Part shown: positions 1-64,000 of the stretch, piece by piece
How the letters are laid out: every line of letters starts with the position of its first letter
Position numbering within the stretch: the first letter of the stretch is position 1
Assembly (NCBI GenBank): GCA_043228905.1
Contig: JBHGNT010000013.1
Coordinates: 8,928,001-8,992,000 of the forward strand
DNA from: Azolla caroliniana
Taxonomy: Eukaryota > Plantae > Polypodiophyta
DNA: 64,000 nucleotides
Direction: 5' to 3'
Notes under the pieces: generated by a model
The model's database searches: none
Seen by the model: the letters and a program-made list of their open reading frames with translations, nothing else
What the model was told of the DNA's origin: nothing
Made by a program: the position numbers and the translations under genes

Positions 1-242
1 ATGAATACCGTCGTGGCATCTCGATGAAGGAAGCTGACATCAACACGAAATATAAAACGGTGGATAAGAAGATCAAGCCAGTTGTGGTTCCGCTACCGGA
101 AGATAGCTGGCAAAAGATGAAGGAAGTCGCTAACGATCCAAGCTTAAGAGATCCGAAGAAGATAGGTCATGACTTCACCAAAGAGACGAAGGGGAAGCTA
201 TGAGTTGGAAAGGAGGATTTCCTTCTCCCTGAAGAGGAGCGA

Positions 243-3146
243 ATGTTTCGCGATATGCTTGAGAGACATGGGAAGGCTTTCGCATTCTTCCCACGAGAAA
301 TCAGATGCGCCGACCCAAAGGTTATAGAGACGATGGTGATCTTCACGGTGCCTCATTTGCCTTGGAATTTGAAACCGAAACCGGTTCCGAGAGCACACCT
401 TCCGAAGCTAATCGAGCTCTTAAAGGAGAAGGTGAGTATGGGAATTCTAGAACCGTCGAATGCTCCTTATTCCAATAGGTGGTTCACGGTGCCGAAGAAG
501 AATGGATCATTGCGATTCATCCAGGATCTTCAACCCGTCAACAAGGTGACAATTCGAAATGCCGGAATCGGTCCGAGCGTGGACGAATTTGCCGAAGCGT
601 TTGCGGGCCGGTCCATCTACTCCATTGGCGATCTCTACTCCGGATATGACCAATTCCAATTGGCGATTGACAGTCGGGACATTACAACCATGAGGACTCC
701 GATCGGGCTTGTGCGGATGTGTACCTTACCCCAAGGCGCAACGAACTCGGTGGCTCATATGGTGAATGGCATGAATAAAGTCTTGAAGGATTGCATTCTG
801 GACATCACGATGCCATTCTTGGATGATATTCCGATAAAAGGATGTTCGGATGAGGAGAAAGATGAATCGAAAGATAAGGAAGGTTGTAGACAGTTCGTTG
901 CGGATCATATGAAAGATTGCGAGAAGGTGCTTCAAAGGCTCGAAGATGCGAATTTGACATTTTCGGGAGAAAAATCCGCATTCGGGCAACCGGAGATCTT
1001 GGTGGTAGGTCACTTGTGTGGAGCATACGGCCGAAAGCCCTCGCCATCCAAAGTGAACGCAATCCAAGACATGAAAAAAGAATGCGAAAACCAAACGGAG
1101 GTTCGAAGGTTCCTTGGAGCGTGCGCGTTTTATCATATATGGATTCCTCACTACGCTCATGTCGCCGAACCATTATATGGACTACTAAAGAAAAGAATAA
1201 AGTTCAAATGGCGAGACGAGCACACAAAGGCGATGCGAAGATTAAAGAAACTACTTCTTGAAGCTCCGGCACTAAGGAAGGCCGACTATGCCGAAGGGAA
1301 ACCAATTTACGTGACCGTAGATACGAGCCCAACTGGAATCGGGTGGGTCATCAATCAAGAAGGTGAAGATAATGCGCGATATGCCGTCCAGTCTGGAGCA
1401 AAGGTTCTCAGCGAACGGCAACAAAGATATGCCCAAGTCAAGCGGGAACTTTGGGGTATTGTGTCGGCAGTGAAGACGGACAAAGATTACCTGATCGGGT
1501 CAGAAGTGATAATAGAGATGGATTGTCTCCCAATTCTCGGAATGGTCTCGGGATGTGCGACCCCAGATCTTGCTATGCTAAGGTGGATCGCCTACATCAA
1601 GTCTTTAAACCCAGAGATCCGTCACATTGCAGGGAAGAAGAACGCCATGGCTGACATGCTGTCGAGAACAAGATTTTCAAATGGAAGTAACATGGTTTCG
1701 GAAGATGAAAATGTCGCCCTCGACTTCTTCAAGATGGCTCGATTGTCGGCGGAAGACCAGGACACGCAAACCCTCCACGCCTTTAACGAGAACGAGTACG
1801 AAGGGGAGTGGTTACTCATTGCTAGATTCCTAAGAACATTGACGGCAAATGCTTCGTTGACAAAGGAGGAGGCCCTACGAATCCGAAAGAAAGCTTACCG
1901 ATACTTCTTGAAGGGAGGATTCCTTTGGCGACATCCAAAAAGAAGGACAGGAATACCACGTCGAGTGGTGGTAAAGAAAGAAGAGCAAGAGACGTTGATG
2001 ATCGAATTCCACGAGAGTGCTTGGGTAGGTCATAGAGGAACATGGGCGACGTTCGAAAAGTTGAAGGAGAAGTACTAGTGGCCAAGCATGTACAAAGATG
2101 TACTCCATTTCGTGTCCACATGCGAAACTTGCCAAGTATATTCAAATATACGTCATCGTGATGAGTTAAAGCCGACATACCCACTCACCATACACTTCAA
2201 ATGGATGGTGGATCTGGTCTCGATGCCAATGGGAGTGGGACAAATGAAGTACTTAGCGCTCGCAAGGGAAGACTTGACAAATCAAGTGGAAGGACGAGCC
2301 TTGACAAATAAGACGACTTCAGCCGTTTGCAAATTTCTACTTGAAGATGTTGTTTGCCGATATGGATGTGTAGGGAAGATAGTGGCCGACCGAGGGGAGT
2401 TGGACGCGCACGAAGCGACGGAGCTCTTCGAAAGACTAGGCGTGAAGCTCTCCCTCACGACTGCCTACAATCCGGAAGCAAATGGGAAGATCGAGCGAGG
2501 GCATGGACCTATCGTTAAAGCCATCGTACGGGCATGCAATGGTCGAGTCGGGAATTGGCCACGACTATTACCCTATGCCTTGTGGGCCGATAGAACGACA
2601 CATAGCTCGGTGACAGGGTATATGCCAACGGAGCTTATGTATGGACAAAAGCCGATTATGCCCATCGAAAGGACGATCGCCTCATGGGTAGCGATACTGT
2701 GGGAGAACGAGATGAGCCGAGAAGAGTTATTAGCGGCGCGGATAAGGAAACTTGAAAGAAGACCTGAAGATTTAGAAAAAGCACGAAAGATGATGAAGGC
2801 AGCCCGAGTAAAGAATAAAGTTCGGTTCGACAACACGCATCGACTTTGTCCCAAGAAGATTGAAGAAGGGGATTGGGTTTTGGTTTACGACAGCACCCTT
2901 GACAATCAACACAGTACAACAAGGAAGTTTGCAAGAAGATGGTTCGGGCCGTATGTGGTGACAAGTGCCAACGATAATGCCACATACCACCTTGCGGAAC
3001 TAGACGGATCAAGGTTGGCCGTACCCATTGCGGGAAAAAGAGTAAAGATTTTCAAGAAAAGACAAGACAAGGATCTTGACCTCGATTACCTCGACGATGA
3101 ACATAATAGGCCGGATGAAAATGAAGACATGGAGGAATCTAATTGA
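243..3146 (+). pseudogene. pol: gypsy pol (RT, RNase H, integrase) with one in-frame TAG at 2076-2078
   Basis: ORFs 243..2078 and 2088..3146 are in frame. Motifs LPQGATNS, FLDD, DTSPTGIG, GHRG..C..C, DRGE, NGKIER, WFGPY. The stop replaces W in KY*WP, which is KYWW in the paralog at 8331..10037. Confidence 0.9.
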
Positions 3147-3218
3147 TCATCTTAGCCGAAATCTCATTTTCTCTCTTCTTGGCACGTACCGGAGGACGTG
3201 CGGTTTGGTGGGGGTGGA

Positions 3219-4790
3219 TGTCGTGAATATTTTCGGCAATAGTGTGAAAATCCCATAAAACGTACGAAATCGAGTATGAATCACATAATACAATAATTGT
3301 GAAGATAACATTTTTAATATCTAAGTATAAAATGATGGAGGTTTCGAATGCACTTTATTACACGAGAAATGGACAACTAAATGTCAAGATATGAGGGTAT
3401 AAAGTTTGTGAAAAGAAAAGAGAAAATTGTGAGATATCCCACATAGGCACGACAAATACGGCTCTCATCATATATAAGGTGGAGCAAAAGATATTATCTT
3501 TGTGTCTATGTGTGGAGCATAGAGAGTTCAAGGTAACTTGAACTAAGAGTGGAGGTGGGCTAGCTACTCGTAAAGGGTTTTGGCCAACCAAAACCGGACC
3601 GACGATGGAGACGGTGAATCGACGGCATCCGGCGAGGCACCGGTAACCTACGGCATCCGGTGACGGCATCCAGCGAGGCACCGGTAACCGACGACATCCG
3701 GTGACGGCATCCAGCGACTATATAAATAAATATATAAATATATGTACAAATATACATATACAAGGAGGGGAAGTAAGGATTCGAACCTTGCACCTTCGAG
3801 TTATGAGTCAATTGGCTTAACATTAAGCCATGCTATTTAGTTAAAATTATATTTCTATCATTGTACTTTTACATGTAAATTCTTATACGTGAGAGCTAAA
3901 ATGAGTGACATGGTTATCATGCACCACATGTAATACATAAGCGCCAAATGGCAAACATGCAATTTATGCATGTCTTGTACCCTCACATGCATCATATGCA
4001 TGAGAGCATCTATAAAAGAAGGAAGGGGGAGGAGAAAAAACACGGTTTTTTTTATGAAAATTAAGACGAAGAAATTGGTTATCAAATTGATCGTGTAACT
4101 TGTTTCTCAAATCTAAAGTTAAAACTTCAATCAATCTCTCTCAATCGTGTGATCTCAACTTCTCTCTTTCCCAATCTATCTTACAAAACTAACTACACAT
4201 GTTGCACCTAACTACAAAACCATATTCTTTGCGGAACGGGGAAATCGTACACATCCATACATGTTAGAGCCCATACCGTTATCTGCCATTCGAACCATTG
4301 CTTCCATGCGACTTAGCTCACATGCATTGCGATGTGAAACAGGGCGTTGGGGTACAAGTGATGAGAGTGGTCGGCTATGCACACTTTGCCCTAAACAAGT
4401 TCGCGAGTCTGAGTATCACACTTTGATACAATGCTCTGCCTTTGATCATATTCGACCATGCTTTCCACATCTCTTCGATCGAGCCCAATCTTTGCATGAA
4501 TTCCTCTCACAACCACAATGTGCACTCTCGATTGCAACATTCATTGGTAAAGTTCTTGAACATCGAGAGTCACTACTCACTTTCACACGTATCACGTGAA
4601 ATGTAATATTTTTGGTCTCATAGGTCATATTTGATCTCCGAAGACGATAATATAATCTATCTATCTATCTATCTTAAGTACTTTCTCGCTAAAGCTTACG
4701 CCAAAGCTTGTACCGACTTTGAATCCTTCCGGTCCAGAACCCCGGCGGTTCCGCCTCACGATCCGCGCGTAGTGACGGATCTTCATGACA
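3219..4790 (+). repeat. 3' LTR of family A element, interrupted by a LINE fragment
   Basis: Follows GGTGGGGGTGGA PPT; terminal inverted repeat TGTCGTGAA/TTCATGACA; TATAAAAG at about 4011; internal GACGGCATCC...GGTAACC tandem repeats at 3620-3715. Confidence 0.8.
4192..4674 (+). mobile_element. 5'-truncated non-LTR retrotransposon (LINE) 3' end with (ATCT)5 tail
   Basis: ORF to 4599 has RLSSHALRCETGRW...RLCTLC...ESEYHTLIQC, the C-terminal Cys/His motif of RTEX/CR1-L2-type ORF2; short 3' UTR then ATCT microsatellite at 4655-4674; left boundary approximate. Confidence 0.75.
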
Positions 4791-7607
4791 ACGGCCGTCT
4801 ATCTCATGAATTGGTGTACGACATCGGGTGTGCATGAACTTACTTCGCACGAGAAGTTCTTTGGAAAGAAGCCGGACCTATGGCTCCATTGCGTATGTGG
4901 ACATCCCCGACGAGAAGCGTCAAAAGCTTGACCCGAAGTCGGAGAAATGTATCCTTGTAGGATACTCACTAGAGTGAAAGGGGAACAAGTGCTACAACCC
5001 CTCAACTCGAAAATCTCGAGTAAGTCGAGACGTCGTTTTTGACGAGTCTGCATCGTGGTACGCACCAGAGACAACTTTGACTTCGATTCCGTGGAATCCG
5101 CCGAACAAGAGATAGAGGATGAAGATCGCCTTATGCTCATGTTCGAAGAAAGTCCGATCACGACCCGACTGAGTGGACCAGAAGAGCCTTCGAGCGATCA
5201 AAGCACATCTCAACCGAGTCCGAAGCTAGACAAAGGGAAGGCCAAAATGCCGGAGTATGAAGACGATCACTTCGACGGCAACGAATCGACTCACTCCCTC
5301 AATAGTGAGTTCGACGGCCTTGAGATCCGGACAAATGGAGCGGAGAAAGTCATAGTATCCGCAAACGAGAAGCTCCTTCGATCCACCCGTGAAAAGAACC
5401 CCGTGAGCCGATTCGGCTACAACGATTATATGGCGTACCATTATGCCTTTATGATGAAGGTAGTGACCGTACGAGAGCCGGAAACGTTTTCCGAAGCCGC
5501 GAAGGACCCCAGATGGGTTGAAGTGATGAATGAGGAGATGCAAGCACTCTCCAAGAACGAGACATGGGATCTCGTTCCCCACTCACCGCACAAGAAGGCG
5601 ATCGGTTGCAGATGGATCTACAAGGTGAAGTATAACGCCAATGGCTCCGTAAACCGCCACAAAGCTCAACTCGTAGCGAAAGGATACGATCAGACGCATG
5701 GCGTCGACTATGAAGAGACATTTGCCCCCATGGCAAAGATGACGACGGTGCAGACCGTGATCGCACTTGCAACGGCAAAAGGGTGGCACCTCCACCAAAT
5801 GGACTTCAAGAACGCCTTTCTTCAAGGCGAATTAGACGAGGAGGTGTACATGTTATAACCACCCGGCTTCGAATCACGCGTTCATCCCAAAGTCGTATGC
5901 CAACTCAAGAAGCCTCTCTACGGCCATAAGCAAGCACCGCGTGCTTGGCATTCGAAGATTACACACTATCTTCATCAAATCGGTTTTCGAATGTCGAAAT
6001 CCAACAACTCCCTCTGTGTACGACACGACTATAGAAGTCTAATTGTTATCATCCTATACGTGGATGATCTGGTCATTGGAGGTGAAAGTCTAGTTGACAT
6101 CAACAAGGTCAAGTCCCTCCTCTCGGGAAAATTTGAGATGACGGACATGAAGGAGCTCCATTACTTCCTTGGCATCGAAGTAATTCAGATTCTGGCCGGC
6201 ATTATGATCTCTCAACGGCACTGCATTCTCAACTTGTTATACAAGTTCTGGATGACTGAGTGCAAATCGGTCGCTATGCCTCTCGATTGAAACCTCAAAC
6301 TAGATGCTGACTCCGGCACAGACGAGTGCGAGTTGACCCAATATCGTCAACTAATTGGGAGCCTCATCTATCTCACGATCACTCAACCCGACCTTAGCTG
6401 TCCAGTTGGACTCCTCAGCCAATTCATGCAAAAACCACACGACATTCACTTGGATTGCGCTAAGCGAGTATTACAATACGTGAGCGGCACAATGGATTAC
6501 GACGTTTTCTACGCATCGGCCACACCAATACGACTCGAAGGGTACATAGACGCGGACTGGGCAGGCTACAAAGCTGATCGACGATCGACCTCTGGATTTG
6601 TCTTCTCGCTCGGTAGCAGAGCAATATCTTGGAGTAATAAGAAGCAGCCTACCGTCGCACTTTTGAGTACGGAGGCCGAATACAGGGGTGCAACCGTAGT
6701 TGAATGTGAAGCCGTATGGTTCAAGAGGATTTTGAAGGATCTGGGCGTACCCATCAAGGATCCGACTCCCATTTACTGCGACAACATGAGCAGTATATAC
6801 CTGGCCCAGAACCCGGTGTTTCACGCGCGCACAAAGCACATCGAAGTGCACTATCACTTCATTCGAGAGCGCGTACAAGCCGGAGATGTCGACCTTCAAC
6901 ACATCAACACGAAACTTTAGACGACCGACATCTTCACCAAAGCCTTAGGAGCCGACAAGCTTCGGCAATTCATGCCAGACCTTGGATTGATGATCCCTAA
7001 CTTGCCAAGCTTGAGGGGGAGTACAAGCGAGAACCGGATACCGTCCGAACCGGGTACGAGCCGAAATAGACACCGGAGATCGTCTGAATCGGATACCAAC
7101 CGAAGTGGACATCAATTGAAAGGAACCAACCCGAGTTGAGCTTGAGGGGGCGTGTTGAGAATCAAGCTCAACATAGCACAATGTGTGAACAAACCTTTTG
7201 AGAATCCATGATTACTCAAAGGTCAAGAGTCACACCACTACTCTCTACACATTAACTATGTGTCATAGAATCATATTCTATGACACATAACTAATGAGTT
7301 ACATAGTCCCCAGGACTATGAGTCTTCACATTCCTCAAGAGAGAGAGTGGTTGTTGTAAAGTTAATGAAGAGAGAGGGTGACTCTATATAAAGCACCCTC
7401 CTCATACTTCATACTAAGTCGGTTGTGACGCCTTGTAATGCTACAATTTTGTATATCCATTCTACTTGTGAAATATACATCTTCTTCTTCTTGAGTATTC
7501 CTTTTTCTATCTATCTTGTGTTCTCTCATCTCTCCTCTAATTCCTCTCACACATACACATAACACACATCTCTTTCGCTACACAAGAATCATACCCGATT
7601 CTTTACA
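4791..7607 (+). mobile_element. Degenerate Ty1/copia element (Bryco/RLC5-like), integrase C-terminus, RT, RNase H and 3' LTR
   Basis: ORF pieces 5055..5858 (LHQMDFKNAFLQG), 5991..6290 (YVDD), 6333..6920 (DADWAG, RTKHIEVHYHF); PPT TTGAGGGGGCG at 7142-7152; LTR TGTTGAG(7153)...TTTACA(7607). Confidence 0.85.
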
Positions 7608-7643
7608 ATATCAATATAATAGATTCTTTTATAATATAAGAAT

Positions 7644-8260
7644 CATGTTACAATGGGTTGGATGCGAATATGACGGATTGTATATAAATGAATGGGGGAA
7701 GAGAGGTGGAGGAAAGAAGAGAGTGGAGTATAGAAGGAGTTTCTTTGTTGATGATGCCTCTCGATGTTGTTTATCCTTCTTCTTCCGCTTTCCAATTGAG
7801 TAGAGCTTCTGCGTACCTTTTCCCTCCCCCCTCTCTTCACTAGAATAGGCTCTTATTTATAGGTTTAGGATTGCTTGCCTTTTTCCCCTAAAAAAATCTT
7901 GTCTATATGAGTCGACTTTTCTTTTCCTCACTATTTTTGTTTTTCAGCCTCAAATTTCACATGCAAGATATTCTTGGAAAGCTCTTTGGGTTAACTTTCT
8001 TATGCATATTTTCTTTTCTAATTTGGACATCTGACGAGGAAATTATGAGTTTTTTTCTCTACTGTGTTCCTCATATCCATGCGTGCTTTTTTTTTTCTCC
8101 CCATCTTTTTGTCTACTTTTGTCTACTTTTGAACACCGCTTCTAACTTTTTATCCTTTCATTTATTACTATAGTCGACTTAACAACATTAGTTTTTATGG
8201 ACTACTATTTTATTCTCTTTTGAGGGTGGTTTCACACTATGTGTTGAAAACATCACGATA
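7644..8260 (-). repeat. Truncated 3' LTR
   Basis: Direct repeat of about 28214-28777, adjacent to the reverse-complement PPT TCCACCCCCACC. Confidence 0.85.
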
Positions 8261-8330
8261 TCCACCCCCACCAAATCTGCACATCCTCCGATATGTGCCA
8301 ATGATTGTTAGCTGCTATTGCTTATTCTTT

Positions 8331-11300
8331 TTAAACCTCAAAGTCTAGAGGTTTGATTTCAGGATTTGTGGTCTCTCTTCTCTTAAAGATCTTGATTCTC
8401 TTCCCTGCAATCGGCAAAGCAAGTCGCGTTCCATCTAACTCCGCTAGAAAATAGGTTGCATTGTTTTCTATTTCCTTAACCACGTATGGAGTAGTGTTAT
8501 GTTGATTATCAAGGCTGCTATCATAGACAAGTACCCAATCTCCTTCAATTTTTCTTAGACGAAAACGATGCTTTTTATCAAAATTCTCCTTGTTCCTCAA
8601 TCGAGCCTCACGTAACCGTTCTATTGCTAACTTGACATATTTGGGTCTTCGTTCTAATTGTTGGATCCTTGTAGGTAGCAAGTCTTCTCGACTCATCTCC
8701 TCTTGCCATGGCAAAGCCGTCCATGAGGTAACACTTTGCTCGATAGGCATTATTGGTTTTTGCCCTAATATGAGCTCGACTGGCATATATCCTGTAGTCG
8801 TGCTATGTGTAGTTCTATCGGCCCACAATGCATATGGCAATAATCGTGGCCAGTCCCCCATCTTCCCATCGCAAGCCATTGCTAGAGCTTTTACAATCGG
8901 GCTATGTCCCCGTTGCACCTTTCCATTTGCCTCTGGGTTGTATACCATGGTAAGTGATAATTTGATTCCTATCCTTGAGAAAAACTCTTTAGCTTCATTT
9001 GCATCTAATTCTCCTCTATCGGCTACTATTTTGCCGACACATCCGTATCGACATATAACATCTTCAAGGAGAAACTGGCAAACCGCCAAAGTTGTTTTAT
9101 TCCTTAGTGCTTGACCTTCTACTTGGTTGGCAAGATCCTCTCTTGCTAGCACGATGTATCTCATTTGCCACAATCCCATTGGCATAACAACTATGTCTAC
9201 CAACCACTTATATTGCATTGATAATGGATATGTCGGATGAAGTTCATCCCTATGTTGAACATTCGAGTATAATTGGCATTGCGCACATGTTTCAACATAG
9301 CTTGTTACATCTTTGTAAACACCCGACCACCAATACTTCTCCTTGAGCTTTGCAAAAGTTGCCCATATACCTTGATGACCTGCCCACACACTATCATGAA
9401 ATTCAACAATTAGTGTTTGTTGATCTTGTTTCTTGCACACCACTCGAATTGGAGTTCCATTTTTCCTCTTTGGAAACTTCCATAGATGTCCTTTGAGGAA
9501 GAACTTGTAGGCCTTCTTCCTAATTCGGTAGAAGTCTTCCTTTGACCATGATTCATCCTTTGTAAGAGAGCTTAAGTACTTGCCAATTTCAATGAATTCA
9601 CCCTCATAATCTTCTACTTTAAACACCTCTAGCACCCGAGCACAAGAAACTGTAAAGAAGTTTAGGCCAACATCCTCTTCATCGGAGCGCGGATCTTCTT
9701 CACCCTCGTACCTTGCCCTTGACAACATATCAGCCACCACATTATATTTCCCAGTTATATGTCGAATCTCGGGGTTGACCGACTTGATATAGGCAATCCA
9801 TCGTAGCATAGCAATATCTGGCGTAGCACAACCGGATATCATCCCGAGAATAGGTAGACAATGGGTTTTGATTATGACTTCCGTTCTGATAAGGTAGTCG
9901 CGATCAGTTTTAACCGCGAATACTATCCCCCATAGCTCTCTCTTTACTTGGGCGTACTTCCTTTGTCTTTCGGTCAACACCTTTGCACTGAATCGGATTG
10001 CATACCGATTTTTGTCTTTCTCTTCTTGGTTAATCACCCATCACTCATTGTTGTAATGTCTCTACTATCGATTGCCAATTGAAATTGATCATAGCCCGAG
10101 TAGAGATCACCAGTGGAATAGATCGATCTTCTTGCGAAGGCTTCGGCAAATTCATCCACGCTTGGACCAATTCCGGCATTTTGGATCGTCACCTTGTTGA
10201 CGGGTTGGAGATCTTGAATAAAGCGTAAGGACCCGTTCTTCTTTGGCACCATAAACCATCTATTGGAGTAGGCAACATTGGACGGCTCAAAAATTCCCAT
10301 CCTAACCTTTTCCTTTAGAAGCTCAATCAACTTCGGAATGTGAGCTCTTGGAACCGGTATCGGCTTGAGGTTCTAAGGTACATGCGGCCCCGTAAATATC
10401 ACCATCGGCTCTATCATCTTCAGGTCGGCACATCTGATTTCTTGTGGAGAGAAGGCGAAGGCTTTCCCATGTCTCTCAAGCATCATCCGAAACCTTTCTT
10501 CTTCTTCGGGGAGAAGGAAGTCATCATTCTTGACTTGGAGTGTCCCTCTTGATTCATCAGAGAAGGTATGGCCTATCCCTTTTGGGTATCTGAGACTTGG
10601 ATCCTTGGTAACTTCTTTCATCCTTTGCCAACTATACTCCGGTAACGGAATAGCTACTAGCTTGACCTTCTTATCTACTTATTTATATTTTGTGTTTACT
10701 TTGACCAACTCCGCCATGAACCCTTGTCGGCATTCGTCGATGGCGGTATACATGTTGATGGAGATGAATTGAATAGTATGTTGCTCATGAGGGCTCAAGT
10801 CCACGATACTCTCCATTTCTCCGATTGTATCGTTAAATGAGGCTTCCTCCATTACCCATGATATGTTGTCTACTTCTTCTAATATTCCTTGTTCTTTTAG
10901 CCAATGTTCAAAGTTTTGAACTTGGCGCTTCTCTCTCTCTCATTGAGTGTAGTCATCCCACACGCACCATTAGGTGCTAAATATAGTTTTCCTTCTTGCT
11001 TCTTTCTTCTTTTCGGGGACTTACTTTTTCTCAGACTATCTTTGCCCCATTCTTCAATAGTCCGTGTTAAAAAATTGAGTCCTCATCTCAAAGGCTATCT
11101 CGGTTCCTCTCATGATTAGCTCGCACTGTCAAGAATTGAACCAACTTTTGACCATCAAGAATCTTCACCCGAGCGAAAGCTGCTCCACTATCGAACACCT
11201 TAGTCTCCATCCTTGATGATGTTATGTAGGGTTGCCCAAGAATCATCGAATGGGAAGCCGAATCTTGCACAAAAAAGTGTTGGTCGATCTCCACATCCCC

Positions 11301-13335
11301 GATTGTGACTTGAATGTTGGGACATGCTCCATAAAGATCTTCTGTGGCCTTTGTCACCGCACGAATCTTCCATCCATGGTTTGTGTTGATAGGCCATCTT
11401 CCCTTGTTGTAGAAATCCGTCGACATGAGGTTAATCTCTGATCCGTGGTCTATAAGAGCCACAACCGTCTCTTTCTTCTCTCCAATCTTCATTGGAGTTT
11501 CCATTGCTGCTCTTGTTGGGAAATCGGTTCCTCCAGATGGGATCCGGTTATGAATGAAGTGGACCCGGTGAGAACCGAAAGAGATTTGGAAACCGGATCG
11601 GATGGACCTGGTGAGAACCGGAAGAGATCCGGAAACTGGATCGGATAGACCCAGTGAGGATCGGAAGAGGAGACATATTTGTAAATATGTTTTGAGTAAG
11701 CCTATTGAGGCTATATTTGTAAATAGCCCTAAGTTCGAATAAGTATAAATATGACTTAGGGCTATCACTTTAAGAAGTTGTAGGTTGTTGCCATATTGTT
11801 GTTGAAAACTATTGTAAAGAGAGAGAGGAGATGTAGAGTTATACTTTGTTGTAACCACTGGTTGGCGAAGATCGCGAGCACTACATCGTTGCCTCTATGT
11901 CTCCACTTTGTATTTTCCTCTCATATAGTGATAGTTCGGAGTCTGTGGGCTCCCGTGGTTTTTTCCCATTAGGGTTTTCCACGTAAACATTCTGTGTACT
12001 CTCTACTTCCCATTTCTGTGTTTCATTCTCATTGAAGTGATTCAAGACTCGGTTGTGGCCAAGCAATATTCCACGCTATTCTCAACAGCTCTCGCCCAAT
12101 GGGGTCGTGTATAATGACTGTCCATTAGATCTTCTTCTTTCTCTTCCGTTCTTGCCATAGTTATGGCATTGGTTGTCACCTTTGTCGAAATTTCCTCTTC
12201 CTCATTAGCTTGTTGTCATTTATGTTTGATAAGATCGACGATGGTCTCATGGAACTCCTTCTTTGCAATTCCAAGTATCTCTCAATGTAAGGTCAATAAG
12301 GCTATCGAGCAATGTTTCTTCAAGAACCTTTCTTAAGTTAGTTGTTTGTTCTATATCCGACCTTAATTTGTATGTTGGCGTAAATCTATCCTTCCCCTTC
12401 TTGGCATTCTCTTCAATGGGTTGAGTTGGTTCCTCGGCTCTCTTGTTTGAGCTTGCATCTTCTTGACGTGTGGTCTTGATCATCTCTTCCTTCTTCTTAA
12501 AGCTTCTTGTGTCATGTTTCTTAGAAGGGCCTTCATTTAGATCCGTCCTCTTCCGCTTCCCATCCACAAACACTTCGTGGGTTTCGCATATGACCTCTGC
12601 GGAGATCATGTTGTTATCAACCGGATCCGCTCACCCGGTAAGGTCTCATACATGAAGGTTGGCTAGCTTTGCATCATCTGAATGAATCTTCCCTTTTTTT
12701 TCGTATTCGAGGACGATCGGCCAAAACCCCGTTCCCGGTTTAATCATTCCAAGCTTCTCCTTCCCGATTCTTATACCGGAGGATGCGTCATAGTGTATAG
12801 CTTTGACGTGGCTCGCATCGGCCTCATCCATGATTTTCTTTAGACTGCCCCTACCGAAATTCACTTGCAAGGGCTTTCGAGTCTCACTTGGGTGTATAAT
12901 GTTGCCTTCCATGTAGACGAGGTTTTGTCGAATTGCCTGTTGAAGGCTAGCACAATCTTTCCTTGCATGATCAACACTATCACACCATACACATCTATAT
13001 GGGTCTTTCCCCTTCGGTCCTCTACGACTCATATTAGCTAACGAAACTGCTTCAAATTTTTGTGCCAACTCTTCAATGATAGAGTTCTCCATCACTCTTT
13101 CGGTCGGGTCACTTTGCTTTGTCATCTCAGTTGCTATTGGAGTCTTCCTTCTTTGGACTACCAGGCCCGCCATGTTGGAATCATCTAGCCATCGACGACG
13201 TTTGTCAAATCGATCACATGCTCTTCTTACTGCAACCCAATCCGTTATGAGACCATTGGATTGTGCTTCGTCCTCTAATAGACTACCTAGTTCTCGTCTA
13301 TCTTTTGCATCCACTGCCTTTAAGAAGTACAAAAC
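8331..13335 (-). pseudogene. pol: Degenerate gag-protease-RT-RNaseH-integrase, with most of RT deleted at about 10037
   Basis: 12646..13335 gag with CVWCDSVDH knuckle; ALIDHGSEINL protease; YSNRWF RT start; 8331..10037 RNase H/integrase homologous to 243..3146. Confidence 0.85.
11514..12087 (+). repeat. Copia solo LTR
   Basis: TGTTGGG...CTCAACA flanked by 5-bp TSD GCTCT; shares blocks (GAGGCTATATTTGTAAATAGCCC, TAGGGTTTTCCACG) with the LTRs at 13606 and 18385. Confidence 0.9.
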
Positions 13336-13605
13336 TGTTACCCGTTCCTTTGGGTGAACACCTTCGATAGATCTGCGGCTATCGGTCTTCAAGGGTGTGG
13401 TATGTGAAGGCTCGTAACAGAGGCGTCGAGAGAGATATAGGGCTCAGAGAGAAAACACTAGCGAGGTCTTGATAGACATGGGCGGCGTTGAACTCATAGG
13501 TATGGATCAAAGCACCGACTCATGGAGCAAAATGGGCACAAATTAGATATATTACTATGACAGAAAAGATTAGAGAACATGGCCTATGGCCGGTGACCTT
13601 ACAAG

Positions 13606-14269
13606 TGTTGGGATTACGGTCCCTCCGGATGGGATGGTCAGATGTCCGGGAATCGGGAATGAAGACCCGAATGAGGAGTACCCGGTATCGGAACCGGATG
13701 ATGAAGACCCGGTTTCGGATCCGGATGATGAAGACCCCGGCTACAGAGCCGGATGACGAATGTACCCGGAGAGAGATCCGGATGACGAATGTACCCGGAG
13801 AGAGATCCGGATGCGGGGACATATTTGTGAATATGTTTGCCAAGGGCCCTCGAGGCTATATTTGTAAATAGCCCGAAAGTCATATGTGTATAAATATGAC
13901 TTAGGGCAAACAGTTTTGTTGTTGTTGCTCATTTTTCTGTTTTCCACTTAGAGGGAGCGAAGTGAGAGCAGCCGAGAGAGAGAGTGAGAGAGAGAGAAAG
14001 GAAGAGGTCGACGCCTCTGTGTAATACCGCCGCCTATGGCGAGGACAACGAGCTCAAGGTCGTCGCCTTGCAGCTCGCCATTGTACATTCCCTGCGTATA
14101 GTGATAGTTGGAGTCTTGCACTCCCGTGGTTTTTCCCGTCTAGGGTTTTCCACGCTAAACCCTGTGCATTCGAGTCTCTCTCTGTGTTTTTTATTTTCTG
14201 CTGCATTGATTCGTGTTTCCTCGGTTTGTGGCCGAGAGGTGAAGGTTTTGAAAGCGTCAATTCCTAACA
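13606..14269 (+). repeat. 5' LTR (664 bp)
   Basis: TGTTGGG...CTAACA; has one extra 29-bp tandem unit relative to the 3' LTR. Confidence 0.95.
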
Positions 14270-14272
14270 ATC

Positions 14273-14284
14273 TGGTATCAGAGC
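14273..14284 (+). promoter_or_regulatory. Primer binding site, tRNA-iMet
   Basis: TGGTATCAGAGC 3 nt after the LTR. Confidence 0.95.
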
Positions 14285-14300
14285 GACTGCAGTGCAGAAA

Positions 14301-17300
14301 ATGGAAGGCGGCAGCAGCGGGCAGCCGGGGATGATGGTGCTGAATGCGCAGAATTACGCCGACTGGAAGATAAAGATGGAGGATCTGCTCATTGTTCGGG
14401 ACCTGTATGAACCGATCGACAGGTCAGAAATACCCAAGGGGGTACTTGAGACGGAATGGAGGCTTCTGAACCGGAAAGCCGTTGCAACCATTCGGCAATA
14501 CGTCGACGTGAGCGTTCTACAACATGTGGCGAACGACACCAACGCATATGAGATGTGGCAGAAGCTGTCGGGCCTCTACGAGAGGAAGAATGCGTTGAAC
14601 CGGACCTCCCTGATGAGGAAGATAGTGAACCTCAAGTACCGGGACGGCGAGAGTATGGTGGAACACGTAAGCACGTTCATGGGATTCGTGAACCAGCTTG
14701 CGGCGATCAAGTTCCCGTTGGAGGATGCAATGCAAGCCATCATGCTTATGTGTACATTGCCGGAAAGCTGGGAGAACTTGGTGGTGACTCTCAGCACCTC
14801 CTGCACCGAAGATAACTTGTCCCTACAAACGGTAAAGACAAGCATTTTGAACGAAGAAGCGCGTCGGAGAGATAAAGAACCGGCCTCCGATCCGAAGATG
14901 CTGCTTACCGAATCGGATCGGGGAAGACAACGGAACCGGAGTCCCCAAAGACGGGAGAAGTCGGGGACCCGGTCGCAGTCAAGAGGAAGGCCCACATGCT
15001 TCCACTGTGGGAAGCCGGGGCACTTCCGAAAGAATTGTCGGCATTACCGAAAAGACAACGGAGCCGACGACACCGATTCGAAGAAGTCTTCGGAACGGAA
15101 CGGTGCTTACCGGGGAGCCACGGACCGGAATGGTTCGGATCGGCGAGGGCAGGACTGGAAAGGAACGATGGCACTCGCGGCAAGTGAAGAGGAGATCATG
15201 CTCATCACCGAAGAAGGTGAACTAAACATTGCCGGCGATGAGACTACCTGGGTGGTCGATTCCGGAGCGTCGTTCCACCTGACCCCGGAGAGAAGATACT
15301 TCTCATCCTACACAGCCGGTGAGCATGGCTGTGTTCGGATGGGAAATGAAGGTACGTGCCGGATTGCCGGCATAGGAGACGTGTGGTTGACAACCTCGAC
15401 CGGATGCATAATGTTGCTGAAGGATGTCCGACACGTTCCGGAGGTTCGATTGAACCTGATTTCGGCCGGGAGGCTAGACGATGAAGGCTACACAGGTAGC
15501 ATCCGGAACTGCGTAATGAAGTTCAGCAAGGGGAGCCTGATAGTGGCTCGGGCCTGGAAAGTCAACACACTGTACCTTATGAATGCCTGGTTGTGTCCGG
15601 AGGAGCTGAACGTGGCAGCCGACACTGCCGATGAGCTGTGGCACAAGAGACTGTGCCACATGAGTGAGAAGGGGATGAAGAGGCTTGCAGAAGACAACCT
15701 TATTCCAGTGAAGCATGTGCACCTGGAGAAGTGCACCGATTGCCTGGCCGGTAAGCAGAACCGAACCTCCTTCCACTCAAGGCCACTGACGAGACGTAGC
15801 GCACCATTGGAGTTGGTGCACACTGACGTGTGTCAAGTAGAAACGAAGTCACATGGCGGAGCCCAGTACTTCGTGACATTCATTGATGACCACAGCCGGA
15901 AGCTGTGGACGGCACCGTTGAAGACAAAGGACCAAGTGTTGTGCGTCTTCAAAGAACTCCACGCGAGAGTGGAAAGGGAATCCGGCAAGAAGCTGAAAGC
16001 GATACGAGCGGATAACGGAGGGGAATACCGGGGGCAGTTCGAGGAGTACTGTCGCTCGAAGGGAATCCGGCTCGAGTTTACTGTGCCGAAGACGCCGAAT
16101 CTGAACGGGCTGGCCGAGAGGATGAACCGGACCATAATGGAGAGGGTCCGGAGTATGCTAGCGCATGCGAAATTACCCAAGGGGTTTTGGGCTGAGGCAA
16201 TGTCGACGGCGACATACGTGATAAACAGATCACCCTCAGTACCTTTGAACGGAGACACGCCGCAGAAAGTGTGGACCGGTAGGGAAGTATCCTACCGGCA
16301 TCTGAAGGTGTTCGGGTGTCTCGCATATGTGCATGTGGCAAAGGACCGGAGAGGAAAGCTAGATCCAAAGACCCGGCCATGCATATTCCTCGGTTACGGC
16401 GATGACGAGTTCGGCTACCGAGTATGGGACCCGGTCGACAAAAAGATATTCCGGAGTCGTGATATCATCTTCATGGAGGACAAGACACTCGCCGACTGGG
16501 AGTCGGAGAAGAAGATGAAGAGCTCCAAGTCGACCGGTGAGGATCAACTCTACGAGGAGCAGTCCCGACCGGCAAAGGACCGGTTAGCACTCGAGGATCC
16601 GGCCGAAGACGGTGAAGAAACAGAACCGGCCGAGGAAGATGAAACTGATACCGGAACCGGCCCTGATCCCGAAATGGATTCGGATGAAGAGGAAACGGAG
16701 GAGCCGGTTACCGAAGCTCCGGAACGGAGATATCCTCTAAGAGAGAGAAGGGCCCCCCGGAGATTTCCGGAACCAGAGCACGTGCTGCTAACCGACGAGG
16801 GGGAGCCGGAGAGTTTTGAAGAAGCAAAGCTTGACACCCATAGCCGCAGGTGGTTAAGTGCCATGCAGGAGGAGATGGATTCCGTGCATGAGAACCACAC
16901 ATATGAACTTGTGGAGCTGCCGAAAGGAAAGCGGGCACTTCGAAACAAGTGGGTGTTCAAGCTGAAACCGGGAGATGCCGGAAACCCCCCGAGATACAAA
17001 GCCAGGATCGTGGTGAAGGGGTTCCAGCAGAAGAAGGGCGTCGACTTCGACGAGATATTTGCCCCGGTAGTGAAGATGACCTCCATCCGGACGGTGCTGA
17101 GCATAGCGGCAAGCATGGACCTCGAGGTAGAACAGATGGACGTGAAGACGGCATTCCTTCACGGTGACCTCAAAGAAGAGATCTACATGCAGCAACCGGA
17201 AGGATTCGAGAAGAAAGGGAAGGAGCACCTGGTATGTCGGTTGAAGAAGAGCCTTTACGGACTGAAGCAGGCTCCCCGGCAATGGTACTGGAAGTTCGAC

Positions 17301-18374
17301 TCTTTCATGACCGACGAAGGGTACCACAAAACGCAGTCCGATCACTGCGTGTTTGTGAAGAAGTTCGAAGGAGGAGACTTTCTAATACTCCTCCTGTACG
17401 TGGACGACATGTTGATCGTCGGACGGGACCAGGTCAAGATACGGATGCTAAAGAAAGCGCTTCACCGAACCTTCTCAATGAAGGACCTGGGTCCGGCGAG
17501 GCAAATACTAGGGATGCACATCATCCGGGACCGGAAGAAGAAGCAGTTGTGGCTGTCACAGGAGAAGTACGTGACAAAGGTGCTTCACCGGTTCAACATG
17601 TCGGAAGCAAGACCGGTCGGGTCAACCCTCCCGGCAAACTGCAAGTTGTCCAGCAAGCAAAGCCCCAAGACAAAGGCTGAGAAGGAGGACATGATGAAAG
17701 TACCATATGCCTCTGCCGTCGGAAGCTTGATGTACGCAATGGTGTGTACAAGACCGGACATAGGATATGCAGTCGGAGTGGTGAGCCGGTACATGAGCAA
17801 TCCCGGCAAAGAGCACTGGAACGCGGCCAAGTGGATACTCCGATACCTGAAGGGCACGACAAACGTGTGCCTCCGATTCGGCTCCGGTAAGCCCAAACTC
17901 GACGGCTTTACCGATTCGGATATGTCGGCTGATGCAGATACCAGCCGGTCCACATCAGGGTATGTGATGACGTATGTAGGGGGAGCTGTTTCGTGGCAGT
18001 CGAGGCTGCAGAAGACGGTTGCGTTGTCAACCACGGAGGCGGAGTACATGGCGGCTGTTGAAGCCGGCAAGGAAATAATATGGATGAAGAACTTCATTAG
18101 AGAGCTCGGTATCCGGCAGGAGGAGTACCGACTCTACTGCGACAGTCAGAGTGCCATCCACCTTGCGAAGAACGCGGCCTATCACTCCCGGACGAAGCAC
18201 ATCCAGCGAAGATATCACTGGATCCGGGAAAGGATAGAAGACCAGGAGTTCGTGCTGACGAAGATCCACACGGACGAGAACGGGTCAGATATGCTGACCA
18301 AAGTGCTCACACCCGACAAGCTGGAAGCGTGCCGGAAGAGGGTCGGACTGGAAAGATATCCCATGCCGAAGTGA
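14301..18374 (+). CDS. Copia gag-pol polyprotein (gag, zinc knuckle, protease, integrase, RT, RNase H)
   Basis: CFHCGKPGHFRKNC, WVVDSGAS, LWHKRLCH..CTDC, LVHTD, DNGGEY, QMDVKTAFLHG, YVDDM, DSDMS, RTKHI; no internal stops; first ATG at 14301. Confidence 0.95.
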   Translation: MEGGSSGQPGMMVLNAQNYADWKIKMEDLLIVRDLYEPIDRSEIPKGVLETEWRLLNRKAVATIRQYVDVSVLQHVANDTNAYEMWQKLSGLYERKNALNRTSLMRKIVNLKYRDGESMVEHVSTFMGFVNQLAAIKFPLEDAMQAIMLMCTLPESWENLVVTLSTSCTEDNLSLQTVKTSILNEEARRRDKEPASDPKMLLTESDRGRQRNRSPQRREKSGTRSQSRGRPTCFHCGKPGHFRKNCRHYRKDNGADDTDSKKSSERNGAYRGATDRNGSDRRGQDWKGTMALAASEEEIMLITEEGELNIAGDETTWVVDSGASFHLTPERRYFSSYTAGEHGCVRMGNEGTCRIAGIGDVWLTTSTGCIMLLKDVRHVPEVRLNLISAGRLDDEGYTGSIRNCVMKFSKGSLIVARAWKVNTLYLMNAWLCPEELNVAADTADELWHKRLCHMSEKGMKRLAEDNLIPVKHVHLEKCTDCLAGKQNRTSFHSRPLTRRSAPLELVHTDVCQVETKSHGGAQYFVTFIDDHSRKLWTAPLKTKDQVLCVFKELHARVERESGKKLKAIRADNGGEYRGQFEEYCRSKGIRLEFTVPKTPNLNGLAERMNRTIMERVRSMLAHAKLPKGFWAEAMSTATYVINRSPSVPLNGDTPQKVWTGREVSYRHLKVFGCLAYVHVAKDRRGKLDPKTRPCIFLGYGDDEFGYRVWDPVDKKIFRSRDIIFMEDKTLADWESEKKMKSSKSTGEDQLYEEQSRPAKDRLALEDPAEDGEETEPAEEDETDTGTGPDPEMDSDEEETEEPVTEAPERRYPLRERRAPRRFPEPEHVLLTDEGEPESFEEAKLDTHSRRWLSAMQEEMDSVHENHTYELVELPKGKRALRNKWVFKLKPGDAGNPPRYKARIVVKGFQQKKGVDFDEIFAPVVKMTSIRTVLSIAASMDLEVEQMDVKTAFLHGDLKEEIYMQQPEGFEKKGKEHLVCRLKKSLYGLKQAPRQWYWKFDSFMTDEGYHKTQSDHCVFVKKFEGGDFLILLLYVDDMLIVGRDQVKIRMLKKALHRTFSMKDLGPARQILGMHIIRDRKKKQLWLSQEKYVTKVLHRFNMSEARPVGSTLPANCKLSSKQSPKTKAEKEDMMKVPYASAVGSLMYAMVCTRPDIGYAVGVVSRYMSNPGKEHWNAAKWILRYLKGTTNVCLRFGSGKPKLDGFTDSDMSADADTSRSTSGYVMTYVGGAVSWQSRLQKTVALSTTEAEYMAAVEAGKEIIWMKNFIRELGIRQEEYRLYCDSQSAIHLAKNAAYHSRTKHIQRRYHWIRERIEDQEFVLTKIHTDENGSDMLTKVLTPDKLEACRKRVGLERYPMPK

Positions 18375-18384
18375 AGGGGGAGTT

Positions 18385-19019
18385 TGTTGGGATTACGGTC
18401 CCTCCGGATGGGATGGTCAGATGTCCGGGAATCGGGAATGAAGACCCGAATGAGGAGTACCCGGTATCGGAACCGGATGATGAAGACCCGGTTTCGGATC
18501 CGGATGATGAAGACCCCGGCTACGGAGCCGGATGACGAATGTACCCGGAGAGAGATCCGGATGCGGGGACATATTTGTGAATATGTTTGCCAAGGGCCCT
18601 CGAGGCTATATTTGTAAATAGCCCGAAAGTCATATGTGTATAAATATGACTTAGGGCAAACAGTTTTGTTGTTGTTGCTCATTTTTCTGTTTTCCACTTA
18701 GAGGGAGCGAAGTGAGAGCAGCCGAGAGAGAGAGTGAGAGAGAGAGAAAGGAAGAGGTCGACGCCTCTGTGTAATACCGCCGCCTATGGCGAGGACAGCG
18801 AGCTCAAGGTCGTCACCTTGCAGCTCGCCATTGTACATTCCCTGCGTATAGTGATAGTTGGAGTCTTGCACTGCCGTGGTTTTTCCCGTCTAGGGTTTTC
18901 CACGCTAAACCCTGTGCATTCGAGTCTCTCTCTGTGTTTTTGATTTTCTACTGCATTGATTCGTGTTTCCTCGGTTTGTGGCCGAGAGGTGAAGGTTTTG
19001 AAAGCGTCAATTCCTAACA
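18385..19019 (+). repeat. 3' LTR (635 bp), preceded by PPT GAAGGGGGAG
   Basis: Direct repeat of the 5' LTR. Confidence 0.95.
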
Positions 19020-19213
19020 ACAAGTTTATCTAATTACGAAGGATTAAGCTAGTGCTTCCGTCTATATTTTTCTTCTCTCCCCACTTTGAGGTACTGGTCC
19101 TCGTTTAAATAACTTTTCCCCTAATACACAACCGAGCCGTCGGTGGCCCGTGATACTCGGACTCGGCATTTGCTAATTTCCTAATTTTACATTTTTGTCC
19201 TCTGGACAACACC

Positions 19214-19256
19214 TGGCACGCCCGTGGGACAGGACCTTGTCCGTCGGACCCACGAC
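19214..19256 (-). other. tRNA-Arg-like 3' half ending in CCA at the position normally occupied by the PPT
   Basis: Minus strand reads GTCGTGGGTCCGA-CGGACAAGGTCCT-GTCCCACGGGCGTGCCA-GG-TGTTG(LTR); conserved at 47317-47361. Confidence 0.7.
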
Positions 19257-19309
19257 TTACAAAATTCTAACAATATTACAAAAATTGCCTTTTAGGCGTG
19301 ATCCTCGTT

Positions 19310-22300
19310 TCATTCCTCCTTTAAGATGTCGAGGATGCTTTTGGGGTCCGAGGTGGTGGCAGGGTGGTTTTGTTGGACTGTCGGTGCGGGGGGTTGAGTT
19401 TGGTCCGGGGGTGTCATATCCTCTCGGACGTCCGCCTCAGGTGCGGCCGATTCTTCTGGTGGGGGTGTGGGTTCGAGGGTGTTGACCTCTACTTCGACTG
19501 AATCTGGTACGTGTGGGCGTCCATGGGATGTCTGTTGGCCGGGGCAAGTTCCTCCTGTGCCATGTCCGTGATCTCCTTGCTGGAAGGTTCTTCCTTCTGC
19601 TCTGTGGCCGTTGGAGGGATGGTGGGGATGGCTGCGAGTCGTTCTCGTTTGAAGGCTTCTGCGGCTGCGAGTCGTTCTCGTTCGAAGGCTTCTGCTTCCA
19701 GGCGAAACAACATCTGACCGTCATTGAAGTCCTCCATTATTTGCTCGATTGCCGCGGTGTGAGATTTTGCCAAGGACTGGTAATCCTCGGTTAAATCTGC
19801 ACGCAGGTTTTGTATGCTGGCTTCGTCCATTTTGTAGAAGCCGCGGCCCTCCTTCCGTCGGTTCTCGGCGTCGACGCGTAAAATATGCAATTCGGCAGCT
19901 TGGGCTGCCCATTCGTCTCCTGCACGACTTAATGTTTCCTTGACCTTTTTGGTAAGGTGCTGGCGCTGTTTCTCGATCAGTATTCTGATGCGTGTCTCAT
20001 CCATGCCGGGCTGTGCTCGGATGGCTGCTAATTCCTGTTTTAAGCCGTCGACCTCGGCTTGAATCTTCTGTGTTCTTAGCTCATAGATGGCTTGAGTGTT
20101 CTTTGCATCCGCGGTTACGAGCTGGAGAGCCTGCTCGTAACGCTTGGTGAGTTCTTCGGTGGCCTGCTCCCGTTCTTTTTGACACGTGGCCCGGATTTGT
20201 TCCCGTTCGACGATTCTCTCTTCTTGTAGGGCGAAGTAGGAATAAGATAATGCGTCTTTTTGCTCCGAAAGTAGCTTGCATTTGATGAAAAACTCGTCAG
20301 CCATCTCTTTAAGGGTCGTACGCTGACTCTACAGCTCGGCATTCTCCGCGTTCATCCTCTCCTCCCGTTGGTGATTTCTTTCCTCCTGCCGATGGTTCCA
20401 GTCTTTCGCATTGTCGAGCGCAGCTTGTAGGTCTAGAACCTCCTTCTCTTTCTTCACCACTGTGGTTGCGTATTCCTCCAGCTTGCTTTTGAGTTCGGCT
20501 TCTTTGCCCGCGGCTTGCGCTTGTACCCGGCCCAGTGCATCGTTCTGCTCGTGTATCCTTTGGTCGGCCTGGGCTCTAATCTCGGCCATCTGCTTGGAAG
20601 CGTCTTCTTTTAGGCGAGCCATTGCCTCTTGATGCCGTTGTTCGTGTCTCTCGGTTCGCCGTTCTTCTTCTTTAAGCTCCGCGCGGTAATCTTGGAGCGG
20701 GGGTTCTGTCTGGGTTGCCACCTCCTTGGGTGCACGAGGGGGTGGTATCTCGGTCTTTTCCATGGGCGTGGCCGCCTCGGTTGTTGTGCAGGCATCGACC
20801 ATTTGTAACGAGTCCGTTTGTGTACTGGCCTGCACCGTCAGGATTGAGTCGGTGATGGTGCTTTCATCCATCATTGTTATGCATGGAGGCGCTGGAAGGG
20901 CCTCGGTGGTCGTGACCGGAAGGCTCAAGAGTTGTTGTTCCGTCCGGTTTTGCTCCCAGGTTGCCAGCTTCTGGTTCGCAGCTTGCCATAATTCTGTAGC
21001 CATCTTAGCCTGTTTTTGGGTTATTTTTATCTTTCGGGCCATGTCTTTGGCTGCCCGCGTAGTGCGATCCAGGTCCCGATATGCCTCGATAAGGTCCGTG
21101 TTCAACTCGGGGACTTCCATGAGGAGAGCGGCCTGTTTTGCCGGCTTCTTCCTCCCGATTTTTTGTAAAGCCCTGTCCTCCTGGGGCTCAATTTCACCTA
21201 TTAACGCACGTTGAATCATTTTTGTTTCGGCGTGCTCCTCCGCCATTCGAGCGGCTGCCGCGACTTGGGCTATGGCGAGGAAGTCGACCAACTCGAATGT
21301 CGTACCAAGGCGTAGGAGCGCACTAAATTCGTAAGCCTCCGCGGGGAGGTCCTTATACCCGAGGACTTCATCCTCCGAGATCTGCGTTGTCTGCCCATGC
21401 TCGATCTTGCCTTGGTTCAGCGGTGCCTCCTCAGGGATGATTGCCAGGTTGCTCTGTCTGACAACTAAGGCTTGCTCCTGTTGTGGCTCTTTCCGTTCTT
21501 CCGAGGACTCGCGGTTGAGTCGTCTTCTCTTGCTTGGTTGTGTTTGGGGTTCCGGGGCCGGTAGTGTCGTTTCCTCCGCCTGCTTCCTTTTCTGGGGTTG
21601 TGGTGGTGCAACCTGCTATGTGTTGGGGCGTGGGCTAGGCCCTGGGGACGTTACCGAGGGGCGCGACGTTAGTTGTCGAATGGTGACGTCATCAACCGTG
21701 TTGTCTTCCGCAGCTACCTCCTCCTCCCATTCATGGCAGGTCTCGGAAACTGCCCTTTTTTGTTGGGGTTGGGTGGGTGGTGGTGCATATGCGGGCTTTT
21801 GGTCGGCAGCAGGAGGTGAAGGCAATGTGGGCTCCTCCCATGCTTCGTGGCTGATGGCAACGAATTTCTCTCTCTACCTTCGTGGTGGTGGTGGGGACGT
21901 GAGTGTGCGAGGGGAAGGAAGAGAAGAGGGTGGGTATAGAACCATCAAAAAGTGGGTAAGAACAGACAACATCTTCTTACCGGACTGAAATGAAGCTAAG
22001 GCGGCGCGGAGTCCCTCGCTTGTGATGATTCCCCAATCGATTATGTTTCCTTCATACACGCTGATGATGATGGCTGCCTTGTTCTGCGGCATGCTCGTTG
22101 GGTTCGTATGCACGAACACATACTCCATTAATATACGAGCAATCTCCCCGAAAGCTTTGTTGGGACCGCCATACATGCGATATGCCTTCCCTGAGGCTGA
22201 GTACTCACCGAAGTACGCCTTCATCTTTGATGCCGGGGGTATGTCGACCTCATGGTCCCCTCCCCGTTGCAGGTCCAAAACAGCCCGAAGCACATTGTTG

Positions 22301-22746
22301 GTGATGGCTTCGGGAGTTATACGTTTAGCCACACCTTGGGCATCTGGGTGCGGGGGGGCATCGATGATCTTCAGGTAACCGCCCATTCCTTGTTCCTGGA
22401 GCCAGGCGTGGGTTTCTGTTGAAGTGGTAAGAGGCATGGTGGAGATGGAGACGGGGTTCGACTGTGTGGAAGCGTGACGAAGAGTGATGAGGCGAGGGTG
22501 AGACACAGGAGGAACAACAGGAAGGGGAAGTCCAGCAAAGGGGTTATGAGAGCGAAACAGGGCTTGAGAGCAAGAGCGTTTAGCGCGATGAGGGCGAGAC
22601 GGGGTTTCTGAGCTTGAGAGCGATGGAGATGTGGAGCGATAATGAACTTCTATGTCTGTGCTGCGTTTTGGAAACGGTTTTAGTAACTTACTCCTAGGGT
22701 TTTGTGCCTGAAGCGAATCTTGAAGATTCTGAGTCGTGGGTGCCAT
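19310..22746 (-). pseudogene. Extra 3' ORF of family C (about 1,100 codons: globular N-domain, Pro-rich linker, long coiled coil)
   Basis: ORFs 21874..22746, 21616..21825, 20329..21291 and 19489..20304 share one frame and are separated only by TAG codons; C-terminus SILDILKEE* (another frame) is also seen at 47281-47310. Confidence 0.75.
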
Positions 22747-22948
22747 AATAAGTGACTAGCACCACGTGTCCTGAAGGTGAGTGGGGTGCTTCTAGTGCTT
22801 TGCATGTGCTTAAATAGGTACTAAATGAGTGGTGGCGAGGGGTGCTCCTAAAATTGTGGGTGCCTAGGTGGGTGGTGTAGGTGTAGCTAAACTATGGTTA
22901 ATCCTACCTACTACTATTTTTATTAATTTCAAGAAGGTGGGTGAGTCC

Positions 22949-24460
22949 TTATTCAGGGGGACACGTGGCCTCCTCCGTGGTGGCCTCCTTGTTTGTGCCG
23001 TGTGGCTCGGTAAACGGGTTGGTTGGTGTAGTCCCTCGATATGGTCGAAGTCGAAAACCATTGGCCCAACTTTTGACAGTGTCGCCAGCGAGTGTGCCGA
23101 GCTGGAACGTCCCGTTGAACTCGTCAATAATCCAGAATGGACCGGTCCACCGAAATCTTAATTTTCCCGGCATTGACCCAAGTCGTGTTTGAAAAAGAAG
23201 AACTAGTTTGCCGATGGTGAGCTCCTTCTCCAGCCCGTGTCGATGTCGATCCACGAAAGCCTTGCGTTGCCGTTGGCGTTGCTCGAGCTGGGCCATACTG
23301 TCTATCCTATCTTCGCCGAGTTCGAGGAGTTGTTCCAGCCGGTGTTGCTCGGATTGGGCCTCGGGGAGCCATGCTTTGACTTGAACTCGGAGGCTCGGGA
23401 CTTGGAACTCGACGGGCATTACGGCTTCTAACCCGAACGCCATTCGAAAGGGGGTTGATTGGATGCTTGTTTTGAAAGTCGTACGATATGCCCACAGCGC
23501 GCTCTGGAGTTTGTCATCCCAGTCGGTCCTGTTTTCATTGACGATCTTCTTCAGTATGGTTTGGAGGATTTTATTGGTCGATTCCGCCAAGCCATTCACT
23601 TGCGGGTAGTATGGTGTGCTTTTCTTGTGCACCACCGCGTAGTGGTGTGTAAGTTCACGTATTATATGATTGATGAAGTGCCCACCTTGATCACTAACGA
23701 GCTCGATTGGGCATCCGTAACGACACCAGAGATGCTCGTACACGAATTTAGCCGTGGATGCCGCCTTGTTATCTCGGAGTGCCTTAGCCTCGACCCATTT
23801 GGTGCAGTAATCCGTGGCAACGATAATATACCTATTCCTTGTTCGGGCCGCGGGTGGTTTGAAAGGGCCTACAAAAACCAAACCCCATTTTTGAAATGGG
23901 TCCAATGGAAGCATCGGCTGGTGTGGCATCCGTGACTGTTCCATTGGTTGCCCCAATCGTTGGCACAAATCGCACTGCCGGCAAAACTCGTGAGCATCTT
24001 TCATCGTTGTCGGCCACCACAATCCACTTTGCCAAACTTTCCTTGCCGTGGAATCCCCGGCATAGTGCCCCCCAGCTACTCCCTGGTGGGCTTCCTGAAG
24101 AACGGCGTTCTTCTCGAATTGCCGAATCGCTCGACGCCATATGCCGTCCGAGCCTTTGTGGTAGAGAATGTCCGAGACGAGGCAAAAATTCCGGCTACGC
24201 ACTGCTAGGCGTTTTCTCGTGTCAAGAGTCATGTGCTCGAGAGGTACATCGATAGTGAGAAAATGGGTCATCTCCGTGATCCATTCATCTCCGTTATCGT
24301 CTGGTATCGTGGTCAGGTTAAATAAGTTGGTGTCCGGTAGCTCGTCGTACGTTGTTTTCGCCGGTTCTCCTGACTCAAGACGGCTCAAGTAGTCGGCGAC
24401 GGTATGTTGTACCCCGGGTCGATGCTGAATTTGAAAATCAAACTCTTGTAGTAGGAGCAT
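22949..24460 (-). CDS. pol: gypsy pol C-terminal fragment (RNase H end + integrase)
   Basis: LLLQEFDF, AGGHY..CDLC, DQG, NGLAE, WTGPF; N-terminal part missing. Confidence 0.9.
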   Translation of the reverse strand: MLLLQEFDFQIQHRPGVQHTVADYLSRLESGEPAKTTYDELPDTNLFNLTTIPDDNGDEWITEMTHFLTIDVPLEHMTLDTRKRLAVRSRNFCLVSDILYHKGSDGIWRRAIRQFEKNAVLQEAHQGVAGGHYAGDSTARKVWQSGLWWPTTMKDAHEFCRQCDLCQRLGQPMEQSRMPHQPMLPLDPFQKWGLVFVGPFKPPAARTRNRYIIVATDYCTKWVEAKALRDNKAASTAKFVYEHLWCRYGCPIELVSDQGGHFINHIIRELTHHYAVVHKKSTPYYPQVNGLAESTNKILQTILKKIVNENRTDWDDKLQSALWAYRTTFKTSIQSTPFRMAFGLEAVMPVEFQVPSLRVQVKAWLPEAQSEQHRLEQLLELGEDRIDSMAQLEQRQRQRKAFVDRHRHGLEKELTIGKLVLLFQTRLGSMPGKLRFRWTGPFWIIDEFNGTFQLGTLAGDTVKSWANGFRLRPYRGTTPTNPFTEPHGTNKEATTEEATCPPE

Positions 24461-24466
24461 CCACCG

Positions 24467-24756
24467 CGTATAGGTATACGGGAGGGTTAAGTGTAATGTG
24501 AAAGGTGTAATGTGGAATATGAAATGTGAATGTGTGAGTGTGTGAGTGTTAGGTGAGGTAAGTAGGTGTACCTACGTCCATTCGGCTTTTTGTAAAGATC
24601 TTATATAAACCCTCACTCATGGGGCATGAAAATAGGGAATATTGAAGTTACCCACAAACTGTGTCTGTCTTGATTCTCTCTCTCTCTCTCTCTCATTCGT
24701 TCTCTCTGTGCATCTCATCTCTCCCTCTCTCCTCTCACACTCGAACCCCCTTGGGA
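24467..24756. repeat. Inverted copy of family D LTR (pairs with 26858-27164)
   Basis: About 290-bp near-perfect inverted repeat including a (CT)n/(GA)n tract. Confidence 0.85.
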
Positions 24757-26916
24757 ACGAATATTAATAGCTACCCTTATGTTTTTTTGTTTTAAATTTC
24801 TTCAGTTTGGTTTTTGAAATTTTCCATCGTGCCATCAAACTTCTGAAATTCTCGGTGATGCCCTTCCCTTTCTCTTCTTCTTTTCGGTTTCTTCATTCTT
24901 TCCTCTTTGCTCTTCTTTCTTCTCCTTCTCCCTTAGTTTTCTTGGTTCAGTCATCTCCTGCTCCATCCGGGCTGTCTCAATCGAATGTCTGTTTGTCTCT
25001 CTATGTAGGTCCTTTCTTCTTCTTCATCGTCTTTCTGATGCTCTATCTTCGTTTTCCTTTCCTTCGTCTCTTGTTGTGTGTTGTTGTTCTCTGTTTCGTT
25101 TGTCTTCGTGTTTTCATCTGCTTATAGCAACCACTACAGCTTCCATGGCTCCACTTCTTCTTCCTCTTCTTGTTCTTGATTCTTTACTTCTTTTTGGCAA
25201 AATCCTTCTTTTTGGCAAAATCCTTCTTTTTGGTGGTTGTCAACCTGATTTTCTGTTCATCAGCCAGCTGGCCGGTTGTCCGTGGCCTGTCTGTCGACTT
25301 TCTTTGTTTGATGGCCCCCATCGTCTGTTTGGCTGTCGCCTTTCTCGGTAGTAGCCGTCCACGGTCGTCGCTTGGCTCTCGGCTATCTTGGCAACCGTGC
25401 TAGTGCTTGGCCGATTGTCCCTCGGCCGCTCTTGTTGGGCCGTCTCTCGGCCTATTCTCGGTGCTCGGCTGTCGCTCTTGGCCATATATTGGTTGACACT
25501 CGACCGTTGCTCGGCTTCTTGGCCGCTTTCACCGCCATGCTTGGGCCGACTCTCTGCTTCTCGGCCATGGCTTCTTGGCCCTCTCGCAGCCGTGTCTTGG
25601 CCATATCACGGCCATTTATTTGCCGTGCTGTACTCTCGGCCGTCGCTGTCTGCCTTTCTCTGACGTCACTTGGCCAACTCTCGCAGGGTTCTCGGCCGTC
25701 ATTTGGCCGACTCTTGGCCACGTTTCTCAGCCGTACTCTCGGTTTGTCTCGTCCGTCACGCAGGGTCTCTCGCTTGGCCATCACTCGGTCGGTTCAGCCG
25801 CTACTATTCGACGGGCTCGGCCGGTTCTCTGTTTGGCTGTGACTTTCCGGCCACTTACGGGACTTTGGCCATACTCTCCGCCACTGTCCGGCCTTCTCGC
25901 GGTCGTGGTTTGGCTTCGGCTTCTCAGCCGCTTTCTCGGCTACGTCCTAGCCGTCAGTCGACCATATCTCGTAGCGATGCGCAGATGGCTCTCCGTCGTT
26001 TCTTGGCAGCTGCTTGGCCACGTCTGAACTGAAGTTCGGCTCTCAGCCGCATCTCGACCCTCTCTTTTAGTTGGTCTGGGTTTATTTGTGTCCGGTTGAC
26101 TGTCGGACGCCGATCATCTTTGTCCGTCGAACCATCTGTAGGGCCAGCCCTATCTGGTCGGCTGTCTCGGCCAAATTCTCTGGTTGTCTCAGTTGGCTTG
26201 AACTCTTCTTAGCTGCTTTCCAGGCCATCTCTCAGCCAACACTTCCTCAGTCGGCTCTTGGATTACGTTTCTGTTTTGTTCCCTTTCTCTTTTGCTTCCT
26301 CATATTCTTCCAACATGCTCCTAAGTCCATTTTTCATGAGTTGGAAAAGAACATAATACTTCCTCTTCACGACCTTCACTTCTCCATTGCTATTCACTCC
26401 CATGACTGTGTCTAGCTTCCTTTTGAAAGCCTCCATGTTTAACTTGGAGCTCCACAGTACGGAGAGAAGGCCGAAGATGCACACATACAACATAGACAAA
26501 CACCTAGAGACGTAGAGAGCTAAACACATAGAGACGAACTCTGGGGTAGCTAGGGTTTTTTTGCAGAGAGAGTAACAAAATGGGGAAATGGGGATTGAAA
26601 GGCCCTGTCCATCAGGCCTTAGATACATTAGAAATAAAAGCAAGAGAAATCTCCATTCCCATCGCAGATTGGCTCTCAATAGAGAGTCCATATACACCAC
26701 TTTTTAACACAAAGACACAAACATGCAGTGAAGGAGACAGAGAGATTAGTGATGGAGAGGGAAAAGGAGAGATAGACTTCTTCTCAAGAGGGGTAGGCCG
26801 TAGGGCGTGCCATGTGTTTATGGGTGGGGGGTGGAGCCAAGATCGGCTCCACCCCCCTCCCAAGGGGGTTCGAGTGTGAGAGGAGAGAGGGAGAGATGAG
26901 ATGCACAGAGAGAACG

Positions 26917-26959
<43 letters not shown>

Positions 26960-27172
26960 CAAGACAGACACAGTATGTGGGTAACTTCAATATTCCCTAT
27001 TTTCATGCCCCATGAGTCAGGATTTATATAAGATCTTTACAAAAAGCTGAATGGACGTAGGTACACCTACTTACCTCACCTAACACTCACACACTCACAC
27101 ATTCACATTTCATATTCCACATTACACCTTTCACATTACACTTAACCCTCCCATATACCTATACGGGTAACA
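24757..27172. mobile_element. Non-autonomous LTR element fragment (family D) with low-complexity CTCGGC-rich interior and LTR 26815-27172
   Basis: GGGCGTGCCA-TG-TGTTTA...ACGGGTAACA; LTR end shared with family C; no pol motifs; orientation ambiguous. Confidence 0.55.
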
Positions 27173-27725
27173 CCACCCCCCACCCATAAACAAAAACTTT
27201 ATCTCCTTCGAGAAGTGTTTGGTCGGTTCTCGGGAGACGGTTGTACATTTGGTCAAATTCGGTGTACACTCCCGATGTGTTCATGTTCTTCCCCTTCTTC
27301 TCGATCCACTTCATCAACGTATGACGAGTCATCCTCGACGCATTTTCAAGCATATATTCAGCCAAAAGCGCCCTTTCAAATCCCACCCATGTTATTTGGG
27401 TGGCTTGAATCTCCCTTATACGGCCTTATAACCCAATAGTTACGACACACTTGAAGCTTGATATTTGCTTCTCTTCGATGACATCACGTTGTTGGATCTC
27501 CGTCTTGTATGTAGTAGGAAAATCCGTAATGTTTCTTCCACCAAATTGGCCCGTTATCTCAATGGTTCGGTCGATGGCCTTGTCTAAACTTGCATCATTA
27601 TCTCGAGCTCTCATCATATGCGCGACAATAGCCACCAACTTTGCCACTTCATCAGCTTGGGTGTTTGACGAAGAAGCCATCTTCTAATCTTCTATTTCAA
27701 GCACTTGATCCTTCCTACCGCCTCT

Positions 27726-27742
27726 TCACGTCGGGTTCACCA
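27726..27742 (-). promoter_or_regulatory. PBS, tRNA-Trp
   Basis: TGGTGAACCCGACGTGA on minus, complementary to the plant tRNA-Trp 3' end; followed by gag start 27680. Confidence 0.85.
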
Positions 27743-27750
27743 CTTAATTA

Positions 27751-28777
27751 TGTCGTGAAAATCCGTCACTATGTGCGGATCACGAAGCAGAACCGCCAGG
27801 GTTATGGACGGGAAGGAAATAGGGCTCACACGCACAACACAAGCAAGACTTACACAAACAAGGCACGAGTATTCGTACGTGTTTGTGAAAAGGAGAGGTT
27901 CATGGGCAAGCCCGAATCAACCCCTAGTCACAAGGCGAACGAATGCACGTGAGGAAGACTTACACATGAACACACAAGGAAAAGGCTTACTTACACACAT
28001 GAGAGACAGAGTTTCGAATGCCTTTGTGAAAACAGAGGTGCATGGGCAAGCCCGAATGCTCCCTTGTTACAAGACACGTAAACACACAAGGGAAAGGCTT
28101 ACTTACACACACGAGAGACATAGTTTCGAATGCCTTTGTGAAAAGAGAAGTGCATGGGCAAGCCCGAACGCTCCCTTGTTACAAGACACGCGAACACACA
28201 AGCAAGGTTTACACATGTTACAATGGGTTGGATGCGAATATGACGGATTGTATATAAATGAATGGGGGAAGAGAGGTGGAGGAAAGAAGAGAGTGGAGTA
28301 TAGAAGGAGTTTCTTTGTTGATGATGCCTCTCGATGTTGTTTATCCTTCTTCTTCCGCTTTCCAATTGAGTAGAGCTTCTGCGTACCTTTTCCCTCCCCC
28401 CTCTCTTCACTAGAATAGGCTCTTATTTATATGTTTAGGATTGCTTGCCTTTTTACCCTAAAAAAATCTTGTCTATATGAGTCAACTTTTCTTTTCCTCA
28501 CTATTTTTGTTTTCGAGGCTCAAATTTCACATGCAAGATATTCTTGGAAATCTTTTTAGGTTAACTTTCTTATGCATATTTTCTTTTCTAATTTGGACAT
28601 CTGATGAGGAAATTATGAGCTTTTTTCTCTACTGTGCTCCTCATATCCATGCGTGTTTTCTTTTTTTCTCCCCATCTTTTTGTCTACTTTTGAAAACCGC
28701 TTCTAACTTTTATTTGGACTACTATTTTATTCTCTTTTGAGGGTGGTTTCACACTATGTGTCGAAAACATCATGACA
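27751..28777 (-). repeat. 5' LTR with internal tandem repeats at about 27830-28215
   Basis: TGTCGTGA...TCATGACA termini; repeated CATGGGCAAGCCCGAA units. Confidence 0.85.
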
Positions 28778-29659
28778 ATGGTCTACCTCAAAACAACAAA
28801 ATGGCGACCCCTCACTGCCTTTTATAGTGGTAAGGGGCATGGTTGTAACATACGTAGCATACCGTACACGTACAATACGTATGCTACGTATTTTATAAGT
28901 ATTCTAAATTTTTTTGATAAGTTCTTAGAATACGTATTTAAAGGTAAAATACGTTGAATACGTTGAGTACGTTTTGAATACGTTGAATACATCGAATACT
29001 TGAACACCATTGATGTTGAATGCAAAGATACTTGGAATTGGAATACTATATAGTAAATACCAATTATCTTTATTGCCCATGGATAAATGGTGTTTCAATA
29101 TTTACATAATTATTTTCTTTTTCTCTACTAAAAAACCCCTAGAAAATTAAATTTTAAATTATTTACAAATTTAGGCCTAGAAAAAATGACAGTTCCAAAC
29201 GGTTGAATACGTTTAGAATACGTCTGGGTATTCTAAAACGTACTCTATCTATAAAGTACGCCTTTTTTAACAACAATGGTACGGGGTGAGGCACATTACA
29301 AAAAGAGAGGCCAAATATCCCTTTCTTTCAATGGGGATATTTGCCTTGATCTTAAGCGAAGAGATTGATGGGGCCTTAACTCCCTCTCCTCAAAACACAT
29401 TATGCCCACTACCCAGTACACTTGTACTTAATGTACTCCCAATTAGTCTACATGTGCATGTGCACATAAGTGCACATCACATTTACACTTTATGATTTTT
29501 TTGTAGTGCACTTTTAACACCCTACATTTTACCCTTCCTTTTTACATTTGGTTTCTTATTCTTATTTTACAATTCTATCAAGTGCATGTGCAATGTTGCA
29601 CACCCCCATTTTATTCATCCCACTCGGTTTTCTCACTATGGCCGAAAATCCTCACGACA
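28778..29659 (-). repeat. Partial family A-type LTR
   Basis: Minus strand begins TGTCGTGAGGATTTTCGGCCATAGTGAGAAA, like the LTR starts at 3219 and 59742. Confidence 0.65.
28838..29278. mobile_element. hAT-like MITE
   Basis: Imperfect TIRs CATGGTTGTAA / TAACAACAATG, 8-bp TSD GTAAGGGG/GTACGGGG, subterminal ATACGT repeats. Confidence 0.7.
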
Positions 29660-32157
29660 TTGGCATGACCCTGGAGAGACCAACGACGAGATGACACACA
29701 AAGCATCTTCCGGGTAGCTTTGCCACGTTTGAAGCCTTGTGAGATAAATTTCCGCGATTGTTTAACCGACAGGTGGAGCAACGGGAGCTTGTTGGACAAT
29801 TGTATGCGGTATATCAGGAACCAAATGAGAAAATCTCACAATTCATCATCCGATTCTTGACACTGCTTAGTCAACTTACAAGGGCACCTCTGGAGGATGA
29901 GGCAAAAGCAATCTTTTTGGCCGCCCTCCGAGTGCCGCTCCGGGTGCCGCTCTGGACAATGCTATTAGTGCTAGACTTTAGGACTAGCACCATGGATGAA
30001 GTCATTGATCGAATGCGGGAAATGGATAAAGAACAAAACAATAATTACATGGCGATTGGGGCCCTACAACGAGTGTTGCCTAGAGAAGAAGACCTGCGAT
30101 TTCGACAGACAGTGGAGTGCACATAATGCCTCAACCCTTGCCACTCCACAGTGGAATGTACAATGCGGACACAATGCATGCTGTGTCACTCCTGGTCACA
30201 CACCATGGAGTGGTGTGAGTACAATCTATTAAATTGGCAAGCAGCACCGGTCCGACATATTGAGCCCTAGGGTGAGCAACGACCAGATGAGGACTGGTTT
30301 CAAGAAGATGATCGATATCGATCAAAACGCGGTTATCGCTATAATGACAAACGGCGAGAAGATTATGACCGGGGCCGATACGAAAGGGATTACTCTCTGG
30401 ATTATGACCGATGAAGAGACAAAAGAAGATTTTCGGAACGACGAGCGTACCCAAACTAGGACAGATGAGGATACCGCAATAATTGACGACACCTGAATAA
30501 CTGTAGAGGAAATTTTCGACGAGATGAGCATCGAGAGACGATCCGGGAATACCGACGAGAACTAGATACAAATTCATCCGCACCACAACCGGAGCAACGG
30601 AGGTCGGAAGATACCAACGGGATGAATTTTGGTATCCGGTCGGGAAACGCAGAAAAAGGGGAAATGAGTGGTAATTGGAAACTATATAGTTATTATTGTT
30701 GACAAGAAGGCCATTACAGTAGCAATTGCTTGAGAAAAGCCAAAGAGAAATAACTGGTAGTTAACATGGTGACCGCCGAAGTAATGGATGTACAAAAAGT
30801 CACCACTCGATTAAAAGGAAAGGTTGCGGAATGGGAAACTCAAGAGGCAATCCGGAAGCAGGCTACATAGTGGATACAAAAGGCTAATGAACGGAACATG
30901 GCCGAAGTGAAAGAACAGATCAAGTTCCCAGAAGCACCAATTGAGAGTAGGGACAACGACTCCTCCTAGCAAGCTTTGCAACAACGTTAGATTGCTGCCA
31001 CTGGGCCGACTTTTGCAATTGGTTCCCTGATTTACGGAAGGGTTAAAGTCGGCGTTATCACCACACAATTTGGAGCTGACACCGGCATTCTTCTCAAATC
31101 GGGGAGAAAGGACCGGGCAGTGGTAGACACAAGTAGTCCGGTAGTAACGGTCATCGTCAAGGGAAGTGAGGTACTAGGAACGATCATTGACGGAGGATTT
31201 GGTGTGAATGTAATCAACTTACGAACTTCAGAAACACTAGGCATCAAAGAATGGGAACCGTGCCCATTCTGGCTACGTATGGCATATACTAGTTTGGTCT
31301 GACCAATTGAACTCATCCGAAACCTAGACATCACGATCAGAGGTCATGCATTCCGCTATTTCCACCATGGTATTATTGGGAAGTCCATGGTTGAAAACAA
31401 CACACATTAAGCAGAATTGCGAGAAGAATGTGATAACCTTCAGATGAGGGAAAACTAAGGTCGGAGTACCAACCCAGGAATGGGCCGCTACATGCAAGCA
31501 ACTAACACCGCTATATGCTGAAAGAATCAATATGCTAGACACATTGACAGATGACGAAACTGACCAGTACTTAGATGAACATCCCAAGATCGTATCACTT
31601 TTCAAGGTAGATGTAGCAAATGTCGTCACGTCTTACATTACACACTGGGAGGACGAATTCGATGAGCCGAATCGGGAGGCGATCCGGAAACTTCGGCAAG
31701 CGCAGGAATCGTTAGAGCGAGAGATGGCCGTATCCCAACGAGTAAAGGCATCAAAACTGGAAGAGGTCGACCTCAGGACAATGGAGGTGCCCAGACCAGT
31801 CAATGTGGCGAAGGAAATGTCACCTAACAAAAAAACGGCAATGATTGAATTATTGAAAGAATTCAGGGATGTCTTTGCATGGCCCTATGAAGATATGCGG
31901 GGGTTGGACCCGAACCTGTATCAACATCAGATCCACCTCAGTAGAGATGCTAAATCGGTAGCGCAGAGATGTTACTAGATGAACCCGAACTATGTGCTGA
32001 AGGTAAACGAAGAGATTGACAAGTTGCTCACAGTGGGTTTTACCCGGCCAATGAAGCAAGCAACGTGGTTAAGTCCGATAGTCATCGTACCAAAGAAGAA
32101 CGGGAAAATCCGGGTCTATGTTGACTAACGAAAACTCAACGCAGCCACGGTGACAGA
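29660..32157 (+). pseudogene. Degenerate family C gag-protease-RT start
   Basis: Gag 29758..30126 with following Cys/His knuckles; TIIDGGFGVNVI protease; FRDVFAW...; WLSPIVIVPKKNGKIRV. Confidence 0.8.
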
Positions 32158-32337
32158 TAGGGATCGACAACGATTCGGCTCAAGCCTAAACCATTGAGCT
32201 AAACCGGTTTTAAACGGCTTAGCGGCTCGACTCGGTTTAGCTCAGGTTTGAGCTTGACTAAATGGTTTGAGCTCAGTTCGGCTTGGCTTGAGCCTTGCCA
32301 AACCGGCTCAAACCAGTTACGCTGGTTAAGCCATTTA
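32158..32337. mobile_element. One end of a hAT-like MITE
   Basis: TAGGGATCGACAACG start that interrupts RT, followed by dense GGCTC/AAACC subterminal motifs; other end not seen. Confidence 0.5.
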
Positions 32338-35300
32338 TGTAGTTTAGTAGTTAGGTGAATGAAAAGTTAATATGCGAAAGATTTGACAAACCTGTTCATC
32401 CGGATAGCAATAGAGAGAGTACAGGTTTAATGGAAACCTTACAAGACACAGATAGAGAGTGTGAGAGAGCAGAATAGCATAAACTATATTAAAAAAATAA
32501 TACTTTGTACATAGGATGTGCTCAGTGAGCACTTTTTATACAAGTCCACAAGGGATTGATAGAAGTACTATGTACTTCAATGCTCATACGTGCGGCTGAC
32601 ACTAACTATGAGGACCATGACTTCCTAGTAGTCTAGAAGCGTAGACCTCTAAATGGCCTACTAGTACACACGTGCGTTCGGATCTCCGATCCGGCTCTTG
32701 GTTCAAGATACTATTCGGACACTGATCCCGATACGATCCGGTTTTGGTTTATCTAGCTGATCTGGTTCCGGTTGAGCTTGCTCACTCAACACTCCCCCTC
32801 AAGCTCAACTTGAGGTTCGATTGTGGTGTTAGTGACTTGGGCTATGTGTTCTTTCGTCAGGCTCCTTCTAACATCCTCCTGCCTCGCTCGCGCTCCTTGT
32901 CTGGTCCGGTTCCTCTTTCCGCGACCCTTTTGGTTCTGCGCTCCTCAACCTCCTCGGTCGGCTTGTTTGCTCAACAAGCCCATCTAAGCTTCTTCGTTGC
33001 TGCGACTCCGGCCCCGTCTTCGCTACTCTCTAGTTTGCTTGGCCTTCAACAGATTCGGCTCTTCCGAATCAAATTGTTGAACCGAATTGGTTGTCTCCGA
33101 TTCGTTCAAGCTCTTGTCTGAGTTGGTAGTTTCAAACTCGTCTTCCGTTTTCAGGTCCTTCACAACATCAGAACATGTACAGGTCTTGGCCTTCTTCTTC
33201 TGGTTAGCTTTGTCTCTCTTGACTCTGCTACCGTCACCGCTTTCTCCGACTTGTCCAAATGTGCCGACTCCTTCGGTCGACTCGGCTTCCTTTTTCTTCT
33301 TTTCTCCCCCTGTCTTGGTTCTCTCTCTCTCTCTGGCTCCTGGTCCGGTGCCATTACCTGTCTCCATTCTCCCCGTCAAGTGCGGCATGTCGAGATGCTG
33401 GAGATTGAGCATCTCTGAGAAGTGTTGCAACTTGTATGATCTGAGAAGCTTGGTGAATATGTCAGTAACCTGCCGATTCGTGTGAACATACCAAAGTTCA
33501 ACTTCAGTGTTGAGGACCCGCTCACGCACAAAGTGATAATGTATTTCATTGTGCTTTGTCTGAGCATGAAATACAGGGTTCTTAACGAGCTGTATGTGGC
33601 TTACGTTGTCACAATAGATCAGGATCAAGGTCAGTACCTCGATCCGGAGGTCTTGCAGCAACCGCTGAAGCCATATAGCTTCACAGATGGCAATGGTAGC
33701 ACACTATTACTCAGTCCTAGTCCTCAATAGGGCCACTTTCGGCTGCTCCACGCTATAACCGCGCTACCTAGAGAGAACATGAATCCGGAGGTGGACCGTT
33801 AATCCGACACATCTCTGGTCTAGTCAACATCTTTATATCCGATTAGCTTTACAGCTATACCGTGTCGGTATAACAATCCCTTGTCCTTAGTGCCGCCAAC
33901 ATACCGGACTATCCGGTGTGCGCACTAAAGATGCTCCATAGCCGACTTCTACATAAACTGACTGATCACTCCGACGATTTGCTGATGTTAGGTTGGAGAG
34001 ATATATCAAGCTTCCGACGATTTGTCAGAACCGTGTCTCGTTGGAGGCCGCTCCGGAGTTGGGACGAAGCTTTAGATTCCAGTCTAGGGTGTGGAGATCG
34101 GTTGGCAATCCGTCATGCCGAACTTGTACAACATATTCAACACATAATGTCATTGTGAGAGCAATATGCCGTCGGGGTTATGGATCACCTCGATCCTGAG
34201 AAAATAATGAAGGTCCCCCAGGTCCTTCATTTCAAATGCGTCTGATAGATGGGACTTCACTTGACCGACTTCATTGAGCCCGGGTCTAGTGATCACTAGA
34301 TGATCTACATATAACAGGATATATACCGAACCATCTAGACTTTTCCTGATGAACAATGAAGAGTTGGATTTTCAGGTTGCAAACCCCATCTTATGCAACT
34401 GGTGCGTGATTTTTGCATTCCAAGCTTGGGGGGCTTGCTTCAGACCGTAAACAGACTTCTTGAGTCGGCACACTGCCGACTTGTTCATTTCTGATTGAAA
34501 TCCGGGGGGTTGGATCATATAGGCCCGTTCTTCAAGATCACCTTGAAGAAACACATTCTTCACATCCATTTGGTGAAGATGACACCCCCTTGCCGCAACG
34601 ACGGCCAGAATCACATGGACTGTTGTCATCTTCATTACCGGAGCGAAGGTCTCGTCGTAGTCGATTTCGTGGGTCTGCGCATATCCCTTCACCACTAACC
34701 GGTTGACCGAACTGTCAAGATTATACTTGACTTTGTACACCCACTTGCAATCGATCGGTTTGCAATGACGGGGATGGTCAACCAGGTCCCATGTATCGTT
34801 GGCATCTAGTCCCCACATTTCTTTCTCCATTGTGGTATGCCAATTCACGTCCTTCGCTACTTCTGCGTAGCTCTTTGGCTCACACACTTCAGCCACTTTT
34901 GTCATGTATGCATAGTGATGTGCCATGTACTCATTATATCTGTACCTTTTGATAGGGTTCGTCTGGCGGGTCGATCAACGTAACTTCGCGTTCGCCGATT
35001 ACAAGGTTCTCTTGGCCGACTCAGACTTCGTTCCCGAAGGTCCGTCTTCATTCAGTCCGGAGTCGGATTCACTCCGATCCGACTCGTCTCTGCCAATGGC
35101 GTATTCCCCTTTTCCTTGCGTGTGAACCATCTCCTCGGTTCCTTATGCGGGGAGAGCACAACTAAGTCTTCGCTGCTCGCCGACTCATCATCTTGCTGGT
35201 CCTTTTGACTGAACGCTTCATTCGGCCCGCTCGGCCGAAATGAAATCAGACTCTCATCTAGAGTACCAAACTCTTCTTCTTCTTCTACCCAGATTGTTTC

Positions 35301-36851
35301 GGGCTCCCTGGCCTCATCCTCCGAAATTGGGTCGGTGTCGGACATCGGAGCCGGTAGAGAATACCATGATGCCGACTCATCAAATTCAACATTTCGGCAC
35401 ACTCTGACTGTCGTTGTCAGGGAATTATAGCACTTATACCCCTTCTACTCATGAGAGAAGCCGACTAGTATGCATTTCTCCGACTTTGGGTCCAGCTTCC
35501 TCCGCTTCTCATCCAGTACATGCACATAGACTATGCTGCCGAATATCCTAAGGTGCCTCAAGTTCGGCTTCTACTCGAAATACAGCTCTTGTGTTGACAC
35601 CTTATCCCCGATTTGGTTTTGAATGTAGATGGTCGTCCGGACCGCTTCGGCCCAGTAGAACTTGGGCACGCTCTTCTCTTCCAGCATTGCCCATGCCGCC
35701 TCCACAATTGACCGGTTCTTTCTTTCGGCCACACCATTTTGTTTCGGTGTGTATCTGCAACTGAATTCTCTCAGAATTCCCATTTGTTGCAGATAATTGT
35801 TGAATTGGCCGGAAAAGTATTCTTTTCCGCCATCCAATCGCAACCACTTGATCTTCCTTTCTGTTTCCCATTCTACTAAACTCTGCAAGTTTCGGAAACA
35901 ATCGAAAACTTCGTTTTTCTTTTCGATGAGGTAGATCCATGTGTGCCGACTGTAGTTGTCGATGAAGAAGACGAAATATCAGCTCCCGCCAAGACCAACG
36001 TTCCGTGCCGGTTCCCATACATTCGAATGTATTAGATCAAGCTTGTTACGGCCCCGGTTTCTTTCGATGGGGAATGGAAGCCGGTGTTGCTTCCCAAGCT
36101 AGCAAGCTTCACAAATTTGGGCCTTCCGGCCACTAAATTTCGGCAATCCGAAAACAACCTGTTTCGATTGTAGGTCTTGAAGCCTCTGATGGTTGATGTG
36201 GCCGATCTGCATCTACCACAAGTTGATATCTGATTCGACCTTCGGTCCTTTTGCGAACATAGTGGTGCCGATGTCATTGGTGTCGAGGATAAACATCCTC
36301 ATGTCCCTGCGCCCTTGCGCAATTATCTGGCCTTCTTCTTCGATGAAGCACCCGAGGTTCGTAAACCGCACCTACATCCCCTGATTGACAATCTGCCCGA
36401 CCGATATCAAGTTCTTTGTGATTGTTGGGAGATGAAGCACGTTCATAAGCTTCCCTTTTTGTCCTACATGACTCAAGGGAACTTCTCTGACATGCACGAT
36501 TGGGTGAGGAGTGTCTTCTCCGGTTTCGATAACTCCCGGTTGCTCCGGCTTTTCCAGAAATGAGAACCACTCTTCGTGGCTCGTCATGTGGTTAGACGCT
36601 CCGAAGTCAACATACCAGCCTTGCTCCGATTTGGAAGTGATCTTCTTCATCGAGTTCGTCTTGTGCTTCATCACAAAGGTGGGCCCTTTTTCGGCCTTAC
36701 CGGTTCCAGATCCTTCTGATCCTTCAGGGTAATGCGAGCTTTGCTGGTTCCCTTGTCCAACCTTGCTGGATCTAGATTTATCCGAATCGGCGTGCTTCTT
36801 CTAGCGCTCACTTTTCTGGTGGCCTTTCTTGCCATAGTACCAACATTCCGT
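32338..36851 (-). mobile_element. Degenerate Ty1/copia (Bryco/RLC5-like), gag knuckle through 3' LTR (32338-32791)
   Basis: WYVDFGASNHM, DGGKEY, NGVAERKNR, LHQMDVKN, YVDHL, QTKHNEIHYHF; PPT at 32792-32803. Confidence 0.85.
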
Positions 36852-37785
36852 TGTCATAGTGTATTTCGTACACTACGTGAAAAGCTTATAAAGTACCCGA
36901 TTCAATAAATATGAAGAAATAGAAGAAAATATTAAAAAATAAATCACATGCATAGGACAAGATTCGAACCTTGTAACTCCATGTAAACAAACTCGAACCT
37001 TACCATTATACTAAGACATCATAAATGTTAAAAAAGTAGATATCCCATATAGGAAGGTTACTTCATGCATATCTTCTAGGAAAAAGCTTTACTTAGAAGA
37101 AAACCGCATGATAGAAAAAAGCTACACATGCACATCTAACGTGCATAAACACTATAGTCGATAAAAAATGCATGAGGTTAAAAAAAGCATGTTAGAGAAA
37201 GCATATAGTCTATAGATAGAGAAAGCATGGAGTCCATAGTTAGAGAAAAAGCATGGATTGCTAAGAGTCTCTCATCACTATAAAAGGATGGGGAGCACAA
37301 TGTAATGGGGGGAGAGAAAATTATGGATGAAAAATCATTAGGGTTCAAAAATAATGATTAATAAAATAAACTATGCTTGTGGGATTCACAAGTTTTCTAT
37401 ATCTTTCTCTTCCAATCTATTCTAATTCATTATTAGGGTTTTAAATATTAATAAAATAAATAAACTATAATCGTGGGATTCACGAGGTTTCTATATCCTT
37501 CTCTTTCAATCTAATTCATATTCTTATCTTAATATTGATTAATCTAATACAATATAATTGTGGGATTCACAAGTTTCAATCTCTCTTTCTTATAATCTAT
37601 TCATATTCATTACTAAACTCGTCTCAAATTCTTCCTCCTCCTAGTCCAAAACCCCAATGATTCCCACCTGACTCATACAACGATCTGGCGTCGAAAGGCA
37701 CGACACATTTGGCGAACCCGACGTGAAAGCGAGTGGCAAGGAGATGGAGAATCAACAAGAGGCGATGACCATGATGACCCGATAG
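36852..37785 (+). mobile_element. Family A 5' LTR (36852-37705) + Trp PBS (37710-37726) + gag start, truncated
   Basis: TGTCAT...GGCACGACA, TGGCGAACCCGACGTGA, MENQQE start as at 53050. Confidence 0.85.
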
Positions 37786-37789
37786 TAAG

Positions 37790-40097
37790 CCGAATTATGA
37801 CAAGCTAAGGATTTTCGGATGTGAGGCGTATGCCCTCATCGCCACAAACTTGCACCGCGGTCCAGGAAATGTATTTTCCTCGGTTATGGACTAGATGGCG
37901 AAATGGGATACTGACTCTTGGACCTTGAACATAGACAGATTGTTCGAAGTTTAGACATCGTCTTCAATGAGTCGGCCATGCATCAATCGGTCGAAAAGCC
38001 GATCGAAGTCCGAAGGGTAACTTTTTCTGATGTGCCAACCCTTCCCGAAGGCCCATCACACAACACACGGTTAGCTTCATGGATGTGCCAACCCAAAATT
38101 CAAAGCCAGATTAGTAGCAAAGGGTTTTCGACAAGAACACGACGTCAATTTTAACGAAATTTATTCGCCAGTGGTGAAAATTGACCACCCTTCGCTTTAT
38201 GCTCGACGTAGTGGCAACCGAAAATTTGTAGGTGATTCAGCTAGATGTCAAAACGGCTTTCCTCCATGGTGATCTTGAGGATGAAATTTATATGGAACAG
38301 TCAAAAGGCTTTGTGGTATCTGGTCAAGAACATCTAGGCTACTGACTTAGGAAGAGTCTTTACGACCTGAAACAGGCGCCACGATAGTGGTACAATAAGT
38401 TCGACGACTTCATCCAATAGATCGGCTTCTCAAAGAGCGATGATGATCACTGCCTCTTCACAAAAACAACTTGAGATGGATCACCCATCTTCGTCATCAT
38501 CTACGTAGACGACATGCTAATCTCTGGACACCATGCTGGCGAACTAGCCGAACTCGTTCGGCAACTGCGGTTGAAGTTTTCCATGAAGGATCTCGATCCG
38601 GCACGACACATTCTTGGTATGAAGATAAGTCGGAATCGTAATAAACGACCATTGTTTATGTTCCAGACCGACTACATTGGATGTGTCCTCAAATGCTTCA
38701 ACATGCAATCGACGAAATCTGCCTGTACCCCGCTCCCTACTCATACTCGGCTATCTCAGTGAGACTGTCCGACATCCGGTCCGGACGGGGAAATTATGAA
38801 GTCGATACCATATGCACCGGCAGTTGGCTCTCTAATGTACGCGATGATCGCGACACAACCTGATATTGCTCATGCCGTTGGGGTCGTCAGCAGATTTATG
38901 CATAATCCCGGCCGATTGCACAGGAACACAGTCAAGCATGTGTTCAGATATCTGGTGGGCACAAAAGACCTTGGTATTCTATTCGACCTGAACGACATCT
39001 TAGGCGTAGTCGGATATACCAACTTTGACTTTGTGGGCTGCATAGACAGCTGTAAATCGACAACAGAATATTGTTTCAAATTCGGTAATGGAGCCATCTC
39101 ATGGAAATCGAAACTTCAGGAGTGCACTACCACATCAACGACTGAGGCCGAATACGTAGCCGCTTCCGATGCGGCAAAAGAGGCTTTATGGCTCGGTCGG
39201 TTGGCCTCCACATTTGGACAGGCCGAAATTGGCTCAATTTCAATTGTGTACAATGACAGTCAGGGTGTTGTTGCTCTGTCGAAAAATCCGGTTCATCACA
39301 ACACCTCCAAACATATTGATGTTCGATATCATTTCGTTTAGGACTGTGTCATTTCAGGGAAAATCGGCTTTGAGAAGGTACCTACAACCGATAATGTTGT
39401 GGATGCAATGACCAAGTGTCTCCCAGCGAATCGATTTCGATCCCTTCGGCATCGAATGGGCGTAATGAAGAATCATTCCGATTAAATTAGACACTCAGGA
39501 CGTTTCTCAGACAATAGACCTGGATAGTTCGAACTTCGGCTTCAGTCTCTCCGAACTCGGCCAATCCAACCTTCTGCTCTTCGGAGTTCACCGACTCGAA
39601 CAAATTCTCAATTGTTCGTAAACCTTGTATCAATCTGTGTTGTACATTCATTTTGATCTACAGATTTTAGATGTATATGCCCATTACGGGGGAGAGTTGA
39701 TTACGGGCTTATAATGGACGTATTCACACCGTCTCCTTTTGTACACACTAGGCTTAGGCTATTTATGTAAATAGTGAGAAGGGCACCTGCCCTAAGTCAG
39801 TCAGTATATTTAAACTGACTTTGTAACCTAGTTAGTAGTTGTTGCTTTAAGTTGAAATATACTCTTGACATTGTGCCCAACTGTCTCTCTCTCTTGCATA
39901 CTAGTTGTATTGTTTGTCTTTGCTGCCATCAAAGTTACGATCTTGCATCCTTTCTCGATCTTATCCTAGAAGAGTGTTGATCTTGTTTTGCATTAAATGA
40001 CGGTGATCCCAAAACTGCTCTTGTCGGCCGCCTGCATTGCGTGTCGATCCCCCTTGTCCTCCACGCCCACGGGGCCGGTCCGCCTTCGTGTACAACA
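37790..40097 (+). mobile_element. Degenerate Tork-like copia 3' half with 3' LTR 39698-40097
   Basis: KCIFLGY, LDVKTAFLHGD, YVDDML, PYAPAVGSLMYAM, SKHIDVRYHF; PPT GGGGGAGAG. Confidence 0.85.
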
Positions 40098-40114
40098 TAA
40101 AGCTGCCCGATTGA

Positions 40115-43070
40115 TGTTGGCTGTTTGCAGCCAAGTATGTAATGAGGAAAGGGTGACCCAGGTTCCGGATATATAATGATATTATTAATTATAGGAACAA
40201 ACGGATCGAGAATAGGTATGCCAATTCGGATCCGAACCGATTCGTAGTCAGTTGCCGGTTAGGCACCGTTTTGTAACATAGAACTGGTGGCCTATAAAAG
40301 GATCTGGGTATCGATGTATTAAGGGACGTAATGTTAATATAAGAAAGCTTTTTATTATATCTTGTGGATCTTTATGTTCTATTCCATTCTGCGCTCATGT
40401 ATGAATCTTATGCATGTAATTGGGGTATGTTGTGAATACGAATACCGAACCGAAAGACAACCGGTTATGGTTGTCAAGTGTTGAATGCCTTACCGTAACC
40501 ACCCTTTGGTGAAGTGTTCCGAAGGGACACCTTGTGTTAGAGGCAAGTCCAACCCAAGAGTAACACATAATTTTGGTGACCACGATTACTGCAACAAGCA
40601 GGGAACAATGGGGGGATGGATGACTAGGCCAACAAATGACCTACTTGCCGAACGAGCAAGAAGACTAGCCGAGAAACTATGGAGGTGGGTGAGGAGATAT
40701 GATTGGATCGGTCTTTTTCCAACGTGATTCAGTGGGTCGCGGAGGAGTCACTCCGGTTACAACACAATCCATACTCAGACGAAGGAAATAGTTTGAGCAG
40801 TTTGCGGAACGTGGAATCCATCCTGTAGACCCTCGCGACGGGCGAAGGAGATTCGGGGGTGTTATCGGCTATCAAATCGGATTCAGATAGGGAGCACAAC
40901 GTTCAATCCAACTATCGAAGTAGTCATGACCACCCGGAAGTCCCGGACAACGACGATTCGGAAAACCTACCAATGTTAGAACCAGAAATGACAAAACCGG
41001 CATCCCCAGTCAACGAACCAGGTTCGGACAAGCAAGTACCTATACCACCACGCAACCACTTGGAGACTCAGGAGGAACACACTTCGACACCACCACCTGA
41101 GTCACTAAAGAAACAGGAGGAGCGGGTACCGTCACCACCTCCGGCAAAACCGATAGACGACGACACACGACCATACCAGTATCCGAAATATTGGGATGAC
41201 ACGAACATGGAGGCCTACATCTGCGTCTTTCTCCAAACATGGGAAGCGAACCATGTTTCACAACGGTTGACCGAAGTAGAGGCCGAATGCTCGAAGATAG
41301 CAGAATTCAGCATGGCCTTGCAGGGACCGGCAGCACAATGGCATAACAAGCACCTTCTTGGCAACATCGCCACATTTGAAGAATTAAAGAAAAAGTTTCT
41401 GCGCTTCTTCCACAAACAGGTGGAACAAAGGGAAATCGTCAGTCAATTCTACACGACACGGCAGGACCCAACAGAAACCGTGTCACAGTTCATCATCCGG
41501 TTCTAGATGCTGCACAGTCAACTCACCAGAGCTCCGTTGGAAGAAGAATTGAAAGCAATATTTTTGTCAACGCTTTGAGAACCTCTCTGAACAATGTGCG
41601 CAGTAATAGATTTCCAAACCAACACAATAGAACAAGTCATGGACCGGGTAATGGAAATGGACAAGATAGTTCGTGGCTGTCAATGGGGGCATTCCAATGA
41701 GCACTCCCTACCGAAGAAGACCTCCGGTTTCGGCAAGCCGTACAATGCACAACGTGCCTTAACCTCAGACACTCAACGGTAGAATGCACAATGAGAGCAC
41801 AATGCATGTTATGCCATTCCCGAGCACACACAATGGACCGATGTGAATATAATCTACTAAACTGACAGGTGGCAACAGTCTGCAAGATCGAACCCTGGAC
41901 CGAGTGGCAAAACGACGACGAATGGTTCAAGTGCGAGGACTGATACTGACCAATACAAGAGATCCGATACGATAGACGGGAGTATGATTGGGATCGTAGG
42001 GATAGGAGCCGAGAATACAACTGTGATAGGTATGATCACGATTATTCCCTTGACTATAATAGAAGAAGGGATGACCAATGAGGAGAATATGTAGATTCGG
42101 ATAGGCGCCCCTCAAACCGATAGGGACATCGGAACAACCAACTCCATAATTGGAGGAGAAAGTTACGTGACCAACTTTTAGTCCGGTAACCCGAAAAGTG
42201 TATTGTTACTACTGCCGGCAAGACAGACACTATAGTAGTCAGTGCCTGGTCAAGACCAACGAGAAACAATTGGCAATGAATATGGTGATTGCGGAGTTGG
42301 CTGACATTCAGCATGTCACCACTCAATCGAAAGGAAAAACGGCAGAATGGGAGGCTCAAGAAGCAATCCGGAAACAGGCCACTGAATGGATAGAAAAAGG
42401 CGAACGAACGGAACGCGACCGAATTACGAGAACAAATGAAACATCTGGAGGAACAAACAGAGACCATGGACGAGAATCCAATGTGGCAGGCATTACAAGA
42501 CTGCCATATTATGCTACCACTGGGGCGTCTGCTGCAATTAGTGCCCCGGTTCACGGGCGGTCTGAAATCGGGATTGGCCCCACAAAACCCCACACCGGCT
42601 TTGACATTCTTTCGAATCCGGAAGAAGGACCGGCCGTCGTGGACACCAGCAACCCGAGAATCATAGTCATTGTCAAAGGACGTGAAGTACCGGGAACAAT
42701 CGTGGACGGAGGATTGGGAGTGAACGTAATTAGCCAACGTACATGCGATACGTTGGGGATCTAGGAATGGGAACCATGCCCATTCTGGCTCCGGATGGCT
42801 GATATTAGTTCGGTCCGGCCAACCGGGTTGATCCGGGACTTGGAGGTCACAATTGGCTGACATGCATTCAGGATATCCACAGTGGTGCTGCAGCTAAATG
42901 CACAAGGAGCATATCTCTTGTTGCTAGGAAGACCATGGTTGCAGACGACACACATAAAATAGAATTGGCAGAGGAATATCATCACTTTCTAGCGTGGCAA
43001 AGCCAAAGTGCGAGTATCGACACACCCATGAATGGGCGCTAGTAAGGAGTGGACGCCACTATATCTAGAA
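40115..43070 (+). mobile_element. Family C 5' part: LTR 40115-40565, PBS 40574-40583, degenerate gag-protease
   Basis: TGTTGG...GTAACA; TGGTGACCAC (tRNA-Arg-type); gag 40859..41506; TIVDGGLGVNVI. Confidence 0.8.
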
Positions 43071-43089
43071 GGGTGGAAGCACGCTACGG

Positions 43090-43840
43090 TGTCATGGCTT
43101 TCGGCGCCAGATCGTTGCGTGAGTCGGGTGGGAACCGCTAGGGTTTTGGACTAGGAAGAGGAAGAATTTGAGACAAGTTTATAGTTATGGATAGATTATT
43201 AGAAAGAGAGATAGAAACTTGTGAATCCCACAAGTATAGATTATTAGATTTATTAATATTAGAATCCTAATAACAATTTGTCATAGATTGGAAGAGATAG
43301 ATTATATAAAACTTCTTGAATCCCATGATTATATTAATTGGTGTTTTAGGAAATATATCCAATTTCCCCAAATATTTCACACACATCACCTTACATTGTG
43401 CTCCCCTATCCTCATGTAGTGATGAGGGAGTCTTAATAATCCATGTTTTTCCTCTAACTATAGACTCCATGCTTTTCCTATAGATAGACTATATGCTTTA
43501 TCTAAAGTGATCATGCTTTTTCTAACTTGTGCGTTTTTTATCGACTATAGCGTTCATGCACGCTAGATGTGCATGCGTAACTTTTTCTTTTAGCATGCGT
43601 TTTTCTTTTAACTAAAGTGTATCCTAGCTAAACTTACCTTTCTATGTGGGACATCTACTTTTTAACACTAATGGAATGCTAGTGTAATGGTAAGGTTTCA
43701 CATTATTAACATGAAGGTGCAAGGTTCGATTTTTGCCCAATGCATGTATTATTTATTTTGACATTTTCTTCTATTTCTTCATATTTACTAAAACTTTACT
43801 TTATAAGTTTTTCATGTAGTGTACGAAATACACTACGACA
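43090..43840 (-). repeat. Family A solo LTR
   Basis: Reverse-complement homolog of 36852-37705; 4-bp TSD ACGG on both sides. Confidence 0.9.
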
Positions 43841-44388
43841 ACGGTGTACCCGAAAAGTACTGTTTTTGACCACAAAAATTGTTAGTACTTTCGATATTGT
43901 TAGTACTGAATAATTCAGAAAAAAAAATCAGAGAAAAAAAAAATCTACTTTGGAGAGTGGGGTGACTGTAGTACAAGTGTCCTTTACTACAAGGAGTGGG
44001 GGGAACACGTGAGGAGATGTTCTTTCCATTTTGGGGGCTATTTTCCCCTCACGTCGATTTTGGCGCTTCCCCTCATACTCCCCTTCCTCTTTCCCTCTGA
44101 GCTCTTCAACTCAGACATCCATGTCACGTTTCTGTTTTTCCTCCAATCTAAGAGTTTTGTTATGGTTTAGGGAGCAAATCTCAGACATCCATGTCAGGTT
44201 AGAGCTTTTGAGTTGAGGATTTCTGGTTTTTTTAGGGTTTTGTTTTTGTTAGGGTTTAGGTTGAGGAACAAAGATTGTTCTGAGGCCTCTTATAACAGCC
44301 AATAGTGACTTCTTCGACAACGACTTTCTTACTTCCACCGATTGTGGTTTATGTCGTGGTGATTTGGGGCTTTTTCCATCGAGGTGAG

Positions 44389-44769
44389 GATCCTTCCACC
44401 GAATCCAGGCGGCATATCACAAAGATTCAAGGCGCCCTTCACCATTGGAGGTTCCTTCCACTAAATCAAGGCGGCATATCACCAAGATTCAAGGCGCCCT
44501 CCACCATTGGAGGTTCCTTCCATTAAATCAAGGTGGCATATCACATAGATTCAAGATCCCTCCACTATTGGAGGTTCCTTCCACCAAATCGAGGCGGCAT
44601 ATCACATAAATTCAACGCTCCCTCGACCATTTGAGGTTCTTTCCAGCAAATCGAGGCGGCATATCACATAAAATCAACGCTCCCTCCACCATTTGAGGTT
44701 CCTTCCAGCAAATCGAGGCGGCATATCACACAGAATCAACGCTCCCGCCACCATTGGAGGTTCCTTCCA
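44389..44769. repeat. About 62-bp minisatellite, about 6 copies
   Basis: Unit GTTCCTTCCACCAAATCGAGGCGGCATATCAC...CCCTCCACCATTGGAG, head-to-tail with no spacers. Confidence 0.9.
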
Positions 44770-44991
44770 TCCATTTTTTTATTTTCAGGACTAAAAATTT
44801 TCATTTCTTCATTTTTTAGTACTAAATTTTTAGATTTTACAATTGTCATATTTGATCCATAATTCTAATGTTCGAAACGAATTATTTCTCACTTTGCAGG
44901 CCACATTTAAAAACATCTGACTGCGTTTTCTTAGTGTAGTCTATATAACATTAACTACTCTCGCCGGACACTTAATTTTTTTGGTGACCAA

Positions 44992-46612
44992 ATGGGGGTC
45001 CCCAACGAGAGTGAGTTGTCAAGTAACCCATTTATATCTGAAAGGACCAAGAGACAAGTGGTTCTTCACATAGTTCGTTATTTGGTAGAAATAACAAAGA
45101 GATTTAGTGAAGAGGATCGTAGGGATATTATATGTAGAGTTTTACACCATCAAAGTTTGAATGAAGACATGGAGAGAATAAAATTTAGGGACCAATGTGT
45201 TTCAGAAGAGATTGTAGAGTCTATGAAGTCATCCCTAGACTAAGTGAAAGGTGTAGAGAGCATAGACAAACTTGCTACAAGGAGGGCAACCCTCCACATG
45301 GTTGTGAACGGTGCGAGAGAAAAAAAATATAGTGTTGCCTTAGCCCTGGGTATTCAAAGAAGGAACTTGAGGAAACATCGCCGAAATATACACTCAAGCC
45401 AATTCAAGTGGTTGGGGTTGGGACGTAGAAGACGATGCGATGCCTTATCTCAAGAGATTATTGAGAAAGTGGACTCATTTTGGGCCAAAAATACGCGTGT
45501 CTCACCAAATAAGAAGGACGTATGTAGACAACGAATAAGTCAGGGTAAGTACCAGATCCACCCTAGACACTTCTTGGAGATGACAGAGGTATTCCATTTT
45601 TTTATATCAATTCACATTCCATAAATTTGTGTTTTGACCAAGTGTATATTAATGTTTGCTATATATATTGGTTGATGTAGGCTGAATTGTACATGAACTT
45701 TAAAGACCAACATCCAAGCTTGACTGTTGGATTCCGCAAGTTCCAAGGTTTGAAACCATTTTATGTTAGAAAATTAAATGAGAGGAATACATGTTGTTGT
45801 GTGTACCACGTGAAGATGGACATGTTAAGGCTAGGAGTGAATGCAATGTGTATTGATTCTAAGGGTATACACAGGGAATTATGTGTTTGCACTTGTGAGG
45901 TTTGTAGACCAAATGGGGAGGATAATAGGTGTAATGCACGAAACATGACTTATGCATCCGTTTCTGAGCTATGGAAGTTTTGTGTTTGTGAGTGGCATCG
46001 TCGTACATGTTTATTAAGAACATGTAAGGTTTGTTCGCTACCATTATTTTGTAGGCAGGAGCTTGATTTGGGAAATAGTCATATCGTGAAATGGAAATAT
46101 TTAGAGTATGTGACTGAAAATATTGGCAAGGGACTTGTAACTAAGCGTATCAAGGAAGTATATAAGGAGACATGTGCTGCTACCCTTGTCTCAGAATTTA
46201 AGAAACAACTTGGGGAGTTCATTCCACATAACTTCCGGAGTTATTGGCAAAATTCACAGTTCAAGGAATGTATTAATAACTTACCAACGGGTGTCATCGT
46301 ATTCGTTATTGACTTTGCAGAAAACTATACATTTAAAGTTCAAAATGAGGTTCAATCAATGCATTGGTACAATGATCAATGTACAATACTTGTACATATT
46401 TGCTATTGGAGGCGAGACAGTGAGTTACATAAGAAATCAATATTTTACATTTCAGATGATAAAAAGCATGATACACTATTTGTTCAACATTGTTTTAAGC
46501 TTCACCATGTAGATTTATTGTCTGTAGGGTTAACCTTTAACCGTCATTGGGTTTGGTCTGATGGTGCTGCCTCGCAGTTTAAGGCGGCACGATCGTTCTA
46601 CTTTATCGCCAG
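44992..46612 (+). pseudogene. Intron-containing transposase remnant (Sola2-like)
   Basis: Exon 44992-45588 (TAA at 45241), GT-AG intron 45589-45680 that restores frame (MTE|AELY), exon 45681-46612 with Cys clusters, IDFAENY, QSMHW, ISDDKKHD, WSDGAASQFK, then GT donor at 46613. Confidence 0.7.
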
Positions 46613-46833
46613 GTAATTTTTAATCCATATGTTTAGTACTTATCATGCAATGTGTAAGGAAGTAATTCTTGTGTTAGTGCATGCATACTAATTATGTTTG
46701 TAACTATTCACACAGTACTATTCACATGGATGCATACTAATTATGTTTGTAACTATTCGAACACATCACTATTCACATGGATGCATGCATACTAATTTTT
46801 TTTGTAACTAAGTTAACTGTTCTTGATTGTACT

Positions 46834-47797
46834 AAGTCATCGTCTAGCTGGATACACAACTCCAGCTCGAGTAGTATGAACGAGAACGACGACGGCACAA
46901 AGTGGTCCAAAGAATTGCGGCGATCAACATCAGTGATGAAGAGCAGTCTTCGGCATAGCTGCCTAATGAAGCCGGAATGGGGGCAAGCCAACCATATGGA
47001 ACTCAGGAGGAGAAGGCAAACGTAACTTCGGAGGTGCAGCTGAAAGATGGAAACCGGCACACGCGGTGCATGTCGGACAACAACACCAAGAGATGCAAAG
47101 ACCAGTAGAGACAAAAAAAGAAGAAGAGCCGGTAAGACCAACAGAACCGCTGGAAACTAAAGTCAAGTAGAAGCAACCATAGTTGGTGTTCCGAAGCCGG
47201 GGCAATAACAGGAGGAGGAACAACATCAACAACAGATGATTGAACAACTTCCCAAGGAACCATTTGAACCCTTAGATCAAAGCATTCTGGACATTTTGGA
47301 GGAAGAATGAAGGCTGGATCATGGGATTCGACGTACAAGGTATTGTCCCACGGGCGTGCCATGTGTTAGACGGTCGGCAAGGAGAGTTCAGAGTGGGAAA
47401 AGGGGGATAATTAATAATTGGGATCTGATTATCTATAATATTTAGAAGGATATTTTGAGAAGTGAACGGACGGACCGGAATTGGTATGCCAATCCGGATT
47501 CGGACCGGTTCGTAGCCGGTTGCCGGAGACCTATAAAAGGGCCCGGTTAGATTATAATCATTAGCGGATAATTCATAGAGTGTTGTTTTTCTATATCTTA
47601 ATCAGTGTTAATTACCATTCTGTGTTAAGTGTAATTCATCTTACGCGTGTATTGTGACAAATGATCTTGCCCATTAGTAACCAATTAGGGTTTCATTAAT
47701 AGTTCAGTCTAAGTTTATCTCACCACAACACCCGTTTGGTGAAGTGTCTCAAAGGGACACCCTGTGTTAGGGCATTGTCCGGCCCCTAGCGATAACA
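46834..47797 (+). mobile_element. Family C 3' end: extra-ORF tail, tRNA-like motif (47317-47361) and 3' LTR 47364-47797
   Basis: SILDILEEE* at 47281-47310; LTR homologous to and co-oriented with 40115-40565. Confidence 0.75.
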
Positions 47798-47819
47798 TTA
47801 AACACATCCACTACATGGT

Positions 47820-48115
47820 TGTTGAGCGAGCAAGCTCAACATGGGTCGGATCAACTAAATAAGCTGATAGCCGAATCGGTGAGCCCGATTGGAAAGCCGG
47901 ATCCACGAGAACTGGCAGGCTGTTAGAGTCCTATGATCCTAGCCTAGTAGATAAGCATAATTTTGGGAATTACTGTTAGTAGCTCAATTATGAGCATTGA
48001 AGTACTTGTCAATACTTATGTTAGTCCTTTTAAGGATTTTATAAAAGTGCTCTCTGTACAGAGTGTTATTTTTCAAATAGAGTTTTTGTGTTCTTTTCTT
48101 TCTGTCTCTCCAAAT
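47820..48115 (+). repeat. Truncated Bryco-like copia LTR
   Basis: TGTTGAG..CAAGCTCAACA start and GAGCATTGAAGTAC block shared with 62844-63237. Confidence 0.7.
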
Positions 48116-51100
48116 TTTTAGTTAACCGGAAGCACTGGGTCCGTATCCCGGTTTTTCTCCATATTCACGTTTGCTAGCCACCTGTTTGTCGCTATCCGGT
48201 AACGCCGACTCTGCCTGATTGTTAGGTGCTTGTTTACCGCTTCCTACTATTGCATTAGCCTCCTTCTACTTGAACGGAGTCTGTGGCATGGGTTCACAAT
48301 ATGGTTTGAGTCGAAACCCATTGACCCATTTGTCCATTATCTCACCGGTGAGCATTCCAACCGTTGAATTCCCGCGTTATCCAATACAGTCCGGTCCACC
48401 GGAACCGTAGCTTTCCCGGCATCTGACCCATTCGGGTTTGGAATACGAGTACCGGCTTGCCGATCCCGAACATCTTCGCATTACCCTTCCGGTGCCAATC
48501 GACGAACGCCTTCCTTCGTCGCTGCTCCAGTTCCATCTACATGAGACTCGCTATCCGATGTTCTTCTACTTCTTATAATGCGGCTAACCGGATTTTTTCC
48601 GATTCCTTTTCACTTAATTGTTCTCTAACCTGTATCCGCAAACTCGGAACCTGAAATTCGATCGACATTACTACTTCCAACCCAAATGCTAACCGGAATG
48701 GTGTTGACCGGATACTCGTTTTGTATGTTGTCCGGTATGCCCATAGTGCACTATTAAGCTTCGTCTCCCATTGACGATCTTTCATAGGCTGTTTTGGAGC
48801 ATTTTGTTTGTGGATTCGGCCAATCCATTGGCCTGTGGATAATAAGGGGTACTGCGCTTGTGTACCACTGCATAGAATGTTGTTAAGCTCTCCACTACTT
48901 GACCGAGAAAATGTTCGCCTTGGTCCCTAATTAACTCGATCGGGCATCCATACCAGCACCAGATGTACTCATATAAAAACTTTGTCGTTGATGCCGCAAT
49001 GTTGTTCCGCAAAGCCTTGGCTTCTACCCACTTGGTGCAATAATTTGTGGCGACTATAACATATCTGTTTCCGGTTCTCATTGCCGGAGGTTTAAATGGC
49101 CCAACGAAGTCCAGCCCCCATTTCTGAAATGGCTCTTAGGGTAGCAATGACTGGTGAGGCATCCTTGCATGTTCTGTTGGTTGGTCCATCCGTTGACATA
49201 AATCACAGTCTTTTGCATACCGGACTGAGTCCTTCAATGTTGTCGGCTACCATAGCCCGATGTGCCATATCTTTCTTGTCGTAGCGTCCCCGGAATAGTG
49301 CCCTCTGGCAACGCCGCAATGCGCTTCTCCTAATATTGTGTCCTTTTCGTCGCTTCACACTGCTCGCTGCCATATGCCATCCGGACCTTTATGGTACAGG
49401 GTGTCCTGTAGTAGACAAAAATGTCAGCTTTGTACCGCTAACCGCTTCCGCTCATCCCGGTTCATCTCCTCTGTTGGTTAGCCACTTGTCTTCGTCGACG
49501 ACCATGCTATCTACTGCCATTTTTGTTGTTACTTAAAACAACTCGGCATCCGGAAACTCATCCGGGACTCCATCACTAGTCTCGCTAGAGTCTAACCGGC
49601 TCAGATAATCGGCAACCGCATGCTATATTCCCGGTCGGTGATATATTTCAAAGTCAAACTCTTGTAGCAATAATGTCCATCGGGCCAGCTTACCGGTGAG
49701 CAATGCCTTTGAGACCAAATATAATAGCGCTGAGTGGTCGACATGAAATGAAAATTTCCTTCCCAATAAATAGTGCCTGAACTTGGTAACACTGTAAATC
49801 ATCCCTAAGGCTTCTCTTTCCGTTGTTGAATAATTTCGTTCCGCTTGGGATAGCTTCCTATTGGCATAATAAACCGGTCGGTACCATTTCGGTTAAGTCA
49901 GTTGCATTAGTGCGTTACCGATTGCTATGTCAGACGCATCGACGAACACGTGGAACTCTTTTGACCAGTCCGGTGGTTGCACCACCGGCGCTTGTGATAG
50001 CAGTACTTTCAATGCCCGTTAAGCATTATCCTCCGTATTTGTCCATTGAAACGGTGTCCGGTGAACCGCGACATGCAACGGTGTAGCAAGATCGGCCAAA
50101 TACCGGAGCATCTGGCTATGCCACCAGATTTTCCCTCGAAACCGACTCAAAGCTTTGGTTGTGGATGGTGCTGGTTCTTCTAAGATTTCTTTGACCTTAT
50201 CGGGGTCAACTGCGATCCCGTCCTTGTTGATGATATGGCCCAGCAATGGACCACTTGTTACTCCTAACACACACTTTGCTTTATTCAGGCTTAACCGATA
50301 ACTCCTGCATTTCTCAAGACATAGTCAGAAGTGTTGGAGATGTTCTCCTTCTCGGCTATACACGGCGAAGTCATCGAGGAATACCTGCATGAATGCCGAG
50401 ATGAACTCGCCAAATACTTCCATGATTATTTGTTGGAAGGTCGCCGGCGCGGTCTTGAGCCCGAACATCATTACCACTGCGACGAAGACTCCCCATTCGG
50501 TGACGAACACCATCTTGTCTTGGTCGTCGGGGTGTATCCTTATTTGATTGTAGCCGTTGAAACCGTCTAGGATGCTATACACTTCATGACCGGCTACCGC
50601 GTCTAGCACTCCATTCGTAAATGGAAGTGGAAAGGCGTCGGTCACTGTTGCCACATTGAGTTTCCGCTAGTAGACGCACACCCGGATCTTACCGTTCTTT
50701 TTCGGCACAACGACTATGGGACTTAACCATGTAGCTTTTTTCACTGGTTAGATAAAACCAACCCGTAGCAACTTGTCAATTTCCTCTTTGACCTTTGCCG
50801 CATAGTTAGGGTTCATCCGGTAACGCCGTTGTGCTACCGGTTTGGCATCCTTACTGAGATGTATTTGATTTTGGTACAACTGAGGATCCAACCCTTGCAT
50901 GTCTTCATAGGACCACACGAATACGTCCGGAAATTCCTTTAATAAAGTGATCATCGCCGTCTTGTTGTCCGGTGACATTTCCTTAGCAATATGAACCGGA
51001 CTTGCGTCGTCCTCGGTTCCTAAGTTCACTTCTTCTAACTGGGATGCTTTCATGTGTTGGGATACCGCCATCTCCCTCTCTAGAGCTTCTTGTGCTTGCC

Positions 51101-52283
51101 GTAATTCTCTGATAGCTTCCCTATCCGGTTCCTCGCTGGCATCATCCAATTGTGTTATATATGGTGACACTGCTTCTGCCACATCGATTTCAAATAGGGG
51201 TACAATTTTTGGGTTTTCTTCTAAGTATTGGTCAACCTCTTCGTCAGCAAGCCCCTCGAGCATGTTTACACCTTTCGCATATAGCGGTGTCAGCTCCTTG
51301 CCGGTACTTGATCGAGGGTGGGTAGGTACCCTTACTTTAGCCTTTCCTCGTCGGAAGGTAATCATGTTTTTCTACCGGTTTTGTTTCATATGCCCCTTGC
51401 GCATTGAGGTGGAGAACCACCGACGAAATGCGGAATGCGTGTCCTCCGATAGTTATGTCTAAATCCCGTATCAAATCGGCAGGTCTTATCGAACTTGTAT
51501 CCGCCATCCGGAGCCAAAACGGGCAAGGCTCCCATTCTTGGATTCCCAGGGTATTACAGGTCCGTAGACTAATCATGTTCACGCCCAATCCTCCGTCCAT
51601 AATTGTCCTTGGTAGTTCTCGTCCTTCGACGATGGCGGTGATTGTCGGACTGTTCGTGTCAACCACTGCTGGCCCTTCTTCCGGATTTGAGGAGAACGTA
51701 GGAGCCGGCAATGGATTTGATGTGGTCATTCCTGATTTCAGCCCTTCCATAAACCGGGGCACTAGCTGTAATAACCGACCCAATGGTAGTGTAATTTGAC
51801 ATTCTTGTAACGCTTGCCATGTTGGGTTTTCCGGCTGAATCGTGTTAGTGGCCTCTTCCGGTTTTTCCTTTTGTTGTTCAAGCTCAGCCACATTCTGCTC
51901 ATTTGCCTTCTTCACCCACTGTGGCTTGCTTTCAGATTGCTTCTTGTGTTTCCCACTCCGTTGTTTTGCCTTTTGACCTGGTGGTGACTTGTTGTTGTAT
52001 ATCGGCGACTTCTGCTACCACCATATTTACTGTTGGTCGTTACTCGTAACTTTTAATTGATCATTGATTACTGTAATGTCCTTCTTGCCAACAATAGTAG
52101 CAGTACACTTTCCGGGTGTCGCTGGATTCGGCGTTCGCTCCGGTACCCGGTTGAGGTCCTATTGGTGGTCGGTTAGGTGCTTGGCCTTGGTCCGGTTGGG
52201 TACCTGGTGTGCCCTTGTCTTGCTGCCATTGGTGGTCCTCCTTTCTAGCATTCCATATTTTGTTGAAGCGTGTTTTGTTCCGG

Positions 52284-55200
52284 TGTCGTAGTGTGAATCA
52301 CACACTACGTGAAATATGTAAAATACTATATCCGATTTAAAGTATGTATAATAAATAAAATAAAATTTAAAAATATTTATTACGTGCATAGAGCAAGATT
52401 CGAACCCTGTACTTCCACGTAGTCAAACCCCAACCTTACCATTGTACTAACTTAACCTAAATGTTTTAAATATAGATTTAATATGTATAAGACCTTTATT
52501 TACGCCTACCTTTATTAAAAGGTAAGTCATGCATTTTTTAGAATGCGTGAATACTTTATTTATAAGAAAAATGTACCCCAATAAAAAATGACTTGTGCAC
52601 ATCTAGCAAGCATGAGCACTATATTTAGGAAATAAAAGCATAGTGTAAAAAGGCAACTCATGCACATTTAGTGTGCATGAACACTTTAGAAAAAGCATGA
52701 AGTTATGCTTAGCCTCTTCCATCCTTATATAAGGAGGAGAGAAAGATGTATGGGGGGTTGTTGCTTATTTTACAAGGGTGGATTAATATATTATAATCGT
52801 GGAAATCACGAATTTGCTAACTAGTTTTTCTCTCTTAATCTGAGTACTCACTAATACACTATACTCGTGGGATTCACGAGTTTTTCATATCTTTCTTTCT
52901 TACAATATATTTCATATTCTTAATTGCCTTAGAATTTTCTTTTCTCCTAGTCCAAAACCTCAGTGGTTCCCACCTGAATCACGCAACGATCCGGAGCCGA
53001 AAGGCACGACACAAGTGGTGAACCCGACGTGAATACGGGTGGCAAGGAGATGGAAAATCAACCGGAGGCTAACAACATGATGATGATGTTCGAGCGGATG
53101 CTTCAAGTACAACGTGCGATGTCGGAGATAGCGGTGGTAGTAGAGCGGCTCGTGCAACGGATCGGGCAATTTAACGGAAAGCATGTATCACGCTATCTTC
53201 AGGACTACAAGACGGAAATGATACGGTGCGGGATTTCGGAAGGACTGCAAGTGACATCCTTCAACTGGGTGGCTGCCGACGGGCTTCAAGCAAGTATCCA
53301 TGGGATATGACAACAAAATCCAACGTGGGAAGCGTTTGAAGAGGCACTGAAGACCACGTTCGCTATCGAGGACTCCTCCAAGGCAATGCGGAGAGGATTC
53401 GAGGATTGGGTGGAAACTCCGGACAAGGGGATGAAGGTCCTCAATGTGTTTTCAGCATTCGAAAGTCGGTTCGGGAGGTTGTCTGGGAGAGATCAAGCTA
53501 TCCTCGCACCGAACAAAGTTATCATGTTCTTACGAGCCGTAGACGTCCGGGACCAGAAGGATCTTGGAGTGCTTCTAGAGGACACGACTACCGAGTGTGG
53601 CCTCACCGAAGCATGGGAAAGCGAGCGGGATATCGTCGCGCGATACACAAAGAGGGGGCAATGGCTTGCCAACGAAGAAAAGAGGGCTTTGGAACCGATT
53701 CCAAAATCGAGACCCGGATCGGAAGACCATCAACCGCGAGTCGGGAGACTACGATCGAGAAGGGAATCAACGCAACCACGGTGGAGCAATTGCTGAAGGA
53801 GATGGAGAGTCTGAAAATCGCGATGGTGAAGAAGACGGAACACTGTCCTGCATGTTCCAAGTACATGGACCGTCGATGCATATGGTGCGATAGCACCGAA
53901 CATGATCGGAGAGATTGCGACGAGCACAAGGAGGCGCTACGACGGGATCTTATCTACTACGAGAGAAATCAGATTCCTTCGATGGATTATCGGAAGCCAC
54001 TCCACTCCGACCGAACTTCCAAAAAGGCGGCATGAAAAAGGTCCTAGAGGAGGAGATCGCGGCGAAAGACAATTATGCGACAACCGCAAGAATACATGTG
54101 GGGGAGTCACCTGTAGCAAAGGCGTTGGAAATTTGGAAGAATACATGTGGGGAATACATGTGTTAGAAATTTGGAAGAAAGCCGACCATGATGAAATCCG
54201 AAGCGTTGCGGAATGTATCTGGGAAGCTACGGGATCAGAGTGCCCCGTAAATAAGAATAGCGTACATGCGCTATGTCAATTGCATGAAGTGTATGTGGAT
54301 GAAAACCGATGGCACACGGATGATGCGGGCGGACCATCAAAGACACCAGAAAGCTAGAAGTCTGAAGGGAAGGGAAAAGAAAAGACGATTTGAGGCATTC
54401 AAGCTTGCGTCGGACATCGAACAACAAACGGACTTGAAAAAGGTGTTCGAAGAGAGAATCCTCGATAGCCGGGTAGAATTTTCGCTTCGGAAATTACTCG
54501 GAATAGCGAAGAAGGAGTTCCATGATCTTCTTATGGATCTCGGGAAGAAAAAAAGACAAAGTACGGAGGAAAATGCGCCATGGTGAATGCAAATACCATT
54601 CTGATGAACGACACCGAAGTGGAGGATGAGATTTCAAATTCCCACTATACAAAGCCACATTGGGCGCGTGCAACTACCGAGACTCCGGTCCGAATCGGCA
54701 ACATCAAAGAGCCCGTGCTAGCATTTATTGATCATAGATAGGAGATCAATTTCATGTCTAAGGAGTTCTACCAGAAGGGGAACTGGCCTATTAACATCAA
54801 TCATGGATGGAAGATCCGGGCGGCCACTAAAGCAACGAAAGATCTATTTGCGGCTTGTCCGGATGTGACGGTGAAGATCGGGGATGTCGAGATTGACCAA
54901 AATTTCTTTGTACAAGACGAGGTGTCACACTCCGTGATCCTCGGGCAACCTTTTATCACGACTTCACGGATGGAGACAAAGGTGCTCGATAGCGGTGCGG
55001 CTTTCACACGAATTCAGAGCCAAAGCGGAGGAAAATCCGTCCAATTCCTAACTGTGCAGACAAATCATGAAAGGAACAAGAGAGAGCTCTTGTCCCAAAC
55101 AAGGATGGATTTTTAGAGCGAACTGTTGCGGAGTGGGGAAGTGATAGTCCGAGAAGCCCTGATACCCCACACAGGAAGAAAACTCTCAGAGAAAAACAAG

Positions 55201-58200
55201 TATGAATCGGTCCGGATGGGGCATCTACGTACACGGCCGTAACCGGAGGAATGAAGAAAGAATACCGAAAAGTGGAGGATAAGTTACAGTCGGCATCAAT
55301 AATAAAAGAAGATGAAGAAATCATGGGAATAGTCGAAGAAGTGTTCTATTGCAGCACGCTACAACGGCTTGAAGAGCTCGCGGAAGATACAAGCTAGGGA
55401 GACCGGGTAGTCCGGTGGAATCAGTCGAGATGTACGAGATCATTGTGAAAATGGGGCCAGATACACTCCGCAAAGAAGACGCAATGGTAAGTACGAAATA
55501 CAAGACCGTGGAGAAGAAAGTGAAACTAGCCGCGCGACCGTTACCCGCCGATAGTGAACAAAAGAGGAAAGAAGTCTCGGGGGATCCGACACTTCGGAAG
55601 TCCATGGATGAGACCCAGAAGAAACTTCGGATCGGTGGAGGTGGGTTCCTATTAAAGAATGAGGAAGAACGATTCCGTGGGATGCTAGAGTGACATGGGA
55701 GAGCATTTGCATTTACATCGAAAGAAATAGGATGCGCTGACCCGAAGATAGTGGAGCCGATGGTGATCTTCACGATTGACCATGTGTTGTGGAACCTGAA
55801 GCCGATTCCGGTGCCACGGGCGCATTTTCTGAAAATCATTGACTTGCTCAAGGAGAAGGTGGTGATGGGGATTCTAGAGCCATCAAACGCTCCGTACTCA
55901 AATCGATGGTTTACGGTTCCGACGAAGAATGGGTCACTCCGATTTATCCAAGACTTGCAACCAGTGAACAAGGTCACGATCCGGAACTCCGGAGTCAGTC
56001 CGATAGTGGACGAATTTGTGGAAGCATTTGCGGGTCGTGCGATAAATACTCCATCGGAGACCTATACTCGGGGTATGACCAATTCAAACTAGTCGTGGAG
56101 AGCCGAGACATCACTACCATGCGGACACCAATAGGATTAGTCTGGATGTGTACGCTACCACAAGGCGCAACGAACTTGGTCGCACATATGATGAAAGCAA
56201 TGAACAAGGTGCTTCGAGACTGCATTTCGGAGATAACGATGCCGTTCCTAGATGACATTCCGATGAAAGGATGCGCGGTAGAAGAAAAAGATGAAACTAT
56301 GGATGATCGGGGATGCCGATAGTTCGTAGTCGACCATATTCGTGATTGCGAGAAAGTGCTTCGGAAGTTAGAAGATATGCACTTAACACTTTCCGGTGAG
56401 AAATCGGCATTTGGGCAAGAAGAAATATTGGTAGTCGGACATCTATGTGGGCCCTACGGCCGAAGACCGTCACCAACCAAGATCAATGCAATACAAGCTA
56501 TGAAAGAAATATGCGAGTCACAATCTGAAGTCTGGAGGTTTCTCGGAGAATGTGCATTCTACCACATATGGATTCTGCACTATGCATATATTGCGGACCC
56601 TCTCTATCACTTATTGTAGAAGGGTAAGAAGTTCGAATGGAAACCAGAGCATACCAAAGCCTTGAAGAAGCTCAAGAAATCACTACGGAGGGCAAAAGCA
56701 CTAAAGAAGCTGAACTACGACTGACTGATCATAGTAACGGTTGACACAAGTTCAACCGGAATCGGATGGGTCATCAATCAAGCCGATCCGGATGGTTCAC
56801 AATATCCGATCCGATTCGGAGCAAAGGTTCTCAACGAAAGGCAACACGGATATGCACAAGTCAAAAGAGAATTATGGGGAGTCGTGTCGGCAATAAAATC
56901 CGATCGAGATTATCTGATCAGAGCTGAAGTAGTGATCGAAACGGATTGTCTTCCGATACTCGGGATGATGCGATGTTGCAGACGATACCGGATGTGGCTA
57001 TGCTAAGGTGGATTGCATATGTTAAGTCACTTAATCCGGAGGTATTACACATCTCTAGAAAAGACAACGCGGTAGCAGATATGCTATGAAGGACGCAATT
57101 CGGAGATGACATAACCAAATCCGATAATGAAGAAGTTTCCGAAGACTACTTTGCTTCGGAGCACATATGCCGAGTGAACGTAATCCGAGAATTCCGGGAA
57201 GAAGAATATGAGGGAGAAAGCTTGGTGATCGGGAAAGTGCTACAAGAAATCGAGGAATCATCGGACAATAAAGAGAAGAGAGCCGAGATCTGAAGTAAGA
57301 AGCGGAAAGTCCAAAAGTTCTTCTTGAAAAATGGATTAATATGGAGGGAGCCGAGAAGTGTTAAATCTACTCCGGAGTTCGACACCGAGATGAGTTACAT
57401 CCGAGATTCTCACCAACAATAAACTCCAAATGGATGGTCGATATTGTAGCCATGCCAACCGGGATCGTAAAAAAAAAGTACTTGGTGTTAGCTCAGGAAG
57501 ATCTCACAAACCAAGTAGAAGGTCAGGCGCTACGAAGGAAAACGTGTTGTGCAATATGCCAATTTTTTTTGGAGGAGGTGTTTTGCAGGTATGGGTGTGT
57601 AGGACAAGTGATTGCGGATCAGGGAGAACTCGACTTTGATAAAGCTAAGGAATTCTTCACCAAACATGGAGTTCGGTTAACACTAACAACAACATACAAT
57701 CCGGAATCCAACGGGAAGATTGAACGAGGACATAGTCCGATCATCAAAGCACTTGTGAAGGCATGCGATGGAAGGGTGAAGGATTGGCCGTAGATGCTTC
57801 CGTATGCACTATGGGCGGATCGGACCACGCATAGCTCCGTAACCGGTTACATGCCGACAGAACTCATGACCGGACAAGCACCTATAATGCCAACGGAAAC
57901 CGCAATCGCGACATGGACAGTGCTACTGTGGAAGGAAGAGATGAGCCGGGAAGAACTACTAGAGGTCTGGATACGACAACTAGAGGGAAGACCGGAAGAC
58001 ATAGCGGAAGCAATACGCCGACAACAAGAAGCGCGATTCCGGAATAAAAGCCGGTTCGACACAAAGCACCGACTACGACCGCGGAAGATTGAAGAAGGAG
58101 ATTGGGTGATTGTCTACGACAATAGTTTGGATCATCAACATACAACGATGCAGAAGTTCACGAAAAGGTGGTTTAGGCCATACGAGGTTCGGAATGTTTT

Positions 58201-59204
58201 CGACAACGGAACTTACCAACTATGCGAGTTGGATGGAACGATGCTACGAGTGCCTATAGCCGGGAAACGGGTGAATATTTTCAAGAAGTGGACTGATGAA
58301 GAACCCTATGTGATCCTAGACAAGACCGACAAGAAGGAGCAATCGGACGAAAATCGCGGTGATGCGGAAAGCGAAGAAAGTGGATTACAACTCATACTCG
58401 ACTTAAGGGGAGAATCGGAGGAAGCTTCGGATGAAGGTGAATAGCAAGCATCGGGGACTTCGGCACATACCGGAGGATGTGCGGGTTCGGAGGGGGCGAG
58501 TGTCATCGTACTATATCGAATTTAAAGTACGTATAATAAATAAAACAAAATGTTAAAAATATGTATTACATGCATAGAGTAGGATTCAAACCCTGTACCT
58601 CCATGTAGACAAACCCCAACCTTACCATTGTACTAACTTATCCTAAGTGTTTTAAATATAGATTTAATATGTATAAGAACTTTATTTACGCCTTACGCCT
58701 ACCTTTATTAAAAGGTAAGTCATGCATTTTTTAGAATGCGTGAATACTTTATTTATAAGAAAAATGTACACCAATAAAAAATGACTCGTACACATCTAGC
58801 GAGCATGAGCACTATATTTAGGAAATAAAAGCATAGTGTAAGAAGGCAACTCATGCACATTTAGTGTGCATGAACACTTTAGAAAAAGCATGAAGCTATG
58901 CTTAGCCTCTTCCATCCTTATATAAGGAGGAGAGAAAGATGTATGGGGGGTTGTTGCTTATTTTCCAAGGGTGGATTAACATTATATAATCATGGGATTC
59001 ACGAATTTGCTAACTATTTTTTCTCTCTTAATCTAAGTACTCACTAATACACTATACTCATGGGATTCACGAGTTTTTCATATCTTTCTTTCTTACAATA
59101 TATTTCATATTCTTAATTGCCTTAGAATTTTCTTTTCTCCTAGTCCAAAACCTCAGTGGTTCCCACCCGATTCACGCAACGATCCGGAGCCGAAAGGCAC
59201 GACA
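52284..59204 (+). mobile_element. Near full-length but degenerate family A gypsy element
   Basis: LTRs 52284-53011 and 58501-59204, TSD CCGG, PBS 53016-53034, PPT 58490-58500, fragmented gag-PR-RT-RH-INT 53050-58444. Confidence 0.93.
53016..53034 (+). promoter_or_regulatory. PBS, tRNA-Trp
   Basis: TGGTGAACCCGACGTGAAT 4 nt after the LTR. Confidence 0.9.
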
Positions 59205-59741
59205 CCGGTAACCCTGGCAGGGCTGGTTTTCATAATTGCCTTGATCCTCCCTCCGTTGGTTGTAACCGGGGGAGTGATCCCTGTTGTATCTCTCATATCG
59301 ATCACGGTTGTAATCCCGGTAGCTATCCTACCGGTCTTAGTCGTGAGCGTCTTTTCTGTTGATGTACCGGACATCTTGCGTCGGCTGGTAACGCTCATCT
59401 CCCCGCCAACGTTATTCTTCCTCCCGGTTACTCCGGGGTTCGATTTGCCTTACCTGTGCCGCTTGCCGGTTTAGCAAGTTATATTCGCATCGTTCCATTA
59501 TGTGCGCCCTAGAATGACATAACATGCATTGCGTCCGCATGGTACATTCTATTGCCGAGTGCCCGACATTGAGACAAGTCGTACATTGTATAGGTTGCTG
59601 AAAACGTAGGTCGTCTTTTGTCGGTAATGTACGATGGAGTGCCCCCATTGTTAGCCATGAGCTTGTTTTCTCCATTTCCCTGACCCGGTCTATGACTTGG
59701 TTGATGGTGCCGGTGAGGAAATCAATCACTGCGCACACCGT

Positions 59742-62700
59742 TGTCGTGAAGATTTCCTGCTATAGTGTGAAACCAGGGTGGAATAGGGCAAGTCGGTGGT
59801 GTGCAACATGTGCACATGTATAGTAGGGAACGGTGCATAGAATAAAGGGGGAGTAATTGTCACACATTGTAACGCCCTCCCCTCCTTGGTCTATAAAAGG
59901 AGGGAGGGGTCCCTTGTTGAGGGGTTTCCCATTTGGAGTTAGGAGGGTATACCGTTAGAGTTAGGGTTAGGTAGTTTCTCTTATTCTTGCTTCGTTCTAG
60001 GGTTTCATCTTGGTAGTTTTCTTTTTTCTTCTTCTTCTTCTTCGTCGTCGTGTAGGTTGAGAGTTCGTGTCTATTTAGGGTTTGCTTCTGCTCGGTCCCC
60101 CGTGCAAGGCCTCGCTCGGCGCAATGAGCCCGAGAGCTCCCCGATCGGCGGCTTGACCGCAGACTATTGTTGTAACCTAACCTACCTTGGTTCGGCTCGA
60201 AGTCGGGGTTGTATCTTTTCCCTTGTAATATATTTACTTGTATCTGTTTGTGCATATTGGTGTATTGACGATGTCGGGAGCATAGCCCCTTGTTTCGTGT
60301 CCATAAGAGTCGGTGTCGTGCACATGTTTTCTCTCTCTCTCTCTCTCCTCTGTTCGGTTGCCTCCGGACGTGTCCGGAGTCGGTTTCTTGGCATCCCTTC
60401 CTCCCTCGTTTGATACCCCCGTGGTTCCGCCCCTTCTACACGCACACGCGTAACACCGCGACATCATTGGTGAACCCGACGTGAAGGGTGGCAAGGGAGA
60501 ATGGAGTTGGAAGAAGACGACTTCACACAATGTTTTGTCGAAGCGATGAGGGAGTTTGGACGAGCAACAACAAGAAGAGAGACAACACAACAAGCTGTTG
60601 GGCGAGTGGTCAAAAGAGTCGGCCGTTTCAATAGGGACAACGTCCCATTCTACTTGGAGGCCTACAATGCTGAAATGGAGGAGCAAGACGTAGACGAGGT
60701 GTTGAGGCTGGGGTTCTTCGGTTAGGTCATCGTCGTCCGCATACACATGGAAGTGAAGGAGGTCTGAGAAGCTCATAGTTGGTAGGAGGCCTTCGAAGAG
60801 GCGCTCCTGCAGGCATATGGACAATGACAGAAGAGCCGGGCACGACGCGGCTTCGACTAGTGGGTGGCATCGGCAAAGACCCACCCGGGTGCAACGAAGG
60901 TGTTCTGAGAGTTCAAGTGATAGTTTGCTCGTCTCCCGGAGCGGGAGCAAAATCTGGTGGGGTCGATCGACCGAGCAGAACGGGAGGCCATCGGGATTGA
61001 GCTCGAAGACGATGACGAAGCGAATGGCCTTACGGAGGACTGGTCGAAGGTCGAAAGGGTATGCCAACAACTAGATGACGAGCGAGCCGAGAAGGCTAGG
61101 TGGAAGGAGCACGACGGCGCGCCATCACAACGGGAAGAGGTCAAACGGCAAAGAGAACCGGCAAGGCTTGGTTTCGGGGCCAAGATTGCGGAGGCATACA
61201 CAGCTCTCGAGGCAATGCTTGAGGAAGAGGAAAGATCGAGGCCACAAGCCGACGCCGAGGAGACGGACTTGCCCCATAAGGTGGCAGAAGATCGGTACCA
61301 CGGTACCACGGGAGAGGGTGCAGAACAAAACGCCCTCTCGACTTGTGGAGATTGAACGGCCAAGGACAAGGCTGAGATACCAATCGTAGAATCGGAACGT
61401 TGGGACCGGCGGTTTCGGGCACATCAACCTGAAACTCTGAACATTGGAGAAGCAAGCCCAGGTAGGGCTTCGCGATAGGGAAGAAAACAGCTACCGACCA
61501 CAAGGAGCCAGTGGGTACGGACAAGGGTGTAAAAAGGACGGGAGATTCTATGCGTCTTCCCATGCTTGCTCCTGAGACGATGGCAGTCGAGCCCGAGTGC
61601 CCACGTGAGTCCCGAGAGGAGGAAGGTGGCAGCGTGAGACCAAGAATCACCGGTGAGACCATATGAGGAAGGAACGGACAAGAGCCCTTAGAACCGATTC
61701 TGGAGAACTCGGCATTCCAGCCCTTATGCTCATGTGAGACCGAGGAGATGGATGACGGTATCGAGGAGTCCTGGCATGATGCCAGCAAAGATGGATGGGA
61801 AATGGCCCGCGAGAAGGTCGAAGAAGGGACCAAGAAGCGACCCAACCGGGGACCGAACCGCACGACATTCCGATTCGGGTGGAGTGCGATCCGGTTGTGG
61901 ATTGTTCGACCGGGGCCAGAATCGGTATGAAGATGCCGATTCGGGAGAGGGTGTGGAACGAGCTGCCCTCTTTTACATGGGGAGAAAGACCAACCGAGTG
62001 AAGATCGGGAATCAAAAGGAAGGTGATCAAGGGTTCAGAACGAGTCTGGGAGGATCGGCATCAGAGCCGAAACTCCAGACATTGGAGAATCAAGTCAGGC
62101 GGGGCTTGGTTGATCATAGAGCAGACACTATCCACCGACACCACTAAAAGGGTCGGTGGCTTGGGACGAGTCGATGAAAGACGTTACGAAATCGGTTAGC
62201 CCACATCTTGTCCGGAGACTTCTGCAGTTCGGCCGACGTGGCAACGTGAGACCGAAAGAGATGGAACATGGAGGCGGGAATGCAACACGGAGAGCGACGA
62301 CGAGTCCGAGGAAAGCACAAGGGTCAAAGCAGAGAGCAAAGACCGGTCCTATGGGTCACCTCACACCGGATCTAGATGCACCGGCAGCCGGCAACGAGAG
62401 TCGACGTGAGACCTAGAGTAATGAACGGTGGCGGTAGGAGAACGGGACCCGCCGAACCAGAGAATGACGGGCAAACCCGGACTAGAATTGGGCGGAGCGG
62501 ACTTCTAGATAACCGATCCAGAAGGGAGGAAGAGGGAGGAAGAGGGAGGCCTACGGAGAGGCCGGAACATGATACGATGGTACGATGAGAGAGGGTGTGC
62601 ATCGAGCCAACCTATCAACTTGCAGACAAAGACGACCTGGGATAAGGGTCAGAGAAACGACGAGCCCGAGGAGGATCCTTCACACCGGTTCTAGAGACTC

Positions 62701-62843
62701 CGGCAGTCGGCCCGTGAGTTGGCATGAGACCTAGAGTGATGAATGGTGGCGGTGAGGGGACGAAGGGGAAGGACTGCGGATGGGCGGTCTACACAGATCC
62801 TCACACAGATCCGCGCAATCGGCCCGAATGCCGACGTGAGTCT
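59742..62843 (+). mobile_element. Family A-related, probably non-autonomous element: LTR 59742-60463, Trp PBS 60468-60484, decayed gag then non-pol sequence
   Basis: TGTCGTGA...CGCGACA; gag-like VGRFNRDNVPFYLEAY at 60501..60725; no protease or RT motifs downstream. Confidence 0.7.
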
Positions 62844-64000
62844 TGTTGAGAGACAAGCTCAACATCGGCCGGATCGGCTGAAGAAGCCGAGGACCAGATC
62901 GGTTGGGACCGATCGGTTAGGCCGAGTGCGTAAACCGGGAGGTCGTTAGGAAAGATATTCCGTGAGGAATATATTTGGGAGTTAGTGTAGGAGCTCTTCA
63001 TGAGCATTGAAGTACTGTCAGTACTTCGGTCAGTCCTTCTAGGACTTGTATAAAAGTGTTCACTGAGCACGTCTTATGTACAGATTGAGTATTCTTGTTG
63101 AATATAGTTTTTTGTGTCTTCTCTCTCACTCTCTCTGTCTCTCCGCGTATACCGTTTAAGCTTAAGCTCTCCATTGAACCTGAGTTTCCTTCCTTCTGTT
63201 CGGTCTTCATACTTGCTTCCGCACGTTACTTTTTACATGGTATCGGAGTGCGAGGGTTGAGAACCTCTCTGTAGCCGACACAGCTTGACGAAGAAGAATG
63301 AGAAGAACGATGGATAGAGGCATGGCGAGCTTGCTTCCAACAGAGAAGCTCGACAGAACCAACTACGCGTCTTGGTCCTACAAGATGCACCAGTACCTGC
63401 TCGGGCACGGCTACTGGAGTTATGTCGAAGGAGCTAATGACGCGGCACCCGAATCGACACACAGAGACTTCCCGTCGTGGGAGCAATCGGCGAGCAGGGT
63501 ATTGTACTGCTTCGCGTCGTGTGTTGGCGAACAACTATTGAGCTATGTTCGGGATGCAAAGACGCCGAAGGGTGCGTGGGAAAATCTGAAGAAGATTTTC
63601 GCCGCGAGCACCACAGCCAGGAAGCTTCAGCTCCGACAAGAGTTGAGAAACCTACGACAACGCGATTCGTTGGTGGCGAACTATACCTCGAAGATCAAGG
63701 ATATCTGCGACTCCCTCGCCTCCATAGAGGTGAACATCGAGGAGAGCGAGATGGTCCAGATCTGTCTCGGAGGTTTGGCGTTGAAGTTTGGAGCGTTCCG
63801 AACGACTGTGTGTACCCGGGAGAATACGTCGTCCTTTTTCGACTTACAGTCAATGCTCCTGGTAGAGGAGAACCACGCGGTTGCGTCTACAAGCACGCAC
63901 GCCGACAACAAAATGTTGTACACGGAGGGAGATAGGCCCCGTGGACGTGAAGGACGAGGCGAGTCGGCGCGCAATGGAGGCGGCCGACGAGATCAACGAA
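62844..64000 (+). mobile_element. Bryco/RLC5-like copia 5' end: LTR 62844-63237, PBS 63238-63249, gag
   Basis: TGTTGAG...TTTACA then TGGTATCGGAG (iMet-type PBS). Confidence 0.9.
63310..64000 (+). CDS. gag: Copia gag, open to the window end (absent from the ORF track)
   Basis: Manual translation MDRGMASLLPTEKLDRTNYASWSYKMHQYLLGHGYWSYVEG...AWENLKKIF...LQSMLLVEE with no stop. Confidence 0.85.
   Translation, partial: MDRGMASLLPTEKLDRTNYASWSYKMHQYLLGHGYWSYVEGANDAAPESTHRDFPSWEQSASRVLYCFASCVGEQLLSYVRDAKTPKGAWENLKKIFAASTTARKLQLRQELRNLRQRDSLVANYTSKIKDICDSLASIEVNIEESEMVQICLGGLALKFGAFRTTVCTRENTSSFFDLQSMLLVEENHAVASTSTHADNKMLYTEGDRPRGREGRGESARNGGGRRDQR

Follow-up and report, generated by a model that had tools for sequence, protein, structure and literature searches.

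A tRNA-Arg(UCU)-like cassette in place of the polypurine tract in a Ty3/gypsy clade: a candidate site for plus-strand priming by a second tRNA

Results

The cassette in the window

The window, the 64-kb stretch of DNA analysed here, is a nest of plant LTR retrotransposons. It contains a 17-mer at 19214–19230 on the minus strand and at 47345–47361 on the plus strand, each copy located 2 nt upstream of an LTR, and these two exact copies account for all matches in the window at up to 3 mismatches, against a chance expectation of 0.12. On the minus strand the first site reads GTC-GTGGGTCCGA (19253–19244)-CGGACAAGGTCCT (19243–19231)-GTCCCACGGGCGTGCCA (19230–19214)-GG-TGTTGTCC, with the LTR starting at 19211. 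The features of the two cassettes are:

19244–19253, minus strand: 5′ block of the first cassette (GTGGGTCCGA), tRNA nt 49–58, with C at position T55
19231–19243, minus strand: 13-nt insert between tRNA nt 58 and 59, a 4-bp stem with a 3-nt loop, co-varying among families
19214–19230, minus strand: 3′ block, tRNA-Arg(UCU) nt 59–76 including CCA, with one C absent at the junction of T-stem and acceptor stem
19212–19213, minus strand: GG spacer of 2 nt between the CCA and the TG of the LTR
47317–47361, plus strand: second cassette, family D, with a GTAC/GTAT stem, preceded by the tail of the family D extra ORF
47364–47797, plus strand: family D 3′ LTR, starting with TG right after the spacer of the second cassette, with unrelated flank beyond

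The original prediction had described the sequence at 19214–19256 as lacking a purine run before the LTR, with a divergent second copy that keeps the 17-mer 2 nt from the LTR TG, and both descriptions were confirmed, neither window copy having a polypurine tract (PPT). No tRNA genes were found in the 64-kb window by ARAGORN, and an Rfam search of 19100–19400 gave chance-level matches only.

The remaining parts of the element carrying the first cassette, and of its neighbours, are:

13336–13605, minus strand: family B 3′ LTR, second part, ending in GGGTAACA, with an AAAAC flank at 13331–13335
13606–19019, plus strand: Ty1/copia element inside the 3′ LTR, with an ACAAG duplication on each side, a site for primer binding (PBS) together with a normal PPT
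19025–19211, minus strand: family B 3′ LTR, first part
19489–22755, minus strand: extra ORF after pol, in three pieces in the window, a single 1194-aa ORF in contig L066, belonging to no Pfam family
22949–24466, minus strand: end of RNase H and integrase, the window element being broken at 24466, inside pol
24467–27192, minus strand: piece of a second family (family A), with its LTR at 27192–26815, a true 5′ PBS at 26812–26803 and AAAAC at 27193–27197
40115–40583, plus strand: family D-related 5′ LTR with its own 10-nt PBS at 40574–40583 and gag from 40829

The LTR of the first cassette is thus split, starting at 19211, interrupted by the copia element and ending at 13336, and contigs joining the LTR halves across the copia site were present in three of four sequencing runs. 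The PBS of the copia element is presumably of the tRNA-Met type. As had been predicted, the integrase and the extra ORF both point toward the LTR at 19211.

A target-site duplication check revealed AAAAC on both sides of a composite insert, 13336–27192, which combines two families. An inverted partial LTR lies at 24467–24756 within the family A piece. At its 27192 end the insert begins with the final 20 nt of the family A LTR in inverted orientation, both insert ends resembling LTR right ends, and a second inverted LTR piece adjoins the broken integrase. The insert may be an aberrant cDNA produced by template switching between co-packaged RNAs. Contigs of family A (L006 and L036) gave no pol match. 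They belong with L010, L077 and window positions 26815–27192 to a short family with a unit of about 2.3–2.5 kb and no pol match. This family shares the cassette and has a PBS of 10 nt, suggesting that non-autonomous elements retain the signal.

Other elements in the window served as controls. Both the copia element and a Phygy-like family have purine runs adjoining their 3′ LTRs, as normal PPTs. An ORF at 45681–46616, beside a 62-bp tandem array at 44324–44801, gave no Pfam match and in our view resembles a DNA-transposase remnant. The separate gypsy element at 52284–59204 has a CCGG duplication, a normal PPT and a PBS which we take to be of the tRNA-Trp type. This element fits the moss lineage Phygy as tabulated in PMC6317226.

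Orientation of the elements

Read on the opposite strand the motif gives CA-NN-TGG, the ordinary layout of a PBS, and the orientation of the elements is therefore the crux of the analysis. Metagenome contigs were searched for the 17-mer followed by 1–3 nt and TGT, which gave 117 loci with 121 sites; 114 of the 117 loci came from one numbered assembly series and therefore probably from one host lineage. Matches to family proteins were found at 48 sites, and at 47 of these every match was on the motif strand, the extra ORF or integrase lying upstream in 44 and gag downstream of the LTR in 6. The latter six probably reflect collapsed LTRs and indicate the polarity of the LTR rather than tandem elements. 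No gag was found on the strand opposite the motif among the pattern sites.

The most complete order was obtained from contig L066, a high-coverage contig that may merge several copies: unrelated flank, 5′ LTR, 5-nt spacer, 13-nt PBS, 1797-aa gag-pol in an intact reading frame, the 1194-aa extra ORF, then the cassette with its GG spacer, and finally the beginning of the 3′ LTR. The end of its 5′ LTR matches the end of the window LTR. The motif-bearing LTR is accordingly the 3′ LTR, and not the 5′ LTR of a reversed element. The LTR at 40115 had been proposed as evidence of the orientation. This holds for the second copy, whose LTR at 47364 is homologous to it; the LTR at 19211 has no detectable homology to it, and the orientation of the first copy is instead settled by L066, L016 and L022.

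The motif could also be read as a normal 5′ PBS belonging to an element in reverse orientation, or as an artefact of nesting or assembly. Such a reading is invited by the textbook PBS layout of the other strand, by the heavy nesting of the window and by a third, partial motif match at 26803–26812, which is the true 5′ PBS of family A and shares the first 10 nt. Short-read contigs also collapse LTRs, and one of the 48 sites, L062, has an extra-ORF match on the opposite strand. This match lies 1.8 kb away, beyond a breakpoint where the contig leaves the family sequence. In L066 and in a second element, L118, the other LTR is followed by its own PBS and by gag; together with the unrelated flank before the L066 5′ LTR and the consistent strand of gag, this already contradicts the reading, which we consider extremely improbable.

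A normal PPT before the 3′ LTR was absent from the full-length or near full-length copies L066, L050 and L118 as well as from both window copies; in loci selected by the pattern this absence arises by construction, L118 having been found without use of the motif. In the assembly series the TG occupied precisely +3/+4 at all 118 sites, the search having allowed 1–3 nt, with a repeated TG leaving the 2-nt register ambiguous in 44 of them. The boundary between cassette and LTR is fixed by the LTR pairs of L066 and L118. Clustering of the 96 LTR starts that were of sufficient length for comparison gave 23 clusters.

Three pattern loci from sources other than the series (L061, L080 and L112) contain no cassette and look like chance matches. 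L040 was considered as a cassette on a different pol lineage and was rejected, as its pol ends in a PPT and LTR of its own, making it a nested element. Viral contigs contained neither the motif nor a relative of the integrase; a looser pattern gave 16 loci in these contigs, none with a retroelement match and many within collagen-like repeats.

Comparison with tRNA-Arg(UCU)

The motif had been predicted to match plant tRNA-Arg(UCU), and a full-length tRNA-Arg(TCT) with CCA at the contig end was indeed identified in a related contig (L002:1190–1265; ARAGORN; Rfam 71 bits), this reference coming from a single low-coverage contig and possibly not being that of the window's own host. The L002 tRNA is antisense to the element and fused straight onto the extra ORF's tail; it is a host gene or a reverse-transcribed primer, possibly the whole primer tRNA copied by reverse transcriptase. 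The cassette corresponds to nt 49–76 of this tRNA minus one C, with an insert after nt 58. Among 78 distinct sites the insert is 13 nt in 60 and 14 nt in 12. The 5′ block, which lies outside the search pattern, matches tRNA nt 49–58 at 8.3 of 10 positions compared to 4.2 for a control window over the same 78 sites. At T-loop position 54, 72 of the 78 sites have T, and at position 55 either T or C is present in 75 of them; both positions thereby still pair with the tRNA in trans. In the predicted duplex with the tRNA, calculated with RNA parameters as a proxy, the 5′ block adds approximately 8.5 kcal/mol over shuffled upstream sequence at 76 of 78 sites. Some recurring families have a decayed version of the block (AAGGG, TTGGG, TTCACC), and L059 lacks it.

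Summed contig depth in four sequencing runs peaks sharply on the cassette among the rows listed, depth here not being copy number, and the only position of the 17-mer varying in at least 3% of these rows was 19223, a CpG. The insert has four stem versions, GTGC/GCAC, GGAC/GTCC, GGGC/GCCC and GTAC/GTAC, and 92.3% of insert stem cells are paired compared to 73.7% when shuffled (68 rows; L059, L061 and L080, which have no cassette, were left out, 3 of 69 distinct rows). As the rows are related, the co-variation of the hairpin amounts to a few independent changes only. The cassette is real, conserved and structural.

The same cassette is found in families with different 5′ PBS, TGGCACGCCCGGT, TGGCGACCACG and TGGCGACTCCGCTGGGGA, and is therefore not the partner of the PBS of its families. 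The PBS following the 5′ LTR is 10–13 nt with spacers of 2–8 nt in families A, B and D, and 18 nt in L118. The 13-nt PBS of family B matches tRNA-Arg(TCT), and follows the real tRNA rather than the one-C deletion of the cassette; the other two PBS types are presumably also tRNA-Arg. The 5′ PBS of families B and D (window 40565–40574; L009, L066) lie 5–8 nt from the LTR end and are only 10–13 nt, whereas the 3′ site is 2 nt from the LTR and much longer. Two tRNA-Lys calls were made by ARAGORN downstream of a cassette-bearing LTR (L029:1062–1137 and 2756–2828).

A relative identified by integrase similarity

A search of genome contigs using the integrase only gave two loci: L119, a distant match, and L118, whose integrase is 54% identical. 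The L118 contig was filed in a bacterial genome bin and is evidently plant-derived, being plant-like over its first 22 kb. The element in it is complete: its LTRs are 93.4% alike, its 18-nt PBS belongs to a different type, and in the target-site duplication check its flanks match at only 3 of 5 positions. Before its 3′ LTR there is no PPT; the order is a tRNA-like 5′ block, an 8-bp hairpin, 13 of 16 terminal tRNA nt including CCA, a 2-nt spacer and TG, the 3 of 16 mismatches being counted against the one available tRNA (L002) and not that of its own host. The site also lies within an open frame. At L118:7157–14491 pol and the extra ORF form one in-frame fusion (2444 aa). The breadth of the cassette beyond one assembly series is given by the single element L118, and the counts above follow family ancestry.

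Classification of the family

Both L066 and L118 contain gag followed by RT-RH-INT between two direct LTRs. Named relatives of the integrase occur in Adiantum, Riccia, Pinus and Tanacetum, with identities of about 35% to Tanacetum RT-domain polyproteins, which we take to be Athila-type. The host is presumably a moss or some other plant outside the seed plants. An integrase tree of 52 rows (45 of 120 listed homologues and 7 of our own, REXdb references standing outside it) placed L118, the window family and three Adiantum proteins in one clade (99/99), apart from the Tanacetum and Pinus rows.

The Tat elements (TatI-III, Ogre, Retand) have an archaeal RNase H; no such domain was matched by Pfam at E values up to 0.1 in the L066 and L118 polyproteins. 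The PBS of Athila elements is mostly tRNA-Asp, Asn or Ala, whereas that of family B matches tRNA-Arg(TCT). Phygy and Selgy have a 4-bp duplication, a tRNA-Trp or Ala PBS and no extra ORF, in contrast to the long extra ORF and Arg-type PBS of the present family. In common with the OTA superclade (Athila, Tat), as described in PMC6317226, the elements have the order gag-PR-RT-RH-INT, an extra ORF after pol, a tRNA-type PBS and a putative 5-bp flanking duplication; they differ in having the tRNA cassette in place of the PPT. On these sequence features the elements are classed as non-chromovirus gypsy elements related to the OTA group that fit neither Tat, typical Athila nor Phygy.

Possible roles of the cassette

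The CCA of the cassette ends exactly where a plus-strand primer must end, approximately 2 nt before the LTR. On balance we favour the interpretation that a second host tRNA-Arg primes the plus strand on minus-strand DNA, at a split copy of tRNA-Arg(UCU) nt 49–76 in the position of the PPT. Such priming would explain the identity of the cassette to the tRNA through the T-loop, its independence from the type of 5′ PBS and its split layout. Observations against it include the degraded or absent 5′ block in some families, the location of the L118 site in an open frame, the bias of stem-base variants described below, and a single contig from run X10 in which an LTR right end and spacer are joined directly to the cassette complement, giving the appearance of a cassette copied to where the PBS lies.

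The hairpin bears on another candidate, in which RNase H would cut the genomic RNA after the CCA and spare a tRNA-like fragment as a structured, non-purine PPT, with no second tRNA involved. No further component is required for this, and the 2-nt geometry would be identical. The co-variation of the inner hairpin agrees with it, as do the variants at the stem base on the sense strand, where G-U exceeds A-C by 9 to 1 as expected for RNA folding; decay of methyl-C could also account for this bias. PPTs are themselves highly conserved, so conservation alone does not discriminate between these readings. The outer pairs resembling the T-stem are lost with no compensatory change in 24, 22 and 7 of the 68 rows, the 3′ side being fixed by the search, and the tRNA-like arm is predicted with a probability above 0.5 in just 35 of 78 sense RNAs. 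Self-priming of this kind also leaves the tRNA identity through the T-loop unexplained, and overall appears possible but rather doubtful. The original prediction had offered both a host tRNA annealed to minus-strand DNA and a folded RNA mimic, and the sequence leans towards the former.

The cassette could alternatively have a different task, as a minus-strand self-primer, in circularisation by pairing with the 5′ PBS or as a tRNA-fragment decoy, with plus-strand synthesis beginning at a nearby primer that went unrecognised. The last 10–11 nt of the cassette in families A and B are complementary to their own PBS, and the X10 joint places the cassette complement at the position of a PBS. Family D and L118 carry the same cassette with different PBS, so minus-strand self-priming fails for them, and the fidelity of the family B PBS to the real tRNA is a further point against this. 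The cassette moreover occupies the whole zone where the plus-strand primer must end, and purine runs of at least 10 nt are located 56–86 nt from the LTR, except for a microsatellite in L059. A different task of this sort is thus improbable.

Discussion

For priming by a second tRNA-Arg the following sequence of events can be proposed, in which all steps after annealing are inferred. RNase H would clear the genomic RNA from the minus-strand DNA, allowing tRNA-Arg to pair in two blocks, the first of 11+6 bp around a bulged C and the second of up to 10 bp with the 5′ strand of the T-arm, while the 13-nt insert would loop out of the minus-strand DNA. Reverse transcriptase would then add the 2 spacer nt followed by the LTR, after which removal of the tRNA would fall to RNase H and trimming of the 2 nt to integrase. 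RNase H also takes an RNA primer on DNA as its substrate, a point against this route, and the bulge or the hairpin might, at a guess, protect the tRNA primer from it. The site is likely to have arisen as an inverted copy of an LTR end and an extended PBS.

In the canonical replication of LTR elements (Ty3 and HIV-1, and the copia and Phygy-like elements of the window) the primer likewise ends approximately 2 nt before the LTR TG and a normal minus-strand PBS is present, but the plus strand is primed from an RNase H-resistant PPT, whereas the corresponding site here is pyrimidine-rich, structured and nearly identical to a host-type tRNA. For the minus-strand priming of Ty1, PMC3592414 describes split contacts between tRNA and template that reach past a 10-nt PBS. 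The Ty1 site (PBS with Box 0 and Box 1) and the extended or bipartite PBS of Ty3, as given in that source, resemble the cassette in having separate blocks of tRNA contact past the acceptor stem. Ty1 and Ty3 carry the tRNA complement in their genomic RNA and use it for the minus strand; in the present elements the genomic RNA has the tRNA's own sequence, and therefore only the minus-strand DNA can bind the tRNA. Tf1/Sushi, Tcn1 and TAR, which according to PMC6317226 self-prime the minus strand from the 5′ LTR, offer a parallel to the cleaved, folded genomic RNA considered above.

PMC6317226 and PMC3592414 take the PPT as the usual primer for the plus strand in LTR retroelements, and the variation in priming known from them concerns the minus strand; PMC5014426 and PMC11963269 likewise describe ordinary PPTs. 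A scheme with two tRNA sites was presented originally as one not known to be described, and no description of a tRNA site replacing the PPT was found in the full-text literature searched, a corpus that takes in a minority of subscription papers and does not extend to PMC6317226 Additional files 1 and 3, where such elements might be listed. The motifs are absent from five supplementary files of PMC6317226, and a search of the literature for the motif sequences returned unrelated matches only.

Taken as a whole, the sequence comparisons tilt somewhat towards a moss and fern Ty3/gypsy clade that lacks a PPT and in which host tRNA-Arg would prime both strands, the second at a split, hairpin-interrupted site on minus-strand DNA, a mode not known to be described for LTR retroelements and retroviruses. 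That an abundant clade combines intact reading frames with the lack of a PPT shows that the plus-strand step has another solution, under either of the two leading mechanisms. Annotation tools relying on PBS and PPT for the orientation of elements are likely to call these elements backwards. What reverse transcriptase and RNase H require in a plus-strand primer can be tested directly in this clade.
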